Shown here: positions 1-64,000 of the stretch, piece after piece | Numbering within the stretch: position 1 is the stretch's first letter | Layout of the letters: the number at the start of each line of letters is the position of its first letter | Source: a virus | Lineage: Duplodnaviria > Heunggongvirae > Uroviricota > Caudoviricetes | Strand: one strand, 5' to 3' | DNA: 64,000 nucleotides | Virus record (IMG/VR): IMGVR_UViG_3300021255_004328 | Notes under the pieces: model-generated | Seen by the model: the letters and a program-made list of their open reading frames with translations, nothing else | What the model was told of the DNA's origin: nothing | The model's database searches: none | Position numbers and translations under genes: made by a program

Positions 1-572
1 GATTTACGACCTAAGTCGCCTGTAAAAAGAATGTGCATCTTTTTGTTTTCTTTTTTGAAAAGTTTTCTTAATAATGACTTCTTTTTAGGAACTTCAATAT
101 CAATCATTGAAGAACCCAAGATGTGTCCTGCATCATAAAATGTGAATGTAAGGTTATCATTTACATACTTCTTTTTATGATAATAATGACAACGGAAGTA
201 GTCCATTGTATTTACAACGTCTTGTTCATTATAAGCAGGCGCGGGCTTTTCATATTTTTGAATCTTTGCTGAGTCAAGTAAAATAATTGAAGCAAGGTCA
301 CGAGTTGCAGGTGTTGAATATATTTTCCCTCTGTAACCATTTTTAACCAATTTTGGTAACAAGCCTGAATGGTCAAAGTGTGCGTGTGTTAAAAATACCC
401 CTGACAACTTATCAGCATCAGGTAATGTAAAATCTTTGTTTCTTTGATTAGCTTCTTGATTGCCTTGCCAAGCGCCGCAATCAATTAAATATTTTTCATC
501 GTTAATAGTTAACAAGTGTTTTGAGCCAGTGACTTCGCCAGCGGCACCATAAGATGTAAGAGATATACTCAA
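1..572 (-). CDS. Metallo-beta-lactamase-fold hydrolase, beta-CASP/RNase J-like N-terminal part. It is 3'-truncated by the window edge and starts with TTG at 572.
   Basis: The minus-strand translation is MSISLTSYGAAGEVTGSKHLL...LTHAHFDHSGLLP. It carries the HxHxDH zinc motif. GGAGGA lies 5 nt upstream of the TTG. The ORF runs off the window at position 1. Confidence 0.6.
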   Translation of the reverse strand, partial: MSISLTSYGAAGEVTGSKHLLTINDEKYLIDCGAWQGNQEANQRNKDFTLPDADKLSGVFLTHAHFDHSGLLPKLVKNGYRGKIYSTPATRDLASIILLDSAKIQKYEKPAPAYNEQDVVNTMDYFRCHYYHKKKYVNDNLTFTFYDAGHILGSSMIDIEVPKKKSLLRKLFKKENKKMHILFTGDLGRK

Positions 573-586
573 ATGAATCCTCCACG

Positions 587-841
587 TTAAAGCATTTCTT
601 CTAAGGCATTGATGTCTTTTTTCAAAAGAACCTCTTTAACTTTTTTATAAAAAGTTTTACAAGTAGCAAACATTTCTTTTTCAGTCATTTCATTGTAAGG
701 GAAGTTTCTTGAAAGAATTATTTGACTATCTGCATCAAATACAATAACTGCCCACATAGAAGGTATTAAATCAAATATGTAAGCAGTACCAACAGTTGTT
801 TCTTTCTTCGTGATAACACGACCAAAATCAGCTTCAACCAT
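587..841 (-). CDS. hypothetical protein, 84 aa
   Basis: ORF packed tightly on the same strand as its neighbours. Confidence 0.5.
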   Translation of the reverse strand: MVEADFGRVITKKETTVGTAYIFDLIPSMWAVIVFDADSQIILSRNFPYNEMTEKEMFATCKTFYKKVKEVLLKKDINALEEML

Positions 842-850
842 TTGCCATAA

Positions 851-1033
851 TTAGTCTTCTTCTGTAAGAACTAATCTGACTTTTCCGTCCTTAGCGATTG
901 TCTTAATACTTGTGGGACTTACAACAATATCAATGTTTGTATCAGGATGCTTAATGCAAACTTCTACATCAAACATTGCGTATCCCTGATGAGCAAGATC
1001 TTGGAGTTGATTTACTGCACTTGATAATTCCAT
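851..1033 (-). CDS. hypothetical protein, 60 aa
   Basis: Short ORF that follows a terminator and the GTTAATATA element. Confidence 0.4.
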   Translation of the reverse strand: MELSSAVNQLQDLAHQGYAMFDVEVCIKHPDTNIDIVVSPTSIKTIAKDGKVRLVLTEED

Positions 1034-1045
1034 ATAAGTATATTA

Positions 1046-1073
1046 ACAAAAAAGGACAGGCATTGCCTGTCCT
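1046..1073 (-). terminator. rho-independent terminator GGACAGGCAATGCCTGTCC followed by TTTTTTG
   Basis: Hairpin and T-tract seen in the sequence. Confidence 0.7.
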
Positions 1074-1093
1074 GAAAAAGTCAACTTTAATTT

Positions 1094-1309
1094 TTAGTCG
1101 TTAGCATATCCGAGAAGACGGCCAACTTCAATATGTGAACCACAGCCTTCGCCAATGCTGATTTTAACTTTTCTACCAACTTCGCAAGAAGAACTATAGC
1201 CGAGTGAGCCGCAGCCATAAGTAGATCTTGTATCGTAACTTGAGCCACATTCATTCATTTTGTAAACTGACTCAAATAATTTATCATTGTTGAAATAATT
1301 CTTAATCAT
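1094..1309 (-). CDS. small Cys/Gly/Ser-rich protein, 71 aa, with three GCGS repeats
   Basis: Internal repeats ECGSS, GCGSL and GCGSH and the pair CEVGR/IEVGR. Its start overlaps the stop of the upstream gene (ATGATTAA). Confidence 0.45.
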   Translation of the reverse strand: MIKNYFNNDKLFESVYKMNECGSSYDTRSTYGCGSLGYSSSCEVGRKVKISIGEGCGSHIEVGRLLGYAND

Positions 1310-1898
1310 TGCTTTCTCCTATCATAATATCTCTTAAGTCTTCCCACATATCTTCGGCATCATCGCCTGAAAGAGGAACCATTTTCAAAAACATTTCGTG
1401 GTCACCTTCAAGAACAAGTTTACGCACATAAGATGCAGAAGCTTTTGTTGTCAAGTCTTCAGAATTGTCATCACGAGCACCTGCGCTTTCAAATCTGATT
1501 GAGTCAAAATTATAATACATAGCAGGATTCTTTGCTTCAAATCCGTTGTACTTGCCAATCATTTCTGTAATATCGCCATCACCGCCAATACGGTCTTCTC
1601 CGCCAACATAGATTAAATCAGTAAAGCCTTGCTCATATATCTCGTGAAGCGCAAAGATAACTGTTTTTGCAGAAGACTCTTTTACACAATCACCAAAAGC
1701 TTTTTGTGCATACTTGATTTTCAATTCGTATGGGAGAGGATTTTTGTTTTCACCTTTCTTATCAACAGAATGAGATAAGTAAACAAAAGGCTCACCGTTG
1801 TTGTCAATTGCCAAGTCTTTTACGGTGTCAACCAATTTAAGATGTCCGATTGTTGGAGGATTCATTCTGCCCCAAGCAATAACTGCAGTCTTTCCCAT
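1302..1898 (-). CDS. NadM-like nicotinamide/nicotinate mononucleotide adenylyltransferase (cytidylyltransferase-fold nucleotidyltransferase)
   Basis: The N-terminus AVIAWGRMNPPTIGHLKLV contains the (H/T)xGH motif. SASYVRKLV matches the ISxTxIR-type motif. The size of 198 aa fits. Confidence 0.5.
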   Translation of the reverse strand: MGKTAVIAWGRMNPPTIGHLKLVDTVKDLAIDNNGEPFVYLSHSVDKKGENKNPLPYELKIKYAQKAFGDCVKESSAKTVIFALHEIYEQGFTDLIYVGGEDRIGGDGDITEMIGKYNGFEAKNPAMYYNFDSIRFESAGARDDNSEDLTTKASASYVRKLVLEGDHEMFLKMVPLSGDDAEDMWEDLRDIMIGESND

Positions 1899-2338
1899 TA
1901 CTCTTCCCCGTTATCTTCCTCGTGGTCTTCAATCTCTTCATCAGAAGGATTTATAATTTCCTTACCTTCGTGTTTTGCAACAAACTCAACAGCCTTGCCT
2001 GTAGGAATGTACTCCCATTTATTTGTTATACGAATAAAGCCGTCACGATGTAATGCAGTAAACTCACAAGAAAATTGTCCACGCGAATATGAAGGTCCCC
2101 ATAAAGCGTCAATAATTTCACGTCTTTTGCAGAATGGGTGTTCAACGATGTATTTGATTATTGCATAATAACCAGTTTTGCTGTCTGTTCTTGGACGTTT
2201 GTATGTCAAGTCAGCAGCTGCAGAGTGACTCCATTTCCAGTCACCACCGTTATATTTATATGATGGCAATACTTTTGTATTTCCAATTGTGAAGCCATCA
2301 GACTCTTTTAAGATGCTTTCAAACAATTCTTCTGTCAT
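1898..2338 (-). CDS. hypothetical protein with an acidic C-terminal tail (SDEEIEDHEEDNGEE)
   Basis: ORF that follows terminator T2. The acidic tail is reminiscent of SSB-type tails. Confidence 0.55.
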   Translation of the reverse strand: MTEELFESILKESDGFTIGNTKVLPSYKYNGGDWKWSHSAAADLTYKRPRTDSKTGYYAIIKYIVEHPFCKRREIIDALWGPSYSRGQFSCEFTALHRDGFIRITNKWEYIPTGKAVEFVAKHEGKEIINPSDEEIEDHEEDNGEE

Positions 2339-2369
2339 TGCAATGTCCTTTTTTATTTAGTTGTTTAAA

Positions 2370-2396
2370 CGAAAAAGACGGGCTTGCGCCCGTCTG
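2370..2396 (-). terminator. rho-independent terminator GACGGGCGCAAGCCCGTC followed by TTTTTC
   Basis: It lies after the stop of the 957-aa gene. Confidence 0.7.
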
Positions 2397-2414
2397 TTAT
2401 TATTTCAAATCAAC

Positions 2415-5288
2415 TTATATGTTAGTTGTTTGTCCAACGTTCTCGAATACGAGTACAACATATTCTGAGAATACGTTTACTTTTACTTTAACGTAAATGT
2501 AGAACTTCTTCATTGCTTTTGTTGTATCGTTGTTTACACCAGCAATATCGCAAACAGCTTTTGCCCAAATCTTGTTTGAACCAACAGTTCTCTTTGCAAG
2601 GATTGCTTCAACCTGTTCCTGACGAACTCCCATCCAGTAATCGTCAATAGGTTTCTTAATCTGCTGACGCATTACGTTGTCGCGGATTTCACGCTTACAG
2701 AGCAAGAATGCAAGTACGTGGCCGACTTCAGACCAGTCTGTTACGTTGTTAGGATCCTGAGTTGTCTTTGATGATACACACATCAAACCGTCATCAGCGT
2801 TATAAACGATTGGGTTGATGCCCTTTTCATCCATAATCTTTGTTGCTGTGTCAGAGAAGTTCCAACGAGCTTTCAAGATTGCACGAGGCAACTGACCACC
2901 CATATTGTTGTAGTTGTACCAAGCAGGAGCCCAACCACCCATCTTCTTTTCGATGATACGGCAGTACATCAAACCAACATCACCAATAGGCATCATCCAG
3001 AATGACTTACCTGTGTATGCATCGTAGAATTGGAATTCACCTGCATACTGTGCTGTCTGTTTAGAACGACCAGTAACAGTAAGTTTTGAAGGATTTGCAA
3101 ACTCGCCCTGAGTAATAAGCTTAGGAGAAATTGCCATTGCAAGCTTGTGTGTTTCAACAAGTGATGCGTGCTGTGTATGTACAAATTCCTGTCCTGTAGG
3201 ATCCATAAATACATAAACATCATCGTACTGAGCATCGAATGCTTCAGTCCAACCCTGTTTAACAATCATTTGGAACTCATCACGCCAAGCGCCACCAACT
3301 GTACCTTCTGCAAGGTTTTTCTCAACAGCATAAGTAGCATAACGCTGACCTTTAAGTTTGAGTTTGAATGTTACAGGAACAATGTTTCCTTCTACATCGT
3401 ATGTCAATTTGTCATCAACAATACGTTTCTTTGTATAGATACCGTGTGAGTCAAGATCTTCGTCAAAAGTCTTGTCAGGATGGATTTCAATGAATGACAT
3501 ATCGTCATCATTGAGAACATTTGGCCAATAAATGTTTGCACCAAAACCGTCCTTACCTTTTTCATCGAAAGAACCAGTGAACTCACCACCGCTCATCATT
3601 TCACCTGGGTAAACTTCCTCTTTTACAGAGAATGTCATTGTGTTGAAATTGATGTCTTTTACCAATGGATAGTTTGCATCGTCTTCTGTTTCAAACTGGA
3701 AGTTTGAAGGAGATACAACGTAAACGATTTCGTGGTCAATCTGAAGTGTTGTTGTGTTGTCTTCAAGTTCAGTTGCAACTTCAGCGTTGTTGTTCAAAAC
3801 TTTTACACCGTAAATCAAGATTGATTGTGTCAAGTAAGACTCACCAACATTTGCAGATGCCTTAGCAGCTGTAGGGAATTTTGTTTCATCCAACTCTGGG
3901 TTGTAAGAATACAACTTGATTTTCTTTGCAGCAGCAGCCTTTTCTGGAACGATAAGTTCATTGCCTGAGTAAGAACCTTCAATGTTCAAGAACAAGTTGT
4001 CGTCGTTGTTGTAGTTCAAATTGTCAAGAACTGAACGGTCAATTTTCTTGAGGTCACCAATGATAAGAGGAGCAGCAAAATCATACTTCCATTTATCATA
4101 ACCGATACCTGTGATGTTAACTTCAGTTGTAACCTCAGCAGGAGACTTCTGAACGATATATCCGTATGTATCAGCTTTTACATTGAGCAACCAAGTAATA
4201 CCTTGATAGCGGTTCTTTGGAGAAACATAAGTAGAAGTTGTTTCATACATTGTCTTTCCGTTAGGACCATCAACGATAACTTCAACACCAAGGAAGTTAG
4301 GGTCAACTGCAGCACCTGAAGCGCCGAATGAGTTTCCGTCTTCGAGATAAGCAACAACATCAGCCCAAGAATACTTTGAAGAAGCCATTGCACAAGCCAA
4401 TTCAACGTTTGGCAAGAGGTCTGTCAATGTTAAAAGTGGAGCATCTGAGTTGTTGTAATCGTTTGTAGATGTTGCTGTGATACCAAGCTCAGAAAGAGTT
4501 GCAAGAGCAGATGCTTGTCCTGTCTTGAATGATGAATTGTTGATAGCCCAAGAGTTACCACCAATCATTACTGAGTATGTGCCGTCTGCAGCTTTCCACC
4601 AAACACCACAATAGAAGTCTGTTACAACATCACCGTCTTTATTTTCAACATAAAGTTTATGGTCAGTCTTGTTTACAGAGTAGTAGTAAACGCCTTCTTC
4701 AAATCCAGACTTTCCGTCTCCCCAATAGTTGAGACCAATTTCCTGAACATTTGCCCAAACTTTTGCAGTAATACCTGTGATGTAAACTGCAACATTGTCT
4801 TTTGTTCCATCAGGAAGTTCACCTGTAGGATAACCTGAAGCACCGCCAACACCTTCTGGGTTAACGATAATGTTTACATTTGAGTCTCTGTAGCCTTGAG
4901 CACTTTCAAAGCCAACCTGAACCATTTGTGTATAGTCAACTACGTCCTTACCTGTAACATTGTAGAAGTCGATAAGACCTTTTGATGTAATGTAAGAACC
5001 ACCGAAGTATGAAGGATATGAAGCTGAAGAACCTGCAGGAGCAGAGATGTATAAACCATACTCTTGGTTGAAAGCTTCTGCCTCATAAAGGTCAGGCCAA
5101 TTTGATGTAGGAACACCAACCATAGCGTAAATCGCTTCCATATTACCTTTTTCAAAATAATAAGGATTCTTTTCACCCTTAGGAGCTCTTACAACCATAT
5201 AGCCCTTGATTGTGCTTGCTTCAGTATTGATTGTGAATGAACTGTCAATATCAATAAATTGCAAGCGCCAAGAATTTTTTGAACCCAT
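2415..5288 (-). CDS. large virion structural protein, 957 aa, possibly tail sheath or capsid-associated
   Basis: Long ORF that is Gly/Tyr/Ser-rich, with no enzymatic motifs. It is followed by strong terminator T2. The structural assignment is inference. Confidence 0.45.
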   Translation of the reverse strand: MGSKNSWRLQFIDIDSSFTINTEASTIKGYMVVRAPKGEKNPYYFEKGNMEAIYAMVGVPTSNWPDLYEAEAFNQEYGLYISAPAGSSASYPSYFGGSYITSKGLIDFYNVTGKDVVDYTQMVQVGFESAQGYRDSNVNIIVNPEGVGGASGYPTGELPDGTKDNVAVYITGITAKVWANVQEIGLNYWGDGKSGFEEGVYYYSVNKTDHKLYVENKDGDVVTDFYCGVWWKAADGTYSVMIGGNSWAINNSSFKTGQASALATLSELGITATSTNDYNNSDAPLLTLTDLLPNVELACAMASSKYSWADVVAYLEDGNSFGASGAAVDPNFLGVEVIVDGPNGKTMYETTSTYVSPKNRYQGITWLLNVKADTYGYIVQKSPAEVTTEVNITGIGYDKWKYDFAAPLIIGDLKKIDRSVLDNLNYNNDDNLFLNIEGSYSGNELIVPEKAAAAKKIKLYSYNPELDETKFPTAAKASANVGESYLTQSILIYGVKVLNNNAEVATELEDNTTTLQIDHEIVYVVSPSNFQFETEDDANYPLVKDINFNTMTFSVKEEVYPGEMMSGGEFTGSFDEKGKDGFGANIYWPNVLNDDDMSFIEIHPDKTFDEDLDSHGIYTKKRIVDDKLTYDVEGNIVPVTFKLKLKGQRYATYAVEKNLAEGTVGGAWRDEFQMIVKQGWTEAFDAQYDDVYVFMDPTGQEFVHTQHASLVETHKLAMAISPKLITQGEFANPSKLTVTGRSKQTAQYAGEFQFYDAYTGKSFWMMPIGDVGLMYCRIIEKKMGGWAPAWYNYNNMGGQLPRAILKARWNFSDTATKIMDEKGINPIVYNADDGLMCVSSKTTQDPNNVTDWSEVGHVLAFLLCKREIRDNVMRQQIKKPIDDYWMGVRQEQVEAILAKRTVGSNKIWAKAVCDIAGVNNDTTKAMKKFYIYVKVKVNVFSEYVVLVFENVGQTTNI

Positions 5289-5416
5289 TGAATATCTCCT
5301 TTACCCGAAGTCTTTCGAGTAATTTTAATAATTAGTCTATGAGTTTAAAAAAGCTATGGTGCAAGGTGATGAAAAAATTTCCTACTAATTATGACTAATT
5401 ATTTTAGGAGTTTATT

Positions 5417-5737
5417 ATGAAAAAGAAGGACTTAATTTCAATACGCGAAATAGCGGACGACGACACAACAATAAGTTCAACAAGATGGGCTTTTGCTTCT
5501 GTTGTAAAAACAGACCTTTATATTGTTACTATCACAATTCTCTCAGGCATAGTTGGCCACTTTTTGGGTAAACCTATTCCTAATGAGTTTTATGCTTCAG
5601 TAGCTTTATTGCTTGGAGTGATAACAGGTATAATTGGCGGAAACAAAGCATTGCAAGGTTTTGAAACAAAAAAGAATGATAAGCCTTCAATTACTAATGT
5701 AGAACCTAAGAAAGAGGAAGAAGACGAAGGGAAGTAA
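5417..5737 (+). CDS. small membrane protein with 2 TM helices, the only plus-strand gene; holin-like
   Basis: AGGAG lies 7 nt upstream of the ATG. It has two hydrophobic helices and a charged C-terminus (KKEEEDEGK). It ends at the bidirectional terminator. Confidence 0.55.
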   Translation: MKKKDLISIREIADDDTTISSTRWAFASVVKTDLYIVTITILSGIVGHFLGKPIPNEFYASVALLLGVITGIIGGNKALQGFETKKNDKPSITNVEPKKEEEDEGK

Positions 5738-5744
5738 TTTACAA

Positions 5745-5790
5745 TAAAAAATAGTCGGCCGAAGCCGACTAAAAATTATTTTTTATTTTT
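5745..5790. terminator. bidirectional terminator AGTCGGCcgaaGCCGACT flanked by an A-run upstream and a T-run downstream
   Basis: It lies between the convergent genes 5417..5737 (+) and 5776..5982 (-). Confidence 0.65.
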
Positions 5791-5982
5791 TAAATTTTTG
5801 ATTTCGTTTTTTATTTCACGAATGTCATCATACAAGATTTCTTGCTTTGCGTAAACCAACATAGCCCAACCTGCTGCAATATATACAACTTCATTAGTAC
5901 GGGCTCCAGCAAAAAGGTAAAACAAGCCGAAAACACCAATAAGAATTGTAATAATCATATTTATGACTTTCATTACACCCAT
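5776..5982 (-). CDS. small membrane protein with 2 TM helices, about 68 aa
   Basis: GGAGG lies 6 nt upstream of the ATG at 5982. Its start overlaps the nadD stop as TAATG. It is hydrophobic, with a basic C-terminal tail. Confidence 0.5.
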   Translation of the reverse strand: MGVMKVINMIITILIGVFGLFYLFAGARTNEVVYIAAGWAMLVYAKQEILYDDIREIKNEIKNLKNKK

Positions 5983-6566
5983 TACACGCCTCCGACATTG
6001 TTGTACCATTCTTTGTCAGTAAGATACATATCCATCAATTCTTCGATAAGTTTGTTTCTTGTATTTGTTGCAGAACAATCTTCAAACTTGTTTCCCATAT
6101 TTACTGCAAGTGCAGGAACATCTGTTCTCCAAACGCCATCACCTGCTTCTGAACCTTTACATCTGTTCGCAACGCAGAGAGTTGCAAGTTTCAAAATGTC
6201 TTCCCAGCGAGTCCAAGTTTTGAATTCCTTGTAAGAATCTTCGCCGATGATAAAGTAAAACTTGTCGTTAGGGTATTTTTCTTTGAAATACTGCAAAAGG
6301 TCAATTGTGCGCCAATTTCCGTCTTTGTCCTTTTCAACAGTATCAATCTCAACTGGGATATTGATACCTGAGAGGAAGTTTTGAATAATTGTTACCTTTT
6401 CATCGAAAGTAAAAAGATAACGCTTATCAGGACGGTAATAATTTACAGTTGTTGGGACGATAATAATTTTATCAAGATCGCACTGCTTGTAAGCATTCAT
6501 TACAACTGCTGCGTGTCCGCAAGTGAAAGGGTCAAAAGTTCCACCAAAGATACCAATTTTTGCCAT
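5982..6566 (-). CDS. nadD: nicotinate-nucleotide adenylyltransferase NadD
   Basis: GGTFDPFTCGH is the GGTFDPxHxGH motif. The C-terminal CSATNTR matches the SxTxxR motif. The length is 194 aa. Confidence 0.7.
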   Translation of the reverse strand: MAKIGIFGGTFDPFTCGHAAVVMNAYKQCDLDKIIIVPTTVNYYRPDKRYLFTFDEKVTIIQNFLSGINIPVEIDTVEKDKDGNWRTIDLLQYFKEKYPNDKFYFIIGEDSYKEFKTWTRWEDILKLATLCVANRCKGSEAGDGVWRTDVPALAVNMGNKFEDCSATNTRNKLIEELMDMYLTDKEWYNNVGGV

Positions 6567-6577
6567 TTTGTTTCTCC

Positions 6578-7219
6578 TTAGTCAAGATGATAGCCTGCAG
6601 CAAAAAGTGCAGCAATCCCCATCGCGTGTTCTGATATTTCAGATGTATGGTCCAAAAGTCTGTCGTAGATTACTTCACAATCTTCGTTTTCGTCAAGATT
6701 CTGTTCGCCTTTCTTTGCAATCAATTCATCAAGGTTTGGAATTGTGCAGCGATAGATTGACATTGTGTTGTTGAAGTATGCAGGATTTGGGTTGAAAGTA
6801 ATAAGATGCTTCAGCTCGATGTTATTTGCATCCAAGCCTGTTTCTTCTTTCAATTCCCGCAGTGCAGCATTCTTTCTTCCGTCTGCAATAATATCCCGCT
6901 TTTCGTCGTCGCTTATTCTTTTCCAAAGTTCGTTGAATTCTTCTTCGCTTTTTACAAGTGCAGCGGCAAAGAAGTCTTCTTTATCAACAGTTCCACAAGG
7001 GAACTCAATTGTCTTGTCTTCAAGGCCCCAGCGAGTTTGCTTGATAAGAACTGCTTTTGCATCGTATTCCCAGCAAGGCTTATCTGTTATGATTACCATA
7101 ACCCAGTCATTACAGTTAAGTCCTACAGGATTAAACTTTGTTCCTTCAAAAGTCTTTTTGACAACTGTGAACACAGGAGTCTTGAGCAATTCTTCTTCGT
7201 TAATCTTTTTCATTTTCAA
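6578..7219 (-). CDS. Nudix hydrolase, ADP-ribose or NADH pyrophosphatase-like
   Basis: The Nudix box RELKEETGL (REUxEExGU) with GRKNAAL upstream. It is adjacent to nadD. Confidence 0.5.
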   Translation of the reverse strand: MKMKKINEEELLKTPVFTVVKKTFEGTKFNPVGLNCNDWVMVIITDKPCWEYDAKAVLIKQTRWGLEDKTIEFPCGTVDKEDFFAAALVKSEEEFNELWKRISDDEKRDIIADGRKNAALRELKEETGLDANNIELKHLITFNPNPAYFNNTMSIYRCTIPNLDELIAKKGEQNLDENEDCEVIYDRLLDHTSEISEHAMGIAALFAAGYHLD

Positions 7220-7670
7220 TGTCCCTTACCATCTTCTGAAGTACTTTTGTTTCATCAATCAGCACAAGCTTGTCTGCAACTTCTTTCTTTGCAAGCATCT
7301 CTCCCATCTTATGATTTTTGTTGTACTTGATTAACTTTGTAAGGTCTTCAACCTTAGGGTGTTCAAGCTGTTCATAGTATTGAACGTATTCTGCATTGTG
7401 CTTTACATAAGATGACCCATCAATAAAGGCCGCGCCCACTGTAAGAAATATTATTGCACCTGCAAGCAATGCTAAACCACGAATTGCAAAAAGGGTCCAA
7501 TAATAAAAATGTTCAAACCAAGTTTCCTGATAAGCCATATCAGTCATACGGCGAAACTTCCGCCAACCGAATTTCTTTGATAAAAATACTGCCAAAAAAT
7601 GAATTGCAAAAAGTGCAAGGCCAGGGCAGACAAACAATAAAAAAGTATATCCTAAATACCGATAGTCCAT
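7200..7670 (-). CDS. membrane protein with about 3 TM helices
   Basis: Hydrophobic N-terminal half and a charged C-terminal half. Confidence 0.5.
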   Translation of the reverse strand: MDYRYLGYTFLLFVCPGLALFAIHFLAVFLSKKFGWRKFRRMTDMAYQETWFEHFYYWTLFAIRGLALLAGAIIFLTVGAAFIDGSSYVKHNAEYVQYYEQLEHPKVEDLTKLIKYNKNHKMGEMLAKKEVADKLVLIDETKVLQKMVRDIENEKD

Positions 7671-7679
7671 TCTGACTCC

Positions 7680-7826
7680 TTAAAAGAACTTGTTTCGTAC
7701 TTTCTTTGATACTGCAACGGCTACACAAAAGCTGATTGCAACACAACATACGATGAAGGCAAAACCGTTGCCTTCAAACCAAGGGAAGGCACCGTCTTCG
7801 ATAAGCCAATTAACAGCTTTCTCCAT
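7680..7826 (-). CDS. small membrane protein, 48 aa, below the ORF-track cutoff
   Basis: The sequence MEKAVNWLIEDGAFPWFEGNGFAFIVCCVAISFCVAVAVSKK. Its ATG directly follows the upstream stop. Confidence 0.35.
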   Translation of the reverse strand: MEKAVNWLIEDGAFPWFEGNGFAFIVCCVAISFCVAVAVSKKVRNKFF

Positions 7827-8243
7827 TTAAGCTCTCCAGAACCTTGGGTTCATATTGATGTCGATGTTGAAAGTTTCAATATCGTCTGCGCAGGCTCCGT
7901 TTTCAATAAGGAATGCAACATAGTTGTTTGCATCCTGTTCACGGGCAAAACGTTCAACTTTGTTGTTGTATTTTACTGCAGGAATTGGACGAAGGTCCTC
8001 TTCAAAGTGGATTTTCTTTGCCTTTTCTGCAGCTTCAAGTTTGTCAGCTTCCTGCTTCAAGCGAAGTGCCTGCTGAAAATACTGTTCTGCAAGATCGCGG
8101 TTTGTTTTTATCTGTGTAGCAACATCACCTGCTGGCTGATGCTGTGGTTCCTGTGACTTATTAGGTCTCTGACCGTCAAAACGCTGTGACTGTCCCTGTG
8201 ACTGAGCAATTGCTCCGATAAGAGCATTCAAAAATTCATCCAT
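7827..8243 (-). CDS. hypothetical protein, Gln-rich N-terminus
   Basis: ORF downstream of promoter family A copy 1. Confidence 0.55.
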   Translation of the reverse strand: MDEFLNALIGAIAQSQGQSQRFDGQRPNKSQEPQHQPAGDVATQIKTNRDLAEQYFQQALRLKQEADKLEAAEKAKKIHFEEDLRPIPAVKYNNKVERFAREQDANNYVAFLIENGACADDIETFNIDINMNPRFWRA

Positions 8244-8273
8244 TTGGTTACCCCTTTTTTAAGTTATTTACAA

Positions 8274-8310
8274 ATAATAATATAAAGCTACGGATGCAAA
8301 AGTTCATTTT
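8274..8310 (-). promoter_or_regulatory. Family-A sigma70-like promoter: -35 ATGAAC, 17-bp spacer, -10 TATATT
   Basis: The minus-strand sequence is AAAATGAACTTTTGCATCCGTAGCTTTATATTATTATTTG. It is one of 9 near-identical copies. Confidence 0.6.
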
Positions 8311-8671
8311 CTGTAAGAAGTTTATGAAGTTTGCAGTAATTATCAAACTCTTCTTTTGTCATTGAAGTTAATTCTGCAGTCAAATTTTGCATATCTTTGT
8401 CGCAGTACTGCTTGGCGCAGGCAAAGCCTAAGTCAAAACCCTTATCAAAAACAGCGATGTATTCAATCTTTTTGTCCTTTGGCAGGTCAGAGTCTTCAAT
8501 TCTTTTATGAAATTCAGCTCTGTCCCTTTCAGCCAAAGAAGCATAATACTGCCCTGTTTTATGTTCGAGTTTTGACTGTTCTACGCTGTCGGACTGCTTG
8601 TCATCATCAACATAATATCTTTGTTTTTTCTCGTGATCCCAAGCAGCCCTTCGTCCGTTATTCGCTGGCAT
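8288..8671 (-). CDS. hypothetical protein
   Basis: ORF with a TAG stop inside the promoter A motif. Confidence 0.55.
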   Translation of the reverse strand: MPANNGRRAAWDHEKKQRYYVDDDKQSDSVEQSKLEHKTGQYYASLAERDRAEFHKRIEDSDLPKDKKIEYIAVFDKGFDLGFACAKQYCDKDMQNLTAELTSMTKEEFDNYCKLHKLLTENELLHP

Positions 8672-9354
8672 TAGCTTACGCTCCTACAAATAGAAATCTC
8701 ACTCTTGCCTTTGACTGTGTGGTCTTCGTACTTGTCATCGCCCTTATAAGGCTCAAGTGATGCTTCTGCAACATAGTTGTATTTGATAAGAAGGTGCTTA
8801 AACCAGTTTGATGTTGTTGATGGAATAAGCTGTCCTGCAACCTTAAACCAATAAGGCCAATCAGTTCCTTTGATTACCAAAGGCTGCTGCTCTTTCTTTA
8901 CAGCTTCGTGCAGTTCTTTGAGTTTGTCGAGGTCTGTGTAATGGTAAACATCATCAGGCATACGACATTCAATAACAGGAATTTTCAAGCCCAAGCTTGT
9001 AAGCATATTGTAAGCAACATAAGCTTTTTCTTTATCAAGAAAGTCATCAACCCGTGTAAGTTTGTACTTTTCGATAGTGTCTTCCCTAAGCGCAAAATCA
9101 CGGATGCGATGGTCGTGTTCATACACTGTTCTGCCTTTTACTTTCTTTTCAGTTATTACATCAAGACTGTAATAACGAAAATTGATATTATGACAATTCT
9201 GAACACCAAAGCCGTTATTTTCTACATATCTGATTGCATCCGAATAGTGGTCCATATCCCACTGTTTTACGATAGCATCTTCATTGTTGAGTCCGCTGCT
9301 GCCAAAACCTGCCTGTCTGATAAGTGCAACATATTTCTTTTCTTTCTTAAACAT
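8671..9354 (-). CDS. hypothetical protein, 227 aa
   Basis: ORF with no recognisable motif. Confidence 0.55.
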   Translation of the reverse strand: MFKKEKKYVALIRQAGFGSSGLNNEDAIVKQWDMDHYSDAIRYVENNGFGVQNCHNINFRYYSLDVITEKKVKGRTVYEHDHRIRDFALREDTIEKYKLTRVDDFLDKEKAYVAYNMLTSLGLKIPVIECRMPDDVYHYTDLDKLKELHEAVKKEQQPLVIKGTDWPYWFKVAGQLIPSTTSNWFKHLLIKYNYVAEASLEPYKGDDKYEDHTVKGKSEISICRSVS

Positions 9355-9389
9355 TTAAAATCTCCTTGGGAGCCAAAGCTCCCAATTGT

Positions 9390-10697
9390 TTATTTGTTAG
9401 CTGCCATTCTCCAAGCAATTTCGCCATTAAGGCGGCTGATTGCTGCAGGATTGCGGCACATATTCTTCCCAGGTGCATCACTGAGTTTAGCAACATCCAA
9501 ACCATTTACGATTGCAACTTTACATACGATGTTAAGAGCATCGATACCCTGAGGTCCAGACCAATCAGTTCCGATACCGAATGCAACCTTTGCCTTACCC
9601 TTGAAGTACTTATTGATTTCAGTTGCCTTCTGAAGATTGAGACCGTCACTGAACATCAAAGTTTTTGTCATAGGGTCAATTCCCAAGCTCTTGTAGTGAG
9701 CAATCATCTTTTCGCCCCAAGCGTAAGGGTCACCTGAGTCGTGGCGAACACCGCTGAACAAAGTTGCAAATGTTTTTTGGAAGTCTTTCAAGAAAACATC
9801 TGTTCCGATTGTATCAGTAAGGGCGATACCATTCATTGTTCCGTATTCTTTAACCCAAGCATCAAGGGCAAACCAGTTGCTGTAAGCAGGGTTGTGGTAA
9901 AGGTGTCCCTGGCCGACTGTCATAATGAACTCGTGAGCCATTGTGCCGACCGCAGTAATGCCATACTTCTTTGCAAGATACATATTTGATGTACCGATGA
10001 AGCCCTGAATTGGACCGATTGCATTCTTCTTTTTCTCTTCAACAAGGCGGCCAATCAACCAATCCTGAAGTTCGAAAGATACACGGCGACGAGCACCAAA
10101 CTCAGAGAAAATCCCTGGTGCATAAATGCCTTCGCGCATAAAGCGAAGCTTCTCTTCAGTCTTTTCCTTGAAGTCTTTTGCAAGCTTTTCGTAATCGTAG
10201 TGATTGCGGTAATAAGTTTCTGCGGCAATTTCAAGAATTGGGATTTCATAGAAAGAAACTTTCCACTGAACGCCTTTTGTATGGATTGCAAGGCCTGTAA
10301 CTGGGTCATCTTCAACAGTGATTTCTTCAATGTGAGGACGCCAATCGCGGATTGTTTCAATGTAGTTGTGATGAATCCAAGGACGCTTTTCAGAGTCACA
10401 AAGCCAAGAAAGTTCATCTTCATCATAGCGGAGGGCGCAGAATGCTTTCAACTGATTGACAATCTCTTCGCGGTCTGCGGCTGTATATTTTTCGTGAGTT
10501 GTGCCTTCACCAACATTGCGGGCTTTGAAATCCCAAGTTGCGTGGTCGCTGCTGAACTGATGCAAATAACACTGACGCATACTGTCTTTGTACTGGTCTG
10601 TGTCAAGCAAGCTTTTACACATAGGCGGGTACTTAAGTCCGAATGCTTTTACAACTTCTGCTTCATCTGCAGTAAGTTTTCCGTTAATTTTCCACAT
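9390..10697 (-). CDS. pncB: nicotinate phosphoribosyltransferase, PncB-type NAPRTase
   Basis: SLLDTDQYK at the N-terminus, FSEFGARRRVS and GTMAHEF match the PncB signatures LLDTDxYK, DFGTRRR and GTxAHE. The NAMPT alternative was considered and judged less likely. Confidence 0.65.
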   Translation of the reverse strand: MWKINGKLTADEAEVVKAFGLKYPPMCKSLLDTDQYKDSMRQCYLHQFSSDHATWDFKARNVGEGTTHEKYTAADREEIVNQLKAFCALRYDEDELSWLCDSEKRPWIHHNYIETIRDWRPHIEEITVEDDPVTGLAIHTKGVQWKVSFYEIPILEIAAETYYRNHYDYEKLAKDFKEKTEEKLRFMREGIYAPGIFSEFGARRRVSFELQDWLIGRLVEEKKKNAIGPIQGFIGTSNMYLAKKYGITAVGTMAHEFIMTVGQGHLYHNPAYSNWFALDAWVKEYGTMNGIALTDTIGTDVFLKDFQKTFATLFSGVRHDSGDPYAWGEKMIAHYKSLGIDPMTKTLMFSDGLNLQKATEINKYFKGKAKVAFGIGTDWSGPQGIDALNIVCKVAIVNGLDVAKLSDAPGKNMCRNPAAISRLNGEIAWRMAANK

Positions 10698-10717
10698 ATA
10701 TGTGATACCTCCAATTA

Positions 10718-11311
10718 TTATTCTTTTTCTTTATTGTCGATATATTCAACCCAGCCAAGTTTCTTGTTTGGGTTATTTGTCCTTACAACAACGCAGTCAC
10801 GAGTAAACATTCTTTTCTTGTTTATTGTTATTTCAGAAATGATAGATTTAACCTTTGTGACGCGTCCTTCCCAAACAACAACATCACCGATTTCAACTTC
10901 AGTTCCGTATGCGTCTTTTGGAAGCTTTGTAATTTTGCGAGGAGCCATCTTTTTGTACTCAATCCCGTAGTCGAGAGGATTTAAGGCATCAAGAAGGTTT
11001 CTTACAAAGAATTCATCATCAGGTGCCATTATGCTGATGCACTCAATATCACCTTTCTGATAAAAAGGAAGCTTGCTTTCAAAGTCCCAATTGGATAAAT
11101 CAGAACTTTTACCTACGAGGCCTTCACCTTCAAAGTGTGTAGTAAATTCCTTAAGGTTGTGAAAAAACTTGTCTCTTTTGTCGTAATCATAGCCACCGCC
11201 TTCACGAAACTCGTATAAAAGTACATACAAGTTTATAAAGTCGGTGCTTCTGCCATTTTCTGTTGCCTTTGTTTTAAAGGCATCTCTTACATCGTTTTCT
11301 ATGTATTCCAT
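10718..11311 (-). CDS. hypothetical protein
   Basis: ORF downstream of promoter A copy 2. Confidence 0.55.
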   Translation of the reverse strand: MEYIENDVRDAFKTKATENGRSTDFINLYVLLYEFREGGGYDYDKRDKFFHNLKEFTTHFEGEGLVGKSSDLSNWDFESKLPFYQKGDIECISIMAPDDEFFVRNLLDALNPLDYGIEYKKMAPRKITKLPKDAYGTEVEIGDVVVWEGRVTKVKSIISEITINKKRMFTRDCVVVRTNNPNKKLGWVEYIDNKEKE

Positions 11312-11316
11312 TTGTT

Positions 11317-11351
11317 TATAATATAAAAGAGTTTTGATTAAAGTTTATTTG
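11317..11351 (-). promoter_or_regulatory. Family-A promoter, variant -35 ATAAAC
   Basis: The minus-strand sequence is CAAATAAACTTTAATCAAAACTCTTTTATATTATAAA. Confidence 0.5.
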
Positions 11352-12420
11352 TATCGTAAAAATTACAGTTTCCGTGAAAAATACTTTTGAATTCAGCTTC
11401 ACGGTCAAGTTCATCACAATGAGTAACTTCTACTGTAAATCTTTTAATATGATGCATTGCGACTTCTTTTTCACATCTTTGTTTCAAATCTGCCAAATCA
11501 AGATAATCATAGAAGAAGTCGTGTTGCCATTCGTTATATTGATTAACTTCTGTTGACTTATTAAGGTCACAGTCAAGTTTATGTCCAACAAAAGTATCAG
11601 AGCCGTGACGAGTAATATAAGGTCGTGTTACGAAATGAACATTTGCATCTTTCAAATCAATGTATGATGGCAATCCTGTGTTTGAAGGTGTTGCTTCTTT
11701 ATCATCAAAACCTTTATCACCTAAAAGAAGACCTTGTCCATTTTCAATAATAAAGTGTTGTGATTGAAGTTTTGAAGCCAAGTTTAAGAATGACGGGCTA
11801 ACTTTGCAACATTCAAACATTGACATAGAGTCTCTTATGAAATGCTCAATAAGAAAGTCAGAATACCAAGGCGTTCGATATTTTGGGTTGATTTTAATCT
11901 TTCTTACGCCTTCATAATAATCGCGGATCTTTTTAAGAAACTCAACTTGTTCATCGTGAGGACGAGCTGCAAAACTATCAAAGTCCATATACACACCATT
12001 ACGATAACGAAGTACAGTTTCCCAAATGCCCATACCGCAAGAGCCTGTCCACTTTTCTTTTTGCAACATTTGATTTGCCATTATGTCCCAAGGAGTAACC
12101 CACTTACAAGATGCAGAACGACAAGCTATAGGCTCAATACCGTAAACTTTTTTAATTTCTTCTTTTTCATTATTGAACTGAATAGGGTCAAGAATAAAGT
12201 CTGGGCTGAAAAATGTTCGAACACCTAAAGGAGTTGCAGAATTGAAGTGTTTGAAAATATGCTGCTTTCCGTCGTATATTACAGAGTGTCCTCTTTGAGC
12301 GCCGCCATTGCCCATAATAACAAAAGTTTGTCTTGGGTCATACTGCTTTGCAATACGAGCAACTGTGAGGCCTTTTCCTTCATCTCCGTAATTTGCGCCA
12401 ATTACAACATCAATACTCAT
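11338..12420 (-). CDS. adenylosuccinate synthetase family protein, short archaeal/PurZ-like form of 360 aa
   Basis: GANYGDEGKGLTV is the P-loop GDEGKGK motif. GHSV matches the conserved GHT(V/L). It is about 70 aa shorter than bacterial PurA. Confidence 0.75.
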   Translation of the reverse strand: MSIDVVIGANYGDEGKGLTVARIAKQYDPRQTFVIMGNGGAQRGHSVIYDGKQHIFKHFNSATPLGVRTFFSPDFILDPIQFNNEKEEIKKVYGIEPIACRSASCKWVTPWDIMANQMLQKEKWTGSCGMGIWETVLRYRNGVYMDFDSFAARPHDEQVEFLKKIRDYYEGVRKIKINPKYRTPWYSDFLIEHFIRDSMSMFECCKVSPSFLNLASKLQSQHFIIENGQGLLLGDKGFDDKEATPSNTGLPSYIDLKDANVHFVTRPYITRHGSDTFVGHKLDCDLNKSTEVNQYNEWQHDFFYDYLDLADLKQRCEKEVAMHHIKRFTVEVTHCDELDREAEFKSIFHGNCNFYDTNKL

Positions 12421-12423
12421 TTT

Positions 12424-12723
12424 CTACCAACTTAAATATTTGTCATCATCAAGAGTTTCGTAAACTTTCCAAAAAGTGTTTTTATGTACGGGATAAATTG
12501 AGCCATCAACACCTTGAACAATAAAGTCACCTTTCTTAAAGCCAATACCCTGACCGTTTGGTAAAATCATTACATAACCATCTTCTGCAATGTCAGCTTT
12601 TTTAACCCTTACATCATCGCGGCTATGTTTTCTTTCATTGATAAATTTTTGAACTTCATCAATGTTGCCATCAAACTCGAGTGCTTCAACCATTACAGGC
12701 TTTTTAATATACTTTTTTACCAT
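12424..12723 (-). CDS. small conserved protein, paralogue of 30821..31099
   Basis: It shares KKPV..A..W.G.N.DEV..F...GDF...GV...Y with the 30821 ORF. It directly abuts the purA-like start. Confidence 0.55.
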   Translation of the reverse strand: MVKKYIKKPVMVEALEFDGNIDEVQKFINERKHSRDDVRVKKADIAEDGYVMILPNGQGIGFKKGDFIVQGVDGSIYPVHKNTFWKVYETLDDDKYLSW

Positions 12724-13109
12724 TCAAGCTCCTTAGGACTGCTGTTTTCAAACGGGTCAACATATTCAATTTCGTCCTCGTGGGCATCTTCATAAAGTTT
12801 GTAAAAAGATGGGTAATCTGTAAAGCAAATATCTTCTGCACTTTCTGCATCGGATTCTTCTTTAACTAACAAAAAGTCTTTATAAAAACTTTGATAATAA
12901 TTACGGCTACCTGGGCCCACCCAAGCATCTCGATAAATATGCCACGTAGCGCCGTCAGAAGTAAGAGTAACACCTACTGACCATTCTGGGCCAAGGAACT
13001 CTTTAATAAGCTTGCAAGTATATTCTTCATTTTCACGAGCTTCTTTAGCATCAACAAAGAATGCACGAACATAATTAGGCTTATGTTTATAAAGAGTTCC
13101 TTTTATCAT
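12717..13109 (-). CDS. hypothetical protein, ends in ...LEW
   Basis: ORF whose stop overlaps the next start. Confidence 0.5.
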   Translation of the reverse strand: MIKGTLYKHKPNYVRAFFVDAKEARENEEYTCKLIKEFLGPEWSVGVTLTSDGATWHIYRDAWVGPGSRNYYQSFYKDFLLVKEESDAESAEDICFTDYPSFYKLYEDAHEDEIEYVDPFENSSPKELEW

Positions 13110-14030
13110 TTACCACTCCAAGCCTTCGCCATTGTCTTTCTTTTCTGCAGGAGCTGCAACATCTTCAGCAAGTCTTTCACGCTTCTTGTATGATTTTTCA
13201 ATACATTTAACGATGCTTCTCTGAAGTCTGTTTACTGAAGACACAATATAATTGTCCTCGCCGATAACATCTTTGAATGACTTATCAACGCTTTCTTCGT
13301 AAGAGCCTCTATCGCTGTTGTAGTTTGTTCTGTCATCTTGGACAGTAATGTGATAAATGTCAAACTTCTTTGAAGCTGCTTCATAAAGTTTGTCTGTTTT
13401 TACTTCAGTCTGTTCTTCAAGTCCGACGCCCAAGAAGTGTTCAACATCTCTTCTGTTCAATGCAGGATTGAGCGGCTCATCACCCATTGTAATAATAATG
13501 CCTTTTCTTCCCTGCTTGTCGTAACAATCCAATCTTGTATGGTAAAGACCAAAATACCAAGGAGCTGTATATGACTCATAAGAATTACCCCCACCGCCTT
13601 TTTCAAGGTAAATTTCCTGCATCTGTTTTGCAACACGAACATCAGACTCAAACTGAGAAACCTGAAGTGGCGCATCATCACATTCAAGATCTCCTACGCC
13701 CATTACACAAACTTCAACGTCCTTAAACTGTTCGTAAAGCTCTTTCATCAAGTTTGCAATAGATGCAGCGCATTCATCACAAGCTGAACCCATTGAACCA
13801 GTAACATCAAGAGCAAGAATTACAGGCACTGTGTTAGGGTGTTCCTCTGTATTGCAGCATTCACGAACTCTGCTTTTTGGGTCAAGCTCACTGTGTAAAG
13901 AAGTCTGTGAGTATTTCATATTGTTGAGACGAACTGTTTTTACGCCATCAACCACGCTGTTAGTCATTACAGCGCCAACTGACTTTGCATAGCTGCTAAA
14001 AGAATCTGCACTGTAGCATCCGCCACCCAT
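13110..14030 (-). CDS. von Willebrand factor A (vWA) domain protein with MIDAS motif
   Basis: ILALDVTGSMG is the DxSxS MIDAS motif. The likely start is the ATG at 14030, with GGAGG 6 nt upstream. The ORF track's TTG start at 14042 is less likely. Confidence 0.6.
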   Translation of the reverse strand: MGGGCYSADSFSSYAKSVGAVMTNSVVDGVKTVRLNNMKYSQTSLHSELDPKSRVRECCNTEEHPNTVPVILALDVTGSMGSACDECAASIANLMKELYEQFKDVEVCVMGVGDLECDDAPLQVSQFESDVRVAKQMQEIYLEKGGGGNSYESYTAPWYFGLYHTRLDCYDKQGRKGIIITMGDEPLNPALNRRDVEHFLGVGLEEQTEVKTDKLYEAASKKFDIYHITVQDDRTNYNSDRGSYEESVDKSFKDVIGEDNYIVSSVNRLQRSIVKCIEKSYKKRERLAEDVAAPAEKKDNGEGLEW

Positions 14031-14043
14031 ATTAACCTCCAAT

Positions 14044-14090
14044 ATGTTAAAATAACATTAACAATGTTAATGTGACACTGTTAATGTTAT
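14044..14090 (-). promoter_or_regulatory. operator-like site: a 19-bp perfect palindrome ACATTAACAaTGTTAATGT (14055-14073) plus a third TGTTAATGT copy (14079-14087)
   Basis: Seen directly in the sequence, between the 343-aa ORF and the vWA gene. Confidence 0.5.
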
Positions 14091-14097
14091 TGTGATT

Positions 14098-15129
14098 TTA
14101 TTTTGCTGTGCCTTTCTCTTCGTCTTCGATAGCAGCAAGTTCAGCCTTAAGGCGGGCTTTCTTTGCTTCAAGAGTTTCGTCACCGTTTACATCAACGTCT
14201 GGGATTTCAAGGTCGAACATACCTGAGAAGTCAAACAAGTCGTTGTCTCCACCAAGTCCGCCACCGAAAAGAGCCATCAAAGCCAAACCGTTAAGTCCGC
14301 CGTTGCCCTCGCCATCTCCGTTGCCACCGAAGTTGAAGCCTTTACCAGAGAGTGCATTCATCAAAGCCATCTTTCCGAGAAGCTTACCAAACTTGTCAGT
14401 TCCTTTTGAACCTGCAAGGTCTCCGATTGGGATAAGAGAGTGGATCTTGTTGTAGAAGAACATCTTTCCAAGGAAGAAATGACGCTCAGGCACGATTGTC
14501 TGAATTTCATTTGTTCTGTAGTCCATAACCTTGATTGTCTTACCGTCTTCGAGAGCAGTAACACATTTTGGTGCAACTCCCTGAGGAGCATCTGGGTCGT
14601 CAAGAACAATGATGTCGCCAACCTTTACTTTTGCAGTTGGTACACAAATAAACAAATCCTGTCCAATATCGAAACAGAAATCCTGAACATTTACAAGCTG
14701 CTTTGTTTTCGCATTGTAAGTTTTATAGCCGGAGCCACTTTTTACAGCAAGTTCACCGTTAAGACCAATTCTTACCATCCCAGGCTTAATTGGCTTAAGG
14801 AACTTTCCAAACATTCCATTTACATCCATAGGAACCTCCATATTATTTTCTTCGACAACTTCCTCGTCGTCGCTTTCTTCTTCATAAGTTTCGTCATCTT
14901 CAGTATTATCAAAATAAGGCTGAAGTGTATCGAACAACTCACCTTCACAAAGTTCAAGACTTCCCTTCAAAAATGTTATATGGTATATCATTTGCCCAAA
15001 AGGCTGCTCACGATACATTCCCATACAACTCCAAGAGTTTGTTGGCTGCTCACACCTTATCTCCATTACGGGTCCCATATTAGGGAAAGCTTTTGGGATT
15101 GTGTCTTGAAGTAACTTAAAATCCAACAT
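14098..15129 (-). CDS. hypothetical protein with an acidic patch and a Gly-rich C-terminus
   Basis: ORF with the segment GNGDGEGNGGLNGL; it is the partner of the vWA gene. Confidence 0.55.
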   Translation of the reverse strand: MLDFKLLQDTIPKAFPNMGPVMEIRCEQPTNSWSCMGMYREQPFGQMIYHITFLKGSLELCEGELFDTLQPYFDNTEDDETYEEESDDEEVVEENNMEVPMDVNGMFGKFLKPIKPGMVRIGLNGELAVKSGSGYKTYNAKTKQLVNVQDFCFDIGQDLFICVPTAKVKVGDIIVLDDPDAPQGVAPKCVTALEDGKTIKVMDYRTNEIQTIVPERHFFLGKMFFYNKIHSLIPIGDLAGSKGTDKFGKLLGKMALMNALSGKGFNFGGNGDGEGNGGLNGLALMALFGGGLGGDNDLFDFSGMFDLEIPDVDVNGDETLEAKKARLKAELAAIEDEEKGTAK

Positions 15130-15138
15130 AAAATTATA

Positions 15139-15942
15139 TTAACATTTTGCTACCCTATCGAAAGCATCAGGTATAAATTCTTCAAGAGCAGAAGGCATTT
15201 CAATAAGTTTGTATTTTGTGTTAGGATTGTGATGCATAGTAACAATCTTTCTGAAAAGTTCTTCAGACTTTGGAGGGAGACCTGTTAAAATAAATGTATC
15301 AAGTGTTTCATAGTCGAAGCCCATATTGTCTTCGTCACTCTTTCCACACATACCGTCTGAAGGCGTTTTGTGAACAAGGTCAGTCGGCAGCTTCATATAA
15401 TCGCCAAGGGCAACAACTTCAGTTTTTGTAAGTCGATTGAGAAGAGAGAAGTCACCTGCAGCATCGCCGTATTTTGTACTGTAACCTACATAGTCTTCAG
15501 ACTTGTTACAAGTGTTGCAAACAAAACCACCGTAAAGAGCAGCTATGCTGTAAAGAGTAACCATACGAAGGCGGGCAGGAGTGTTTGTTGTGTAGAGCTT
15601 TGGTATTTCATCACCTTCATACCAATCGCCAATTCTTGATGTAAGGTCGTTGTACATACCTTTTATGTTGATTTCAACGCTGCGAAGGCCGAGAATATCA
15701 ATAACTTTTTTGCTGTCGGAGATGTCTGCCTGTTCTCCGTTCGGCATCATAACACCAATTACCTTTTCAGGACCAAGAGCTTCAGCGAGAAGAGCAGCAC
15801 AGATTGTTGAGTCTTTTCCGCCACTGATACCAATTACTGCAGGGCCTTTCTTATCTTTGAAAAAGTTTTTAATCCAAACGATAATCTTATCGTGAATGTC
15901 CTTCATTCTTTCTTCAGTTGTAAAAGTATCAAAGCTAGTCAT
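15139..15942 (-). CDS. nadE: NH3-dependent NAD+ synthetase NadE
   Basis: VIGISGGKDSTICAALL is the SGGxDS PP-loop motif. The 267-aa length and overall NadE pattern fit. Confidence 0.75.
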   Translation of the reverse strand: MTSFDTFTTEERMKDIHDKIIVWIKNFFKDKKGPAVIGISGGKDSTICAALLAEALGPEKVIGVMMPNGEQADISDSKKVIDILGLRSVEINIKGMYNDLTSRIGDWYEGDEIPKLYTTNTPARLRMVTLYSIAALYGGFVCNTCNKSEDYVGYSTKYGDAAGDFSLLNRLTKTEVVALGDYMKLPTDLVHKTPSDGMCGKSDEDNMGFDYETLDTFILTGLPPKSEELFRKIVTMHHNPNTKYKLIEMPSALEEFIPDAFDRVAKC

Positions 15943-16041
15943 TTTTCTTCTCCTGTCGCTTTTTCCTCAAGTTGTCGATTACATTTGTTATTTTAAGGTA
16001 AATCAATACAAGAGATACCTTGATAAACTTTAAGAAGTTTT

Positions 16042-16485
16042 TCAATCCCAATCCTCCACGTGTTTGAACCCATAACAGTGTTCGCCGTCATTAGGCCAAT
16101 TATCTTCAGTCTTTTCACAGCCCGTCATAACATAATCGCTATGTTCACCTTCACGGTAGTAATAAGACTGTTTATAACGTACTTGTTTCTTTCCGTTGTA
16201 TTTGCAGTTTTCACAACAAGGTTTTCCAAACTCTTCAATAGGTTTTTCTTCAACCTCTTTAAGATCTTCTTCAAGGCGTTTTACAAAGCTTTCTTCTCCG
16301 TCGTCACCTGAAAAAAGATAATCAACTCGATGCAAACAAACCTGTGCTTTGCGAATTGTTTTAAGGCATTCACGAAGAGCTTTCTGAGTTGTCTCATTAT
16401 AAGCTCCTCCTTGCCATCTCAATTCATTTTCGAGTTGCTCAAGATTCATTGAAAGATTGTTGTTATAAAAATGTCCGCCACTCAT
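16042..16485 (-). CDS. hypothetical Cys-rich protein
   Basis: ORF; the internal ATG at 16485 avoids overlap with the upstream gene. Confidence 0.45.
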   Translation of the reverse strand: MSGGHFYNNNLSMNLEQLENELRWQGGAYNETTQKALRECLKTIRKAQVCLHRVDYLFSGDDGEESFVKRLEEDLKEVEEKPIEEFGKPCCENCKYNGKKQVRYKQSYYYREGEHSDYVMTGCEKTEDNWPNDGEHCYGFKHVEDWD

Positions 16486-16694
16486 TTTCTTATTCCTAAG
16501 TCTTTCAAGCATTGAAGATAACCGTCAAAGAAGCCTTCATCTCTTCCTTGTTCAAAGCCGTTGTCGTATTCTTCTTCTGCTCGAATGTCTTCTTCATTTT
16601 CGTAAACACCGTGAGCATCACTTTTATAACGAGTATTCTGATACTGTTCAACTTTTTTGTTGATAAAATTGTCGTCATAAGTTGTGATGCTCAT
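16482..16694 (-). CDS. hypothetical protein, 70 aa
   Basis: ORF. Confidence 0.4.
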   Translation of the reverse strand: MSITTYDDNFINKKVEQYQNTRYKSDAHGVYENEEDIRAEEEYDNGFEQGRDEGFFDGYLQCLKDLGIRK

Positions 16695-16706
16695 AATGTG
16701 TACCTC

Positions 16707-17216
16707 TTATACAATTTCGCACTGACACATCTTCATTGTTGTCAATGCAGCTTCGTGACTTTCAGGAGTGAGACCTGCGCAGCAATCAGCAATTACCTTT
16801 ACTTCAACGCCTTCGATAGCCTTGAGAGCAAGGGCGTTACTTACAACACAAATGTCAGTACAAGTTCCCACAATTGTTACTTCATCGTTAGGCTGAATGT
16901 AATTGCCCCAGTTGTCATAGCCGAAGTGAAGCTTGTCGATGATTGTAGTTTTGTCATCAATCTCTTCTTTGAGTTCAGGAACAATTTCCCAGCCTTCTGT
17001 GTTCTGAATACAGTGCTTTACTGGGAGATGCTTACCTTCACCTGTTTCAAGATAACCATCAAAGTGTGTATCACGGGTAAAGATGATGTTGTCACCGTTT
17101 GCCTTTGCTGCCTGCAACTCCGCCTTAAGGCGCGGTATAATTGCAACAGCTGCATCGTTCTTCAAAGCGCCTGTGCAGAAATCGTTCTGCATATCAATTA
17201 CGATAAAGTGTTTCAT
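16707..17216 (-). CDS. pncA: nicotinamidase PncA, isochorismatase fold
   Basis: VIDMQNDF, TRDTH, VKHC and GTCTDICV carry the catalytic Asp/Lys/Cys signature. Its ATG at 17216 overlaps the upstream stop as ATGA. Confidence 0.7.
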   Translation of the reverse strand: MKHFIVIDMQNDFCTGALKNDAAVAIIPRLKAELQAAKANGDNIIFTRDTHFDGYLETGEGKHLPVKHCIQNTEGWEIVPELKEEIDDKTTIIDKLHFGYDNWGNYIQPNDEVTIVGTCTDICVVSNALALKAIEGVEVKVIADCCAGLTPESHEAALTTMKMCQCEIV

Positions 17217-17797
17217 TTGTTTGCCTCCAATATTTCGTCTAATGTTTTTGGTCCCCATTCCATATAAGGAACAGCAAAACCTACATTATACATATTAACC
17301 TTGAATGAATTGCCGGCCTGTCCTGTCATACCCTCTTCATACTCTTTCTTCCACTTTTCGATAAAAGCGTTATCTCTTGGGTTAACGTGGATGTGTCCGT
17401 AAAGATGGATGTTTCCACGCATTACACCGTCAAACTGAATGATTGGGTAATGAGAAAGAATAAGAGTGCGGCCTTTTTGGTCGTGCATCTTATGATAGCC
17501 TTCGTGAATCTCTTCAAAAAGATTTCTGATATGACCGACTTTCAACATACGGCCATCGTGATTGCCTGTAACCAAATACTTTTTTCCGTTGAGAGCTTTA
17601 AGAACATCTTCGTTTTCTTTGTTTGCAAGCCAAAGAATATCACCAAGCAGCCAAACGTGGTCATTAGGCTCCACACGGCTGTTCCAAATTTCAATCATTT
17701 TTTCATTCTGTTCTGCAAGAGTCTTAAAAGGACGATTGTCAAATCTCAAACAATTTTCGTGTCCTATATGTAAGTCACTGACAAAAAACTCTTTCAT
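17213..17797 (-). CDS. calcineurin-like metallophosphoesterase
   Basis: The motifs DLHIGH, GDILW, GNHD and GHIH. AGGAG lies upstream of the start. Confidence 0.7.
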   Translation of the reverse strand: MKEFFVSDLHIGHENCLRFDNRPFKTLAEQNEKMIEIWNSRVEPNDHVWLLGDILWLANKENEDVLKALNGKKYLVTGNHDGRMLKVGHIRNLFEEIHEGYHKMHDQKGRTLILSHYPIIQFDGVMRGNIHLYGHIHVNPRDNAFIEKWKKEYEEGMTGQAGNSFKVNMYNVGFAVPYMEWGPKTLDEILEANK

Positions 17798-17821
17798 ATA
17801 ATATATCTCCTTTTAATGATA

Positions 17822-18238
17822 TTAACATTCACCAAGGCAGAATGACTGTTTATAATATGTACCTATAAGGCGTTTCATATTATCGTCTGTATTTTCAACA
17901 ATGTTAAACGACTCATTTGAACCGTCTCTTTCGCAGTTGTAGTGTGATCTGTCGATACATATTGCATCTTCATCAGATTTTTGATAAAGTTGACAATCAA
18001 CTGCAATTACTGCAGGCTCATTATTTGGACTGCATAAAAAAGTTTTAAGCTTTGTGCAATCAATCATCCAAAAGAAGCCATCGCCAATATCCAACCGATA
18101 TAAGCCTGTAGTACAACGGTCAGTTAATGTAGCGCTGTACTTAACCTTTTCGACTGCATCTACCATTTCTTTTTCATCAAAGCCTATGCTTTTACAAATG
18201 TTTATGCAGTGCTTTTCAAAAACTGAAAACGGTGGCAT
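17822..18238 (-). CDS. Cys-rich hypothetical protein
   Basis: ORF with 13 Cys residues. Confidence 0.5.
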   Translation of the reverse strand: MPPFSVFEKHCINICKSIGFDEKEMVDAVEKVKYSATLTDRCTTGLYRLDIGDGFFWMIDCTKLKTFLCSPNNEPAVIAVDCQLYQKSDEDAICIDRSHYNCERDGSNESFNIVENTDDNMKRLIGTYYKQSFCLGEC

Positions 18239-18567
18239 TATGATTCTTCCTTTATCGTTTCTCTATCAACATTACCGTTCACAACTTTGAAGTTGTAAAC
18301 AATCTTATCAAGAAGTTTTACTCCATTGTAAAGATTTGCAACAAACTTCCAACTATTTTCATAAGAGTTTTTACAAATCAATTCCCACCAAAAATTGTTA
18401 TGTTCATCTTGCTGCATTACATAATGTACGCTGCAGTAGTCTTCGCCGTTGTTGCCCCAAGCAAACCTGTTATGAAGCAATTCATCCGCAAGGAGCTTTC
18501 CGTTGAAATCCATCACATCCATTGCAATTGTCATAAAGTATTTTTCAGGGGCAAAAAATCCGGCCAT
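18238..18567 (-). CDS. hypothetical protein
   Basis: ORF. Confidence 0.45.
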   Translation of the reverse strand: MAGFFAPEKYFMTIAMDVMDFNGKLLADELLHNRFAWGNNGEDYCSVHYVMQQDEHNNFWWELICKNSYENSWKFVANLYNGVKLLDKIVYNFKVVNGNVDRETIKEES

Positions 18568-18568
18568 T

Positions 18569-18847
18569 TTAGTATTCCTTCAACTTTTCTTCCAAAGCTG
18601 ACTTTGCTTTCAACTCTTCAAAGTTTTCCTCAGTGATAAATACACAGTAAGAACAATGAGGAAGTGTTCCATCTTTTGAAGGGCTTGTGCAGTGACGGTT
18701 GCCGCTTGCAATCTGTTTCTGTGTTACAAAGCAGCGATGCTTTTCACAGTAGCAGGCAAGATTGCGTTTGTGACCGATCCCGTTATTCAAAGTAAGAACA
18801 TATTCAGACTTGAACTCAGGGTTGAACTTAAGATCGTTGAAATCCAT
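18569..18847 (-). CDS. Zn-ribbon-like protein with CxC...CxxC
   Basis: The segments ACYCEKHRC and HCSYC. Confidence 0.45.
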   Translation of the reverse strand: MDFNDLKFNPEFKSEYVLTLNNGIGHKRNLACYCEKHRCFVTQKQIASGNRHCTSPSKDGTLPHCSYCVFITEENFEELKAKSALEEKLKEY

Positions 18848-18849
18848 TT

Positions 18850-19320
18850 TTAGTCCTCCCTGATTACGTGGAAACCGTAAACGTATTTGATTTGGCCATC
18901 ATATCCTGAGAGGCCTACAGCGCCGTCGTAGTCGTAAACAAAGTCTGCCATTTTGTCGAAGTCAAGAGCTTCACGAGGATAGCCGTTTTCAAAGTAGCAG
19001 TAGTCGTTTTCGAGTGTATCAAGAATCTCTTCGTCAGAAAGATCTCCGAAAGTATCAGGATCTTCAATGCGGAAGTCGTTTACCCAAACTTCATCGTAGA
19101 ACTCAGAAATTCCGCCCCACTTTTTTACCCAATCAGAATTGGCTTCGTCAGATGACTCTTCGAAGATTTCTCTTGCGCGTTCTTTTGCGTCAGCTTCAAG
19201 CTCGTCATCATCACGAATTGAATAAACTTCATCGTTTACTGTAAAACGTGGTGGGTTGAACGATTCATCAAGTTCAACATTTGGTCCATATTCTTTTCTG
19301 ATAGCTTCAAGTTTATCCAT
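18850..19320 (-). CDS. strongly acidic protein; candidate DNA-mimic anti-restriction protein
   Basis: About 30% Asp/Glu. It is driven by promoter A copy 3. Confidence 0.5.
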   Translation of the reverse strand: MDKLEAIRKEYGPNVELDESFNPPRFTVNDEVYSIRDDDELEADAKERAREIFEESSDEANSDWVKKWGGISEFYDEVWVNDFRIEDPDTFGDLSDEEILDTLENDYCYFENGYPREALDFDKMADFVYDYDGAVGLSGYDGQIKYVYGFHVIRED

Positions 19321-19343
19321 TTTGTCCTCCTTTTGGAATTACA

Positions 19344-19382
19344 AATATAATATAAAGAAGCCGCACAAAAAGTTTAATTTTT
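19344..19382 (-). promoter_or_regulatory. Family-A promoter: TTAAAC, 17 bp, TATATT
   Basis: The minus-strand sequence is AAAATTAAACTTTTTGTGCGGCTTCTTTATATTATATTTGT. Confidence 0.6.
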
Positions 19383-19748
19383 TCTCTTCAAATCCCAAGT
19401 TATAGTGATATGTTCGTAATTTGGGTTGTCATAACTAGGAAAAAGGGTAGGATCGAGGTCGTACATATCCAAAATTATCGGGTTATTGTCATTATCAAAG
19501 CTGTTTTTAACAGCAAATGCGTCAGTTGCAAAGTCACCGTCATAAAGTGCCATTATAATGATCTGTTGCACAAATCGGTCGTCAGGCTTAAGAGTTGCAA
19601 CCCAATTCTTTTCATCTCCGATATTGATATGAAAATTTCCGTGATGTTCTTTTACTTGACTCCAATCTGCAGTAAAGCCTAAAAGCTTTAGCACTGGGAC
19701 AACATTACTTATGAACAAATGTTCTTTAAACTTACTCTTAACATTCAT
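19374..19748 (-). CDS. paralogue-array member A
   Basis: Carries the motifs VPVLKLLGF and ALYDGDFATDAF. Confidence 0.55.
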   Translation of the reverse strand: MNVKSKFKEHLFISNVVPVLKLLGFTADWSQVKEHHGNFHINIGDEKNWVATLKPDDRFVQQIIIMALYDGDFATDAFAVKNSFDNDNNPIILDMYDLDPTLFPSYDNPNYEHITITWDLKRKN

Positions 19749-20143
19749 TACAAATACTCCAAAGGAACTTTATCTACTAAAGTAATATTCAACTTTGGGT
19801 CAATTAAGCCATCGTAAGTTGGGAAAGTTGAAACATCAATATCATTCTTTTCATCAATAATTTTAACTTCATTATTGTCATCAAACTCATACTTTACCAA
19901 AAAAGCATCTGATGCAAAATCACCATCATACAATGTCATCATAAGAACATATCGCAAGTCATTGAGTTCTGGTGCTTGCATAAACATTGTAACCCAGTTT
20001 TGGTCTCTTCCAATATTGATTGCCCATTCGTCTTTGTAAGCTTTGACTTGATGAGGCCGTATATCAAAACCGTAAAGCTTTAACACTGGGAGAATATTAT
20101 TTACAAAAATACTATCTTCAAAAGTTTTTGGTGGCGCATTCAT
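19748..20143 (-). CDS. paralogue-array member B
   Basis: Carries ILPVLKLYGF and TLYDGDFASDAF, a clear paralogue of member A. Confidence 0.55.
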   Translation of the reverse strand: MNAPPKTFEDSIFVNNILPVLKLYGFDIRPHQVKAYKDEWAINIGRDQNWVTMFMQAPELNDLRYVLMMTLYDGDFASDAFLVKYEFDDNNEVKIIDEKNDIDVSTFPTYDGLIDPKLNITLVDKVPLEYL

Positions 20144-20517
20144 TTTATACTTACTATCTTAAGATCCTTTATTTTTAGAATTTCCGCTGTATGTGTAAGC
20201 TTGTCGATAGACAAACGAAGCTCATACCCATCGACAGGCTTATGATTATCATACACAATAACTGCAACGCCTAAAACACTTACACGAGCGCCGCCGTTAC
20301 TAATTGGATTTGCTTTTATGATCCATTTTACATTATCTTTTTTAATTATAAATTTGCCTGAAAGATATTCGTCTTTGCCATTATCATCTGCACTTCTTTC
20401 CCAATCAACATTATCTGTATTTAAACCAAGGGTCTTTAATGCAGGAGCGATACACTGATTGAAAACTTTAATATGTATCATCTTTCTAAGCTTTTCTCGT
20501 TTTTCTTCAGTTGTCAT
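20140..20517 (-). CDS. paralogue-array member C
   Basis: Carries IAPALKTLGL. Confidence 0.5.
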   Translation of the reverse strand: MTTEEKREKLRKMIHIKVFNQCIAPALKTLGLNTDNVDWERSADDNGKDEYLSGKFIIKKDNVKWIIKANPISNGGARVSVLGVAVIVYDNHKPVDGYELRLSIDKLTHTAEILKIKDLKIVSIK

Positions 20518-20941
20518 TTGCAGCTCCGAACATTATATTATTTGTATTCATAGTAGTCCAACCGTTGTAACGATTCATCATTTCGTGCAGACTGCTTGTA
20601 ACACTTTTTACAAAAACAGCTTCATCGTGTTCGTTGCAAATAAAGATGTATGAAAATGAATCCAAAGCGTGTCGTCTTCCATCAACATATTCTATCAAAA
20701 CACCTCTGAGTGTAAATGCTGCTTCTTTAGGTGGTAAATCATATCTAAGTGTTTCCATAAGAGAAGGCCTTACATTAACAACCCAACATTGTTTGCTGCC
20801 AATACAATTTATAACAAGTTTCCTGTTGTCTTCTTTCAGAGGATCTTTTACTAGGCCAACACCTTCAAGGAAATCAAATCCAATTTGATTGAGAGCTTTG
20901 AAAGTAAAATCTTTTAACTCATCTTCAGTAAGTCGCCTCAT
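20507..20941 (-). CDS. paralogue-array member D
   Basis: Carries FKALNQIGF. Confidence 0.5.
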   Translation of the reverse strand: MRRLTEDELKDFTFKALNQIGFDFLEGVGLVKDPLKEDNRKLVINCIGSKQCWVVNVRPSLMETLRYDLPPKEAAFTLRGVLIEYVDGRRHALDSFSYIFICNEHDEAVFVKSVTSSLHEMMNRYNGWTTMNTNNIMFGAANDN

Positions 20942-21246
20942 TTTTGCTCAATCCTATCAACGCCACCTTCTTTATCAACGTATATTGTGTAATAAGCTTT
21001 ATCAATACATTTTCTATTTTGCTTCAATTTTAAATCAATATTAACTTCAATAACTTCATCACCTGCGTATACAGTTGATATGTCACAAAGCCAATATGTA
21101 TTAGGCTGTTCAGTCAATAAGTGTCCTCGCACTAAGTAGTTGAATGGGTCCCACTGAAAGCTTTTATTATCAATTTTACATTCGCCCCACTCAACTGCTT
21201 CCATTGCTTGAAGCATATAGGACCAAGCATCTTTTCTATTCCACAT
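20938..21246 (-). CDS. hypothetical protein inside the paralogue array
   Basis: ORF in which the family motif is not evident. Confidence 0.45.
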   Translation of the reverse strand: MWNRKDAWSYMLQAMEAVEWGECKIDNKSFQWDPFNYLVRGHLLTEQPNTYWLCDISTVYAGDEVIEVNIDLKLKQNRKCIDKAYYTIYVDKEGGVDRIEQK

Positions 21247-21599
21247 TATTTACCTGTCGTTATATAAACTTTGTTTGCAGGGATCTCTTTTACACTTGCA
21301 AAGCGTAGGTCCTTTGTGTTTATAATATATGAAGCTCTATCAAGAATCTTGAAGTCTGCACCGTGTTGCTCTGTAAGAATACAGCACATCAAAACTTTAG
21401 GAAGGCAATCTGTTTGCACATAACAAGTCCAAGAAACCCTTGGAGTGTCTGTGTGTAATCTTAAAACAATGTCTGCACCATACCCATCACTTTTATTCAT
21501 TGAGATAATTTCAGGCTCTGTGTCTCCATAGCCGAGTTCATCAAGAGCGGGAACAATTACATCACCAAGTATCGGATTTCTTGTCTCAATCTTTTTCAT
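21246..21599 (-). CDS. paralogue-array member F
   Basis: Carries VIVPALDELGY. Confidence 0.5.
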   Translation of the reverse strand: MKKIETRNPILGDVIVPALDELGYGDTEPEIISMNKSDGYGADIVLRLHTDTPRVSWTCYVQTDCLPKVLMCCILTEQHGADFKILDRASYIINTKDLRFASVKEIPANKVYITTGK

Positions 21600-21955
21600 T
21601 TTTCCACCGACCTTACAATATTCTTTGTAGTAGCTGCTTCAATTTCATATAAGCTTTTAAGCTCATAAGTATTTATATCATAAAAGCCTACGAACCCAAG
21701 TTCATCTTTATTCTCATTACTTACTAATCTGCCCCAAAAGTAAAATCTTTGCAGGTCACGATTAGGTCCTTGAGGCTCTCCATAATTTGCCAATTCAAAT
21801 TGCCATTCAGCTTCGTGGCCTTCGTATTTAAGAAGCCCATATTCGTTTTTACCTTGAACCCATACAAGCTCATAAAGGGCATCTTTAGTGCCGAAACCAA
21901 GAGAAGAAAGAATGTCAATTCCTAATCTTTTTACCCAGTGCATTAACATATACAA
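21596..21955 (-). CDS. paralogue-array member G
   Basis: Carries IDILSSLGF. Confidence 0.5.
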   Translation of the reverse strand: MYMLMHWVKRLGIDILSSLGFGTKDALYELVWVQGKNEYGLLKYEGHEAEWQFELANYGEPQGPNRDLQRFYFWGRLVSNENKDELGFVGFYDINTYELKSLYEIEAATTKNIVRSVEK

Positions 21956-21988
21956 AAACTGTCTCCCACCGAAGCAGGAGACAGAGGA

Positions 21989-23479
21989 TTAACAACCTTT
22001 TACGATTTTGTAAATTGCCTCAGCGTCAGTCATATCCTTATCAATCTGCATCTTTAATGCAACATCTAAGATATGCTTAAACTTTGGCCCAGGCTTTCTG
22101 CCTTTGCCAATCAGGAAGTCTCCTGTAATAATTGGCTTTGGCATTGGCTTTCCAATTACTGACTGTATCATAGGCTTTTCCAGAGATTTCTCTATTCCAA
22201 CCCAAGCGTCAGTAACACTTTTGATACAAGCAGTCTCATCAGCTTTTGCTAACATAATCAGTTTATCGAAAACCGGATTTGAAGTAATCTCCCAAACTGC
22301 CTTCTTTGATTTCATATCACCTAACTGATGGGCTCGCATATGTAAACGAACCAGCTCACGAACTGTTTCGCTGTCATCGTTTGTCATACCGATACTTTTG
22401 CAAATATCGTATGCGATAGGCGCACCGTCAACATCGTGACTTGAAACCTTAGGAATTGTCTCGGTAAACTCTTTGCTTCCAATTTTGAAAGTATTTGTTT
22501 TCATTCCTAAAGTTGAATGAGCCTTACCAATGTCGTGTAAGAAAGCAGCCATCATCATAACGAAGCGAGTATGCTCATCAAAGTCTTTTGATAACTCTGC
22601 CATCTTTTTCATAACGATTAAAGTATGGTCCCAAGCAGTTCCGTGTGCCTTAGGTGTTAAGTTTGTAAAATCTACAATTTCATCACCCTTAAACTCTTTA
22701 CCGTTGTCGTCAACCCAGATTGAACCCTCAGAGTGCCACATCCAAGACTGAGCAACATTTCGCAGGTCAACCATAATTGAAGTCAGTCCTAAAGGAGTTA
22801 AAACTCTTGCTGCTAAAACAAACTCCCAAGTATCTGGGAATAAGAACTTACCTGCAAAAGTTTTTTCCAATTCCTTCAACTGTCTTTCAGCAGAAACTTC
22901 AGTAAAAGAAAAATTCCAATCGAGAACTTCTCTTTTTGTGTAAGCTGATTTGAAACCTTTTGAAGCAAGGAAACGAACAAAACGGAAAACTCTTAATGGG
23001 TCTTCATTGATGCGGTCCTGAGCATTTCCAACAAAACGTAATGTTCTGTTTTTGATGTCCTGAGCGCCGCCAACCATATCAAAGATAAAACCGTCAATAT
23101 CCTCGTAAAGGGCATTCACAGTAAAATCTCTGCGTTCAGCATCTTCCTTGATGTCACGAGTAAACTCGATTTTTGGATGTCGTCCTTTTGTAATGTCCTT
23201 GCGGAGAGTTGCAATTTCAACTTCTTCAAACTTTCCGTCAATTTCAATCAGCGGCATCGTAACACCGAACGGCTCACTGTTGCTTGAAACATTTGAAAAC
23301 TTATTGAAGATTTTGTGCAGTTCTTCAGGAGTAGCAGTTGTGCAAATATCATAATCGTGAGGCTCAACGCCCATCAAAAAGTCACGAACACAACCGCCTA
23401 CAAAGTAAGCTTTGAACCCAGCTTCGTTGATAGGATTGAGGACCTTTGCTTTATACTGATCTTTAATTGTCATAGTCAA
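21989..23479 (-). CDS. CCA-adding tRNA nucleotidyltransferase (class II pol-beta head) with a C-terminal HD domain
   Basis: GGCVRDFLMG and DYD form the head domain. RRDFTVNAL is present. The HD motif is FLHDIGKAHS. Confidence 0.75.
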   Translation of the reverse strand: MTMTIKDQYKAKVLNPINEAGFKAYFVGGCVRDFLMGVEPHDYDICTTATPEELHKIFNKFSNVSSNSEPFGVTMPLIEIDGKFEEVEIATLRKDITKGRHPKIEFTRDIKEDAERRDFTVNALYEDIDGFIFDMVGGAQDIKNRTLRFVGNAQDRINEDPLRVFRFVRFLASKGFKSAYTKREVLDWNFSFTEVSAERQLKELEKTFAGKFLFPDTWEFVLAARVLTPLGLTSIMVDLRNVAQSWMWHSEGSIWVDDNGKEFKGDEIVDFTNLTPKAHGTAWDHTLIVMKKMAELSKDFDEHTRFVMMMAAFLHDIGKAHSTLGMKTNTFKIGSKEFTETIPKVSSHDVDGAPIAYDICKSIGMTNDDSETVRELVRLHMRAHQLGDMKSKKAVWEITSNPVFDKLIMLAKADETACIKSVTDAWVGIEKSLEKPMIQSVIGKPMPKPIITGDFLIGKGRKPGPKFKHILDVALKMQIDKDMTDAEAIYKIVKGC

Positions 23480-23488
23480 TCCTCCTTA

Positions 23489-23529
23489 CAATAATAATAT
23501 AAAGAGGTATGGAAGAAAGTTTAATTTTT
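23489..23529 (-). promoter_or_regulatory. Family-A promoter
   Basis: The minus-strand sequence is AAAATTAAACTTTCTTCCATACCTCTTTATATTATTATTGT. Confidence 0.6.
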
Positions 23530-24012
23530 GTTGAAAAAGCGGCCGAAGCCTGTTGAAAAGTCTACTTTTTTATTTTTATCAGTTTCTTCTTTTTCAATTC
23601 GTTTTTCTGCAGCAACGCAAGCATCATCGTAATTATAATTATCAGAAAACTCGTAACATTCTTTGTAAAGTGCATTACCTTGATGAAGATTTATTGCAGG
23701 AACCCCAAGAGGCTCAAGACGACTTCTCGCAATCTCAAGGATTTCTGGGTCGAGTTCAATCCCATAAACTTCTTTAGGATCTTCTCCCGCCATAATCGCT
23801 GCTGCAAGAAGATTACCTGCCCCGCAAGTTGGGTCAAGAATGGAGCCTTCAAGATCTTCAAACTTTTCAAGCATTTTGATAGATAATTCAGCTGGTGTAA
23901 AAAACTGCCCGAAGTCTTGACGCTCTGCCAATGTTTTGTTGGCATACATCTTATCTTTCCACTGATTATATTCGTTGATAATTGCTTCTTTCTGATTGTC
24001 GTTTAACTGCAT
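23521..24012 (-). CDS. N6-adenine (or N4-cytosine) DNA methyltransferase, AdoMet-binding half with motifs X and I
   Basis: FGQFFTPAEL is motif X. DPTCGAGNLL is motif I (FxGxG). There is no NPPY in this ORF. Confidence 0.6.
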   Translation of the reverse strand: MQLNDNQKEAIINEYNQWKDKMYANKTLAERQDFGQFFTPAELSIKMLEKFEDLEGSILDPTCGAGNLLAAAIMAGEDPKEVYGIELDPEILEIARSRLEPLGVPAINLHQGNALYKECYEFSDNYNYDDACVAAEKRIEKEETDKNKKVDFSTGFGRFFNKN

Positions 24013-24026
24013 AAAAATATATTAAC

Positions 24027-24293
24027 TTATGGCACAAAGATTTTCAAATTGTCATCTATTCTGAAGTTTGAGTCTACTATTATGAAACATTGTCTTGTCG
24101 GCATTATACAGTTGCAGGCTACTTCTCTACCTTCAATACTTGTGATCTTACGAGTAACTTTATTAGTGCTATTACAAAACTGAAATATCAAGTCGTCCTT
24201 TTCCAACTTTGTTATATAGCCTTCGTTATATAGCTTTTCAAGAAAAGCAGAAATTTTATCTATCACTTTTATACTCAACAATAAAGTTGTCAC
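24027..24293 (-). CDS. hypothetical protein, 88 aa
   Basis: ORF lying between the two methyltransferase halves. Confidence 0.4.
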   Translation of the reverse strand: MTTLLLSIKVIDKISAFLEKLYNEGYITKLEKDDLIFQFCNSTNKVTRKITSIEGREVACNCIMPTRQCFIIVDSNFRIDDNLKIFVP

Positions 24294-24645
24294 CTTTGTG
24301 TTTGTTTATCCAATCTGCAACAAGATGTCTGTGACAAAAGTCAGCAGGCTTTTCGTAACATAAAAGAATTACTTTGTCAAGCTCTACGCCTGATAAGTTC
24401 GCAAGATCTGTCAAAACACTTTCAACTGTAAGAGGAGCCAACACCTGTGCATCAAACTGACTGATATAATATTCGTTGTCTCCTTTATGTGAACCATACT
24501 TCCATTCACTGAAGAAAGACCACTTTGGAGCAAGTTTCTTATATTCCAAGCCGTCATACCAATCGGGTGCTTTACCTGAGATGGAGATTGGAGTAAGTCC
24601 TGCTTGTTGATAGTCGCGTAACTTTGCAAAGTAACCTGTGAACAT
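24256..24645 (-). CDS. DUF488-like protein
   Basis: VILLCYEKPADFCHRHLVADWI resembles the DUF488 LLC..CHR core. Confidence 0.35.
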   Translation of the reverse strand: MFTGYFAKLRDYQQAGLTPISISGKAPDWYDGLEYKKLAPKWSFFSEWKYGSHKGDNEYYISQFDAQVLAPLTVESVLTDLANLSGVELDKVILLCYEKPADFCHRHLVADWINKHKGDNFIVEYKSDR

Positions 24646-25361
24646 TATCCTACCTCCTGCTCTATTTCTTTTATTTCCTCAGGTGTCAATCCGAAGTATT
24701 CATACAACTTTTTATCCGTCCACTGATGTGTGCAAGGCACTACAGGGACAAACTGCCACGGCACCCTCTGATTTACTCTTACCTCTTTTGCAAAAGCATT
24801 CATAAGTTTTGAACTCAAATAAGAAAACATTGCTTGTCGTTCTTGTTCTGTATCAAAGAACAAAACTTTATTTGTGTTAGTGTAACGGGCTTCACAAAAG
24901 AGCTTATAGTCGTTTTTGATAAAATGTTCTATGTCACCATAATGAGAGTTGATAATGCCAAATATGCCTTTATATTCACCTCTCCAACCCTCTTCTGTTG
25001 CAATATCCATTATAGACTTGTCGGCTGCTTTCTGAAGTATTTTATCAACAAAAGACTTTCTCTTATTTATATCGTCTCTCCAACCACCGTTCTCTGTGAT
25101 ATGATAAATACCTAAGTCACATCGAAAATTTATGCCGAAAACTTTATCTGCTTCAGCAGCGCTTACGACTTCAAGACTTTCGATATGGCTTCTTATATTA
25201 GCAAACTTCTCCCAGTCACTGTTCTTTTTGTATTCAGCCAGAGGATCCTGCAGCCATCTGATAGGAGATATATTCACAACATCATCACTGTGCTTCATTG
25301 CCTCTTGAAGGATCTTTAGGTGGAGATTACCATTATAAGGAGGATTCATTATAATATGCAC
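24645..25361 (-). CDS. DNA methyltransferase catalytic half (motif IV NPPY at the N-terminus) plus target-recognition region
   Basis: The N-terminus is MHIIMNPPYNG. It has a GTG start with AGGAG 8 nt upstream. A TGA stop sits 2 codons upstream of the GTG. Confidence 0.6.
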   Translation of the reverse strand: MHIIMNPPYNGNLHLKILQEAMKHSDDVVNISPIRWLQDPLAEYKKNSDWEKFANIRSHIESLEVVSAAEADKVFGINFRCDLGIYHITENGGWRDDINKRKSFVDKILQKAADKSIMDIATEEGWRGEYKGIFGIINSHYGDIEHFIKNDYKLFCEARYTNTNKVLFFDTEQERQAMFSYLSSKLMNAFAKEVRVNQRVPWQFVPVVPCTHQWTDKKLYEYFGLTPEEIKEIEQEVG

Positions 25362-25454
25362 TTCTCAATCTCCTGCTTCTCTTCATCAACTTGAAATACT
25401 TCTTAAAAATTTTCAGGTTTAAAAATGTTCACCACTGATTATAAATTAACAGAA

Positions 25455-26474
25455 CTAATAAATTTTCTTATTATTGTACCAAACTTGATGTCGGCCGTTA
25501 TTTTTTGCTTTGTAAAGATTTTTGTCTGCTAAGCTTATAAGGTCATTTGACTCTTCTGAAAAAGCCGCGCCAATTGAAACACTCAACTTTTCGCCTTGTC
25601 TTAAGCAGAAAGTAAGCTCAAGGTCTTCCCAAATCATATCAAGTCGTCCAAGGAAGTCGTCTTCTTCGCTGCGGCAAAGTATCAAAAACTCTTCTCCGCC
25701 AAAACGATACACACGAAAGTCGTCTGTTACATATCTTAATAATGATTGACTTAACTGCTGCAAAGCTCTATCGCCTGCTTTATGTCCATAAGTATCATTG
25801 ACTTTTTTGAACCAGTCAATGTCAATCATAGCAGCATACTTATAAAGTTTAGTGTCAAGGTCCTGCTGCATTTTATATCTGTTGTAAACTGTTGTAAGTT
25901 GGTCGTGTTCTGCTTCTTTGTTTAATCTTCTGTTTGCTTCACTAAAAGCTTTAAGCGTAAGAGAAACAACGACTGCTGAGAACAAATATGTTGATATAAT
26001 TGCACCAAGATACTTTTGATAATCAAAATCTGTGTTAATCTTTAACACAACTGTGTTAAATGTATTTTTTAGTATTATTGCAGACACATACTCTAATAAA
26101 ACTACTATGCCTAAAATAACAGAATTTTTCCAATTACTTATTGATAGTAAGCCTATCGCAGTTCCCATCATAGGAAGATAAAACATAAAGATGCTATTTC
26201 GATTTGTCAAAAAAATAATTGGGAAGTATATCGCTGCAGTTACAACAACGATAGCATTTATAAACTTTGTATAAGCTTTTCTCTTAAAGAAAAAACACGC
26301 AAAGATAATAATACTGAAGAGGCTGAATGAAGTGGCAATAATACTGATTATATTATCTAAAAGCAAACCTTCACTATAACAAATGAGTATTTGAAAAATA
26401 AGTCCTATGGTATTAGCCAAGATACCTGCCCCACAAGTGGAAAATGCGAGGTACTTGTTCAACTTCTCTGTCAT
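25455..26474 (-). CDS. membrane-anchored GGDEF diguanylate cyclase with 5-6 N-terminal TM helices
   Basis: DQLTTVYNRYK, DIDWFKKVND, RFGGEEF, SVSIGAA and ADKNLYKAKNNGRH. The full set of DGC catalytic motifs is present. Confidence 0.8.
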   Translation of the reverse strand: MTEKLNKYLAFSTCGAGILANTIGLIFQILICYSEGLLLDNIISIIATSFSLFSIIIFACFFFKRKAYTKFINAIVVVTAAIYFPIIFLTNRNSIFMFYLPMMGTAIGLLSISNWKNSVILGIVVLLEYVSAIILKNTFNTVVLKINTDFDYQKYLGAIISTYLFSAVVVSLTLKAFSEANRRLNKEAEHDQLTTVYNRYKMQQDLDTKLYKYAAMIDIDWFKKVNDTYGHKAGDRALQQLSQSLLRYVTDDFRVYRFGGEEFLILCRSEEDDFLGRLDMIWEDLELTFCLRQGEKLSVSIGAAFSEESNDLISLADKNLYKAKNNGRHQVWYNNKKIY

Positions 26475-26481
26475 TTTCTAT

Positions 26482-28209
26482 TTAGTTACAAAATCCTATC
26501 CTTGAACTGCCTTCGTTTCCTAGTTTTTCTTTCTTACAGAAATCAAGCAATTCATCTACACTAGGCATCTTACCGTAGAGTAGGTAATCGATTTCTGACT
26601 TGCGATAAATGTTATCAATCTGTCCGCCTGATAAGTCATAGCGTTCAGCCAATTTTGTGGCATCATTGTCGTCAAGCCAGTTCAAACGGTCTTTCCAAAT
26701 TTTCACCTTAACAGGCACGTTCGGATTTTCGAACTTCAATTTGAAAAGGAGTCTTCGGTCAAACGCAGAGTCAATGTCTGTGGCGCGGTTAGTCGTTGCA
26801 ATAAAGATACCGTCAAACTTTTCAAGTTCTTCAAGAAGCAAGTTTTGAATTGCATTCTCCATTTTTGTTACCGCTGCATTTGAACCGTCTACTGATGTTC
26901 TTTTTGAGATAATTGCATCAGCCTCATTGAAAAGAAGTATAGGCTTAATCTTTGCTTTTGAGGCATAATAAGATTTGAAGATTGCCTTGATGTTCTTTTC
27001 ACTTTCACCCACCCAACAACTTTTTATTTGTTCAATGTTCAAATGATACACATCGCGTCCTGTCTTTCTTGCGAGCTGCATAACTGTTTCAGTCTTACCT
27101 GTCCCAGGTGCTCCGTATAAAAGTACTGTAAGGCCTTTAGGTAATCCCTTTTCATCAAGACGCTTTCTCAATTCAAGGTAATTTTCTTCCTTCATAATAC
27201 TTTCAAGACGTTCAATGTCTTTTTCATTGGACTCATTGTAATATAAGTTTTTTGACTTAATGTCCTTAAATTCAATCTTCTGTAATTCTTTGCCTGAGCT
27301 TTCCTGAAGCAACAAGTCTTCGTAGCCCTTAAATGCTTCAAGAACTCTAGGTCCCCATACAACTTCAATGTTGTCAGCGATGTCAGTCTTATCCAATTCA
27401 AAGTATTCTCTCTTAATAAGAACTGACTTTTCTGTTTTTATTTCATTAAGTTCATAGATAATGTCGTTTGTTGAAACATCATAATCAGAAAGCACACCTT
27501 TTACTGATGCTGTCTTTTCAGTCCAAAGCTGACGAGCAAGCATACAAAAGTAGAGGAAAATTTTCCAATCGCCGCAAGGGTCAATTACGATAATGTCATT
27601 GTTATCAACATCCACCTCTTCACAGCCTCTTCCTTTAGGACCCATATCAACTAAGTCACTTACAAGTTTTTTAACCCAAGGGTCCTTCATATAAGGCGCA
27701 ACGTGGTGAGACATACTGTACTTTGAACGCAGCATTCTTTTAGGAAGATTGTAAAGTGATGAAACAAAGTCAACTGCATTGTAAATTTTGTCTGAATATG
27801 TTGGCTTATAATCTTCAATTGGCTTGTTATAAGTTATCAAGTCAATAAGCTCTTCGTCTACTGTAAAAGCAGTCCATCTGTCAACTTTTTGATACTTAGG
27901 GTCAAACTTAATTTTGTCTCTTAAGCAGAAGAGACCTCTTTTGAGCAGATTTTCGATTGTAGGAATATAAGAAAGAGTCTCTGTCATTGAAACATCGACA
28001 TCACGGTTAATATCTTCAAGCGTAAAATAAGAACAACTTTCTTCAATCTTTCTGTAAGTAAAATAAGCAAAAAGAACTGCTTCTTCCTTATCAACGTGGA
28101 AGTACTCCATAAGTTGAGTAATCTCTTTTGAGTCAGGAATTTCGATTTTATTCTTACGATAAACAGTCATACAAACTTTGTTTATCGCAGAGAAAGTTGT
28201 TGCACCCAT
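26482..28209 (-). CDS. AAA+ ATPase with a classic AAA C-terminal module and an N-terminal domain of unknown function of about 340 aa
   Basis: LLYGAPGTGKT is Walker A. ILLFNEAD is Walker B. TTNRATDIDSAFDRR is the SRH region. Confidence 0.8.
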   Translation of the reverse strand: MGATTFSAINKVCMTVYRKNKIEIPDSKEITQLMEYFHVDKEEAVLFAYFTYRKIEESCSYFTLEDINRDVDVSMTETLSYIPTIENLLKRGLFCLRDKIKFDPKYQKVDRWTAFTVDEELIDLITYNKPIEDYKPTYSDKIYNAVDFVSSLYNLPKRMLRSKYSMSHHVAPYMKDPWVKKLVSDLVDMGPKGRGCEEVDVDNNDIIVIDPCGDWKIFLYFCMLARQLWTEKTASVKGVLSDYDVSTNDIIYELNEIKTEKSVLIKREYFELDKTDIADNIEVVWGPRVLEAFKGYEDLLLQESSGKELQKIEFKDIKSKNLYYNESNEKDIERLESIMKEENYLELRKRLDEKGLPKGLTVLLYGAPGTGKTETVMQLARKTGRDVYHLNIEQIKSCWVGESEKNIKAIFKSYYASKAKIKPILLFNEADAIISKRTSVDGSNAAVTKMENAIQNLLLEELEKFDGIFIATTNRATDIDSAFDRRLLFKLKFENPNVPVKVKIWKDRLNWLDDNDATKLAERYDLSGGQIDNIYRKSEIDYLLYGKMPSVDELLDFCKKEKLGNEGSSRIGFCN

Positions 28210-28210
28210 T

Positions 28211-28342
28211 TTATTTTTCCTTTTTGTTAATTAGATATTCAAAGAGTAAGCTTAAAATAACTACAGTAATGACAACGACTGAACTTACAACTTTGTAATT
28301 CCAGCCGAAGTGACTACATAACATTCCAAGTGGTGAGTCCAT
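28211..28342 (-). CDS. micro-ORF of 43 aa encoding a single-TM peptide
   Basis: The sequence MDSPLGMLCSHFGWNYKVVSSVVVITVVILSLLFEYLINKKEK. It is packed tightly between two genes with 1-nt junctions. Confidence 0.35.
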   Translation of the reverse strand: MDSPLGMLCSHFGWNYKVVSSVVVITVVILSLLFEYLINKKEK

Positions 28343-28845
28343 TAAAGTTCCTTTTCAACTACAAGGTCGTGAGACTTAAGAATGTTAAGCACGCCTTCAA
28401 GGCAGTATGTTTTCTTCTTAAACCAATCTTCTTTTGGCAATTTGTCGTTGTTGTGTGTATAAGGACTTTTACCATTGTCCCAAGAAGCCCACCCAATGTA
28501 ATCAGCGTAATTTGGTCCCAGAGTCTTCAAAAACCCTACAACTTCATCAAGCACTTCAACGAGAGGCGGAGCATAAAAAGTTGCGTGGCTTGCAGAATAT
28601 GAACTTGAAGAAAAATAATCAATAAGTCCACCTCTAAGGGCAAACCGTTTGTAGCCTTTCGCCTGTGCTTCCTTATAAGGAATACAATAAACTTGACAAG
28701 GATTTCCGCAGCTTTCCAAAGCAGTGCTTAAAATACTAAACTTCTTTACGCCGCCATAAACTTTCTGCAGCTCCTTTGTTGATTTATATACTTTTCTTAC
28801 GCCGCCAATCTTTTCAATCTCGGCAAAAATCTGTGATTCTGTCAT
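28342..28845 (-). CDS. hypothetical protein
   Basis: ORF. Confidence 0.5.
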   Translation of the reverse strand: MTESQIFAEIEKIGGVRKVYKSTKELQKVYGGVKKFSILSTALESCGNPCQVYCIPYKEAQAKGYKRFALRGGLIDYFSSSSYSASHATFYAPPLVEVLDEVVGFLKTLGPNYADYIGWASWDNGKSPYTHNNDKLPKEDWFKKKTYCLEGVLNILKSHDLVVEKEL

Positions 28846-29216
28846 TACATCTCCTTGATTGTCTTGAGGTCATTGTCATTTGTATAATAATACTTGCCGT
28901 AAGTTTTAATCTTGCGTTCAGCGATTGAACCTTCAACCAACTGACGAGCATATTTTTTAATCTTGCGGGCAAGAATTGCGTCCTGTTTAGGTGAAAGATA
29001 GCCTTTATACTTAAACTGCTTTGCAAGGCTTGTAAGGAACTGAGCATCACTGCCTGTGAACCCGATACCATTATAATGATTTGTTGACTCAGAAACCTGT
29101 TCATCACGGGTCTGATTTTCAAAAATACGAAGTAAAGCCCGAGCACGAACATTTGGGTTTGTTTCAAGATTTTTCTTCATCTGTTCAACAATCTGTTCTT
29201 TGGCAGTAAAAATCAT
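28845..29216 (-). CDS. hypothetical protein
   Basis: ORF downstream of promoter A copy 5. Confidence 0.5.
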   Translation of the reverse strand: MIFTAKEQIVEQMKKNLETNPNVRARALLRIFENQTRDEQVSESTNHYNGIGFTGSDAQFLTSLAKQFKYKGYLSPKQDAILARKIKKYARQLVEGSIAERKIKTYGKYYYTNDNDLKTIKEM

Positions 29217-29237
29217 AGTATCCTCCTTAAACTGACA

Positions 29238-29275
29238 AATATAATATAAAGAGGATACTTTGAAAGTTTAATTTT
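29238..29275 (-). promoter_or_regulatory. Family-A promoter
   Basis: The minus-strand sequence is AAAATTAAACTTTCAAAGTATCCTCTTTATATTATATTT. Confidence 0.6.
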
Positions 29276-29720
29276 CGATAAATAAAATTTCTACGTCAAC
29301 ATCCTTGAAAACATCCTTTATAATGTCTTCAATTTTGTTCCAATCTCTTTTATCATAACTTCCGCAGCAAATATGTGGAAAAACCAACTTTCTTGTGATA
29401 ACTGAACCACTGTTTTTAATTTCAGAGGCAAGCGTTTTAAGAGCTGAAGCAATGTTGTTATATTCTGGGATTTGCTGAGGTAACGCTTTTACAACTAAGG
29501 CGTGAAACTTTTCTCCACCCTTATCAAAAGATACGCAGTAACCATTGCCGCGCCACTTTGATGCTTCAACAGGGATTGACTTCAAAGTTGCCTCAATACC
29601 ATACCTATCATCAAACTGTTTACAAATACCTACATCACACTTAAAAGTGGAGTCAAGTGCAAAAACAAACTCATAGCCAAACTGAGTAAAAATGTCGCCT
29701 TTAGCATAATTCACATTCAT
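29268..29720 (-). CDS. divergent macro-domain (ADP-ribose-binding/processing) protein
   Basis: NYAKGDIF followed by FVFALDS...CDVGIC fits the GDIT...VNAAN...GGGV pattern. KLVFPHICCGSYD fits aFPaIstGiyG. The start was chosen at MNVNYAKGD. Confidence 0.45.
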   Translation of the reverse strand: MNVNYAKGDIFTQFGYEFVFALDSTFKCDVGICKQFDDRYGIEATLKSIPVEASKWRGNGYCVSFDKGGEKFHALVVKALPQQIPEYNNIASALKTLASEIKNSGSVITRKLVFPHICCGSYDKRDWNKIEDIIKDVFKDVDVEILFIEN

Positions 29721-30082
29721 TATTGTCTCCTTAAAATTGCCCAATCTCCGTAAGTGCAATCATTGATATTTTTCTTTTTATTCCCTAATACATAAGGGAT
29801 TAAAATCCCAACTGCAACTTGTCTTGTAGGTTGTGAGTATCTTTCCAACTCTTTACAAAAAGATGCTACGCCTTTTTTAGGATCTTCCCAAAGCCACTCA
29901 ATCCTACGACAGAGGAACTCATAATCAGCTTCAGTTCCGTCAGCCTTTTTATATTTAATTGTATCGCGGCCTGTCTCGCAAGCATACAAATCAAGATTGT
30001 ACTTTTTTGCAAGTCGGTTCATTTTCAAAAACCAGAAATGAACTTTAAGCAAAGTAAACTTAGGATAATATACCCGCCGCAT
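29720..30082 (-). CDS. hypothetical protein, about 121 aa
   Basis: The internal start at 30082 avoids overlapping the thyX-like gene. Confidence 0.4.
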   Translation of the reverse strand: MRRVYYPKFTLLKVHFWFLKMNRLAKKYNLDLYACETGRDTIKYKKADGTEADYEFLCRRIEWLWEDPKKGVASFCKELERYSQPTRQVAVGILIPYVLGNKKKNINDCTYGDWAILRRQ

Positions 30083-30116
30083 TTCTTTCTTTTGATTGAA
30101 AATTAAAAGCTTTTTA

Positions 30117-30821
30117 TCAGCTCTTGTCAACTTTCTCATATTTGAATTCCATCTGTTTTTGAGGTGCTCTTCCACAACATTTTGTTTCAGTACAGAAACC
30201 AACCATTTCACACTTTGGTCTGAAAAGATGCGCTGAAATAACTGCCCACTCTTCAGAGTAGTTTTCCAAAGCATATTTGATTTCCAATGAAAGGGCGCGG
30301 ATTTCCCAATATGCTCTTGAACACAAACGCATATTCATAAAATGAACAAGTGTTCGAAGATTAACTTTCCAAACCATTTTTGTTTTATATGCAAGCGGCA
30401 AAAGATTTGTCAAGTCTTCGTTTGGGACTCCATATTCTTTCAAGATTCTCATTGCGCTTCTGATTGTTTCAACTGTTGAATTCCATACAGTCAAAGCATC
30501 TTGATTTTTTCCAATTGAAGGCGGTGTCACAACATCAACACCTTTCTTCTCGTAATCAATATAACGAGTTGAAGCCTGCAATCTTGTAGGAGCTCCACCT
30601 ATATGTGTATAAAGCTCACGAATACACTTTGCTGAGTAGCCATCAAGAACAAGATAAACATCAGGAAACTCTTCAGTTCTTTCGTGTCCTGAGACGATAC
30701 AATCAATTGCTCGAGCAATGTTCTTTTCTTTGTCTTTGATGTTTGCGCCCCAGCAAATACCTGCAAACTCTCCAATCATTTGAAGTGGAGTTTTTGTTGT
30801 GCACTCTTTAACTTCAACCAT
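30117..30821 (-). CDS. ThyX-family (flavin-dependent thymidylate synthase fold) protein with a non-canonical active-site motif
   Basis: SGHERTEEF aligns to HESxxEH. YTHIGGAPTRLQASTRY aligns to the RHRx7S..RY motif, but the RHR is replaced by THI. Confidence 0.55.
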   Translation of the reverse strand: MVEVKECTTKTPLQMIGEFAGICWGANIKDKEKNIARAIDCIVSGHERTEEFPDVYLVLDGYSAKCIRELYTHIGGAPTRLQASTRYIDYEKKGVDVVTPPSIGKNQDALTVWNSTVETIRSAMRILKEYGVPNEDLTNLLPLAYKTKMVWKVNLRTLVHFMNMRLCSRAYWEIRALSLEIKYALENYSEEWAVISAHLFRPKCEMVGFCTETKCCGRAPQKQMEFKYEKVDKS

Positions 30822-31099
30822 TACTCAACAACCTCATAAGTTTGCTCAAAGATGTCTGGCTTGCAGAAGTAGTATTCGCTTTTAACACCACGAATAACAA
30901 AATCTCCGACAGTTGCTGCGTGCTTTACTCTTCCGCCAACGCCATCTTCCAAAGTTTTGATAATCAATTCACCATTCTCAAGATAAACGTCATCACCCGC
31001 AAACCTTTTCACTTCATCATAATTTGTTCCTGTCCACTGAATTGCCGCAATCGTTACAGGCTTCTTTCTAAAAATATGTTCTTCTTTTGAAAAGTCCAT
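30821..31099 (-). CDS. small conserved protein, paralogue of 12424..12723
   Basis: It shares RKKPVTIAAIQWTGTNYDEVKRF...VGDFVIRGV with the 12424 ORF. It directly abuts the thyX-like start. Confidence 0.55.
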   Translation of the reverse strand: MDFSKEEHIFRKKPVTIAAIQWTGTNYDEVKRFAGDDVYLENGELIIKTLEDGVGGRVKHAATVGDFVIRGVKSEYYFCKPDIFEQTYEVVE

Positions 31100-31121
31100 A
31101 AAATCCTCTTTATTTTATATT

Positions 31122-31148
31122 AACAAAAAGGCGGGCCGAAACCCGCCA
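31122..31148 (-). terminator. rho-independent terminator GGCGGGTTTCGGCCCGCC followed by a T-run
   Basis: The hairpin and T-tract are seen directly in the sequence. Confidence 0.7.
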
Positions 31149-31172
31149 AAACTTTATTAACTGTTTATTTTG

Positions 31173-32810
31173 TTATTCACTTTTTGTGTTCTTTGCTGTT
31201 TTTGTTGCAGCATCGATAGCAGCACCAAGTTCTTTGCCTGCGAGTTTACCTGCGAGCATTGATGATACAACTCCACCAAGGTCGATACCAAGTGAGTCTT
31301 TCAAGCCGCTTGCAACCTGTGTGATTGTCTTTGTGATGTTGCCTGTAAGCATTTCACCACTTGAGCCGTCTTTTCCGCCACCATAGATTGTAACGTTTCC
31401 AACTTTGCTCCAAGGTTCTGCTGCAGCTCTTGCCATTTCAGGCAACTGTGTAAAGAGAACTTTCAAAGTATCAAGTTCCATCTGCATCTTAGCAGCATCG
31501 CCATACTGCTTCATAGCTTCAGCCTTTTCTTTCAAACCTTCTGCCTCAGCAAGGGCCTTCTGTTTGATACCGTCTGCTTCAGCAAGCAACTTTGCTTTTA
31601 CTGCGGCAGCTTCAGCTTCACCCTTTGCCTGAATGGCTTCAGCAAGAGCTTTCTGACCTTCGGCTTCTGCAACCTTTGCTTTCTTTTCAGCATCAGCTTT
31701 TGCAATCAAAGCTTCAGCAGACTTTTCCTGTTCATACTTTTCAGCTTCAGCTTTCTTCTGAAGAGTAATAAGATCTGCTTCCGCATTGCGTTCGCGTTCA
31801 ATCTTTTCAGCCTCAGCAGCCTTTGTTCTTTCGTAAAGTTCAGCATCAGCCTTTGTCTGTGCAGCATACTTTTCAGCATCAGCTTGCTTCTTGATTTCGG
31901 CATCAAGGGCTTTTTCCTTGATTGCGATTTCCTGATCCTTCAACTCAGTCTCTTTTTCAAGACGGGCGATTTCGGCATTCTGCTTTGTGATTTCGATTGT
32001 CTTACGCTGTGTTTCTTTTTCGATAGCACCTGCAGCTTCAGACTTTGCAACTTCCTTCAAGCGGGCAGCTTCGAGTTCAGCTTTACGAACTTCAAGAGCG
32101 TTGTTCTTTTCAGCGATTGCTGTATCTGCTGCAACCTTTGCATCGTTTGCTTCCTCACGAGCTTTTGCTTCTGCAACAGCAACTTCCTTGTTGGCATTTG
32201 CCTTTGCAATAGAAGCATTCTTCTGAATTGTTGCGATGTTGTCGATACCGAGGTTGTTGATTACACCCTGCTCGTCGCTGAAGTTCTGAACATTGAATGA
32301 TACAATCTCGAGACCCATACGGTCCAAGTCAGGAACGGCATTCTGCTGAACAGCTTCCGCAAAAGTTTTACGGTCGTTCATCATAGCCTTCAAAGACATT
32401 GTTCCAACAATTTCACGCAAGTTACCTTCAAGAACTTCGCGGGCGGTTGCATTGATGTCGCGGGCGTCTTTATTCAAGAAGTGCTGTGCAGCTTTGGCCA
32501 AGGCATCTTCGGAAGTTCCAATCTTGATGTTTGCAACAGCATCAACTGAAATGTTGATACACTCTGCAGTAGGAACAGCTTCCTGTGTCTTTACATCGAC
32601 AGAAATCAAATCAAGGGTAAGTTCATCTTTACGTTCAAGGAATGGGATACGGAAACCAGACTTACCGATAACTTTACGGGCGGTCTTTCTCAAACCTGAA
32701 ATAACGTAACACTTGTTTGTTGGCGCTTTGAAGTAACCAACAAAGAACATAATCATAAGGAGAACAAAAAGTGTTGCTCCTCCTACAATCGCAAATACCA
32801 TCATTTGCAA
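31173..32810 (-). CDS. flotillin/SPFH (band-7) family membrane protein
   Basis: An N-terminal TM helix, an SPFH-like domain, and a roughly 250-aa Ala/Glu/Lys coiled coil with EA repeats, as in FloT/YqiK. Confidence 0.7.
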   Translation of the reverse strand: MQMMVFAIVGGATLFVLLMIMFFVGYFKAPTNKCYVISGLRKTARKVIGKSGFRIPFLERKDELTLDLISVDVKTQEAVPTAECINISVDAVANIKIGTSEDALAKAAQHFLNKDARDINATAREVLEGNLREIVGTMSLKAMMNDRKTFAEAVQQNAVPDLDRMGLEIVSFNVQNFSDEQGVINNLGIDNIATIQKNASIAKANANKEVAVAEAKAREEANDAKVAADTAIAEKNNALEVRKAELEAARLKEVAKSEAAGAIEKETQRKTIEITKQNAEIARLEKETELKDQEIAIKEKALDAEIKKQADAEKYAAQTKADAELYERTKAAEAEKIERERNAEADLITLQKKAEAEKYEQEKSAEALIAKADAEKKAKVAEAEGQKALAEAIQAKGEAEAAAVKAKLLAEADGIKQKALAEAEGLKEKAEAMKQYGDAAKMQMELDTLKVLFTQLPEMARAAAEPWSKVGNVTIYGGGKDGSSGEMLTGNITKTITQVASGLKDSLGIDLGGVVSSMLAGKLAGKELGAAIDAATKTAKNTKSE

Positions 32811-32825
32811 CCTCCAAAAAATAAT

Positions 32826-33644
32826 TTAAAAATATTTATATTCAGCTTTGAAACTGAAATTTCTTCCGATGTCTTCAACAGAAAAGCCTTGTTCCTGTGT
32901 TAATGATATTAACATACCATTTACGGCTTTCCCTAAAGATTTATAAGTTTTGATATTTACAGGCATCATTTCACGGGTCTGCTTGTCAATATAATAAAAA
33001 ATAAAATTATGGTCAGCAGTTTCTGCAATCACAGGCAGTTGTCGAGTCTTAAAAGCCTCACCTGTAATTCTTACAAAGCCATTATGATAACTGCGGGAAT
33101 TATGCTGTGCTTCTTTAACGCCTGCAATAATTGCATTCCATCTTTGCTGAATTTTTCTGTCTGAAAGAATACCTGCTTTCTTTGTTTTCCAAGGCCTTGT
33201 AAGGCATTTGTCCAAAACATCTTGAGGAACGACTTCACAAATTGAATTGAGTTTTCTTTCAACTTCTTTTATATGATTTCTTATTTGAATAACTTCAGTT
33301 GCCTGAGCTTTCCAAGCGTCTCTTATAATATGATAGGAATTTACTGCTTGTCGAAGTTTTTCCAAAGTTGCATCACTACGAAGCCCACTTCTATAATTTG
33401 CAAAAGAAAACGCCAAATGCTTTTTTGCATCTTCAATTTCAATCTGTTTATGATGCGCTTCACATCTTGCAGCAACAAGGTCTTCTCGCAAGTGAGCCAA
33501 CTTATTTATATAATCTTCACGAATTGAATTGTGATAAGAGTGAGAACAATACCTGAATTTCTGCTGTGTATAATCAAAGATATATCTTGCAGGCTCTTCT
33601 GTGGTAATAAAGTGTTTCTTCGCAAGTCGTACTTTTTTGTCCAT
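32826..33644 (-). CDS. hypothetical protein, 272 aa
   Basis: ORF immediately downstream of the flotillin-like gene. Confidence 0.5.
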   Translation of the reverse strand: MDKKVRLAKKHFITTEEPARYIFDYTQQKFRYCSHSYHNSIREDYINKLAHLREDLVAARCEAHHKQIEIEDAKKHLAFSFANYRSGLRSDATLEKLRQAVNSYHIIRDAWKAQATEVIQIRNHIKEVERKLNSICEVVPQDVLDKCLTRPWKTKKAGILSDRKIQQRWNAIIAGVKEAQHNSRSYHNGFVRITGEAFKTRQLPVIAETADHNFIFYYIDKQTREMMPVNIKTYKSLGKAVNGMLISLTQEQGFSVEDIGRNFSFKAEYKYF

Positions 33645-33653
33645 AAATAAATA

Positions 33654-34226
33654 TTAACCTACATTTACATTTATTTTATCGAAGTCTTCTTCTGAAACTT
33701 CTTCCCAATCTTCCATAAAAGGAATTGCAGGATTTCCATCAACATCTGCTGCCTTTCTGAACTTCACTGGATCTGAAGTAAAAAGTTCGCGGAAAATCCA
33801 ATCGCCTTCTTTTAAGATAAGCTGATAGGTGTAAGTATCATCTTTTTGGATTGAAAACCAATAAACCTCACCTTCATACCAACCGTCTCTTTCAAGAATA
33901 AGTTCAGGAGTCCATTTAGACCATTTACCTTGATCTCCCCAGCGTGGAGCACTAATCTTATTTTGTTCCTTTACAGGAAGCTTATCATAAGGTGTGCCGT
34001 TTTCTTCGTCGTGGTAATATGTATAAGAGCCTTGCTCAATAAGCCACTGAGCGTGTTTGTAAGCGTCAGCTCTTGACTTTTCGCTGTCAATACGACCGCC
34101 GTAAGCTTTTATGAAAGCACGAGCAACTTCCAATCCCTGGAGAGAAAACTTCATTGCAATTCCCTTAGGACCGCAGCCGTTAAAATAATTTGTATTCTTA
34201 AAAAACTTCTTTTCCATTTCTACCAT
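33654..34226 (-). CDS. hypothetical protein
   Basis: ORF. Confidence 0.5.
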   Translation of the reverse strand: MVEMEKKFFKNTNYFNGCGPKGIAMKFSLQGLEVARAFIKAYGGRIDSEKSRADAYKHAQWLIEQGSYTYYHDEENGTPYDKLPVKEQNKISAPRWGDQGKWSKWTPELILERDGWYEGEVYWFSIQKDDTYTYQLILKEGDWIFRELFTSDPVKFRKAADVDGNPAIPFMEDWEEVSEEDFDKINVNVG

Positions 34227-34687
34227 CTCCTGTAGTGGAAGCCTGCAGCGTAGGCGCGGTTTGCAGCTTTAACATTTTCTGTTGCCTGAAGTTCAAACTT
34301 TGAACAAAGTTCATTGTAATGAAGTTCAAGATAATCAAAACGATTTGCTTTTTCTTTTTCGCCTTCAGCTTCAAGCTTTGACAGTTCGTCATCGTTCAAG
34401 AAGCCGTTTTCAGAGAGGATACGCTGTATCTGATAAAGCTGATTGTTTGAAACATATCCCTTTTCATTTATCTGACGAACAACTGAGGTAGTAAAACCTT
34501 TTACGAAGGTTGACTTTGTGGCCTCAAGAATTTTGTTTGCAGAAAGAACAAATCTGTCCATAAGAGCATTACGAACATAATTATAAGGATTGAGATAATC
34601 AGGACAGTCCTTTGAAAAAACAAATAAACGGATTGCTTCCTTGTGAACACGGGCTTCAAACTTCTCTTCCCTTTCAGCTTTTGTCAT
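34220..34687 (-). CDS. hypothetical protein
   Basis: ORF downstream of promoter A copy 6. Confidence 0.5.
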   Translation of the reverse strand: MTKAEREEKFEARVHKEAIRLFVFSKDCPDYLNPYNYVRNALMDRFVLSANKILEATKSTFVKGFTTSVVRQINEKGYVSNNQLYQIQRILSENGFLNDDELSKLEAEGEKEKANRFDYLELHYNELCSKFELQATENVKAANRAYAAGFHYRRW

Positions 34688-34700
34688 AATATCCTCCTTT

Positions 34701-34740
34701 TAATAATAATATAAAAGTCAACTTACTGAAGTTTAAATTT
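34701..34740 (-). promoter_or_regulatory. Family-A promoter
   Basis: The minus-strand sequence is AAATTTAAACTTCAGTAAGTTGACTTTTATATTATTATTA. Confidence 0.55.
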
Positions 34741-35037
34741 ATCGAAAACATTTATGTACTTTTTATTTGCGTTGTAGCCTTCTGTCAGGTAAGTTCTTTG
34801 AAGGCCTTTCTTTCCGTTGCCTTCAATATAAAGTCCTGCGGCGTTTTTCTGAACACGAAGCTCAGGTCCAAAATGATTATTCAAATCAGGCTGAACTTCA
34901 AACTCTGTTGAAGAAATTTTGTTGTATGGCTTAAGACCGACTGCTTGAACTGTTTCTGTTCTTTTTGTCAGTTTTGTTGTTTCAAAAAACCTGTAATAAA
35001 CACCTGCTGCTGTTTTTATCTCTGCAACATAAACCAT
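34723..35037 (-). CDS. hypothetical protein, about 104 aa
   Basis: The start was chosen at the ATG at 35037, with AAGGAGGA 7 nt upstream. Confidence 0.45.
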   Translation of the reverse strand: MVYVAEIKTAAGVYYRFFETTKLTKRTETVQAVGLKPYNKISSTEFEVQPDLNNHFGPELRVQKNAAGLYIEGNGKKGLQRTYLTEGYNANKKYINVFDKFKLQ

Positions 35038-35047
35038 AACATCCTCC

Positions 35048-35341
35048 TTAAGCTGAGTAGCAACTTTCAAGACAATCCTGAAGCCAATCTGAATAAGAAC
35101 CGTTTCCATTCAAATATGACTGACGAAAACCATTTTCCCAAATAGGATAATACTTATCGTGAAGTCTTTTGAAAAGTACATCATCTTTTGGCTGCAAAAG
35201 CCAATTTTCACCACGTTCACAGCTGTCTTCATATTCAACATACCACTGCATTTTGTCAAGATTGCCGCAGTCAGCTGCTATTTGGTCCGCAACTTCGCTT
35301 GAGCGTTTCATTTCATCTAAAGAACTGTAATACATAGGCAA
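35048..35341 (-). CDS. hypothetical protein
   Basis: ORF downstream of promoter A copy 7. Confidence 0.5.
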   Translation of the reverse strand: MPMYYSSLDEMKRSSEVADQIAADCGNLDKMQWYVEYEDSCERGENWLLQPKDDVLFKRLHDKYYPIWENGFRQSYLNGNGSYSDWLQDCLESCYSA

Positions 35342-35352
35342 TCCTCCTTACA

Positions 35353-35390
35353 GATATAATATAAAGAAGTTGACTGTAAAGTTTAATTTT
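35353..35390 (-). promoter_or_regulatory. Family-A promoter
   Basis: The minus-strand sequence is AAAATTAAACTTTACAGTCAACTTCTTTATATTATATCTG. Confidence 0.6.
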
Positions 35391-35394
35391 ATCC

Positions 35395-35417
35395 TGACAT
35401 TTTGACAAAAAATGTCA
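35395..35417. promoter_or_regulatory. palindrome TGACATTTT-gacaa-AAAATGTCA in a 190-bp intergenic region
   Basis: A perfect 9-bp inverted repeat seen directly in the sequence. Confidence 0.4.
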
Positions 35418-35476
35418 ATATAATTTTTGAACTATAATGGAGGGAATAAATATGAATTAAGAGGATAAATTTATTT

Positions 35477-35515
35477 AAAATAAAAAAGGACAAATCCTTG
35501 CGAATTTGTCCTTTC
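35477..35515 (-). terminator. rho-independent terminator AAAGGACAAAT-tcgcaagg-ATTTGTCCTTT followed by TTTTTTATTTT
   Basis: The hairpin and T-tract lie after the stop of the 690-aa gene. Confidence 0.7.
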
Positions 35516-35534
35516 GGTTATTTAAGGTTGATTA

Positions 35535-37607
35535 TTACATCAATCCCATTTTTCTCATATTTTCGAGCTCGATTGCATTGATTTCATCAATGTTTTCAGT
35601 CATTTTTTCCATACCTGCATCTTCGAGGTTTTGCTGTCTTTCACGGTAAGTACCTACGCCTTCGTCCCAAGAAGCAGCTTCAGCCTGTCCTGCAGACTCA
35701 TCAATTCTTGGCAAATACTTCAAGAAAGCATCAAATGCTTCGCGGTATGTTTTTGCGCCACGGATCTGACGTTCAAATGGCTTAACAGCTTCGCCGTACT
35801 GTGATACAAGGTCGTTCCAGTAGTTTTCAACTGCAAGGCCTTTGCTTTCACGGATGTTGAGATACTTTGAAACAGAGTCAATATGAGCAGGCTCAAAATT
35901 CAACTTTGGCTTGTTCATCTGTTTGTATTCCTCAAACTTCTGTTTTTCATCAGCGAGTGTTGCTTCGTTTTCTTTGATTGTTTGCTGCAAACGGATAACC
36001 TTCTGACGATATGTGTTCTTGCTTTCAAGGAGAGCTTTGTTCTCTTTATCCATTTTTGCAATTGACTCGTTAGCAATCTTGAGGTTGCTCATAACGTGGT
36101 TGAGACGAGTTCTCAAAACACCGTTTTCAGATTCCATTTTCTTGTTGCCTTTTGTAAGAGCAGCAACTTTCATATCAGCTTCAGCAAGTTTTGATGTTGC
36201 TTCTTCAAGTTTAGCTTTCAAATCAGCAACAGTCTTTTCTTCAACCATTTTTTCGTTTTTAACTGTTTCTTCAGTCTTTGCAATGTGGTTTTCTTTGAGT
36301 GCAAGTTTAGACTCAAGAATTGCGTTTTGCTTTGCAAGTTCGCGGTTACGAGTTGTCAAGCCTTCGCAAAGTTCCTTGTAATCTGCAACTTGTTCGTTAA
36401 GAAGAACACCAATCTGAAGATTCTTTTTTGTGTTCTCAACCATTTCGTTGAGGTCACCGAATTCTTTCTTTGCGTTTGCTGCCGACTCAACAAGTGTTGT
36501 AAGCTCAGCGTGAGTCTTTTCGAGTTTTTCCTGAACTTTGTTAATAAGTTCTTCGTCGTTAGACTCTTTTACGAGTTTGAGAAGCTCATTTACTTCTGTA
36601 AGTTTTTCCATTGGGTTTGTTGAATTATCTGTCTCATTCAACATTGCCTCAACCTGCTTCTCAATTACTTTTCTTTCAAGTTTTGAGAGTGTAGCAGGTC
36701 CTACATTAGCTGTCTTGCCTTCTTCGAGTTTAGTCTCAGGAGTAGCATTCTTGCCTTCGTCCATATTTACTGCATCTACTTTCATATGTTTTTCCTTTCC
36801 TTCTATAATTTTTGACTTAGGTGAGATCTCAATAGACTCCCTAGTTTGCTTTGTATATTCAACATTCCCAGGGTTGTATGATTGCTCTGAAGAAATGTCA
36901 CCGAAAACTGATTGTGACGGATTTGTTACAATATCAGCCACTCTTTCAATGATATATGTATCTGGGTCAACAGTTTTACCATCAGAAAGTGTTTCACCGA
37001 ATCCTGATGAACTGAAGCCTACACGTCCACCTGCTTCAATAATTTCCTGTGCAAGACGTCCGTATTCACCAACGAAAGTACCGATAGCCCAAATCAATTT
37101 GTTGGCAGTATCAATAATCATATCAAGCCAAACGATAGCTGATGTTTTGAACTGTCCTGGGTCAGCGTCGTCCATTGGGTGATCTGCAAGACCACAACCA
37201 CCTTGCCAAGTATCTCTTTGATTGTTGATAACATTACGCCACAACTGTTCAGTATAAATACGACCGTTGCCGTTTACATTACCAAATCTTGATACTGGGA
37301 ATTTCCAAAGCTTTCTTTCTGAAGAAATGCCTTCCTCGCGGAGTTTCTTGATAACATTATCAAAAACTGCTCTTTCCTGAAGATTAGTTGTACCTTCACG
37401 AAGTTTGATAGCAGCTTTCAAAGCACCTGTAGTTTCAGACTCTGTAAAGTGCTTACCTACATTTGCCTTATATGCTCTCGATTCTTTTAACTCTGCTGGG
37501 ATTTCATTTTCATTAAGAAGCTTGTAATCATTGTTTGATAAACGTAAAGCGCTTTCACGAATGTGATAAAGCTTGTGACCGTTTACCTCAATAAATCTCT
37601 CACTCAT
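35535..37607 (-). CDS. prohead protease (HK97/U35-like N-terminal domain) fused to a long coiled-coil scaffolding-like region
   Basis: GNVNGNGRIYTEQLW, LADHPMDD and GGRVGFSSSGFGE resemble the His/Ser protease blocks. The C-terminal roughly 450 aa is Glu/Lys-rich coiled coil. Confidence 0.45.
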   Translation of the reverse strand: MSERFIEVNGHKLYHIRESALRLSNNDYKLLNENEIPAELKESRAYKANVGKHFTESETTGALKAAIKLREGTTNLQERAVFDNVIKKLREEGISSERKLWKFPVSRFGNVNGNGRIYTEQLWRNVINNQRDTWQGGCGLADHPMDDADPGQFKTSAIVWLDMIIDTANKLIWAIGTFVGEYGRLAQEIIEAGGRVGFSSSGFGETLSDGKTVDPDTYIIERVADIVTNPSQSVFGDISSEQSYNPGNVEYTKQTRESIEISPKSKIIEGKEKHMKVDAVNMDEGKNATPETKLEEGKTANVGPATLSKLERKVIEKQVEAMLNETDNSTNPMEKLTEVNELLKLVKESNDEELINKVQEKLEKTHAELTTLVESAANAKKEFGDLNEMVENTKKNLQIGVLLNEQVADYKELCEGLTTRNRELAKQNAILESKLALKENHIAKTEETVKNEKMVEEKTVADLKAKLEEATSKLAEADMKVAALTKGNKKMESENGVLRTRLNHVMSNLKIANESIAKMDKENKALLESKNTYRQKVIRLQQTIKENEATLADEKQKFEEYKQMNKPKLNFEPAHIDSVSKYLNIRESKGLAVENYWNDLVSQYGEAVKPFERQIRGAKTYREAFDAFLKYLPRIDESAGQAEAASWDEGVGTYRERQQNLEDAGMEKMTENIDEINAIELENMRKMGLM

Positions 37608-37670
37608 TTTATTCTCCCATATAATGAAGCATATATTGCTCCCACGAAGTTACCTATAATTAGTTAGTAT

Positions 37671-40478
37671 TTATTTGTACCAAACATCCACATCGTGCAT
37701 CTCGTGGAAGAAGCGATTATTGTCGATTGTATGAGGATGAATATGAGAAAAGTAATTAAACTTAAATCTTTTTTCAGGATTAAGAATATGTTCGTAAGCA
37801 GAACGTCTTAAAACCTGTACATCAGGAGATTCATCATCAACAACAATAAAGCCGTCATCACAATAAAGATTAGAGACTTTATAAGGGTCAAGTCCTATAT
37901 CAATTGCAGCTGGGTAATTGCTTTTAATGTTTGTTGGGAACCATATTCTCCAATTATTATTTTGTTTGAATGTGTCCCAGAAAATGTTTGCATAATTAGG
38001 ATTTTCATTTAAGTAAAGATTATCAACATCAGTAAGTTCTTTACAATCAAAGAATACATTATCATTGTTTCCATTAAGCAATAATTTGAGATCCTTTACT
38101 GACTGAAGGCCACTGTCTTTGAATAAGCTATGAATATCTTGAACACTATCTGGGAAATAGAAATAGCCATCTTTTGTAACAGGGTTAACCCAATCTTTTA
38201 TCCGACCGCTGCCTGAATGGAATGTATAATTCTGATAATGCATAGATGAATTCGGCTGCAACCAATTACCTTCAACATCAACAAGATTTTCACAATCAGC
38301 AAAAGCTTCTGCAATTGTTTGAATTCTTTCTGGGAATATCGCTTCCTTAATATGCTTTACTTTTGAGTTTTTGAACACTTTATTGCCATTTAATACTGAA
38401 TGCCAATTCTTAAAGAATGATGGGTCAACAATTCCTGAGTTTTCAAAAGCGCTTTCAGCGTCAGATGTATCAACAATAAAGTCAAAATGAGGATCTTCAA
38501 TGAATGCGCCATCAAAGATATGTTTAGCACTTTCAACAGGCTCATCACCATTTGTAATGGAACCTACAGCAGACTCAAGATTCTTACAATTCATAAATAA
38601 GTTGTCAGCTTTTGATATTTTGTTTCTGTTAAAGTTGATGGACTTAATATAAGGAACATCTTTGAAAGCATCACTTATATCTTGAGGAGGACAATCACTG
38701 TCATTTAAGTAAACATTAAAAGGAACTTGTATTGTTCTTGTGTGGTCAGGGTGATTTGCATCTCCACTCCAATCAGCAACCCAATCAATATAAGACTCAG
38801 CAATATCTTTATTATAAGTGTAAGTTGTCATTTGTGGGCGGTTCCCAGTTTTAGGAGGGTTGTTTGGATTTGCACCTGGAGTCGATGGTCCTCCTTTAGG
38901 TCCGCCTTCTGCATAATATGTACTTACAGGCTGTCCATAGCCGGAATTTGTGAGGCCATTAGTAATGTATGAACGGTCAGGATATGTAAGTTGTATAGGA
39001 ATACTTTCTTTAGCTACAGGGCTGAGAGTCCAATATCCGTAAGTTCTATCTGTTGGGGGATTCCAATTATATTTATCTCTCGTATCATAGTAGGTACTTG
39101 TAATCCACTTTACACTTTTTCCTTGGCCAAGATTATGTCCTAAGTCATATGAGTTCCAATTTTCATCGTGATATGTTGCAGCAAAAACAGGTCCAACATA
39201 TGACTCTTTTGCAATAGTTTTTCTCCAAAAAGTTTCTTGGTGATGGTGAGGAATCCAATATCTTTCTGCAATGTCAACGGGCTTCTTAACATAAGCTGTA
39301 ACATCAAGATTTATAATGTTCAAACGGAAGTTATCATCAGGGTCCCATATAGGAGATATAATATCATTAAGCTTAGGTCCGTTATGTTGTGCATTTAATA
39401 TAACAGATGTTGTAAGTTCGAGTTCTTTATCAACAGTATTTTTGAAGGCAGCAAAATCCCAAATGTCTTTAATGTTATATAAAAGATTTTGAATGCCTTT
39501 TACTTTATCATCATAATTGTCAGTGATAGTAATCTCTGGGTCAGGGTCAGCAGGACGATTTGGGCCCGCTGCATATACTAAAGTTGAGTATTCAGTCTTA
39601 AACTCAGTATTATCAAAATGAAGCTTAATTAAGTTTGAGGCGCTACTATCAAAAAAGTTGATATTTGATTTTATACTTGCGTCTTTGTTTATTGTGTAAT
39701 TATATGTATCAAGTTTATCGTCCAAATTTATAGCATTCAAAACTTTAGGTATGAGATCATTAGGATTGAAGCCTAATGATTTTTGATATGTATAAAGGTC
39801 TTCACTTGTTATTTTCGAAGCAAGAAACTCAGGGAGTGTACCATTATAAGGACAGTCCCAAAAGTATGTTCTGTTTAAGCCATCGTGCCAATCATTTTTA
39901 ACGCCAATTGACATAAGCATTTTTACAACGCCATCGTCTCCAAGACTTTTTGCAAAATGACGGTCGTAACTGAAAATGTAATCACAATTGTTTGCCTGTA
40001 AAAAAGAAGGTGAAATTACATCTTCAAGAAGTTCACAATTTGCAAACATTTCACGAGCATCTGTTAAGTGATTGCTACCTGCAAATCTTACATATTGTAC
40101 TTTGCTTCCTTTGAACATTCTTGCGGCACTGCCTGCCTGCGTGCCTCTTAAAGTTACATACTTAATGTTTTTTGTATCTTTATAAATATCATCTTCTGCT
40201 TTATTAACAATCAAGTCAACTATCGAGTTGCTGCCTTCTATCTCATCTTTAACGCTGTTATCACTTGCATAAATAGGCACAGGAACATCAGGCTTTTCAT
40301 TATAAGCAATATCCAATAAAGACACCAATTCAGGCTTAGCATTATCATATTCATAGCTATCACTGCTGTCAGTAATATCAGATGTAACATTTTGTAAAGT
40401 GTTTTCTTTTAGGTTTACAGTCTCTTCCCCGATTTTATAAATGCCTCTTCCTTTAATTGCTATCGTTAACTGTGCCAT
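37671..40478 (-). CDS. large BspA-type leucine-rich-repeat (LRR_5) protein; candidate tail fibre or receptor-binding protein
   Basis: Repeated F..C..L..V LRR units such as MFANCELLEDV, LFMNCKNLESAVGSI, AFADCENLVDV and FFDCKELTDV. Confidence 0.55.
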   Translation of the reverse strand: MAQLTIAIKGRGIYKIGEETVNLKENTLQNVTSDITDSSDSYEYDNAKPELVSLLDIAYNEKPDVPVPIYASDNSVKDEIEGSNSIVDLIVNKAEDDIYKDTKNIKYVTLRGTQAGSAARMFKGSKVQYVRFAGSNHLTDAREMFANCELLEDVISPSFLQANNCDYIFSYDRHFAKSLGDDGVVKMLMSIGVKNDWHDGLNRTYFWDCPYNGTLPEFLASKITSEDLYTYQKSLGFNPNDLIPKVLNAINLDDKLDTYNYTINKDASIKSNINFFDSSASNLIKLHFDNTEFKTEYSTLVYAAGPNRPADPDPEITITDNYDDKVKGIQNLLYNIKDIWDFAAFKNTVDKELELTTSVILNAQHNGPKLNDIISPIWDPDDNFRLNIINLDVTAYVKKPVDIAERYWIPHHHQETFWRKTIAKESYVGPVFAATYHDENWNSYDLGHNLGQGKSVKWITSTYYDTRDKYNWNPPTDRTYGYWTLSPVAKESIPIQLTYPDRSYITNGLTNSGYGQPVSTYYAEGGPKGGPSTPGANPNNPPKTGNRPQMTTYTYNKDIAESYIDWVADWSGDANHPDHTRTIQVPFNVYLNDSDCPPQDISDAFKDVPYIKSINFNRNKISKADNLFMNCKNLESAVGSITNGDEPVESAKHIFDGAFIEDPHFDFIVDTSDAESAFENSGIVDPSFFKNWHSVLNGNKVFKNSKVKHIKEAIFPERIQTIAEAFADCENLVDVEGNWLQPNSSMHYQNYTFHSGSGRIKDWVNPVTKDGYFYFPDSVQDIHSLFKDSGLQSVKDLKLLLNGNNDNVFFDCKELTDVDNLYLNENPNYANIFWDTFKQNNNWRIWFPTNIKSNYPAAIDIGLDPYKVSNLYCDDGFIVVDDESPDVQVLRRSAYEHILNPEKRFKFNYFSHIHPHTIDNNRFFHEMHDVDVWYK

Positions 40479-41377
40479 TACTCTTCCCCATTAAAGTTTA
40501 AATCGTTTGCAACGCCATCTTCTGTAATATCAGGTGCCCACTCAAGATTCATTTCATTTGCAACACAATTTTCATCAGTTACAAGGTCATCACGAACATC
40601 TTCTGGGATTGGGTCTGTGTCAGCAGGTTCCAATGATGTATCAAATATGATTTCAACTTTTAAATAGTCGATAGGGTCAGGTAACGCATTATTGTCTTCA
40701 CCCGATATGTAAGCTTCCATTTTAAGCCCAGGCTTAAGCTCTCCGCAGTAATAAGTTACTGTATTATTATCAGATACATCAGCATTTATTTCGCTTTCAT
40801 ATTTCCACCCACTTTCAGTTGTTGTCCATTCTCTGTACCAAAACCACCAACCACTGCTATGATGTTCTGTCCAAGTTTTATACTCTCCGTTCATTCTGAC
40901 GTGAATTCTAGCGTCAATATCTCCATCACCACCAAAGTCATATGAAGAACTGCTGCTTGATGATCCACTGCCTGAAGAGTATGAGTAGCTCGGGCCGACA
41001 TAACTTCCGCCCCAAGTACAATAACTTATTTCGTTGTTCTGAAAGTAATCGTGTACAGTTACATAAACTTTAGCAGGCTTGTCGGTTTCGTTTGTATAAG
41101 AAAAGTAATGAAGCTTACAATCATTGCCTCGTTTATAGCCTTTGTCTCTCCAATATCTTAAAACATCAGACCAATTAGTTTTTGAACCTGAATACTCCTT
41201 TCCTGCTTCAAAGACAATTTTACCGATAGCATAGGCGGCAGTATCATTATATTTATTAAGATTATAAGCGCCTACACTATCTTCCCAAACGCTTTTTATT
41301 GAGGAATATTTATTGTTTAATGTTTCAACAAGATCTGCTTGACCTTCAATGAGAGTGCCATCACTAAACTTAAACAT
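40478..41377 (-). CDS. hypothetical virion-associated protein with a poly-Ser/Gly stretch
   Basis: ORF translationally coupled to the LRR protein. Confidence 0.45.
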   Translation of the reverse strand: MFKFSDGTLIEGQADLVETLNNKYSSIKSVWEDSVGAYNLNKYNDTAAYAIGKIVFEAGKEYSGSKTNWSDVLRYWRDKGYKRGNDCKLHYFSYTNETDKPAKVYVTVHDYFQNNEISYCTWGGSYVGPSYSYSSGSGSSSSSSSYDFGGDGDIDARIHVRMNGEYKTWTEHHSSGWWFWYREWTTTESGWKYESEINADVSDNNTVTYYCGELKPGLKMEAYISGEDNNALPDPIDYLKVEIIFDTSLEPADTDPIPEDVRDDLVTDENCVANEMNLEWAPDITEDGVANDLNFNGEE

Positions 41378-41388
41378 ATAAATTTAGT

Positions 41389-43020
41389 TTAGTCAAAGCC
41401 TTTTATCCTTTGTAAGAATTGTTTAGGGAGCCACTTTTGATACTTTGTAACCCAATATCTGAACGAAGAGTCAAGTATGAAGGTTGCAGAATGGTCTTCA
41501 GCAGAACGGGTTGAACGCCCGCAAGCTTGAACCAAGTTCTTCAACATCTGACAAGTGTACCAATCAGAATTGATTTCAGACTTCTTTTTTGTTCTTGGGT
41601 CACCAAGTGAAGAGAATGGCATTTTTACAACAATTTGAAATCTTGACAAGTCATCTTTCAAATCAACGCCTGTTGTCATTGAAGGCGAAAGAAGAACAGT
41701 GTTTTGTGATCTTTCGTGTATCTTCAACAAGTTTTGATTTGTTACATCTTCACTTGCTTTTATCAAGAAGCGGTCGTGATTATGTTTATGAATGAGAATG
41801 CTGTTCCATATTTTATCAGCAACTTTATAATTGCCTGTATGAATGATGCCCTTATCATTTGGCTTCTTCTGCATAATAAAGTCGATTGCCTGACAAGCTT
41901 TAGGAAGAGATTCATCAATGTTCTGATAACTCATACTTCCACAAGGCATAAAATATATAGGTGACTTACTTGGGTCAAATGAAGATTCAACTTTTACAAC
42001 GAGACACTGTTCTGGGTCGATACCTAATTCTTTTATAAAGCCATCAGTGTCAAGAATTGTTGCAGACATAAAGATAAACTTATCAGCCCAGTTATTACAG
42101 AACTTATTGAACAAAGAGTCGACATTTAATGGAGTAAATGTCAAATGTCCTTCAGAGTCGCAAGCAACAATCCAATCATCTTTTTTCTGATAATTGAATA
42201 CTTCCATCTTTTTGTAAAGTTTATCAATATCGTAATAAAGTTTATGTGTTTTTGATAAGATGTCAAGAGTATCTTCATCGAGGTCCTCAGGTCTTTCTTC
42301 ACCCATCTCTTCTTTCATCATATCAAATAATTCATTTCTTTTATTTACGACTGCTTCATAAGTAACAGCAAATCTCGCTTTATTGCTTTCTGTCCACCCA
42401 TCTTCAGTAAAACGCTTAATATGCATTTCTCTATCGGGATGATTGTCAAACAAACCATACATCCTATCAAGATGTTCTGGGTCAATTGTAAAAGAAGCAA
42501 AATTGATAAGCTGATCTTCAATAAGGTGGCATTCATCAAAAACCATCAACTTTCTTGGCTTCCATAAATGACTGCAATCGAAGGCGCGGAATATGTATGC
42601 GTAAGATGTAAGTACAATTGGTGACTCAAGAGCTTTTCTTCGAAGAGAATAATACTTACAAGTGAACATACACTTAGGTGGCTCTGCGCTTGCTTTTCTT
42701 AATGTACAAGGTCCATTTTCACAATTAAGACGGCCATTTCTATCGCAAGGGTAATTTGCTTTACCTTTGATAGAAACCATATTTCTTTCGTGAGCAAAGT
42801 CATCGACATATTGCTGCTGAAGTTGTTTTGTTTCTGTAATGATAAAAGAGTTCTCACACCAATTGGCTGCTGTTTTTGCAATACCTGACTTACCTGTGCC
42901 AACGTCGCATTGCAAAATAAAATACTTCTTCCTATCCCAGTTCTTTACAATTTCAGACAACACTCTTTCCTGCTCAGGACGAATATTATCATACGGGAAA
43001 TATTTTTTGTAATCTATCAT
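41389..43020 (-). CDS. Rad3/DinG-family (DEAH/DECH) superfamily-2 helicase
   Basis: CDVGTGKS is Walker A. VFDECHLIED is the DECH box. QACGRSTR is motif VI. Confidence 0.8.
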   Translation of the reverse strand: MIDYKKYFPYDNIRPEQERVLSEIVKNWDRKKYFILQCDVGTGKSGIAKTAANWCENSFIITETKQLQQQYVDDFAHERNMVSIKGKANYPCDRNGRLNCENGPCTLRKASAEPPKCMFTCKYYSLRRKALESPIVLTSYAYIFRAFDCSHLWKPRKLMVFDECHLIEDQLINFASFTIDPEHLDRMYGLFDNHPDREMHIKRFTEDGWTESNKARFAVTYEAVVNKRNELFDMMKEEMGEERPEDLDEDTLDILSKTHKLYYDIDKLYKKMEVFNYQKKDDWIVACDSEGHLTFTPLNVDSLFNKFCNNWADKFIFMSATILDTDGFIKELGIDPEQCLVVKVESSFDPSKSPIYFMPCGSMSYQNIDESLPKACQAIDFIMQKKPNDKGIIHTGNYKVADKIWNSILIHKHNHDRFLIKASEDVTNQNLLKIHERSQNTVLLSPSMTTGVDLKDDLSRFQIVVKMPFSSLGDPRTKKKSEINSDWYTCQMLKNLVQACGRSTRSAEDHSATFILDSSFRYWVTKYQKWLPKQFLQRIKGFD

Positions 43021-43118
43021 ATTTTAGAATATTAACAATAAAAGAACAGTGCAAATGACTTTAACGGGAAACACTATCTTTATTAGTTTGAATAATTTAT
43101 AGTTGTCTATGTGTATCA

Positions 43119-43862
43119 TTAAAGACTCCTTAAGTCATTGATGATTGTCTTGGCATCTTTAGGAGAAATGATTTTGAAGTAATCTTGATACTTAGACCAA
43201 TTCTTATCTCTTATAAAGAAATCAGCTTGAATGTCAGAATAAAAATAAATGTTATGAATAGGACAACCATAAAAAGTTGAAGAATAAATTTTTGGCGGCA
43301 AAATTCTTTCAACGAAAATGTCAGTCAAAAGCATACTTCCTTCAAAAGCTTTTTTACCAATCATCTCTAAAGGATTTTGTATTTTGATAAATCTTAAACT
43401 TGAAGTTTGAAAAGCTTCATCTTCAATATGTTCAACTTCATTTAAGTTGATTGTTTTTAGATTAAGACACCCTGCGAAACAGCTGTTTGGAATGTTTTTG
43501 ATATTGCTTGGGATGTCGATTGTTTCAAGACCTGAATATGCAAATGAACTTTCTGATAAGTTTGCAACATTTGAAAAATTGAAGTTCTTTAATCGTGAAC
43601 AAAAAGAAAAAGCTTCCTTCGCAATAATTTCAGGAAACCCATCAAAACGTATTAAATTTTTACAATTCGCAAAAGCTCTTTCACCAATAATTTTTGTTTG
43701 CTCACCACATATCACACAGGATAAGCCGACTGAGCCTTCAAAACTTCTGGGCATAATGTTTCCATCGTAACCCATCATTTCGGCTACATAGAAAACATCA
43801 TCAATCTTGCGACACTTTTTAATGTCTTTTTCTTTTTCAACTTTTATTGTTTTTGTATTCAT
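43119..43862 (-). CDS. BspA-type LRR protein
   Basis: The segments AFANCKNLIRF, AFSFCSRLKNF and CFAGCLNLKTINL. Confidence 0.65.
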   Translation of the reverse strand: MNTKTIKVEKEKDIKKCRKIDDVFYVAEMMGYDGNIMPRSFEGSVGLSCVICGEQTKIIGERAFANCKNLIRFDGFPEIIAKEAFSFCSRLKNFNFSNVANLSESSFAYSGLETIDIPSNIKNIPNSCFAGCLNLKTINLNEVEHIEDEAFQTSSLRFIKIQNPLEMIGKKAFEGSMLLTDIFVERILPPKIYSSTFYGCPIHNIYFYSDIQADFFIRDKNWSKYQDYFKIISPKDAKTIINDLRSL

Positions 43863-44083
43863 TTTTTAGATAACGTTTCCAAGTCATTGGCCCAGCCTTG
43901 ATTGTAAAGCAACTCGTTGAGCTTTCTGCAATCATCTTCGCAAGCATAAGCCTTGAGCTTGATAATATCTCCGCTCCCAAGTTTTTCAATTTTAACTTCG
44001 GAAACGAATTCTTCTGTTAGGATGCCTTCAACTGTCTTGCAAGCATCGGCTACATTTGTTCTTTTGAACCAAGCTGCACTCAT
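43859..44083 (-). CDS. hypothetical protein, 74 aa
   Basis: ORF downstream of promoter A copy 8. Confidence 0.4.
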   Translation of the reverse strand: MSAAWFKRTNVADACKTVEGILTEEFVSEVKIEKLGSGDIIKLKAYACEDDCRKLNELLYNQGWANDLETLSKK

Positions 44084-44124
44084 TTGAATTACCTCCGTTT
44101 CATCAGATTTCCTCCCAGTTATCC

Positions 44125-44164
44125 AATAATAATATAAAAAGAAGTTCTGAGAAGTTTAATTTAT
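44125..44164 (-). promoter_or_regulatory. Family-A promoter
   Basis: The minus-strand sequence is TAAATTAAACTTCTCAGAACTTCTTTTTATATTATTATTG. Confidence 0.55.
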
Positions 44165-44398
44165 ATTAACACTTTCGAGTACAAATTCAAGATCTTCTTT
44201 TTTCTTTCCTGAATTGTAAACAAGTTCGAAAATGTCTTTAATGTTTGTAAACGTTTCCTGAAGAACAGGCAACTTTTCAGATGCTTCTTTTGTCAAATAA
44301 ATAGGATACTTTGCAACTTCTAAACCATCGTCATCAACAATGATTATGAAAAGCATTCTTTCTTCGTCGCCTTTAACGTCCTTAAAAACTAACTTCAT
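44156..44398 (-). CDS. hypothetical protein, 80 aa
   Basis: ORF. Confidence 0.4.
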   Translation of the reverse strand: MKLVFKDVKGDEERMLFIIIVDDDGLEVAKYPIYLTKEASEKLPVLQETFTNIKDIFELVYNSGKKKEDLEFVLESVNIN

Positions 44399-44679
44399 AA
44401 GTTTTCAAACTCCTTACGATGATGTGTCTCAATAACGCAAGTAATAATCTTATGAGTATCAGCGTCACATACAATCGTAATCAATTTATCTTCAACTCTT
44501 AATGTAAAGTACTCTGAATGTCGTCCTTTATTGTCGTACTTTGTATGAGGCTCTGTAGTTTTCAAAACACTTAAGATATAAGCACGCGAGTCTTCATTTA
44601 ATGGTACGCCAACTCTTTCAGCATATACTTGATAAAAGTATTTTGTAAAAGAGTAATCTTTAGTATTTTCCACTTTCAA
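44395..44679 (-). CDS. hypothetical protein; a TTG or GTG start is suggested
   Basis: AGGGAG lies 5 nt upstream of the TTG at 44679. Confidence 0.35.
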   Translation of the reverse strand: MKVENTKDYSFTKYFYQVYAERVGVPLNEDSRAYILSVLKTTEPHTKYDNKGRHSEYFTLRVEDKLITIVCDADTHKIITCVIETHHRKEFENL

Positions 44680-45097
44680 TTTTCTCCCTGTTTTCAAAGA
44701 AGATTGAAAGTTGCTTTGGGTCCTGAGCAATTTGGGTACCTGCAATTAAACCCATATCATAAATGGCTTTTATGATATTCTTGAAATCTTCTTTGGCAAC
44801 ATCCTGATAACTCAAAATTAGTTTTCCGTCTCTCGTAATGTTATCTATCACGCCTAAAAAGTATTCAAACAATAAATCATAATTCTTTTCAACATAGAAG
44901 TCTGAAATGTTTTGATTTAAATTTTCAATGGCTTCAGTCTTGTTTGCACTCTTCTTTGCATTTGATTGAATTATAGAAACTACACCATCAGAGAAAGCTC
45001 TCTGAAGTAAGTTGACAACTTTTGATGCCACATACTCATCTTTAATTACTTTCTTTACCTCATCTTTGTAATAAGGTAACTTTGAATTGATTGTCAT
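44660..45097 (-). CDS. hypothetical protein
   Basis: ORF. Confidence 0.45.
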   Translation of the reverse strand: MTINSKLPYYKDEVKKVIKDEYVASKVVNLLQRAFSDGVVSIIQSNAKKSANKTEAIENLNQNISDFYVEKNYDLLFEYFLGVIDNITRDGKLILSYQDVAKEDFKNIIKAIYDMGLIAGTQIAQDPKQLSIFFENREKIESGKY

Positions 45098-45125
45098 AAA
45101 ACCTCCGACATTTATATTATTTAGT

Positions 45126-48100
45126 TTAAGCTCCTAAACCACTCATAATTTGAGCAAAGTCACCGTTATTTGGCATAATGTCTGTTTGGTCTTCAATAAT
45201 AGGCCACATAGCATAAGCCGAAGCTCCAACTAAAGCAACTGGGTTATCTTTTGTTGATACGCCTTCCATACCGATGCTTCCGTCTGTTACCATTTCAAGT
45301 GAGAGTTGAGAACGATAACCGATTGCTCTTGGTAAAGCACTCTGAACAGGAACAATCCAATAATCGGCAGATTGCTTTGCTCCACAAAGAAGTGCTTGTG
45401 GATCTTTTTCGCCACTTGCAGTTAAGTCTTTGAGAGCAGAAGTATTAACGCCGCCGTAGTAATTGAAAAGGATTTGATTATCTTCAGCCATCTTACTCCA
45501 ATCAATGTTCCACTTTGCATCATCATAGCCGTATGTGATATATGGGCCATTTGGATTTTGAAGTTTCTTTGCAGCATTATCTTCATCACGGTGCTTTTCA
45601 ACTGAATACAATTTATAAACGCCATCTTCAGGTTTAACTGCGTACTTAATCTTACCTTTTCTGATTGCCCAGCCGTTTTCATTCCAAGTTTCATCAGCAG
45701 CAAGTTTATCGCCATTTGCTTTATTCTTGAAAGTGCCGTCTCTTTTCTTTACAAAAGATATTGGCTGAACAGGAACAACTCTTTCGTCAGTGCGTTTGAG
45801 TGTACCATCTTTAAGCTTTTCTTGACAAGCCAAGTATCTTTCATAAGAAACATATTGAACCTTAACATAAACAGTTTTAATTCTATCAGGCTCAAGTTCT
45901 GCATTTGAACCTGCAGCTTGCTTTTTAAGAACATCTGCTTTCATAGCAAGTGTATTTTGTATTTCATAGAAAGAAACATCAATCTTTGAAGACTTGCCTT
46001 GGAATGCAGTCATATCAACAGTACCTGCAGATGCAACAGCCGAACCTACAACTTGAGGTAACATCTTTTCAAGGTGACGGCACATCCACAAAGTACCATC
46101 TTGTTTGTTACATCTCTTGTTGATAAAGTATCTTCTTGCTTCATACAAAACATTGAGGTAAGCAAGTAAGAATCTTTCAGGCTCTTCATTTGCTTTCAAA
46201 TCAATAAATTCATTTACTGACTTCCAAGCGGTGTTCATACTGTTATAAGAATATGAACCCATATCCATATAAAGATAAGGCTCAAGCAAACGCTCCACTT
46301 TAAGAATTGTTTCTTTTCTTTGGTCAAGTACCAATCCTAAGTCATCGTGTAATCTTTGATTTTCTGAAGGACTGTTACAGAACCATTCACGGGCAATTTT
46401 TATCCAAGGGTTGTAACCATAAATGTCTTCACACCAAGATGCTTTGATACAACCTGCAGGAAGACTTCCGTCACCGCTAAGAGAACTTTGAGAACCTGTC
46501 TTTTCGTTGATAATTATATCACCATTAGGGTCTGCAATATAATTCTTTTTTGGGTCAGCAAGATAATATGTTCTTGGTGATATAAGCCCAGGTGACTTCG
46601 CAGTGCCTTCAATCATTTTACGAATAAAGTCAAATGAAACAATGTACTGACCGTGTTCATCTTTACCACAAATAAAGTCTTTAGCAAAATTGAGGTAACC
46701 TTCTTGTGTTGCGAGAATGTTGTATAAGAATCTTGGTGCAATATCAAAAGAAGTAAAGTAATACTTCAATGCAGACCAAGCGTTCTTCAAATAAACAGTA
46801 TCTACGATGTCGTGATTTTCTGTGTACTCAACACCATTCTTTGTCAATGTTACTAAACGCTTAACTGTTGTGTAAGTTCTGATGTCACTTGCTCTAATCT
46901 TAAATGAACCTGCTGCTGACTGAACAGTACATCCTCGAGATTCAATATGTGTAAGAGCATCAGCAAAACTTTTACCTTCAACATCAATTCCATATTGAAG
47001 AACCTTAAAGTTTACTCTTAAAGGACCGTTTGCGTCACCACGATAGAATGTGTTTCTCAATCCCATATTGAGAATCATTGCGTGCCACCAATTAGGAGGT
47101 GTTATTTCTCTATAAATGGCAAAACCGTTTCCTTCAGGACGATAAGTGTTTCCGTTGATTGTAACTTCACCTTTGTTTATCCATCCTGCAATCTGCCACA
47201 TTGGGAATCTTATATTTTTGAAAGCAACATCCATCCAAGAGCCGCCATTCATATCAGCAGCTTTTTGTTTAGAGCAACATTTATTTGAATAAACTTCTGC
47301 GCCATCATCTGCCTCAAAGTCAAGGCCTGGGATGTCACCGATAATACCTACGCCTGAGATACCGTTGTAAGATGCAATCATACGGTCTGAACCTACAATG
47401 CCGTCTCTTACAATAGATGTATCAAATAACGGAATTTCTCTTCCTGATATTCCTGTTATAAGGTCGTAAGGTGTCTTTCTCGTTTCACTACAGTTTGTGC
47501 CTGTGTAGCCTGCGCCCATTACAGAAAGAATTGAGTTATTTGCTGTTTCTTTAGTTACGTTTCCATCAATAGGAGGTGATGATACACCGATAGACTCTTC
47601 ACCGTTATTTACAGAACCATAGTTTGTAAATGTTGGCTTTGAAAGTCCTGCCCAGAATCTGTCAGTTGAGTACAACTTAACAGACATATATGTTTTCCAA
47701 CCGCAGTGTCTTTCCCACCAATACTTTCGCTTGTTTGAAGAGTATGTTCTTGAGTGTAAACAGAAGTAATAAACAGGCTTTTGATTATGATATATTTCAG
47801 CACGGAATAAACAGTCAGGACGTCCTTGTCCATCTCTTGTTAAGAAGAATGCTTTATTGTGCGCGCCGACCATACCGCCCCACCAGTCAACAATACTTGT
47901 CATTATATTGTGTTCAGCATTGGTCTGATGAACATCCAATACTTGCCAAGTAGCTTCATTAAGAATGCCCCATTGAGAATAATTGCCGCCTTGAGGTCCG
48001 TCTACAAATAATTCGTAGTCTTCATTTGGCTGCGTTGCAAATAAGTATGCATAATCTCTTGAGTAACCGAACAATGCTCTATAAGAATTATTCCAAGCGT

Positions 48101-51032
48101 TCTTAAATACTTTATTTGAGTAGTTAGGCAAGTAAGACTCATAGTGTCTTGTTTGAACAATTCTCCAAGGTGCGTTAGGCTCTGAATGGAGAACATATCT
48201 TTTGAATGTTGTAAATTTCCATTCATAGTGCCAAGCTCTTTGGCAAGGCGCATAATAAGATACTCTTAAACGCCAACCCCACCGACTGCCTGTCCATTCC
48301 CAGTGATAGTACCAAGAGAAGTTGTAATATCTGTTCCAATAATAATCATACCAACCGTGATTCCAACAGCCATACCACCACCAACTTGAAGTCAAGCCAA
48401 GGTCTTTGTGGAACCATTGCCACCAACCATAGCCTTCGTAATGATATGGCTCGCCGTTTGAGTAATATGATGGACGAACCCATCTCCATTCCCACCAACC
48501 CCAGTACCAATAATTCCAGCCCCAGTGCCATTGAAGCTGTGCATAGAACTCAACATCATTGTAAACTTTTACACGAAGATACGCAGGAACTTCACCTGTG
48601 CTGTGATGTCCTTTCTTAAGTCTTGCAAGTCCTGCTGACCAAGATTGCTCATAGGCTTGTCTTTCACCGTTTGCAACAGCTGAAACATTTGAACACCACT
48701 TTTCGTTTCCTTTATAGTAATAATTGTCTTGATGATTTGGAACTGATGGCCAAGTAATGCCGCCATCTGCATCGTGATTGAAGTTGTCAGGACATTTATC
48801 AATACGAGGAACATTTCTTAAGAAAATGTTGTTTTCCTGATAGTAAGACTGATATGATTTTGGTGAACGGTAATAAGAGTGAGGGCCGCCAAAAAGAGTT
48901 GGGTTATACTGAGGAACACCAACGCCGTTTGAATTGTCTACAAGTTTTTTATCAGTGCCTAATAAGTATGCGTGTTCAGCGCCTTCATCGAGAGCATCGT
49001 TTGAACTTGCTGCCTTTGTTGCGCCAATAGAGTCTTGAATTGCGCCATACGCATTCTTTTGGTTAATACTTCCGTCGCCATTTGCGCCAGCTTTTGAAAG
49101 TGCAGAGCTCTTTGAAGAGTCTTTTTTATTGAACATATTTAAGAATGTCAATGCACCTTTGAAAACTGAGCCTGGGCAGTACTTGTTACCACCCGAACCT
49201 TCTTCTGGGTCATTGAAAGAATAACCTGTGTTCTGACCATTACCTGAAGCATCATTACCACCAACTACCATATCGTAGCCATCATAAGGCTCGCCATTTC
49301 CGCCTACTTGATAATTGATTACCTGAACATCTTCGATTAAGTCTCTTTTATGATAAAGTCCAATACTTGTTTGTAAGAAAAGAATATCAATATCTGAGAA
49401 GCCATCATCTTCTGATGTGTATAATGTTTTCCAAATTTTACCGCCATAGTTCCATTCTTTATAACCTGAAAGAGCAGCACCTTCAAAGTCTTGGAACATC
49501 AATCTGTTCTGAACAGAGTCGCCTCTTATTCTTCCGTGATTGTCTTTTCCTTCCAAGTAATTACGCAAACCTGCTTTTGCGATTCTGTAATAATTAGGAA
49601 CATAAGCAGTTGCACCGTCAGGAGCAGTAATCTTATCAAGCCAACCTGACATAGCTGTTGGGTCAGGATATAATGTATGCCATTGTGAATAAGGATAAGC
49701 ATTGATTATCCAAGACTTATGATTGTCTCCATATATTTTTGAGATGGCACAGTTGATAACACCCCAAGATGCAGCTCTATCATCGGGCTGTCCGCTTGTT
49801 TCCCAACCATAATGATTTGGATTGTCTTTGTCCAAACGGTGAGTCAACATTATGATGTTAGGTAATGTACTTTCAGTGTTTGTTACCAAGCCTTCCTGAA
49901 GATACATTGAAAGATCCCACTCTGTAAGGTATGTTGAAACAATACCTGACATACCTTCAAGAACCCACTGCAACATATTGATGTTATCATTGATTGCCTT
50001 AAACCCAGGTGCACGATATGTAAAAGAAGAACGAGCAGCAAGTCCGTTGCTCATATCATAAGTATCATAGTATTTATTTTCTTCGTTTTTGATTGCAAGG
50101 CGAGTGTCTTCTGCCTCAGTTACAGTTACCTCTTTTCCATCTTTACGCAATTCTTCATTCTTTGCGTTAAGCTCTTCTTGTCTTTTGTTCTTTGCTTGCT
50201 CGAGGTAATCTTTCATTGTCATTGTACTTACAGAAGATGTCTCACCCTGAGACTTTTTGTAATACAATTTGCCATCAGTGCCTCTGTATTTAATACGCTG
50301 TCCCGATGCATCAAGAAGGTAACCGTTGTTATCAACTTCAAGGCCTGTTTCTTTATCGTACTTTTTTGTGCTTATACCTTTCCAAGAAGTTGGCTTTATA
50401 TTTAATGGCGCATAAGGAGGGAACCAAATAACAGAATAATATTCTGACTTATCTTTAAGAGATGTGCCTTCCCATTCTTTATAATCAACTTTTGAATTAA
50501 AAAGAGCACGAGTTCTTAAACGGCCGTACTCATCTGTTTGATTATTTACAGTCCCAGGCTTTGCTTTACCTGTAACTTCACCAAGACGATACTTTGCATC
50601 AGTTTCGCCTACAGGAGATATATACATATCATAAAAGTTTTGAATAACTTGTAAAGCAGCTTGAGTATTTATCTGATTGTTGAGCTTTTCACCTGCATCA
50701 TCGCCAAGAGATCTTAATGTCCAACCTTTGAGGTCAAGGTAAGAAGCAAGTTCTGCACTGTCTTCACCTGCTTTTTGCAAATTCAAAAATTCAGATAATG
50801 TCCATTCGTTCTTACCGTTTGCAACCGCACCTGTGCCATTTGTATCAGTAATAGGAACATTCACATAATTCCCATACTGATCTTTTACTGTACTGAAGCG
50901 TGGATTTTTTCCAGCCGCATCATACATCTTTTTGAAAAAGTTTTCGTTTACTATAGCCTTTTGTTCGATTGCACCTGTGAGAGATGTCCAATCTGTTGCG
51001 GTACCGTCAAAAAAAGTATCTAATCTCATCAA
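45126..51032 (-). CDS. giant virion protein of 1968 aa containing an extremely Trp/Tyr-rich segment
   Basis: A 5.9-kb ORF. Roughly residues 833-945 (nt 48200-48540) contain about 25 Trp and about 20 Tyr in 112 aa. Confidence 0.6.
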   Translation of the reverse strand: MMRLDTFFDGTATDWTSLTGAIEQKAIVNENFFKKMYDAAGKNPRFSTVKDQYGNYVNVPITDTNGTGAVANGKNEWTLSEFLNLQKAGEDSAELASYLDLKGWTLRSLGDDAGEKLNNQINTQAALQVIQNFYDMYISPVGETDAKYRLGEVTGKAKPGTVNNQTDEYGRLRTRALFNSKVDYKEWEGTSLKDKSEYYSVIWFPPYAPLNIKPTSWKGISTKKYDKETGLEVDNNGYLLDASGQRIKYRGTDGKLYYKKSQGETSSVSTMTMKDYLEQAKNKRQEELNAKNEELRKDGKEVTVTEAEDTRLAIKNEENKYYDTYDMSNGLAARSSFTYRAPGFKAINDNINMLQWVLEGMSGIVSTYLTEWDLSMYLQEGLVTNTESTLPNIIMLTHRLDKDNPNHYGWETSGQPDDRAASWGVINCAISKIYGDNHKSWIINAYPYSQWHTLYPDPTAMSGWLDKITAPDGATAYVPNYYRIAKAGLRNYLEGKDNHGRIRGDSVQNRLMFQDFEGAALSGYKEWNYGGKIWKTLYTSEDDGFSDIDILFLQTSIGLYHKRDLIEDVQVINYQVGGNGEPYDGYDMVVGGNDASGNGQNTGYSFNDPEEGSGGNKYCPGSVFKGALTFLNMFNKKDSSKSSALSKAGANGDGSINQKNAYGAIQDSIGATKAASSNDALDEGAEHAYLLGTDKKLVDNSNGVGVPQYNPTLFGGPHSYYRSPKSYQSYYQENNIFLRNVPRIDKCPDNFNHDADGGITWPSVPNHQDNYYYKGNEKWCSNVSAVANGERQAYEQSWSAGLARLKKGHHSTGEVPAYLRVKVYNDVEFYAQLQWHWGWNYWYWGWWEWRWVRPSYYSNGEPYHYEGYGWWQWFHKDLGLTSSWWWYGCWNHGWYDYYWNRYYNFSWYYHWEWTGSRWGWRLRVSYYAPCQRAWHYEWKFTTFKRYVLHSEPNAPWRIVQTRHYESYLPNYSNKVFKNAWNNSYRALFGYSRDYAYLFATQPNEDYELFVDGPQGGNYSQWGILNEATWQVLDVHQTNAEHNIMTSIVDWWGGMVGAHNKAFFLTRDGQGRPDCLFRAEIYHNQKPVYYFCLHSRTYSSNKRKYWWERHCGWKTYMSVKLYSTDRFWAGLSKPTFTNYGSVNNGEESIGVSSPPIDGNVTKETANNSILSVMGAGYTGTNCSETRKTPYDLITGISGREIPLFDTSIVRDGIVGSDRMIASYNGISGVGIIGDIPGLDFEADDGAEVYSNKCCSKQKAADMNGGSWMDVAFKNIRFPMWQIAGWINKGEVTINGNTYRPEGNGFAIYREITPPNWWHAMILNMGLRNTFYRGDANGPLRVNFKVLQYGIDVEGKSFADALTHIESRGCTVQSAAGSFKIRASDIRTYTTVKRLVTLTKNGVEYTENHDIVDTVYLKNAWSALKYYFTSFDIAPRFLYNILATQEGYLNFAKDFICGKDEHGQYIVSFDFIRKMIEGTAKSPGLISPRTYYLADPKKNYIADPNGDIIINEKTGSQSSLSGDGSLPAGCIKASWCEDIYGYNPWIKIAREWFCNSPSENQRLHDDLGLVLDQRKETILKVERLLEPYLYMDMGSYSYNSMNTAWKSVNEFIDLKANEEPERFLLAYLNVLYEARRYFINKRCNKQDGTLWMCRHLEKMLPQVVGSAVASAGTVDMTAFQGKSSKIDVSFYEIQNTLAMKADVLKKQAAGSNAELEPDRIKTVYVKVQYVSYERYLACQEKLKDGTLKRTDERVVPVQPISFVKKRDGTFKNKANGDKLAADETWNENGWAIRKGKIKYAVKPEDGVYKLYSVEKHRDEDNAAKKLQNPNGPYITYGYDDAKWNIDWSKMAEDNQILFNYYGGVNTSALKDLTASGEKDPQALLCGAKQSADYWIVPVQSALPRAIGYRSQLSLEMVTDGSIGMEGVSTKDNPVALVGASAYAMWPIIEDQTDIMPNNGDFAQIMSGLGA

Positions 51033-51057
51033 TGACCTCTATAATTTAGTCTTATAT

Positions 51058-52545
51058 TTATTTTACACTGAAAGGACCTAAGAATGAAGCAAGGTCGTTA
51101 AGTTTCTGTTGAACACCTGTCTTATCTTCAGTATCAACTTCTTTAACTGCATTCTTTGTATTATCGACAACCTTTTTAGTGCTGTTAAGAACATTATTGA
51201 TTTTACTCTTAATACCCTGTGGGAGAGCTTTTGACATAAGATTTTGAAGTCCCGCGCCAGTAATGCCTTCGCCACCAAATAATTTTTGATTGAGTGCTTC
51301 TTTACCCTGATTCCAAGAATCTTCTTCTGCCCAAGACTTAACTGCATTTTTCCAGTTTTCAGCGCCTTGCTCAAACTTATCTTTATCAAATGCGTCAGCA
51401 AGTTCTTTTCCTAAAGCCTGTCCTTGATTTGCAAAACTAATAACTGCTGACTTTGTTGAACTGATTGAACTTGAAATGCCTGAAAGAATTTCATTTATTT
51501 GGTCAAGAATTGACTGTACTTGTTCTGTTTTACAATCAAGTTCCAACATATTCCAAAGCATCTGTAATATCTCACCAATTGCAGTAATAAGTAAAGCAGC
51601 AATCTTTTCTGCAACCATTTGAATAACTTGTCCTGCAGCAGGAGGGTTAATCCAACATTGTGCAGCAAATGTTATCATCTTTACGATAGGAACAACAATT
51701 GTAAGAATTAAGAGAAGAACTTTCTTAAGAACATTTACAACTTTTAATATCGCAAGAATTGCAGATAATATAGGCAATTCTTTAGTGATACATTCGATAA
51801 CTTCTTTTTCTCTTTCGGCAGCAGCAGCGTCTCTGTTAGCGTTTGTTTCACCAACTGAATCATCAGCTGCCTCAGCGGCGCTTTTCTTTTTTGCTTCACC
51901 GCCACCTGCTCCATCATCTTCATCGTTATCATCATCACTGTTCCCGTCAGAATTAAGTGATGCATTGATACCTTTTTTCAAATCATCAAGAAGATTGCTT
52001 TGGTCATCAAACTCTTCATCACCATCTTCGTCAAAGTCATCACACCCAGGGTTATATAATTGTGTTAAGTCGCCACCGCCTCCTGGGAATGGCCCAGGCC
52101 CCGGCTGAGGAGGAGAAACTGCGAGAACATTTATAAGAATACCTTCAAGTTCACCTACCAAAAAATCAACTTGAGTATCAAGCCCACCACCTGGGAGTAA
52201 TAAGTGGGAGTCAGTTGGGTCACCACCCAAACTTAACTTCATTGCAAGTTCGTTTGCATTTACTTCAGGATTTGGGTCAGGTCCTAAACCTGCGCCTGAG
52301 GATTCAGTTTTGAAGTCATCATTATCAATCTTTTCAGGAACTTTATATTTTGGCAGAGATGTTGCCATTGCGTGAAGTTCACGAAGACGATTTGCAATCT
52401 TTTCCATAATTGCATCTTCTTCAGACTCCAGCTCTTCGAGATTAGTTTTTGAAATTTCTCTTTTTGGGTTTAAGTCAGAATCACCGAACTCATAATCGGA
52501 ACCCAAGTAACGGTCATATACTTTTTTAAGAAATTCTTCTGCCAT
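51058..52545 (-). CDS. acidic Gly/Pro-rich protein with a central hydrophobic membrane segment; candidate internal virion, ejection or tape-measure-like protein
   Basis: The PGPGPFPGGGGD stretch, poly-Asp stretches, and the hydrophobic ILSAILAILKVVNVL...IVVPIV segment. Confidence 0.45.
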   Translation of the reverse strand: MAEEFLKKVYDRYLGSDYEFGDSDLNPKREISKTNLEELESEEDAIMEKIANRLRELHAMATSLPKYKVPEKIDNDDFKTESSGAGLGPDPNPEVNANELAMKLSLGGDPTDSHLLLPGGGLDTQVDFLVGELEGILINVLAVSPPQPGPGPFPGGGGDLTQLYNPGCDDFDEDGDEEFDDQSNLLDDLKKGINASLNSDGNSDDDNDEDDGAGGGEAKKKSAAEAADDSVGETNANRDAAAAEREKEVIECITKELPILSAILAILKVVNVLKKVLLLILTIVVPIVKMITFAAQCWINPPAAGQVIQMVAEKIAALLITAIGEILQMLWNMLELDCKTEQVQSILDQINEILSGISSSISSTKSAVISFANQGQALGKELADAFDKDKFEQGAENWKNAVKSWAEEDSWNQGKEALNQKLFGGEGITGAGLQNLMSKALPQGIKSKINNVLNSTKKVVDNTKNAVKEVDTEDKTGVQQKLNDLASFLGPFSVK

Positions 52546-52581
52546 AATAAAATTAGTTTTATCTAAATGGCAGGAAGATTT

Positions 52582-53271
52582 TTATTTTAAATCTTTATCA
52601 GTCAAACGAATAATAAGATCTTTTGCAGGAATTTTTGGCCACACATTTGACATATCAAAGCCAATGCAACTTAACTTTTGCTTTGGACTTAATTCTTTAA
52701 TGTAAGTCAATTCAAGGCCTTCATCTTTTAAAATTTTGTTTACTTTTTGATTTATAGGATTGTCGACTGCTCTTTGATACGATGTGCCGTAGTAATATTC
52801 AAATACTTCGTGAAGAACTGTTCTCCAACATTGGTCAAAAAAGTAGTCCCAGTTCATATCAAGAAAAGCATACTCATCACATTTTAACTTTGTTTTTTCT
52901 AACAACTCTATAACGTATTCTCTTTCCTGATTATCAAGACACTCAGGAGAATCTGAGTCCCATACGTCTAAGACAAATCCTAAAGGACTGTTTTCTGCGA
53001 TTGAACCAATTGCCTCGTGAAATACTAAAGGTATAACTTTGTACCCACTTTTTGCCATTCTTTTAACGTCTTCATCAAACATTACAACCTGTGCATTTTC
53101 ATCAAGGCCATTAAAATAAAGATTGAGCATCCAATCGTAAATAAGGTCAAGTTTATCTGGATTTTGTGTTAGGTAACAGCAGAACTCTGCAGTGTTTTCA
53201 ATTCTTTTTTCTATTTCGTTTTCAGGAACAAAATACTTTTTGTATAAGTCTTTAATATAAGTTGTTGACAT
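52582..53271 (-). CDS. hypothetical protein
   Basis: ORF. Confidence 0.5.
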   Translation of the reverse strand: MSTTYIKDLYKKYFVPENEIEKRIENTAEFCCYLTQNPDKLDLIYDWMLNLYFNGLDENAQVVMFDEDVKRMAKSGYKVIPLVFHEAIGSIAENSPLGFVLDVWDSDSPECLDNQEREYVIELLEKTKLKCDEYAFLDMNWDYFFDQCWRTVLHEVFEYYYGTSYQRAVDNPINQKVNKILKDEGLELTYIKELSPKQKLSCIGFDMSNVWPKIPAKDLIIRLTDKDLK

Positions 53272-53476
53272 CAATTACCTCAAATCGATAGACGTTAGTA
53301 TCGAAGATAGAGTTAATTACTAAATATCTTCTCAATTGTTTTATTATATTAACATCAGCGATTTTTATTGCTTGAAGTTTTGATTGTGACCAAGAGCATA
53401 AGCCTCTTTTTGAAGAGTCGTACCCTGCAAAATAAAATCTTGTTTTTGTTTTCTTTTCTACTATTGCAAAATACAT
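53252..53476 (-). CDS. hypothetical protein
   Basis: ORF whose start is uncertain. Confidence 0.35.
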   Translation of the reverse strand: MYFAIVEKKTKTRFYFAGYDSSKRGLCSWSQSKLQAIKIADVNIIKQLRRYLVINSIFDTNVYRFEVIDVNNLY

Positions 53477-53477
53477 C

Positions 53478-53660
53478 TTATTTACCGTCATCACCAAAAC
53501 ACATTTCAACGTAGTGTTTATGTGCTTTCCAACCTTCCGCAAAGATAAATCTTACAAGAGCTGCATTTACGACATTATATAATTCTTTATTTTTTAAAGA
53601 AAATTCGTCATAAGCAACCTCTATAGGTTTATCATTTTGGTAGTCTTCTTTTTCAAGCAT
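53478..53660 (-). CDS. hypothetical protein, 60 aa
   Basis: ORF. Confidence 0.35.
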   Translation of the reverse strand: MLEKEDYQNDKPIEVAYDEFSLKNKELYNVVNAALVRFIFAEGWKAHKHYVEMCFGDDGK

Positions 53661-53680
53661 TGAGGTGTCCTTCTAAAAAA

Positions 53681-53947
53681 TTAGTAGGAAAACACCTTCT
53701 TATTTTCAACGGTTTTATTAAGCCACTCTTCAAGAAAATCAATTTCAGTAACAAGGAATGATGTGATTGCAACAGGAGAACATTTTTCTGTAAATGAAAC
53801 AATAAGACGGTCAGCGTCAAAAGAGTCTTCACTTATTTCAATCCAACAATCTTCGTCATCATCGCGGTCATAAGACCAACTTTTGATTTTATTTTCAATG
53901 TCTGGATTATAATGAAAGCCTTTTATTTTAAGTTTTGTCAAATCCAT
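53681..53947 (-). CDS. hypothetical protein
   Basis: ORF preceded by GGAGG and the TTAATATT element. Confidence 0.45.
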   Translation of the reverse strand: MDLTKLKIKGFHYNPDIENKIKSWSYDRDDDEDCWIEISEDSFDADRLIVSFTEKCSPVAITSFLVTEIDFLEEWLNKTVENKKVFSY

Positions 53948-53971
53948 AGTGAACCTCCATTTACAATATTA

Positions 53972-53998
53972 ACAAAAACGGCGGACCGAAGCCCGCCT
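53972..53998 (-). terminator. rho-independent terminator GGCGGGCTTCGGTCCGCC followed by a T-run
   Basis: The hairpin and T-tract lie after the stop of the methyltransferase gene. Confidence 0.65.
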
Positions 53999-54002
53999 TA
54001 TT

Positions 54003-55283
54003 TTATTTCATAAACTTGTTGAACCCGCTTGGGATTGATTTCTTCGGCTTTGTTTTTGCCTCAGAACAGAAGTCTTGGTCAACATTCTGTGTTTCCGCAA
54101 TGTTAAGTTTTCCTTCAAGGAACTTCTTAACTTCATTACAGTAATACTGTGCTGTACATACAGGAACATTCTGACCAATCATACCCATTTTCTGTTTAGG
54201 TACTTCTGGGAAGTCATCAGGTAAAGCCATCAACCTCATACATTCACGGATTGAATAACCACGCTCTTCAACTGGGTGCCAAATACGACCCATAGAACGA
54301 CCATACAAAGAAGGAAGCTTGTGTGTACCAAAGTAAAGTGGAGCGCCTGACATCCAACCTTTGCCCTGAGCTTTCTTTGAGATGAAGTAATCAATATCAT
54401 CTTTGTCTTTCTGTCTGTCAAAGAACTGCTTTGCGTATGCAAGTTCACCGCATTCATCAGCGCAGAAGTCAGCAGCAGCGTTGTGCTTTGCCCATTCTTC
54501 GCGGTATTTATCACCCCACTTGTGCTTAAGATACTTTATCCAACCATCATCGCCTGAGCGAACCTGACAAGCGCCTTGCTGTTTTGGCAAGTCACCAATG
54601 ATGTCCATAATTGCAGGGATAGGAGCAGGTCCATCATATTCAAGATAAGGAGCATTACTGTCCTTTACGCAAATCATAAATGTACGAGTTCTGTTCTGTG
54701 GGAGACCGTGATGCAAAGTATTTACTTTTACAAGGTTGACACCATAGCCTGCTTCATTTGCCATTTTTGTAAGCTTTTCCTTGATACCTGCTCCAAGAGG
54801 AGTTGCAAGTTTGTAAGCATTTTCAAAAATGTAAACTTTAGGCTTCAAGTACTTCAAAACATTTGAAAGCATACCCAACATATTGTTGTTCTGAACTGCA
54901 TCAGAACCACGACCCATTTTTGAGTTGCTGCCTGACTGGGTATTTGCTGAAGAAAGTCCTGCACAGATAGGAACACCTACAACAACATCGAGATCCTTGA
55001 ATTCAGGCATATCCCAATTCCAAACAACTTTTTCATTACCCTCTTCATCAACTTCAGGTTTGAAATCTTCAGCAAGAGAATAAGCTCCACCGTTCAAATA
55101 AAAGTGTTTAAGATTGTTGCCTTTTACCTCGTTCATATAATTGAGATACAGTTCGGAATTTGCAACACCGTCATAGTCAAGAACTGCAGTAGGCGGACAA
55201 CCAAAAGCATTTTCTGCACCGATGGCGCAACCTCCTATCAATGGTTGGTACGCCAACCAACGAATTTCATTTGTTTTACTCAT
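54003..55283 (-). CDS. DNA (cytosine-5)-methyltransferase-fold protein
   Basis: GVPICAGLS is a PCQ-like motif IV. FENAYKL is an ENV-like motif VI. GLPQNRTRTFMI is motif VIII (QxRxR). The start was chosen at 55283. Confidence 0.65.
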   Translation of the reverse strand: MSKTNEIRWLAYQPLIGGCAIGAENAFGCPPTAVLDYDGVANSELYLNYMNEVKGNNLKHFYLNGGAYSLAEDFKPEVDEEGNEKVVWNWDMPEFKDLDVVVGVPICAGLSSANTQSGSNSKMGRGSDAVQNNNMLGMLSNVLKYLKPKVYIFENAYKLATPLGAGIKEKLTKMANEAGYGVNLVKVNTLHHGLPQNRTRTFMICVKDSNAPYLEYDGPAPIPAIMDIIGDLPKQQGACQVRSGDDGWIKYLKHKWGDKYREEWAKHNAAADFCADECGELAYAKQFFDRQKDKDDIDYFISKKAQGKGWMSGAPLYFGTHKLPSLYGRSMGRIWHPVEERGYSIRECMRLMALPDDFPEVPKQKMGMIGQNVPVCTAQYYCNEVKKFLEGKLNIAETQNVDQDFCSEAKTKPKKSIPSGFNKFMK

Positions 55284-56082
55284 ATTTCCAAAAATCTCCA
55301 TTTAAATCACATTTATTATTTTCAATACAACTTTTTATACGTTGTCTTGTAATGCCAGTTAATTTTTCAGCATTTAGCAAACTTGGATATTTAATGTTTT
55401 TTGTTACATTTATAATCACTTTGCCTGTTGAATGCTGCATTCTCAATTTTTGCTTTGTTTCATCTGATACTTTATGTCCTTTTCTCATCAAGGACATCTT
55501 TTTCTTAGTTTCTTCCGAGTGCTTTTTGCCTTTGTTAATATCAGAAAGATGTTGTATAATTTCAGGATGCTTTTTATATGTTTCTTTTAATGATTGACTG
55601 ATTTTATCAGCATACTCTTTTTGATTATATGAGCCATTTACTTTTCGTGTTTGTACACCTTTTAAATAATAATCTTTACTTCTTTTTTGGCTTAATTCTT
55701 TTGAAAGCTTAGACTTTACATCTGACAGCTCTTTTTTAAGTTTTTCATATAATCGAGAATTAACATAATTTTCCAAATCGTCTCTCTGATATTGCATTCT
55801 ATGAAAAGCAAACAACATTTTATAATGTGCATCACCTGAATTATAAATTTTACATAATAAATAATGCGCAAGATAATGTTCTCTTGCAGTAAGTAAAACT
55901 TTATTGTCTGCATCATCTTTCTTTTCTGGAAAGATTGATTTTGGCAATATATGGTGTTCTTCATAATACACATAATTAGGGTCGCTCTTTCGTCTCTTTA
56001 CCCTATTAAGAGATTTAACATAGGAGATATAATCATAATAATTTTTTTCATAGTTCATATTATTTAGTATGAACATCTGCAT
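55276..56082 (-). CDS. HNH homing endonuclease with C-terminal NUMOD3-type DNA-binding repeats
   Basis: EEHHILPKS...N...REHYLAH is the HNH motif. HSEETKKKMS and VSDETKQKL are NUMOD3 repeats. Confidence 0.75.
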   Translation of the reverse strand: MQMFILNNMNYEKNYYDYISYVKSLNRVKRRKSDPNYVYYEEHHILPKSIFPEKKDDADNKVLLTAREHYLAHYLLCKIYNSGDAHYKMLFAFHRMQYQRDDLENYVNSRLYEKLKKELSDVKSKLSKELSQKRSKDYYLKGVQTRKVNGSYNQKEYADKISQSLKETYKKHPEIIQHLSDINKGKKHSEETKKKMSLMRKGHKVSDETKQKLRMQHSTGKVIINVTKNIKYPSLLNAEKLTGITRQRIKSCIENNKCDLNGDFWKYE

Positions 56083-56130
56083 ACCTCCGATAAGTTTCTG
56101 ATATTTAGTTTAAAAACACGAAAATGAGCA

Positions 56131-56355
56131 TTAAGGCTCATCTGGGTGTATGATATAATAATCAGTTTCAGTAAATAATTCTCCGCACTCTTTAGGAAGT
56201 TCTTTGTCATTTATTGTATAACCAAAACAACAAGTAGGAATTCTTTGTCCTTTTTGATTAGGCGGAGCAACTCTGTACTTACAACGGCGGCATCCTTTAG
56301 GCTTATTGTCTTTTGTTGTCGCTGTGGTCTTTTTAGTTGTCTTTTTTGTCGGCAT
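56131..56355 (-). CDS. small Zn-ribbon protein
   Basis: The segments CRRCKY and PTCCFGY. Confidence 0.4.
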   Translation of the reverse strand: MPTKKTTKKTTATTKDNKPKGCRRCKYRVAPPNQKGQRIPTCCFGYTINDKELPKECGELFTETDYYIIHPDEP

Positions 56356-56644
56356 AAATTGATATTAACATTTTGTCTTCAACAGATGCACAGACACTTT
56401 CCCAAGCATCTTCTGCCTCTTTTACAGTTTCGTATGCAGGTGTTGTCAAATTACAACGCTTGCATCTGATGAAGTATTTTGTTTTATGATACAATTCATC
56501 TTCAATTGCGTTTGCGCCTGCAGTTGCATTGTTTCTTTCAATTGAACAGTTTGGGCAATAAAAGCCACAGTTATTCGCTTTCACTAACTGCTGCAGTGTT
56601 TTTAGGTGCTTTTTCAATCTTTTCAAAAAATTCATTAAGATCAT
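56333..56644 (-). CDS. Lar-like restriction-alleviation Zn-ribbon protein, tentative
   Basis: CGFYCPNCS and CKRCN form a CxxC pair. The C-terminal EAEDAWE resembles the Lar-family EAxxAWN tail. Confidence 0.35.
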   Translation of the reverse strand: MILMNFLKRLKKHLKTLQQLVKANNCGFYCPNCSIERNNATAGANAIEDELYHKTKYFIRCKRCNLTTPAYETVKEAEDAWESVCASVEDKMLISIYADKKDN

Positions 56645-57170
56645 CTCCTATCTTTTCAAGTACTGTGTCGGAAAGAGGCACTTGTTCTTTGTTCTTAATT
56701 GCATCGCGGCTTGCCTGCAAAACTTTTATAAGGTAATAACTTCTCTTAGGACGGAAAAGGTCAATTACTGTTTGATTATAAGTATGATTTTTCAAATACT
56801 TTTCAACTTCTTTTAAGTTTTCATTATAATGCTTACATTTTTCAAAAAGAGCGTCAATCTCAAGATCTTCTGCTTTAATTATTGCAGTAAGAAAGAATTG
56901 TGATCTTATATCGAGATTTTTATATTCGTCTTTGAAAAAGCCAACCAAAGACTTAAATTCTTTTTGCATTCTTTCGCAGGCCATTGTTGTGTTTACAACA
57001 AAATACTTTTCGTAAGGAACAGTTTCACGCAGTTCTTTATCAGAAAGTTTTGAAAGGTCAATCTTTCTCTTAACTATTTTAAATCTTGGAATAGGCCCGC
57101 CTAAGCATATCCAATAAAAAACCATTGTAAAAAATGCAAATGCCAAAGCTGTGCTTAAAGGATCCATCAT
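56571..57170 (-). CDS. membrane-anchored hypothetical protein
   Basis: N-terminal TM helix. Confidence 0.45.
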   Translation of the reverse strand: MMDPLSTALAFAFFTMVFYWICLGGPIPRFKIVKRKIDLSKLSDKELRETVPYEKYFVVNTTMACERMQKEFKSLVGFFKDEYKNLDIRSQFFLTAIIKAEDLEIDALFEKCKHYNENLKEVEKYLKNHTYNQTVIDLFRPKRSYYLIKVLQASRDAIKNKEQVPLSDTVLEKIGDDLNEFFEKIEKAPKNTAAVSESE

Positions 57171-57179
57171 ATAAATCTC

Positions 57180-57479
57180 CTAATATAAAGGTTCTTCTTT
57201 TTGGTCAATTTCAATTTGTTTTGCCAAGTCATCAAAGAATTTTATATCTTTGTACTTGTCATATATTTCCATACACTGTTCGATTGTTACTCTTGTAAAC
57301 ATAGGGAGCCAAGGAGAGCCATCGCCTTTTTCGCCTTTACCAAAACGAATGTTCCAACCACCTATGCCATCAGGTGATATTTCAACAACCCACTGCATTT
57401 CACTTTTAACAAGAGAATTGCCGCTCACCCACCAATCATTCTCAATTTTCATTAAGCTTATCCTCAAACTTTTGGGCAA
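57180..57479 (-). CDS. hypothetical protein
   Basis: ORF. Confidence 0.45.
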   Translation of the reverse strand: MPKSLRISLMKIENDWWVSGNSLVKSEMQWVVEISPDGIGGWNIRFGKGEKGDGSPWLPMFTRVTIEQCMEIYDKYKDIKFFDDLAKQIEIDQKEEPLY

Positions 57480-57795
57480 AAATTTTGATAGGCGTTACTA
57501 CTGCAAGAACAACAGTTATAACTGCGGACAATACACATACTAAAGGAGCCATTCCGATATAAGGAAACCCAGCCCAAAAAGTGTACTTATATTTTTCTTC
57601 ATCCCAAAAGAATTCTTTCATTACTTTTTTGATTGAACTGAATTCTCCATAAGGCTCAATAAAAAGCCCACAATCAATCCAAGTGAAAAATATAAATAAG
57701 AAATATGACACAGGCCATAAAAGTAAACAAAAAACAAAAAACTTAATCATCTTTATGTTCCTTATTATATTTTCTATCTGCAAAGTAAACAGCAA
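57442..57795 (-). CDS. membrane protein
   Basis: ORF with 2-3 TM helices. Confidence 0.45.
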   Translation of the reverse strand: MLFTLQIENIIRNIKMIKFFVFCLLLWPVSYFLFIFFTWIDCGLFIEPYGEFSSIKKVMKEFFWDEEKYKYTFWAGFPYIGMAPLVCVLSAVITVVLAVVTPIKIFAQKFEDKLNEN

Positions 57796-58936
57796 TTCTT
57801 CTTATAAAGAAATACCATTTAACTCTCAAACTTTCTAAAAGTTGACGCCATTTTGGAAGTGGGTTGTAGCCTGAGCGGCAAATAATTGTGTACAAGTCAT
57901 CACATACAGGACATCTTACCGCATTCTTTGGATTTGTTCGATGCCAGCCTAAAGTAACAACTTTTTCAAATACAGGCTCAGCTTCATTTTTGTTTACTGC
58001 TTCCAAACAGGCATTGTTCATTTCATCTGCATTTGTTACAACATCGCCAAGTTTGATATGTCGCCAAGCTCCGCCTTTGATATTCCCATTATTATACAAG
58101 TCGATTGAGTGGAGTCTTATTTCCCACAATTCATCAAAAGTTTCTTTAAGGTCATACTTCTTTGCAATCTCTTCATATTCTTTTTCTGAGTAAAACTGCA
58201 ATCTTTCGTATTCTTCACCTGCAACAGGCTCATAAAGCTTTCCTGCGCCGCCGAAAGAAGCATATTTGAAAATACCATCTTTCTTATCACACTTAAAGCC
58301 TACAGGTCTTACATAACCAATATCAGGATTTCCTACCCAAGAAGTAAACTTAAATGTATTACCGCCAACTCTTACGCCATCAACAGCACAAGCTTTACAG
58401 TAACAGTCATACATATTCATCTGAGAGTCCCAATAAAACTTTGATACAAGATGATGTCTTTTTATATATTTGAATTGCTTTCTTGCTTCTTTAGGTGATG
58501 GAAATGTTTCCCATTTAACAATGATATGTTCGTGAGGCCCATCTGCTTCAACAGTAACTTCTTCACGGTTTACTGAATTGCCTTTATCAGTTGAATAATG
58601 ACATTTATTATGAGCATAAGGAGTAAAGTATACAGGGTCCCAATCTTTTGTTTTTGGGATACTGATTTCAATTGATTGTCTTTGATTTTTCTCAAGATAA
58701 GATACTAAACTTGCAATAACGATACCACAGTTTTCATCTTCTCTTACAGTGTTATACCAAAACCAAACATTGATGTGAACTGTATTTTTACCTACTCTTA
58801 ATATTTGAGAAACAGTTTTGATTTCTCTTTTGCCAATTACACATCTGCTTTCAAGAAAACGACACTTATCAATATAAGAGCTGTTAACCAAGTCTATTGA
58901 TAAGTGTTCACTGTTTAATGTTGTTAGAGTTTTCAT
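57743..58936 (-). CDS. hypothetical protein, 397 aa
   Basis: ORF. Confidence 0.55.
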   Translation of the reverse strand: MKTLTTLNSEHLSIDLVNSSYIDKCRFLESRCVIGKREIKTVSQILRVGKNTVHINVWFWYNTVREDENCGIVIASLVSYLEKNQRQSIEISIPKTKDWDPVYFTPYAHNKCHYSTDKGNSVNREEVTVEADGPHEHIIVKWETFPSPKEARKQFKYIKRHHLVSKFYWDSQMNMYDCYCKACAVDGVRVGGNTFKFTSWVGNPDIGYVRPVGFKCDKKDGIFKYASFGGAGKLYEPVAGEEYERLQFYSEKEYEEIAKKYDLKETFDELWEIRLHSIDLYNNGNIKGGAWRHIKLGDVVTNADEMNNACLEAVNKNEAEPVFEKVVTLGWHRTNPKNAVRCPVCDDLYTIICRSGYNPLPKWRQLLESLRVKWYFFIRRIAVYFADRKYNKEHKDD

Positions 58937-58947
58937 ACTGATTTATA

Positions 58948-59175
58948 TTAACCTTCTTCCCAGGCGCGGTCCTCTGCAGCAGAGTCTGTTCCATAATCAT
59001 AACCAAGCTGAAGAACTTCGTCGTAAATTGTGTAGGCAATATCAACTCTTTTTGTTGGGTCTTTGATTGCTTCCTCAATAAGATTGATTATCCAATCACG
59101 GAACTTAACCTCGCAATCAACTTGCAGGCAACCATATCTTATGTCGTGTGCTGGTGCTTTAGGTAAATCTGCCAT
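58948..59175 (-). CDS. hypothetical protein
   Basis: ORF. Confidence 0.4.
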   Translation of the reverse strand: MADLPKAPAHDIRYGCLQVDCEVKFRDWIINLIEEAIKDPTKRVDIAYTIYDEVLQLGYDYGTDSAAEDRAWEEG

Positions 59176-59176
59176 C

Positions 59177-59506
59177 TTAGTCCACCTTTATGAAGTTTTT
59201 GCAATCCTGATATGAACCTTGATACAGGATGTGAGTTTCACCCATATAAGTTTCATATTCATTTTTGTTCAAAAGGCGAATGCCCATATCAGTTTTGACA
59301 AGGAAATACACTTCGCCTACCTGAAGGTCGTAAAGATCCCAGTCATCGTCAACAAACTTTGCTGCTTTTTCTTCAGTAAGGTCACGCCAAAAACCGCCGT
59401 CACCGTGATCTTCAAAATACTGTAAATTTTTCTTATTTGCCTTCAAAAGGTCAAGACGAGCCTGAAGTTTGTCAAGAATCTTATCAATGTTAGGTGTATT
59501 AGCCAT
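59177..59506 (-). CDS. hypothetical protein
   Basis: ORF downstream of promoter A copy 9. Confidence 0.5.
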   Translation of the reverse strand: MANTPNIDKILDKLQARLDLLKANKKNLQYFEDHGDGGFWRDLTEEKAAKFVDDDWDLYDLQVGEVYFLVKTDMGIRLLNKNEYETYMGETHILYQGSYQDCKNFIKVD

Positions 59507-59532
59507 AATGTTCTCCTTATATTCAATTTACA

Positions 59533-59572
59533 AATATAATATAAAGAAAACAGCTGAAAAGTTTAATTTTTT
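59533..59572 (-). promoter_or_regulatory. Family-A promoter
   Basis: The minus-strand sequence is AAAATTAAACTTTTCAGCTGTTTTCTTTATATTATATTTG. Confidence 0.6.
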
Positions 59573-59934
59573 ATTATTTGAAATTCGACTTTAAGTCCTA
59601 TAACATCAGCATTACGCCAAAGCGGGTCAACCATTCTTTTCTTTCGATCTTCAAGAGTCTTTCTTGCAAGTGTTTCAGTTCTGTAAAGTTTTACAGTAGT
59701 AAAGCTGCCAAAACGAGGCTTTTCCGCGCCGCCCCAGAAAAACATTTTCTTTCTATTATCTGAAGAAACAATTGCAAAAGTCTGCTCCTTCATACAATCA
59801 GTCATTTCATTTACTTTGTCTGCATAATTAGCACCTGCAGTGAAGTCCTCAACTGTTTGCTTTCTTAACCAATCAGGCTCAGTTTTGCCCTTTTCTTTTG
59901 CATATCTGTTTGCTGCTTCAGTGTAATCTCTCAT
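59563..59934 (-). CDS. hypothetical protein
   Basis: ORF. Confidence 0.45.
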   Translation of the reverse strand: MRDYTEAANRYAKEKGKTEPDWLRKQTVEDFTAGANYADKVNEMTDCMKEQTFAIVSSDNRKKMFFWGGAEKPRFGSFTTVKLYRTETLARKTLEDRKKRMVDPLWRNADVIGLKVEFQIIKN

Positions 59935-60404
59935 TATTTGTTCCCATACTTTTTCTTTAATCTTTCATATTCTTCGCGTTCTTTCTTTTCAAGTTCAATA
60001 AGGCGCCGCTTTTCCAATTCCTCTTTTTCTTTTTCGTCAAGTTCATTATATTTTGTTTGAAGAAGCCCAATTAAATTTTTCAATTCATCAGGTGCGAAAA
60101 AACGTTCTAATTCAATTTCGCGTCTCTTGTTTTTGAAATAAGAAAGCATTGGGAGAATACTTTCTGAGTTTTTTACGGGTATTCTTATTTCATCTTCACC
60201 TACAGGTCCGTCACCTTCAACAACAAAAGTAAAAAACTTTGGATGCTCTTTCATTGCATCAATCAATTTATCAACAAGAAGATTTGCTGACTCATCGGAG
60301 TCGATAATATATTTTCTGCCGGACCAACCAACATTACCGTATTTCTTTACAAAGTCAGCAAGAAAGTTTTTAAGAAAAATGTTTTGGTCAATTTTATCTA
60401 ACAT
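59934..60404 (-). CDS. hypothetical protein with a charged coiled-coil C-terminus
   Basis: ORF. Confidence 0.45.
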   Translation of the reverse strand: MLDKIDQNIFLKNFLADFVKKYGNVGWSGRKYIIDSDESANLLVDKLIDAMKEHPKFFTFVVEGDGPVGEDEIRIPVKNSESILPMLSYFKNKRREIELERFFAPDELKNLIGLLQTKYNELDEKEKEELEKRRLIELEKKEREEYERLKKKYGNK

Positions 60405-60592
60405 TATAACCCCATAGGAAGCATATCTCTTATTGTTGTCCTTGTAGTGTAGCCGTTCTTTCTTGCTTCCTCAGCAATCTTTTCAATATTCTTTTCATAA
60501 TGTAAACCCAATGTTGTAAAAAGTTCAGCAACAAGTGTTCCTTTTTTATCATAAATGCGAAGTCTTATATGATGCCAATTTAACGCGCCCAT
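60404..60592 (-). CDS. hypothetical protein, 62 aa
   Basis: ORF. Confidence 0.35.
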   Translation of the reverse strand: MGALNWHHIRLRIYDKKGTLVAELFTTLGLHYEKNIEKIAEEARKNGYTTRTTIRDMLPMGL

Positions 60593-60937
60593 TTATGCCT
60601 CCACTTTTTTCACAGGCTTATCAAGATACTTCCACTCATCAACAGGCCAACTTTGGTCAGACTCTCCATCAACTGCATTTTTGATAAACCAACCGCTTGA
60701 GCCTTTGTAATAACCTATAAAGGATTTTTCACAGATAGGCTTATCACCGAAAGTTGATGTTAAAGTGCCGTGACAAAAAACCAATTCATTTTCACGAGGA
60801 AGATCATTCTCTTCTACATAATGCCATTCGTGATTGCTCCCATCTTTAAGGCCTTCATTGTAACCTTCGTTATAAACAGCCTTTAAGACAAACTCAACTT
60901 TTTTGGCATCTCTTCTTAACACATCTGCTAACTTCAT
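60593..60937 (-). CDS. hypothetical protein
   Basis: ORF. Confidence 0.45.
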   Translation of the reverse strand: MKLADVLRRDAKKVEFVLKAVYNEGYNEGLKDGSNHEWHYVEENDLPRENELVFCHGTLTSTFGDKPICEKSFIGYYKGSSGWFIKNAVDGESDQSWPVDEWKYLDKPVKKVEA

Positions 60938-60946
60938 AATTTTATA

Positions 60947-62002
60947 TTAACCGTCAAAGCCTGTTTCAACCTTTACAAGATCTTTAGGTGTTTCTTTTTT
61001 AAGTTTTTCAAGCCTTTCTTTGTACATTTCAATCTTTCTTTCGCAATCTTCAATGTCTGCTTTATTTTGAAATGAAAGCGGCTTGAAAGATTCCCAGAGT
61101 GCGCAATTTGCTTTATAGCTTTTAGGGTACTTTTTGTAAAAAATATCCTCTGCTTCTTTCTGAGTTTTTGCAAGAATTCTTTCTGTTTTTGTCGATCTTG
61201 TTACATCGCTTCTTTTGTTGTAACGTCCTTGGATCTCTTCGTGCACATATTGAAAATAATATGCATTTAAGAAAAAGTCCTCTTTTGTCAATTCTTCAGC
61301 AGCAGCTTTTATAACCGACTTTTCTTCATCTCTTAATTCAGCGTAAGGATGGTATGTATGGTCAAGGTGATCTGAATTGTAGTGGGCATCAGGAGTAAAG
61401 CTGGAAACAAAGTCATTGATGTAATAATCTTCATTAGCATTAACTCTAAACTCAGTAAAAAGATATTGATTATCTTTTATAATGTCTGTTATAAATTTGA
61501 AAGCTTCTTTCAAAGTGGTAAACTTACTACTCTTTTCTACTCCTTTATCAGAAGTAAGATATTCAAAAACAGTAAAGTATTTTTCAACTGAAGATCTCCA
61601 CAAACTTATCCTGTCACTCCAACGATCTTCACAACAGTCTTTATTTTTATAGATACTAATATCTAACCTATCTGCTCTCTTATCAAACTCTTTTGCGTAT
61701 TTGTATAAAGACAAAAGCTTATCAGGAATAAAAGCATTTGAGTCTTTTGTCTTAAGCCAATTTTCTTCAGCTTCAATAAATTCATCTGAAAGGTCATACA
61801 ACTTTTTCAAGTCATAACACCCATACCCCAAATGCTTAAAGTAAGGGTCATTGCTTCTTTTTGGGTCAAACAAGTAATCATTTGATGAACTAGGCTCCTG
61901 ATACAATACATCACGAGCTGCATTTATTGAATAAGGCAAAACCTTTAGGTATCTTCCTTCAGGAACTTTTGTTTTTGAAAATGTCACATAATCTTTTCCC
62001 AT
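60947..62002 (-). CDS. hypothetical protein, 351 aa
   Basis: ORF. Confidence 0.5.
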   Translation of the reverse strand: MGKDYVTFSKTKVPEGRYLKVLPYSINAARDVLYQEPSSSNDYLFDPKRSNDPYFKHLGYGCYDLKKLYDLSDEFIEAEENWLKTKDSNAFIPDKLLSLYKYAKEFDKRADRLDISIYKNKDCCEDRWSDRISLWRSSVEKYFTVFEYLTSDKGVEKSSKFTTLKEAFKFITDIIKDNQYLFTEFRVNANEDYYINDFVSSFTPDAHYNSDHLDHTYHPYAELRDEEKSVIKAAAEELTKEDFFLNAYYFQYVHEEIQGRYNKRSDVTRSTKTERILAKTQKEAEDIFYKKYPKSYKANCALWESFKPLSFQNKADIEDCERKIEMYKERLEKLKKETPKDLVKVETGFDG

Positions 62003-62011
62003 TGGAGTCTC

Positions 62012-62419
62012 CTAATCAAAAAGATTTTTTACTTCATCAAATCTTGCATTGATTTTCTTCTGCTGTTCACTCTCTTTCTTTCGTTCTTCTACTTCTTCAT
62101 AGTAATCATCGAGATCGCTGCAGTTCTTGAATTTATCATAAAGAGAAAAACCATATCTTGTACCTATGAGACGAGAAATGTTTTCATACTCTTCAGGAGT
62201 AAGTTCAATCGCATTGTTAAGTTCGTCTAATACTTCAGAGGCTTCAACATCCATTTCCTCGTTTGTGCCAACGCTAACTTCTGCTTCAAAATCATCCGCA
62301 GCTAAATCTGCCATTTCCTTTGTTGCTTCTTCTAATTCTTTTTCATCAAGAATTATGAAGCCATCCAAATCCATTTCATCAGCCCAGTTTGTTGATGTCT
62401 TAACTAAAAACTGTCTCAT
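62012..62419 (-). CDS. strongly acidic protein; second DNA-mimic candidate
   Basis: More than 30% Asp/Glu. Confidence 0.45.
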   Translation of the reverse strand: MRQFLVKTSTNWADEMDLDGFIILDEKELEEATKEMADLAADDFEAEVSVGTNEEMDVEASEVLDELNNAIELTPEEYENISRLIGTRYGFSLYDKFKNCSDLDDYYEEVEERKKESEQQKKINARFDEVKNLFD

Positions 62420-62429
62420 TTACAACTCC

Positions 62430-63416
62430 TTAGCAATATATTTCGCCTTTCTTAGGTCTGAAAGTTAAATGGCCTTCTGACATAGGCAATGCTTTTAAGT
62501 GCGGAGTGCCTTCAGTCCTTGGGAACCACATTCTGCCATAACTTTCATTCTTTTCTTTAATCCAACCTTTGAAAACTTCATAAGCTTCTTTCTTCGACTT
62601 TGCCTGAACTTTTTTCTCTTTAATCTCTTCACTGCGTGTACTAGTATGACGCCAAGGATTGTAACCTTCCCGAGTTTGCTTATAACTAAACTCATAAGTA
62701 TTCAGCATTTCAACTGGGTCAAGCTTCATAAAAGTTTTGCAAAAACTCTTATAAGACTTTTCAGATGGCGCGTATCTGCTGTGTGAGAACCGGAATTCTG
62801 AGTGGCCGCACATAACCTCCCAGCTGTTTACACGGTTCATCGAGTTTCGCAATGCAAGTTGGATAATTTCAAAACAGTTGCTTCTTGTTTCTTCACTTGC
62901 ATAATGAAGAAGATTGCTTGGGTCGTGGTATTCTCCTGGGCCGTGTTTTGCCCAAGGTGCAAATCCTATCTTACCATCTTTTTCCCGAAGTTCAATCTTT
63001 GCCCAAGCACTGTCAGTGTCCCAACAGTCTTCGTGTCCACGTATCATAAGAGCTGGGTATTCGCCTTCTGATAAATTGTTATCTGGACTTCTTAAAGCAA
63101 CTTTTAATGCAGCAAGGAACATAGCTGCATTCTCTTCACACGGATCTTTTTCAAGAGTATCAATTGCTTCACGAACATTTCTTGGGAGTGGAGCATACCA
63201 ATCGAAAACAGCTTTACCAATAACTTCGGCAGGAGTGTCCCAATGATTGTCACAATTACTTACGCGGAACTTTCCCTCAACATCTCTTTTAATGTCTTCA
63301 ACATAAGTATGTTTCAATGTATCTTTGATTGCTTCATACTGCTCAAGTGTGTAAAACTTGTACACTGACTTTTTGAATTCTTTTCCATCAATAATTGTAC
63401 TTTCGTCTTTGTTCAA
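62430..63416 (-). CDS. hypothetical protein, 328 aa
   Basis: ORF. Confidence 0.5.
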   Translation of the reverse strand: MNKDESTIIDGKEFKKSVYKFYTLEQYEAIKDTLKHTYVEDIKRDVEGKFRVSNCDNHWDTPAEVIGKAVFDWYAPLPRNVREAIDTLEKDPCEENAAMFLAALKVALRSPDNNLSEGEYPALMIRGHEDCWDTDSAWAKIELREKDGKIGFAPWAKHGPGEYHDPSNLLHYASEETRSNCFEIIQLALRNSMNRVNSWEVMCGHSEFRFSHSRYAPSEKSYKSFCKTFMKLDPVEMLNTYEFSYKQTREGYNPWRHTSTRSEEIKEKKVQAKSKKEAYEVFKGWIKEKNESYGRMWFPRTEGTPHLKALPMSEGHLTFRPKKGEIYC

Positions 63417-63846
63417 TTTGGTCTGCCTCCGCTATCTCTTTATATTCTTTTGCAATATATTCATTCCAAGGCACATCAATAAGTATGATCTTTGCGCCTA
63501 AAAACCTATCAGGAATTCTTGTCTTACCAAAATTATCCAATGCTTTTTCAACCTGCTTCTCAGCAGATTCTTTTCTTTTTCTTTTTACAATCCAATAATT
63601 GTTGCAATATGCATAGCTCTCCCATTCGCCTTTAACATTCCTTCTATGTTTGATTTGAACATCTTCACAATAGGCGCGGAAGTATTTTGTTTTGCCATAA
63701 CATTTTACTTGAAGTGCAAGATAACCATTATTACATTTAACAACATAATAAGGCTCAACATATTTGTATCTTTTTCTTTTAGGCTTTTCAGCTTCTTGAT
63801 TGTATAAAGCTTGTCTTTCTGTGCGCGGTCTGAAAATCATAATCAA
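63388..63846 (-). CDS. basic hypothetical protein, possibly nucleic-acid binding
   Basis: Lys/Arg-rich ORF. Confidence 0.4.
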   Translation of the reverse strand: MIMIFRPRTERQALYNQEAEKPKRKRYKYVEPYYVVKCNNGYLALQVKCYGKTKYFRAYCEDVQIKHRRNVKGEWESYAYCNNYWIVKRKRKESAEKQVEKALDNFGKTRIPDRFLGAKIILIDVPWNEYIAKEYKEIAEADQIEQRRKYNY

Positions 63847-64000
63847 CTCCTAGGTGAATGACATTCCATTCCGCCAATTGCTGAGCCTTTATGTCGAACA
63901 ACTTTAGTTTCGTATTCTTTCAAAACGCCGTTCCCTTCAACAGATAAGAGAAAAGTATAAAACATATTTTGTGCAGCTGATAAAGTTTTGCAGTATCGAA

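What the first reader, a model, noticed from the sequence alone, without database searches (positions are those of the whole stretch)
30117..30821. ThyX-fold protein lacking the canonical RHR phosphate-binding triad
The alignable core SGHERTEEF...YTHIGGAPTRLQASTRY matches the ThyX HES..EH and RHRx7S..RY region. In this protein the RHR is replaced by THI, and the second His of HESxxEH is replaced by Phe. This suggests an altered substrate or chemistry, for example a pyrimidine-modifying rather than thymidylate-forming activity. Its co-occurrence with a PurZ-like gene and two DNA methyltransferases hints at modified phage DNA.
Basis: partly seen in the sequence, partly recalled or inferred. Interest (0 to 1): 0.6.

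Follow-up and report, generated by a model that had tools for sequence, protein, structure and literature searches.

The report
Phage ThyX with relocated active-site arginines
This huge-phage gene encodes a flavin-type thymidylate synthase from a large uncharacterised subfamily that has lost the textbook "RHR" signature but carries arginines at new positions, and it most likely still makes ordinary thymidylate rather than an exotic base.

Summary
ORF 30117-30821 (minus strand, 234 aa) is a ThyX-fold protein (Pfam Thy1 E 1e-33; AF2 pLDDT 89.6; Foldseek hits only ThyX). The canonical R-H-R aligns to T72-H73-I74, and the second His of HxSxxEH aligns to F52. The Tm Arg147 equivalent is also lost, and the protein scores below the NCBI thyX equivalog cutoff.

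The interpretation (new chemistry, modified pyrimidine) is not supported. THIGGxPTRLQASTRY is the conserved signature of a large, mostly phage-borne clade. The missing arginines covary with new ones: Arg48 (GH-G-R, where canonical enzymes have Ser/Thr) and Arg80 (in a 2-residue loop insertion). Residues aligned to the uracil-recognition, catalytic and flavin-binding positions are invariant in the clade.

Context in relatives points to thymidylate synthesis. The gene sits in dUTPase / dNMP-kinase / NrdD modules. In two syntenic phages a clade member and a canonical RHR ThyX occupy the identical operon slot. A sister phage carries an Arg-retaining cassette in the query's own slot.

Any base modification in this lineage more plausibly comes from a T4 gp42-like dCMP hydroxymethylase, seen in a close relative just beyond the window, and from the PurZ-like gene.

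Verdict: an uncharacterised, motif-breaking variant of ThyX that probably has the normal function. Biochemistry is untested.

The parts
30117..30821 (-). ThyX-family ORF, 234 aa, 'T-type' (THI) subfamily. Predicted flavin-dependent thymidylate synthase.
   Evidence: ORF list. Pfam Thy1 E 1.1e-33. AF2 and Foldseek give a ThyX fold. TIGR02170 score is below cutoff.
30570..30692 (-). Codons 44-84: the active-site cassette (GHERTEEF ... RELYTHIGGAPTRLQAS). Among close relatives it exists in two exchangeable versions, T-type and R-type.
   Evidence: P0002 and P0004 are 92-94% identical to the query over residues 85-225. They are only 60% identical over residues 1-84, and are 88% identical to P0115 within residues 44-84. 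P0002 occupies the same genomic slot in a sister phage.
30600..30608 (-). T72-H73-I74, aligned to the canonical R-H-R of the ThyX motif.
   Evidence: Bridged alignments. Reverse complement of the DNA is ACA CAT ATA.
30678..30680 (-). Arg48 of GH-E-R. Canonical ThyX has Ser/Thr here (Mtb Ser71, an FAD-phosphate ligand). Proposed replacement for the third Arg of RHR.
   Evidence: Invariant in alignment A1. Arg/Lys48 goes with a non-Arg third position, and Ser48 goes with RHR. The role of Mtb Ser71 comes from the review PMC6514825.
30582..30584 (-). Arg80 in the inserted loop GGAPTR. Proposed replacement for the first Arg of RHR.
   Evidence: T at position 72 comes with a basic loop residue in 224 of 226 sequences. 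R at position 72 together with R48 comes with no basic loop residue in 22 of 22. The loop aligns to Tm residues 83-86; in Tm, Glu86 contacts flavin C2=O and N3.
30561..30572 (-). S84-T85-R86-Y87, aligned to Tm S88, R90 and Y91 (dUMP binding and catalysis).
   Evidence: Invariant in A1. Alignment. Roles from PMC11940539 and PMC3498832.
30327..30329 (-). Arg165, aligned to Tm Arg174 (dUMP activation).
   Evidence: Invariant in A1. HMMER alignment to PDB ThyX chains. Role from PMC8316439.
30408..30410 (-). Thr138, aligned to Tm Arg147 (canonical EDAR..LPN becomes EDLTNLLPL). The canonical Arg is lost throughout the clade.
   Evidence: hmmalign of representatives. HMMER alignment to Tm ThyX.
30174..30212 (-). 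C-terminal Cys motif PKCEMVGFCTETKCC (C204, C210, C215/C216). Together with C167 it may form a metal site.
   Evidence: C167 and C216 are invariant, and C204 and C210 nearly invariant, in A1. The motif is shared with many canonical-RHR ThyX representatives and is absent from Tm ThyX. Metal binding is inference only.
30821..31099 (-). 92-aa ORF. Its stop codon overlaps the ThyX start (TAATG). It belongs to phrog_419/1810, function unknown. Membership in the ThyX unit is uncertain.
   Evidence: A paralogue at 12424-12723 precedes the PurZ-like gene.

Best explanation
The ORF encodes a functional flavin-dependent thymidylate synthase (dUMP to dTMP). It belongs to a large, mostly phage-borne ThyX subfamily whose active site has been rewired.

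Two arginines of the classical RHR motif have been lost. In canonical enzymes these hold the FAD phosphates, face flavin N1/C2=O and touch dUMP. I propose that their positive charges are now supplied from other positions:
- Arg48, in GH-x-R, replaces a Ser/Thr that is itself an FAD-phosphate ligand in canonical ThyX.
- Arg80 sits in a two-residue insertion (GGxPTR) in the loop that lies against the flavin pyrimidine ring.

The residues aligned to the uracil-recognition and catalytic positions (H46, S84, R86, Y87, R165) are unchanged, and so are those aligned to what I recall as FAD ligands in T. maritima ThyX (E51, H73, N154, R156).

In the phage the enzyme would supply dTMP for replication, alongside other nucleotide-metabolism genes.

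Shown here: the fold, the substitutions, their conservation and covariation, and the genomic contexts and in-situ exchange in relatives.
Inferred: that Arg48 and Arg80 physically take over the lost contacts, and that the product is dTMP.
For: 1. Fold and family. Pfam Thy1. A confident AF2 model that hits only ThyX structures.

2. Purifying selection. 39 invariant columns across 96 sequences of 53-92% identity. These include H46, R48, E51, R68, H73, S84, T85, R86, Y87, N154, R156, R165 and C167.

3. Covariation across 292 distinct aligned sequences. The commonest combinations are (R48, THI, basic loop residue) in 208, (S48, RHR, no basic loop residue) in 31, and (R48, RHI or RHV, no basic loop residue) in 18. 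Two intermediates keep RHR and have Glu at position 48.

4. Cassette exchange. In P0002 and P0004 the Arg-retaining R-type cassette sits on a backbone 92-94% identical to the query over residues 85-225. P0002 is in the same genomic slot of a sister phage.

5. Neighbourhood. Across 90 loci, the most frequently linked genes are PolIII alpha, NrdD, NrdG, dUTPase, an HAD-type 5'-deoxynucleotidase and LigA, with a dNMP kinase immediately downstream (these gene names are my reading of the cluster representatives, not profile hits). In huge-phage relatives the cluster is His-phosphatase, ThyX-like, T4 gp42-like dCMP hydroxymethylase, dCMP deaminase and HD nucleotidase. That mirrors the T4 precursor set, with the ThyX-like protein in the place of a thymidylate synthase.

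6. In-situ displacement. I fetched 79 loci through the dNMP kinase. The upstream slot holds a T-type ThyX in 46, a canonical RHR-X7-S ThyX in 16 and a third short variant in 7; in 10 no ThyX-family ORF was found. L176 (T-type) and L174 (RHR) are syntenic: kinase 67%, nucleotidase 69% and NrdD 89% identical. Both ThyX genes end with the same 4-nt overlap onto the kinase start. The two ThyX proteins have no significant BLASTP similarity (E 0.55).

7. Sole candidate in one genome. In the 176-kb scaffold MT835469 the clade member is the only thymidylate-synthase-like gene found by tblastn. It lies between PolIII alpha and NrdD/NrdG/dUTPase.
Against: - No member of the clade has been assayed, and none is in a cultured phage. 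The best hit in the GenBank phage collection is an unannotated metagenomic scaffold at 53% identity.
- The historical defining motif RHRX7-8S is not met.
- The protein falls below the NCBI thyX equivalog cutoff.
- Mutagenesis cited in PMC2386288 reports the ThyX motif as necessary for activity in M. tuberculosis ThyX.
- The Tm Arg147 equivalent is lost without an obvious single replacement.
- The AF2 loop at residues 71-80 has lower confidence (pLDDT about 65).
- The covariation counts are not phylogenetically independent.
- The supportive operons are in relatives. In this window the immediate neighbours are unrelated to nucleotide metabolism: a flotillin-like gene, a macro/phosphatase-like gene, an AAA ATPase and a GGDEF protein.
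Confidence: 0.74

Rival explanations
1. Neofunctionalised ThyX. The rewired site changes substrate or chemistry. Examples would be methylating or hydroxymethylating a different pyrimidine nucleotide (dCMP, UMP, dUDP/dUTP, a nucleoside) or releasing 5-hydroxymethyl-dUMP, so contributing to modified phage DNA.
For: - RHR and the Tm Arg147 equivalent are lost, and the protein scores below the thyX equivalog cutoff.
- There is a precedent for a neofunctionalised ThyX paralogue: PolB, a UMP/dUMP C5-methylase (PMC5954106).
- The lineage carries other base-modification genes: PurZ-like and gp42-like dCMP hydroxymethylase.
- Some relatives have phosphatase or nucleotidase genes next to the ThyX-like gene.
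- Some ~100-kb contigs carry two copies of the clade.
Against: - The residues aligned to the Arg pair that reads uracil and activates dUMP (R86, R165), together with S84 and Y87, are invariant in the clade. No change is visible at these positions that would suggest cytosine specificity.
- Arginine losses covary with arginine gains.
- T-type, R-type and canonical RHR enzymes are exchanged in the same operon slot, upstream of a dNMP kinase.
- In gp42-containing relatives the ThyX-like protein is the only candidate thymidylate synthase in the cluster. The gp42-like protein keeps the Asp aligned to T4 Asp179 (the residue I recall as conferring dCMP specificity), so it is not a thymidylate synthase.
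- I recognised no hmU-processing genes among the most frequently linked gene clusters.
Confidence: 0.16
2. Catalytically dead ThyX-fold protein. It would act as a pseudoenzyme, for example a dUMP or flavin-binding regulator, or a structural subunit of a nucleotide-precursor complex.
For: - Motif residues reported as necessary in canonical ThyX are lost.
- In this window the gene sits among non-metabolic genes.
Against: - Every residue aligned to a catalytic position outside RHR is invariant across thousands of homologues, and so are the compensating arginines. Pseudoenzymes normally lose such constraint.
- The gene takes the place of a canonical ThyX in a conserved nucleotide operon.
- It is the only thymidylate-synthase-like gene found in MT835469, which also encodes RNR and dUTPase.
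Confidence: 0.05
3. ThyX-type methylase that uses a different cofactor arrangement. Examples are FMN or another flavin instead of FAD, or an added metal or Fe-S centre at the Cys motif as electron entry point. The product would still be dTMP.
For: - The two FAD-phosphate-binding arginines are repositioned.
- There is a conserved four-Cys arrangement, C167/C204/C210/C216, that is absent from all solved ThyX structures aligned here.
- One relative has a PTPS/QueD-like gene two genes downstream.
Against: - The Cys motif is also present in many canonical RHR ThyX representatives, so it is not linked to the RHR loss.
- The residues aligned to Mtb Arg190 (an FAD-phosphate ligand) and to what I recall as further FAD ligands in T. 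maritima ThyX (N154, R156, E51, H73) are retained.
- The PTPS linkage was seen in only one lineage.
Confidence: 0.05

Closest known systems
Canonical flavin-dependent thymidylate synthase ThyX/FDTS (Pfam PF02511, TIGR02170; T. maritima TM0449, M. tuberculosis Rv2754c, PBCV-1 A674R)
   Same: - Same fold (Foldseek probability 1.0, TM about 0.7).
- Same length class.
- Conserved residues aligned to H53, E58, H79, S88, R90, Y91, N163, R165 and R174 in Tm numbering.
- Same operon slot in related phages.
   Different: - RHR becomes THI.
- There is a +2 insertion carrying Arg80.
- The Ser/Thr of HxS becomes Arg48.
- The second His of HxSxxEH becomes Phe.
- The Tm Arg147 equivalent becomes Thr.
- SQRY/SGRY becomes STRY.
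- LPN becomes LPL.
- There is an extra C-terminal Cys motif.
- Only about 20% identity, and below the TIGR02170 cutoff.
Cys-motif ThyX representatives with intact RHR (e.g. P0211, P0222, P0227) and the intermediates P0158 and P0181
   Same: They share RxC, the C-terminal PKCE..C.E..CG motif and overall architecture. The intermediates also share LQxSTRY and LPL with the clade.
   Different: They keep R-H-R and GH-x-S (or GHG-E in the intermediates), and they keep EDAR. They show the stepwise route from the canonical site to the T-type site.
PolB, the ThyX paralogue of polyoxin biosynthesis (UMP/dUMP C5-methylase)
   Same: It is a ThyX-fold enzyme whose specificity diverged from dUMP-only. That makes it a precedent that the fold can be retuned (PMC5954106).
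   Different: PolB sits in a Streptomyces antibiotic gene cluster. The present protein is in phage nucleotide and replication modules. Nothing here indicates ribonucleotide use. I did not compare the PolB sequence directly.
T4 nucleotide-precursor gene set (td thymidylate synthase, gp42 dCMP hydroxymethylase, cd dCMP deaminase, gp1 dNMP kinase)
   Same: Relatives of this phage cluster the ThyX-like gene with a gp42-like hydroxymethylase (PDB 1b49, E 1.4e-36), a dCMP deaminase and a nucleotidase. Other relatives pair it with a dNMP kinase and dUTPase.
   Different: The thymidylate-synthase role is filled by a ThyX-fold protein, not a ThyA-fold protein. None of these partner genes lies inside the 64-kb window.

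Membership tests
ThyX / FDTS superfamily (Pfam Thy1 PF02511) | Thy1 domain above the Pfam gathering threshold | tested here: met
   117.1 bits against a 24.8-bit cutoff, E 1.1e-33, residues 9-184.
ThyX / FDTS superfamily (Pfam Thy1 PF02511) | ThyX three-dimensional fold | tested here: met
   AF2 pLDDT 89.6 and pTM 0.85. The top 50 Foldseek PDB hits are all ThyX, at probability 1.0.
Canonical ThyX (thymidylate synthase, EC 2.1.1.148) | ThyX motif RHRX7-8S | tested here: not met
   The aligned sequence is T-H-I-X9-S (THIGGAPTRLQAS). No RHR occurs anywhere in the protein.
Canonical ThyX (thymidylate synthase, EC 2.1.1.148) | NCBIfam TIGR02170 equivalog score at or above cutoff | tested here: not met
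   76.4 bits against an 87.9-bit cutoff.
Canonical ThyX (thymidylate synthase, EC 2.1.1.148) | dUMP-recognition and catalytic residues outside RHR (Tm H53, S88, R90, Y91, R174) | tested here: met
   H46, S84, R86, Y87 and R165 align to these positions and are invariant in 96 clade members.
Canonical ThyX (thymidylate synthase, EC 2.1.1.148) | FAD-binding residues outside RHR (Tm E58, H79, N163, R165; Mtb Arg190) | tested here: met
   E51, H73, N154 and R156 are invariant and aligned. The role of Mtb Arg190 comes from PMC6514825. The other roles rest on my recollection of the T. maritima structure papers.
Canonical ThyX (thymidylate synthase, EC 2.1.1.148) | Third dUMP-phosphate Arg (Tm R147, EDAR) | tested here: not met
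   It aligns to Thr138 and is variable across the clade (T/A/S/G/M). The assignment of R147 to phosphate binding is from my memory of the Tm structure papers; I could not check it in the papers read here.
Canonical ThyX (thymidylate synthase, EC 2.1.1.148) | Genomic association with the dTMP pathway, and interchangeability with a bona fide thymidylate synthase | tested here: met
   Met in relatives, not in this window. Relatives show dUTPase / dNMP kinase / NrdD modules. L176 and L174 show in-situ exchange with a canonical RHR ThyX.
Canonical ThyX (thymidylate synthase, EC 2.1.1.148) | NADPH/CH2-THF-dependent dUMP-to-dTMP activity; FAD-containing homotetramer | not testable with these tools
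   Needs protein biochemistry or genetic complementation. No multimer or ligand modelling is available here.
PolB-type UMP C5-methylase (ThyX paralogue) | Location in a nucleoside-antibiotic biosynthetic cluster; ribonucleotide substrate | tested here: not met
   The context is phage replication and nucleotide genes. Substrate was not testable. The PolB sequence was not compared.
ThyA-fold pyrimidine methylases and hydroxymethylases (ThyA, T4 gp42) | Thymidylat_synt PF00303 domain with a catalytic Cys | tested here: not met
   The query has no PF00303 hit. A gp42-like protein exists as a separate gene in relatives.

The most novel reading that the evidence does not exclude
The T-type clade could be a neofunctionalised ThyX. 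Relocating Arg48 and Arg80 and losing the Arg147 equivalent might re-shape the phosphate pocket or the flavin environment. The enzyme might then act on a different nucleotide form (dUDP/dUTP, dCMP, a nucleoside) or release a non-reduced product such as 5-hydroxymethyl-dUMP. In that case these huge gut and rumen phages would have a flavin-dependent route to a modified pyrimidine, in addition to hmC (gp42-like) and possibly 2-aminoadenine (PurZ-like).
Probability: 0.15. Interest if true: 0.75.

Novelty: new variant of a known kind. Interest (0 to 1): 0.4.

Why it matters
The RHRX7S 'ThyX motif' is used to define and filter the family (for example PMC2826268), and it is described as conserved and necessary for activity. 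ThyX is also an antibacterial drug target whose nucleotide pocket is assumed to be invariant.

This analysis shows a large natural subfamily that breaks the motif while keeping every other aligned catalytic position. The search found 103 clusters at 50% identity with E below 1e-30, and 357 confirmed loci in the viral-contig collection. The data suggest a stepwise path in which two arginines migrate to new positions.

If the enzymes are confirmed active, that would have several consequences:
- It would be a clean natural example of catalytic-residue relocation.
- Motif-based ThyX surveys would need correcting, especially for phages of the gut and rumen.
- It would tell inhibitor designers which contacts are dispensable.

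For genome annotation, the practical message is that this gene should be read as a probable thymidylate synthase. It should not be read as evidence for a new DNA modification.

Tried and rejected
1. Residue-level superposition on T. maritima ThyX was not possible. The structure tools return only summary scores and no coordinates, so Arg48/Arg80 geometry could not be measured. The afdb50 library was unavailable.

2. phmmer and profile searches against PDB aligned only the C-terminal half to Tm ThyX. The N-terminal correspondences needed an alignment bridged by intermediate sequences.

3. Literature searches for a described RHR-less ThyX subfamily found nothing. The key mutagenesis paper, Ulmer et al. 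2008 (PMC2258874), is not held.

4. I looked for a ThyA, gp42, DHFR, dCMP deaminase, dUTPase or dNMP kinase gene inside the window by tblastn. None was found. The window itself therefore gives no pathway context, and I had to rely on relatives.

5. I first thought that hits on 280-400 kb contigs and 'Bacteroidales' or 'Treponema' MAG labels meant chromosomal genes whose genomes could be checked for a second thymidylate synthase. The contexts are phage-like: small ORFs, DnaB, PolA, RecA and tail genes. That test was dropped.

6. I considered that the PTPS/QueD neighbour in L001 indicated a pterin or deazaguanine link. It was seen in one lineage only and was not pursued.

7. Contexts of the RHR-keeping intermediate P0158 and the canonical Cys-motif representative P0222 were on contigs too short to be informative.

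8. I considered whether the two ThyX copies on single ~100-kb IMG/VR contigs mean functional divergence. Both are T-type, and chimeric assembly cannot be excluded.
Full report
**1. What is there**

The finding's coordinates match an intact minus-strand ORF, 30117..30821, with an ATG start and 234 aa. It is a ThyX-family protein. The Pfam Thy1 hit has E 1.1e-33 over residues 9-184. The PHROG 85 'thymidylate synthase' hit has E 6.7e-17. PDB sequence hits are ThyX chains, apart from a few chance matches at E above 0.5. An AlphaFold2 model built on 96 homologues is confident (mean pLDDT 89.6, pTM 0.85). Its top Foldseek matches in the PDB are all T. maritima, M. tuberculosis or T. thermophilus ThyX, at probability 1.0, TM 0.65-0.72 and about 20% identity. 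The protein scores 76.4 bits against NCBI's thyX equivalog model TIGR02170, below the 87.9-bit cutoff.

**2. The motif claim is correct, and there is more to it**

The protein contains no RHR. Direct profile alignment to T. maritima ThyX covers only the C-terminal half. I therefore bridged the alignment with intermediate sequences from an exhaustive HMM search. The alignment gives these correspondences:
- T72-H73-I74 align to Tm R78-H79-R80.
- F52 aligns to Tm H59.
- S84, R86 and Y87 align to S88, R90 and Y91.
- R165 aligns to R174, and H46 to H53.
- N154 and R156 align to N163 and R165.

- Arg48 stands where canonical enzymes have the Ser/Thr of HxS.
- A two-residue insertion, GGAPTR, carries Arg80.
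- Thr138 stands where canonical enzymes have the Arg of EDAR (Tm R147).
- STRY replaces SQRY/SGRY.
- There is a C-terminal Cys motif.

The papers read here describe the role of the RHR motif. It H-bonds the FAD phosphates and ribityl. Its first Arg also faces the isoalloxazine and dUMP (PMC6514825). R78 stabilises N1/C2=O of the reduced flavin (PMC11940539). R78, R80, S88 and R90 H-bond dUMP directly (PMC3498832). Mutagenesis found the motif necessary in M. tuberculosis ThyX (cited in PMC2386288). The substitutions are therefore at functionally serious positions. 'Phosphate-binding triad' is only a rough description of the motif.

**3. It is a family, not an accident**

A word-indexed search returned 4873 homologues at E up to 1e-5. 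The best 120 are 57-93% identical to the query. Of the 121 aligned sequences (these plus the query), 110 carry RE(L/I)(Y/F)TH(I/L)GGxPTR(L/M)QxSTRY and 11 carry RE(A/V/T)MRHIVGTSV-LQASTRY.

An exhaustive hmmsearch of 1.84 billion representatives gave 5854 hits at E up to 1e-3, 1687 at E up to 1e-10, and 103 clusters (50% identity level) at E up to 1e-30. Aligning those representatives shows a sharp signature for the clade: GH-x-R, SA(R/K)xxRE..TH(I/V/L), LQxSTRY, ED....LPL and RxC. Lower-scoring canonical ThyX sequences show GH-x-S..EH, SRxxxHQLVRHRIASYS--QxSQRY and EDAR..LPN.

Ninety-six clade members share 39 invariant columns, including every position aligned to a catalytic residue listed above, plus R48. 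A pseudogene or a decaying paralogue would not look like this.

**4. The lost arginines covary with new ones**

I tabulated 292 distinct aligned sequences. The commonest combinations of position 48, the RHR triplet, and the presence of a basic residue in the loop before LQ are:

| Position 48 | Triplet | Basic loop residue | Count |
|---|---|---|---|
| R | THI | yes | 208 |
| S | RHR | no | 31 |
| R | RHI or RHV | no | 18 |
| E | RHR | yes | 2 (intermediates P0158, P0181) |

Two patterns stand out:
- Thr at the first position comes with a loop Arg/Lys in 224 of 226 sequences. Arg at the first position together with R48 comes with no loop base in 22 of 22.
- Arg/Lys48 goes with a non-Arg third position. 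Ser48 goes with RHR.

Position 48 corresponds to M. tuberculosis Ser71, which is itself an FAD-phosphate ligand from the neighbouring subunit. The loop holding Arg80 corresponds to Tm residues 83-86. In T. maritima ThyX, the backbone of Glu86 in that segment contacts flavin C2=O and N3.

The simplest reading is that both positive charges were relocated rather than abolished. These counts are not phylogenetically independent, and I could not measure distances in the model. The physical compensation is therefore inferred, not shown.

**5. The active-site segment behaves as an exchangeable cassette**

P0002 and P0004 are 92-94% identical to the query over residues 85-225. Over residues 1-84 they are only 60% identical to the query, and within residues 44-84 they are 88% identical to P0115, which carries the R-type (Arg-retaining) version. 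P0002 lies in a sister phage in the same slot as the query. It is followed by the same 150-, 123- and 167-aa ORFs, the AAA ATPase and the GGDEF gene (compare). Closely related phages thus use either version of the segment on a near-identical C-terminal two-thirds of the protein, which argues that the two versions do the same job.

**6. Genomic context**

The window is part of a 301-kb metagenomic scaffold. All its large ORFs are on one strand. They include:
- a flotillin-like protein, an AAA ATPase, a GGDEF protein and a CCA-adding-type enzyme;
- BspA-type LRR proteins and a DEAD_2 helicase;
- a full NAD salvage set (NAPRTase, NadE, isochorismatase/PncA-like, two cytidylyltransferase-like proteins, Nudix);
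- a PurZ-like gene;
- two methyltransferase genes.

This is a huge phage. Inside the window, nothing adjacent to the ThyX-like gene is nucleotide metabolism. tblastn found no ThyA, gp42, DHFR, dCMP deaminase, dUTPase or dNMP kinase in the window.

Relatives are more informative:
- **Huge-phage relative L009.** On a 326-kb contig (ThyX-like 77% identical to the query) the gene order is His-phosphatase, ThyX-like, a ThyA-fold protein, dCMP deaminase and a YfbR-like HD nucleotidase. The ThyA-fold protein is a T4 gp42-type dCMP hydroxymethylase (PDB 1b49, E 1.4e-36, against about 1e-3 for E. coli ThyA). It keeps an Asp aligned to T4 Asp179, the residue I recall as conferring dCMP specificity. This mirrors the T4 precursor set, with the ThyX-like protein in the place of a thymidylate synthase.
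- **The query's own lineage.** The same gp42-like gene lies on IMG/VR contig 3300020079_000007, whose ThyX-like gene is 97% identical to the query and whose DNA is 91-97% identical to the window over the main aligned blocks. By synteny the gene would lie about 8 kb beyond the right end of the window.
- **Gut and rumen phage contigs, roughly 60-180 kb where long enough to judge.** Across 90 loci, the most frequently linked gene clusters are PolIII alpha, NrdD, NrdG, dUTPase, an HAD-type 5'-deoxynucleotidase and LigA, with a dNMP kinase immediately downstream. I assigned these names by reading the cluster representatives, not by profile search.
- **MT835469.** In this 176-kb scaffold the clade member is the only thymidylate-synthase-like gene detectable by tblastn. 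It lies between PolIII alpha and NrdD/NrdG/dUTPase.

**7. In-situ displacement test**

I fetched 79 viral loci through the dNMP kinase alone. A conserved operon emerges: ThyX-family gene, dNMP kinase, 5'-deoxynucleotidase, NrdD, and a 160-aa ORF that I take to be NrdG. The first slot is filled by:
- a T-type protein in 46 loci;
- a fully canonical ThyX in 16 loci (GHEAVLEH ... VRHR(V/I/L)A(S/A)(F/Y)xQESTRY, that is RHR-X7-S);
- a third short variant in 7 loci;
- no detected ThyX-family ORF in 10 loci.

L176 (T-type) and L174 (canonical) are syntenic gene for gene. The kinase is 67% identical, the nucleotidase 69% and NrdD 89%. Both ThyX genes end with the same 4-nt overlap onto the kinase start codon. 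The two ThyX proteins share no significant BLASTP similarity (E 0.55, about 17% identity in the alignment).

Replacement of one gene by a distant homologue at a fixed operon position between close relatives is standard comparative-genomic evidence for equivalent function. Here that function is supplying dTMP to the kinase.

**8. Conclusion on mechanism**

The best-supported explanation (about 0.74) is a genuine flavin-dependent thymidylate synthase from a rewired subfamily.
- Shown: the fold, the substitutions, the constraint, the covariation, the cassette exchange, the pathway contexts and the in-situ displacement.
- Inferred: that Arg48 and Arg80 take over the contacts of the third and first RHR arginines, that K65/R68 cover for the lost Arg147 equivalent, and that the product is dTMP.

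Nothing I could test favours it. A dead pseudoenzyme (about 0.05) is contradicted by the pattern of conservation. A variant cofactor arrangement is a minor possibility (about 0.05). The Cys motif that might suggest a metal centre is also present in many canonical-RHR ThyX sequences, so it is not tied to the RHR loss.

**9. Comparison with the known, and novelty**

The protein is a member of the ThyX superfamily (Pfam and fold criteria met). It fails two criteria used for canonical ThyX: the RHRX7-8S motif and the TIGR02170 cutoff. I therefore file it as 'works like ThyX, variant subfamily', not as a canonical member.

Public annotation pipelines already label homologues 'FAD-dependent thymidylate synthase'. 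I found no paper describing an RHR-less ThyX clade or the arginine relocation. One evolutionary survey explicitly removed sequences deviating from RHRX7S by more than two dissimilar residues (PMC2826268). No member is in a cultured phage.

Novelty: a new variant of a known kind. Interest is moderate (0.4). An enzymologist would find the motif-breaking and the residue migration worth a bench test. The most likely outcome is an ordinary function, and the suggestion of a new DNA modification from this gene is not supported.

Noticed in passing
window 30821-31099 (-) and 12424-12723 (-): Two paralogous small ORFs of 92 and 99 aa (30% identity, E 4e-9) belong to phrog_419/1810, function unknown. 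Each lies immediately upstream of a nucleotide-synthesis gene. One overlaps the ThyX-like start (TAATG). The other abuts the PurZ-like gene. Neither has a Pfam hit, and the 92-aa ORF has no PDB match.
   Followed up: partly
window 30174-30212 and codon 167 (30321-30323); proteins P0211, P0222, P0227 and others: A conserved Cys arrangement (RxC ... PKCE-x4-5-C-x-E-x2-3-CG) is present in the T-type clade and also in many canonical-RHR ThyX representatives. It is absent from T. maritima ThyX. It could be an unrecognised Zn or Fe-S site in a large ThyX subgroup.
   Followed up: partly
L098 (IMG/VR 3300020079_000007, about 43.6-44.4 kb); L009:10706-11548; L003:18198-19013: A T4 gp42-like dCMP hydroxymethylase (PDB 1b49, E 1.4e-36, with an Asp aligned to T4 Asp179) is encoded by close relatives of this phage. 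By synteny it should lie about 8 kb beyond the right end of the window. Together with the PurZ-like gene, this suggests a huge phage that may combine 5-hydroxymethylcytosine with 2-aminoadenine.
   Followed up: partly
window 11338-12420 (-): A PurZ-like adenylosuccinate-synthetase homologue (Pfam E 7e-14; phrog_1211 E 6e-28). Its closest PDB sequences are PurA enzymes, including the short archaeal type. I recognised no DatZ- or MazZ-like partner in the window. I did not test PurZ-versus-PurA specificity residues.
   Followed up: no
window 1302-17258 (-): A near-complete NAD+ salvage and synthesis gene set is present: two cytidylyltransferase-like (NMNAT-type) genes, Nudix, NAPRTase, NAD synthase NadE and an isochorismatase/PncA-like gene. 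This is consistent with phage NAD+ reconstitution against NAD-depleting defences.
   Followed up: no
L155, L158-L163 (ThyX slot upstream of the dNMP kinase): A third ThyX-family variant of 174-223 aa fills the same operon slot. It has NHSPIRTLQF, VRHVHAT and STQR(D/N)DRQ in place of SxRY, appears to lack the central helical segment, and keeps the C-terminal Cys motif. Its site is even more divergent than the T-type.
   Followed up: no
IMG/VR contigs 3300045988_141938 (L031+L058), _145481 (L029+L063), _141087 (L020+L072): Single contigs of 82-127 kb carry two different T-type ThyX genes (53% and 56% identical to the query) about 28 kb apart in opposite orientation. This is either real paralogy or chimeric assembly.
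   Followed up: partly
L105:42-1082 and L106:2469-3488: The R-type cassette arrives together with an upstream DUF7487 gene in both loci examined. This suggests a recombination junction inside the thyX-like gene near codon 85.
   Followed up: partly
window 25455-26474, 31173-32810, 21989-23479 (-): Genes unusual for a phage lie near the ThyX-like gene: a GGDEF diguanylate cyclase, a 545-aa flotillin/SPFH protein and a CCA-adding-type nucleotidyltransferase with an HD domain.
   Followed up: no

What the first reader, a model, noticed from the sequence alone, without database searches (positions are those of the whole stretch)
48200..48540. About 110-aa segment with roughly 22% tryptophan and 18% tyrosine inside the 1968-aa virion protein
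The segment ...LQWHWGWNYWYWGWWEWRWVRPSYY...GYGWWQWFHKDLGLTSSWWWYGCWNHGWYDYYWNRYYNFSWYYHWEWTGSRWGWRLRVSYY... is an extreme aromatic cluster. There is no obvious internal DNA-level repeat. Such composition is very rare. It could form a carbohydrate- or membrane-interacting face such as a cell-wall binding or penetration device, or an aromatic-zipper oligomerisation element in a tail or injected protein.
Basis: seen in the sequence. Interest (0 to 1): 0.6.

Follow-up and report, generated by a model that had tools for sequence, protein, structure and literature searches.

The report
Tryptophan-packed beta-sheet in giant phage protein
A 95-residue stretch that is one-quarter tryptophan is a real, selected and probably folded part of a 1,967-residue protein of an uncultivated 300-kb gut phage; the protein resembles nothing known, and the stretch most likely forms a sticky aromatic contact surface, though its target is unproven.

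Summary
Residues 833-927 of the minus-strand ORF 45126-51032 (window 48252-48536) contain 23 Trp (24%) and 17 Tyr (18%), against 2.5% Trp in the rest of the protein (binomial P 2e-16). There is no DNA repeat.

It is not an artefact. Nine independently assembled near-identical copies keep 23-24 Trp, and dN/dS against a 93%-identical relative is 0.11.

AlphaFold2 (pLDDT 80) places the stretch in a beta-rich domain (residues ~798-1126) with strands up to 29 residues. Eleven of 13 strand Trp lie on the sheet face that is hydrophobic across relatives. The rest sit in a hairpin tip, a loop and a short helix. No Pfam, PHROG, NCBIfam, PDB or BFVD relative was found by sequence or fold.

The domain occurs only in about 90 clusters of 1,400-2,400-residue proteins on 150-580-kb contigs. 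Trp density there is patchy (4-24 per 95 residues) and has been gained and lost repeatedly.

The gene is paired with an upstream gene encoding hydrophobic helices in 11 of 13 genomes. In one genome the pair follows a tail-tube gene.

Best reading (0.4): an accessory aromatic contact surface of a tail-module protein that engages the host envelope. A purely structural aromatic core or zipper is nearly as likely.

The parts
45126..51029 (-). Gene for the giant protein: 1967 aa from the ATG at 51029, with the stop codon at 45126-45128. The ORF listing extends it one codon further, to a TTG at 51032.
   Evidence: The exact 1967-aa product is on record on a 301-kb ENA scaffold and on an NCBI contig.
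48252..48536 (-). Aromatic segment, residues 833-927: 23 W and 17 Y in 95 aa.
   Evidence: dN/dS is 0.109 against the 93%-identical relative. Nine independent assemblies keep 23-24 W.
48480..48530 (-). First Trp cluster, WHWGWNYWYWGWWEWRW (residues 835-851). It forms the predicted beta-hairpin tip (strands 830-836 and 846-852, loop 837-845). This is the lineage-specific part: it is gapped or replaced in many relatives.
   Evidence: The most favourable Wimley-White interfacial 19-mer of the protein starts at residue 829 (-15.5 kcal/mol).
48414..48425 (-). WWQW (residues 870-873), at the start of predicted strand 870-878. These Trp are conserved in 12-14 of the 16 nearer relatives.
48336..48383 (-). 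WWWYGCWNHGWYDYYW (residues 884-899). It comprises a low-confidence loop (879-892) and the start of a short aromatic helix (893-901). W890 is present in 16 of 16 nearer relatives.
   Evidence: This holds the second most favourable interfacial 19-mer, at residue 884 (-13.0 kcal/mol).
48273..48314 (-). WYYHWEWTGSRWGW (residues 907-920). It is the hairpin between strand 904-913 and the 29-residue strand 918-946. Its Trp lie on the face that is hydrophobic across relatives.
47655..48641 (-). Beta-rich domain (residues ~798-1126) that contains the aromatic segment. The AlphaFold2 model has mean pLDDT 80.2 and pTM 0.60. No fold relative was found.
48804..48920 (-). Conserved motif block GVPQYNPxLYGGPHxYYxSP...LRNxPR (residues 705-743). 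It holds family-invariant G, P, GGPH, P and R residues immediately N-terminal of the domain. It was predicted with low confidence.
48963..49265 (-). G/S/N/A-rich linker of low confidence (residues 590-690) that separates the conserved N-terminal region from the central domain.
51058..52545 (-). Upstream partner gene (495 aa): an acidic, Gly-rich N-terminal half, conserved hydrophobic helices, and a helical C-terminal half. A homologue sits directly upstream of the giant gene in 11 of 13 genomic contexts.
   Evidence: The orthologue in L003 gives weak PHROG hits to baseplate hub (6e-4) and tape measure (6e-3).
51646..51801 (-). Hydrophobic, transmembrane-like helices of the partner protein (residues 249-300). 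This is the best-conserved part of that protein.

Best explanation
The segment is a folded, lineage-variable aromatic sub-structure of a beta-rich domain with no detectable relatives. The domain lies in the middle of a giant, family-restricted protein of an uncultivated ~300-kb jumbo phage from the human gut, whose host is probably a member of the Clostridia.

Long amphipathic beta-strands place Trp and Tyr on one face of the sheet. Additional Trp crowd a hairpin tip, a loop and a short helix. Together they make a large aromatic patch with very favourable interfacial hydrophobicity.

I infer that this patch is a contact ('sticky') surface with which a tail-module protein engages the host envelope during adsorption or penetration. 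The target would be the membrane interface or wall polymers. The protein would act together with the product of the conserved upstream gene, which carries transmembrane-like helices.

What is shown: the composition, purifying selection, reproducible assembly, the predicted fold with its strand pattern, restriction to one family, patchy gain and loss, and the conserved gene pair.

What is inferred: exposure of the patch, virion or tail location, and the identity of the target.
For: The segment is real and constrained.
- Nine independent assemblies keep 23-24 W.
- dN/dS is 0.109 in the segment at dS 0.49, and 23 of 24 W positions are conserved against the 93%-identical relative.
- W has a single codon, TGG, in a window of 34-41% GC. 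Mutational bias therefore works against W; this last step is inference.

The segment is probably folded.
- The focused AlphaFold2 model has mean pLDDT 80.2, with five models at 76-80. Most 10-residue blocks of the segment score 69-95, and one loop scores 55.
- The structure is strands and hairpins, with tips at residues 837-845 and 914-917.
- Eleven of the 13 strand W sit on the face that is hydrophobic in 17 relatives (hydrophobic fraction 0.50-0.80 on that face, 0.18-0.44 on the other).

The segment is accessory and labile, as surface or host-contact features usually are.
- The first cluster is an indel-rich hairpin tip.
- A 73%-identical relative has a maximum of only 10 W per 95 residues, and other relatives have 6-7.
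- W-rich members are interleaved with W-poor ones across the family tree.
- Other lineages carry W-runs at different loops of the same domain. P0034 has four G/W/R-rich stretches that look like loops rather than core.
- Across the family, the domain averages 4.1% W against 1.85% in the rest of the proteins.

Interfacial propensity is extreme.
- The 19-mers starting at residues 829 and 884 score -15.5 and -13.0 kcal/mol on the Wimley-White scale. The protein mean is +3.1 with sd 4.2.

Genomic context points to a tail module and a Gram-positive-type host.
- A partner gene with hydrophobic helices lies directly upstream in 11 of 13 genomes.
- In L009 the gene order is tail tube (phrog_45, E 4e-15), a 252-aa gene, the partner, then the giant.
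- The L003 partner orthologue gives weak tape-measure and hub hits.
- A PmgG-like head-morphogenesis gene lies in the same block in L003.
- A 306-kb contig carrying a 90%-identical giant gene is binned in a Clostridia MAG.
Against: No coordinates were available, so solvent exposure of the Trp could not be measured.

Most strand Trp sit on the hydrophobic face, and in relatives they often exchange with Y, F, I, L or V. That is also what a buried core or a subunit interface predicts.

No carbohydrate-binding, cell-wall-binding or membrane-attack family matches by sequence or fold.

The tail assignment rests on one recognisable tail gene in one of 13 contexts, plus weak hits. Inside the window the neighbours are DNA-metabolism genes, and no structural gene was recognised.

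The predicted structure comes from a 42-sequence alignment and is unverified.
Confidence: 0.4

Rival explanations
1. The role is purely structural. The Trp and Tyr are the hydrophobic core, or a cross-strand 'tryptophan zipper' or Trp-Arg ladder, that rigidifies unusually long beta-ribbons or glues identical subunits together in an oligomer. There is no external ligand.
For: - Eleven of 13 strand W lie on the face that is hydrophobic across relatives.
- Several W columns are well conserved (870, 871, 873, 884-886, 890, 918, 934, 938) or exchange with Y, F, I, L or V.
- The segment has only 6 aliphatic residues, so aromatic residues must supply most of the packing.
- High pLDDT suggests a well-packed unit.
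- W-x-W alternation with R and E on the other face resembles the designed trpzip hairpins and the Trp-Arg ladders of thrombospondin repeats and WSXWS motifs. That comparison is from my own knowledge.
Against: - A core would be expected to be stable in evolution. Instead, a 73%-identical relative lacks most of the first cluster, and Trp density swings between 6 and 24 per 95 residues among related proteins.
- Trp runs appear in different loops in different lineages, including G/W-rich low-complexity stretches that are unlikely to be core.
- One 9-residue helix and one loop are too small to cover the aromatic sheet face. This is inference.
Confidence: 0.3
2. The protein is not a virion component. 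With its membrane-helix partner it acts inside the infected cell, for example as a membrane-associated scaffold or host-takeover factor. The aromatic patch would then dock it onto the inner face of the membrane or onto another protein.
For: - In the window the gene sits among a C5 methylase, a homing endonuclease, a DinG-type helicase, an AAA ATPase and nucleotide-metabolism genes.
- No structural gene was recognised in 64 kb.
- Relatives have RIIA, PIF1 helicase, chaperonin and 5'-3' exonuclease genes nearby.
- The N-terminal region has many invariant polar residues (R149, R340, K345, D373, Q379), which could indicate an enzyme.
Against: - The order tail tube, one gene, partner, giant in L009.
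- Weak tape-measure and hub hits for the partner, and a PmgG-like morphogenesis gene in the same block.
- Jumbo phages commonly scatter their structural genes. This is from my own knowledge.
- No enzymatic family was detected in 23 diverse members.
Confidence: 0.15
3. The composition arose by neutral drift. The stretch is a tolerated filler loop that happened to accumulate Trp and has no specific role.
For: The feature is dispensable in close relatives and highly variable across the family.
Against: - dN/dS is 0.11, and 23 of 24 W are conserved at dS 0.49.
- All W are kept in nine independent genomes, while 11 non-W positions vary.
- W has one codon in an AT-rich genome.
- Independent enrichment in many lineages of the same domain points to selection.
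- The segment is predicted to be folded, not disordered.
Confidence: 0.1
4. It is an artefact: a frameshift, a misassembly or a wrong reading frame.
For: None was found.
Against: - The frame is continuous, with conserved motifs on both sides (EQSWSAGLxRLKxGxH upstream, FKRYVLHSEP downstream) in 40 or more relatives.
- The identical protein occurs on a 301-kb ENA scaffold and on an NCBI contig. The 90% cluster has 62 members from NCBI, ENA, JGI, MGnify and Logan.
- The synonymous excess is typical of coding sequence.
Confidence: 0.01

Closest known systems
Trp-rich membrane-anchoring loops at the tips of beta-sandwich domains, for example the undecapeptide ECTGLAWEWWR of cholesterol-dependent cytolysin domain 4 and the fusion loops of class II viral fusion proteins (own knowledge)
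   Same: Aromatic and Gly-rich loops at the ends of beta-hairpins, with strong interfacial hydrophobicity. They belong to proteins that attack or cross a membrane.
Trp-rich interfacial segments of viral entry proteins (HIV-1 gp41 MPER, coronavirus S2 pre-transmembrane region) and Trp/Arg-rich membrane-active peptides (indolicidin, tritrpticin, the puroindoline Trp-rich domain) (own knowledge)
   Same: Very high Trp density, and partitioning into the membrane interface. W is combined with R, G and H, as in the query and even more so in relative P0034.
   Different: Those segments are short (13-25 aa), helical or extended peptides. The MPER lies next to a transmembrane anchor. Here the segment is a folded beta sub-structure inside a 1,967-aa protein with no transmembrane segment of its own.
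Aromatic-rich cell-wall and carbohydrate-binding repeats (choline-binding repeats PF01473, ChW, GW modules, CBMs) (own knowledge for their properties)
   Same: W-, Y- and G-rich beta-hairpins that bind wall polymers. Such modules are common as accessory parts of phage and Gram-positive surface proteins. The likely host is a Clostridia member.
   Different: There is no Pfam hit in the query, in 18 domain fragments or in 23 diverse full-length relatives. There is no internal repeat unit. Aromatic density is far higher than in a typical binding platform.
Tryptophan-zipper hairpins and Trp-Arg ladders (designed trpzip peptides, thrombospondin type-1 repeats, the cytokine-receptor WSXWS motif) (own knowledge)
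   Same: W at alternating positions on one strand face, with R and E on the other, in elongated beta structures that lack a conventional aliphatic core.
Giant tail-tip or baseplate proteins encoded next to the tape-measure gene of tailed phages (Tal or gp27-like hub proteins; phiKZ gp181-type giant tail proteins) (own knowledge)
   Same: Size class and, in one relative, gene position downstream of a tail tube gene and a protein with hydrophobic helices. The domains are accessory and lineage-variable.
   Different: No hub, lysin or fibre domain was detected by sequence or fold. There was no tblastn match in 50,697 GenBank phage genomes. Virion location is untested.

Membership tests
Aromatic cell-wall / carbohydrate-binding repeat families (CW_binding_1, ChW, GW/SH3-like, CBMs) | A significant match to the family profile HMM | tested here: not met
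   Pfam gave 0 families for the whole protein at E<=1, 0 relevant families for 18 domain fragments at E<=1, and 0 relevant families for 23 diverse full-length relatives.
Aromatic cell-wall / carbohydrate-binding repeat families (CW_binding_1, ChW, GW/SH3-like, CBMs) | Tandem copies of a 20-60-residue repeat unit | tested here: not met
   There is no tandem repeat at the DNA level and only 12-17-nt chance matches. No periodic unit is visible in the peptide.
Aromatic cell-wall / carbohydrate-binding repeat families (CW_binding_1, ChW, GW/SH3-like, CBMs) | Binding to wall polymers or glycans | not testable with these tools
   This needs purified domain and binding assays.
CDC / MACPF-type membrane-binding and pore-forming proteins | The MACPF/CDC fold, or a domain-4-like beta-sandwich | tested here: not met
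CDC / MACPF-type membrane-binding and pore-forming proteins | The conserved Trp-rich undecapeptide ECTGLAWEWWR | tested here: not met
   It is not present in the translated sequence.
Phage tail-tip / baseplate hub proteins (gp27/gpD-like, Tal) | A gene in the tail module, downstream of the tail tube, chaperone and tape-measure genes | tested here: inconclusive
   L009 has tail tube (phrog_45, E 4e-15), a 252-aa gene, the partner, then the giant. The partner lies upstream in 11 of 13 contexts, but its tape-measure and hub hits are weak (E 6e-3 and 6e-4). No tail gene was recognised in the window itself.
Phage tail-tip / baseplate hub proteins (gp27/gpD-like, Tal) | A gp27/gpD-like hub fold, or a recognisable lysin or fibre domain | tested here: inconclusive
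   The N-terminal 700 residues were modelled mostly below pLDDT 50, so the lack of Foldseek hits is uninformative there. There are no Pfam or PHROG hits.
Phage tail-tip / baseplate hub proteins (gp27/gpD-like, Tal) | Presence in purified virions | not testable with these tools
   The phage is uncultivated and no proteome is available.
Giant virion RNA polymerases (crAss-like gp66-type two-barrel enzymes, N4 vRNAP) | An invariant catalytic acidic motif (DxDxD) in a double-psi beta-barrel | tested here: not met
   The invariant columns of 42- and 66-sequence alignments contain no DxDxD-type triad.
Giant virion RNA polymerases (crAss-like gp66-type two-barrel enzymes, N4 vRNAP) | Sequence or fold similarity to solved polymerases | tested here: not met
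   Profile searches of all PDB sequences gave nothing below E 1. Foldseek with residues 2-1200 gave nothing.
Tryptophan zipper / Trp-Arg ladder structural motifs | Trp at alternating positions on one face of paired beta-strands | tested here: met
   The predicted strands show W-x-W alternation, and 11 of 13 strand W lie on the conserved hydrophobic face.
Tryptophan zipper / Trp-Arg ladder structural motifs | Cross-strand Trp-Trp or Trp-Arg stacking in three dimensions | not testable with these tools
   The prediction tool returns only secondary structure and confidence, not coordinates.
Diversity-generating retroelement target (variable region) | A near-identical template repeat and a reverse transcriptase nearby | tested here: not met
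   blastn of 48101-48700 against the whole window found no second copy. The segment is not hypervariable within the 90% cluster.

The most novel reading that the evidence does not exclude
The segment would be the most developed example of a previously undescribed tryptophan-based envelope-anchoring module. In this reading a new beta-sheet fold presents a Trp- and Tyr-lined face and Trp-crowded hairpin tips. It sits at the business end of a giant tail protein shared by a deep clade of uncultivated 150-580-kb phages. It works with a transmembrane-helix partner to dock onto or breach the host envelope. Trp has been accreted convergently at several loops in many lineages as an adaptive, host-specific trait.
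Probability: 0.25. Interest if true: 0.7.

Novelty: new variant of a known kind. Interest (0 to 1): 0.5.

Why it matters
Jumbo phages of gut anaerobes are uncultivated, and most of their large proteins have no assigned function. This family of about 90 clusters at 50% identity is conserved down to about 20% identity across 150-580-kb genomes, so it is likely to be a core component.

The central domain appears to be a new fold. Its hydrophobic face is built largely from tryptophan, and relatives tune the Trp density up and down. If the patch proves to be an envelope-contact surface, it would give a handle on how these phages recognise or penetrate Clostridia-type envelopes. It would also be a natural example of a very large Trp-based interface, of interest for protein design.

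If the patch is only a structural core, it remains an unusual protein-chemistry curiosity with less biological reach.

Tried and rejected
**Known-family assignment.** Pfam, PHROGs and NCBIfam on the giant protein gave nothing. Pfam on 18 domain fragments, and Pfam and PHROGs on 23 diverse relatives, gave nothing relevant.

**GenBank phage relatives.** Megablast and tblastn of the giant protein, of two distant relatives and of the partner against 50,697 phage genomes found no match.

**Solved-structure relatives by sequence.** Profiles of 42 and 66 sequences gave no hit below E 1.

**Giant virion RNA polymerase idea.** I rejected it. The alignments show no invariant acidic triad, and there is no similarity to solved polymerases.

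**Hub and spike lead.** From memory, the neighbouring families fam255 and fam438 in distant relatives resembled a gpV-like spike and a gpD-like hub. This got no support:
- PDB profile searches were empty.
- tblastn against phages was empty.
- None of 31 fam255 homologues carries a Pfam domain.
- hhalign against P2 gpV and gpD gave probability 0.1%.

**Diversity-generating retroelement target.** No template repeat exists in the window.

**Hodor conjugative megaplasmids** (PMC12934698). These have Rep_3, Par proteins, sortases and secreted proteins of more than 7,300 aa. None of the ORFs scanned in the window matched such functions. The giant protein has no hydrophobic (signal-peptide- or TM-like) segment in the hydropathy scan. 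The relatives carry homing endonucleases, RIIA and a tail tube gene.

**Second homologue search.** Searching with the family alignment added no new members.

**Literature.** Searches for tryptophan-rich phage tail or baseplate proteins found nothing relevant.

**Structural genes in the window.** A search of the ORFs upstream of the giant gene recognised none.

Full report
**1. The observation**

The minus-strand ORF 45126..51032 is 1968 codons from a listed TTG. The public gene call starts at the ATG one codon later and gives 1967 aa.

The densest stretch is residues 833-927, window 48252-48536. It is 95 aa with 23 Trp (24.2%), 17 Tyr (17.9%), 10 Gly, 7 Ser, 6 Arg, 5 His and 5 Asn. It has only 6 aliphatic residues and roughly balanced charge.

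The rest of the protein has 2.5% Trp and 6.4% Tyr. That gives binomial probabilities of 1.8e-16 for the Trp count and 1e-4 for the Tyr count. No other open frame of 100 codons or more in the window exceeds 7 Trp per 95 residues.

There is no tandem repeat and no meaningful dispersed repeat. No second copy of the region exists anywhere in the window, which also excludes a template repeat of the diversity-generating-retroelement kind. No ORF on the other strand overlaps the segment.

**2. It is real coding sequence under constraint**

The exact 1967-aa protein is on record on a 301,281-bp ENA scaffold from a human sample and on an NCBI metagenome contig. It belongs to a 62-member cluster at 90% identity drawn from NCBI, ENA, JGI, MGnify and Logan. 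Nine full-length members of that cluster keep 23-24 Trp in the segment.

I compared the gene with the DNA of the 93%-identical relative (L005). The results:

| Region | dN/dS | Notes |
|---|---|---|
| Whole gene | 0.068 | |
| Segment 833-927 | 0.109 | 15.5 synonymous and 12.5 non-synonymous differences; dS 0.49 |

All 23 Trp of the query are kept in that relative, which has one more (R917W). So 23 of the 24 positions that are Trp in either protein are conserved.

Conserved motifs flank the segment in the same frame in all relatives: EQSWSAGLxRLKxGxH upstream and FKRYVLHSEP downstream. Trp has one codon, and the window is 34-41% GC. Composition bias therefore cannot explain the enrichment; this step is inference. 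Frameshift and misassembly are excluded.

**3. What the protein is related to**

No known family matched.
- Pfam, PHROGs and NCBIfam give no family for the giant protein.
- The same holds for 18 domain fragments (Pfam) and 23 diverse full-length relatives (Pfam and PHROGs).
- Megablast of the gene, and tblastn of the giant protein and two distant relatives, find nothing in 50,697 GenBank phage genomes.
- Profiles of 42 and 66 sequences find nothing among all PDB sequences.

Homologues do exist in metagenomes.
- There are 41 clusters at 90% identity, ranging from 93% down to about 22% identity to the query, on contigs of 150-580 kb.
- An exhaustive profile search with the central domain against 1.84 billion representatives found 91 proteins. 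Nearly all are 1,400-2,400 aa, with the domain in the same relative position.
- The domain is therefore confined to this one giant-protein family.

A few clues place the element.
- The window's helicase is closest to that of Bacillus phage G (42% identity) and to other jumbo or huge phages.
- A 306-kb contig carrying a 90%-identical giant gene is binned in a MAG of Candidatus Fimenecus, a genus of Clostridia.
- The Hodor megaplasmids recently described in gut Bacillota differ: they have Rep_3, Par proteins, sortases and secreted proteins of more than 7,300 aa (PMC12934698).

I read the element as a jumbo phage, probably of a Clostridia host. The host call rests on binning only.

**4. Anatomy of the segment**

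An AlphaFold2 model of residues 2-1200 was poor overall, with mean pLDDT 57 and the N-terminal 700 residues mostly below 50. It was confident for residues ~800-1135.

A focused model of residues 790-1140 reached mean pLDDT 80.2 and pTM 0.60, and all five models scored 76-80. Mapped onto the sequence, the domain is an alpha+beta structure dominated by very long antiparallel strands:

| Element | Residues |
|---|---|
| Strands | 812-828, 830-836, 846-852, 870-878, 904-913, 918-946 (29 residues), 956-967, then further strands and helices to about 1126 |
| Irregular stretch 853-869 | high confidence (about 93-95) |
| Hairpin tip 837-845 (WGWNYWYWG) | 10-residue blocks about 69-82 |
| Loop 879-892 (holds WWWYGCW) | pLDDT about 55 |
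| Short aromatic helix 893-901 (GWYDYYWNR) | pLDDT about 75 |

The aromatic segment is thus the distal half of the first part of this sheet.

In four of the five strands, the positions that carry Trp are the ones that are hydrophobic across 17 relatives (hydrophobic fraction 0.53-0.80, against 0.18-0.25 on the other face). Eleven of the 13 strand Trp lie on that face. The other face carries R, E, H, Q, N and S.

No classical transmembrane segment exists in the giant protein. The 19-mers starting at residues 829 and 884 have Wimley-White interfacial free energies of -15.5 and -13.0 kcal/mol, against a protein mean of +3.1 with sd 4.2.

No fold relative was found:
- Foldseek against the PDB had no hit at E <= 0.001; the best was E 0.28.
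- Foldseek against BFVD had no hit at E <= 0.001; the best was E 0.14.

**5. Conservation and lability**

Some Trp positions are conserved in most of the 16 relatives at 49% identity or more. These are residues 849, 870, 871, 873, 884-886, 890 (16 of 16), 918, 934 and 938 (16 of 16, and 7 of 10 in more distant relatives).

Others are specific to the query lineage or lie in an indel-rich hairpin: 835-847, 851, 894, 899, 911 and 913.

Trp density varies widely over short evolutionary distances.
- The 73%-identical relative P0002 replaces the first cluster with NPKWKNRNKIYL and reaches only 10 Trp per 95 residues.
- P0007-9 and P0017-19 have 6-7.
- Across the relatives found, the maximum Trp count per 95 residues runs from 4 to 24 in full-length proteins. 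The query (23) is at the top, together with P0001, P0004 and the distant P0062.
- The domain averages 4.1% Trp and 8.9% Tyr, against 1.85% and 6.0% in the rest of the same proteins.
- In a UPGMA ordering, Trp-rich members are interleaved with Trp-poor ones, and their mutual identity is often only 22-30%.

Other lineages carry Trp runs at other loops of the domain or further downstream. Examples are WWWWWGWGW and WYWNWWWRGWWSWFGW in P0062, and four G/W/R-rich stretches in P0034, including RRRWRWWGWRRWRGWGGWRGWWRR.

The picture is of a conserved beta-domain with a small conserved aromatic core, onto which lineages repeatedly add or remove Trp-rich extensions.

**6. Genomic context**

Inside the window the neighbours are a C5 methylase, a NUMOD3 homing endonuclease, a BspA-type LRR protein and a DinG-type helicase. 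No structural gene was recognised.

The gene directly upstream (51058-52545, 495 aa) has a conserved pair of transmembrane-like helices at residues 249-300. By iterative profile search, a homologue lies directly upstream of the giant gene in 11 of 13 contexts. In one of these only a homing endonuclease separates them.

In the context of relative P0028 (L009), the gene order is tail tube (phrog_45, E 4e-15), a 252-aa gene, the partner, then the giant. The partner's orthologue in L003 gives weak hits to a baseplate-hub family (E 6e-4) and a tape-measure family (E 6e-3). A PmgG-like head-morphogenesis gene lies in the same block.

Four distant relatives share a larger block: fam438, fam255, partner, giant. 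From memory I thought fam255 and fam438 looked like a gpV-type spike and a gpD-type hub. No test supported this.

I put the probability that the giant is a tail-module virion protein at roughly 0.55.

**7. How it most likely works**

Shown:
- An extreme, selected, reproducibly assembled Trp/Tyr segment.
- A confident prediction of long amphipathic strands with Trp on one face and in the tips and loops.
- Very high interfacial hydrophobicity.
- Evolutionary lability, with repeated Trp accretion within one domain.
- A conserved partner with membrane-type helices.

Inferred: the aromatic face and tips form a contact surface that a tail-module protein uses on the host envelope, either at the membrane interface or on wall polymers, in concert with the partner (confidence 0.4). 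The composition (W, Y, G, S, N, R, H) is the kind seen at sugar-binding sites and other generic binding surfaces, and also at membrane interfaces; that comparison is from my own knowledge. I cannot separate the two targets.

The main rival (0.3) is that the Trp simply build the core, or a zipper or subunit interface, of unusually long beta-ribbons. The placement of most strand Trp on the hydrophobic face, and their exchange with Y, F, I, L or V in relatives, fit that equally well. The lability, and the Trp-rich loops elsewhere in the family, fit it less well.

An intracellular, non-virion role (0.15) and neutral drift (0.1) are less likely. An artefact is excluded.

**8. Comparison with known systems and verdict**

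Functionally, the nearest analogues are:
- Trp-rich membrane-anchoring loops on beta-sandwiches (the cholesterol-dependent cytolysin undecapeptide, class II fusion loops).
- Trp-rich interfacial segments of viral entry proteins.
- Aromatic wall-binding repeats.
- On the structural side, tryptophan zippers and Trp-Arg ladders.

Every membership test that could be run for the ligand-binding or pore-forming families failed: HMM match, repeat architecture, fold similarity and signature motif. The only defining feature met is the alternating-Trp strand pattern of zipper-like motifs, and its three-dimensional part is untestable here.

The feature is best described as a new variant of the general kind 'aromatic contact or packing module in a phage structural protein'. 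It sits in a protein family and a fold with no known relatives.

Interest is moderate (0.5). The composition is truly exceptional and the family is a conserved unknown of gut jumbo phages. The function remains unassigned, and a mundane structural explanation is nearly as likely as the interesting one.

Noticed in passing
window 31173-32810 (-): This 545-aa protein matches the flotillin lipid-raft scaffold FloT (NF058507, E 1e-79, below the curated cut-off). A flotillin-like gene in a jumbo-phage genome is unusual.
   Followed up: no
window 11338-12420 (-): This adenylosuccinate-synthetase-like protein matches phrog_1211, the PurZ-type family (E 6e-28). It hints that the phage may make 2-aminoadenine DNA. 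I did not test PurZ against PurA.
   Followed up: no
window 9390-10697 (-) and 21989-23479 (-): These ORFs encode a nicotinamide phosphoribosyltransferase-like protein and a CCA-adding tRNA nucleotidyltransferase. Both are auxiliary metabolism genes typical of very large phages.
   Followed up: no
window 54003-56082 (-); L004 1397-2359: A NUMOD3 homing endonuclease (55276-56082) overlaps the start of a C5 cytosine methylase gene (54003-55301) by 26 nt. In a distant relative, a NUMOD3 endonuclease is inserted between the partner gene and the giant gene.
   Followed up: partly
window 51058-52545 (-): This 495-aa protein has an acidic, Gly-rich N-terminal half and conserved transmembrane-like helices at residues 249-300. 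A homologue lies directly upstream of the giant gene in 11 of 13 genomes. Weak tape-measure and hub hits occur in one orthologue only.
   Followed up: yes
window 43119-43862 (-) and 37671-40478 (-); L013 16360-17124: BspA-type leucine-rich-repeat (LRR_5) proteins lie a few genes downstream of the giant gene, both in the window and in a distant relative. This may be part of the same conserved neighbourhood.
   Followed up: no
P0034 (distant homologue), residues ~834-1242: P0034 has four separate Trp-rich stretches at sites different from the query's. Their composition is G/W/R-rich and low in complexity, for example RRRWRWWGWRRWRGWGGWRGWWRR and GWGYGWNNGVGWHNGFGWGWGGW.
   Followed up: partly
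L003 6357-8443, L009 3559-5717, L011 1-1807, L013 5986-8165: Two further orphan families, of about 438 aa and about 255 aa, lie upstream of the partner-giant pair in four distant relatives. My recalled resemblance to a gpD-like hub and a gpV-like spike got no support from the PDB profile search, tblastn, Pfam look-up or hhalign against P2.
   Followed up: yes
L010 (JAZNWZ010000130.1, 306 kb) and L011: A 306-kb contig carrying a 90%-identical giant gene is binned in a MAG named Candidatus Fimenecus sp. (Clostridia). A 32%-identical relative sits in a 'Bacillota bacterium' MAG. This is a host hint from binning only.
   Followed up: partly
window 1-64000: Nearly all long ORFs are on the minus strand, and GC skew is negative in all but one 2-kb block (38001-40000, +0.017). 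The whole window looks like a single transcription and replication direction.
   Followed up: no
window 50000-50700 (-), residues ~137-460 of the giant protein: The N-terminal region has the densest set of family-invariant polar residues, for example YRLGEVTG, FPP, FTYRxPGFKAINDNIN, STYLTEWDxSLYxQEG and LTHRxxxDNP. AlphaFold2 nevertheless modelled it with low confidence. It could be an unrecognised active site or assembly interface.
   Followed up: partly
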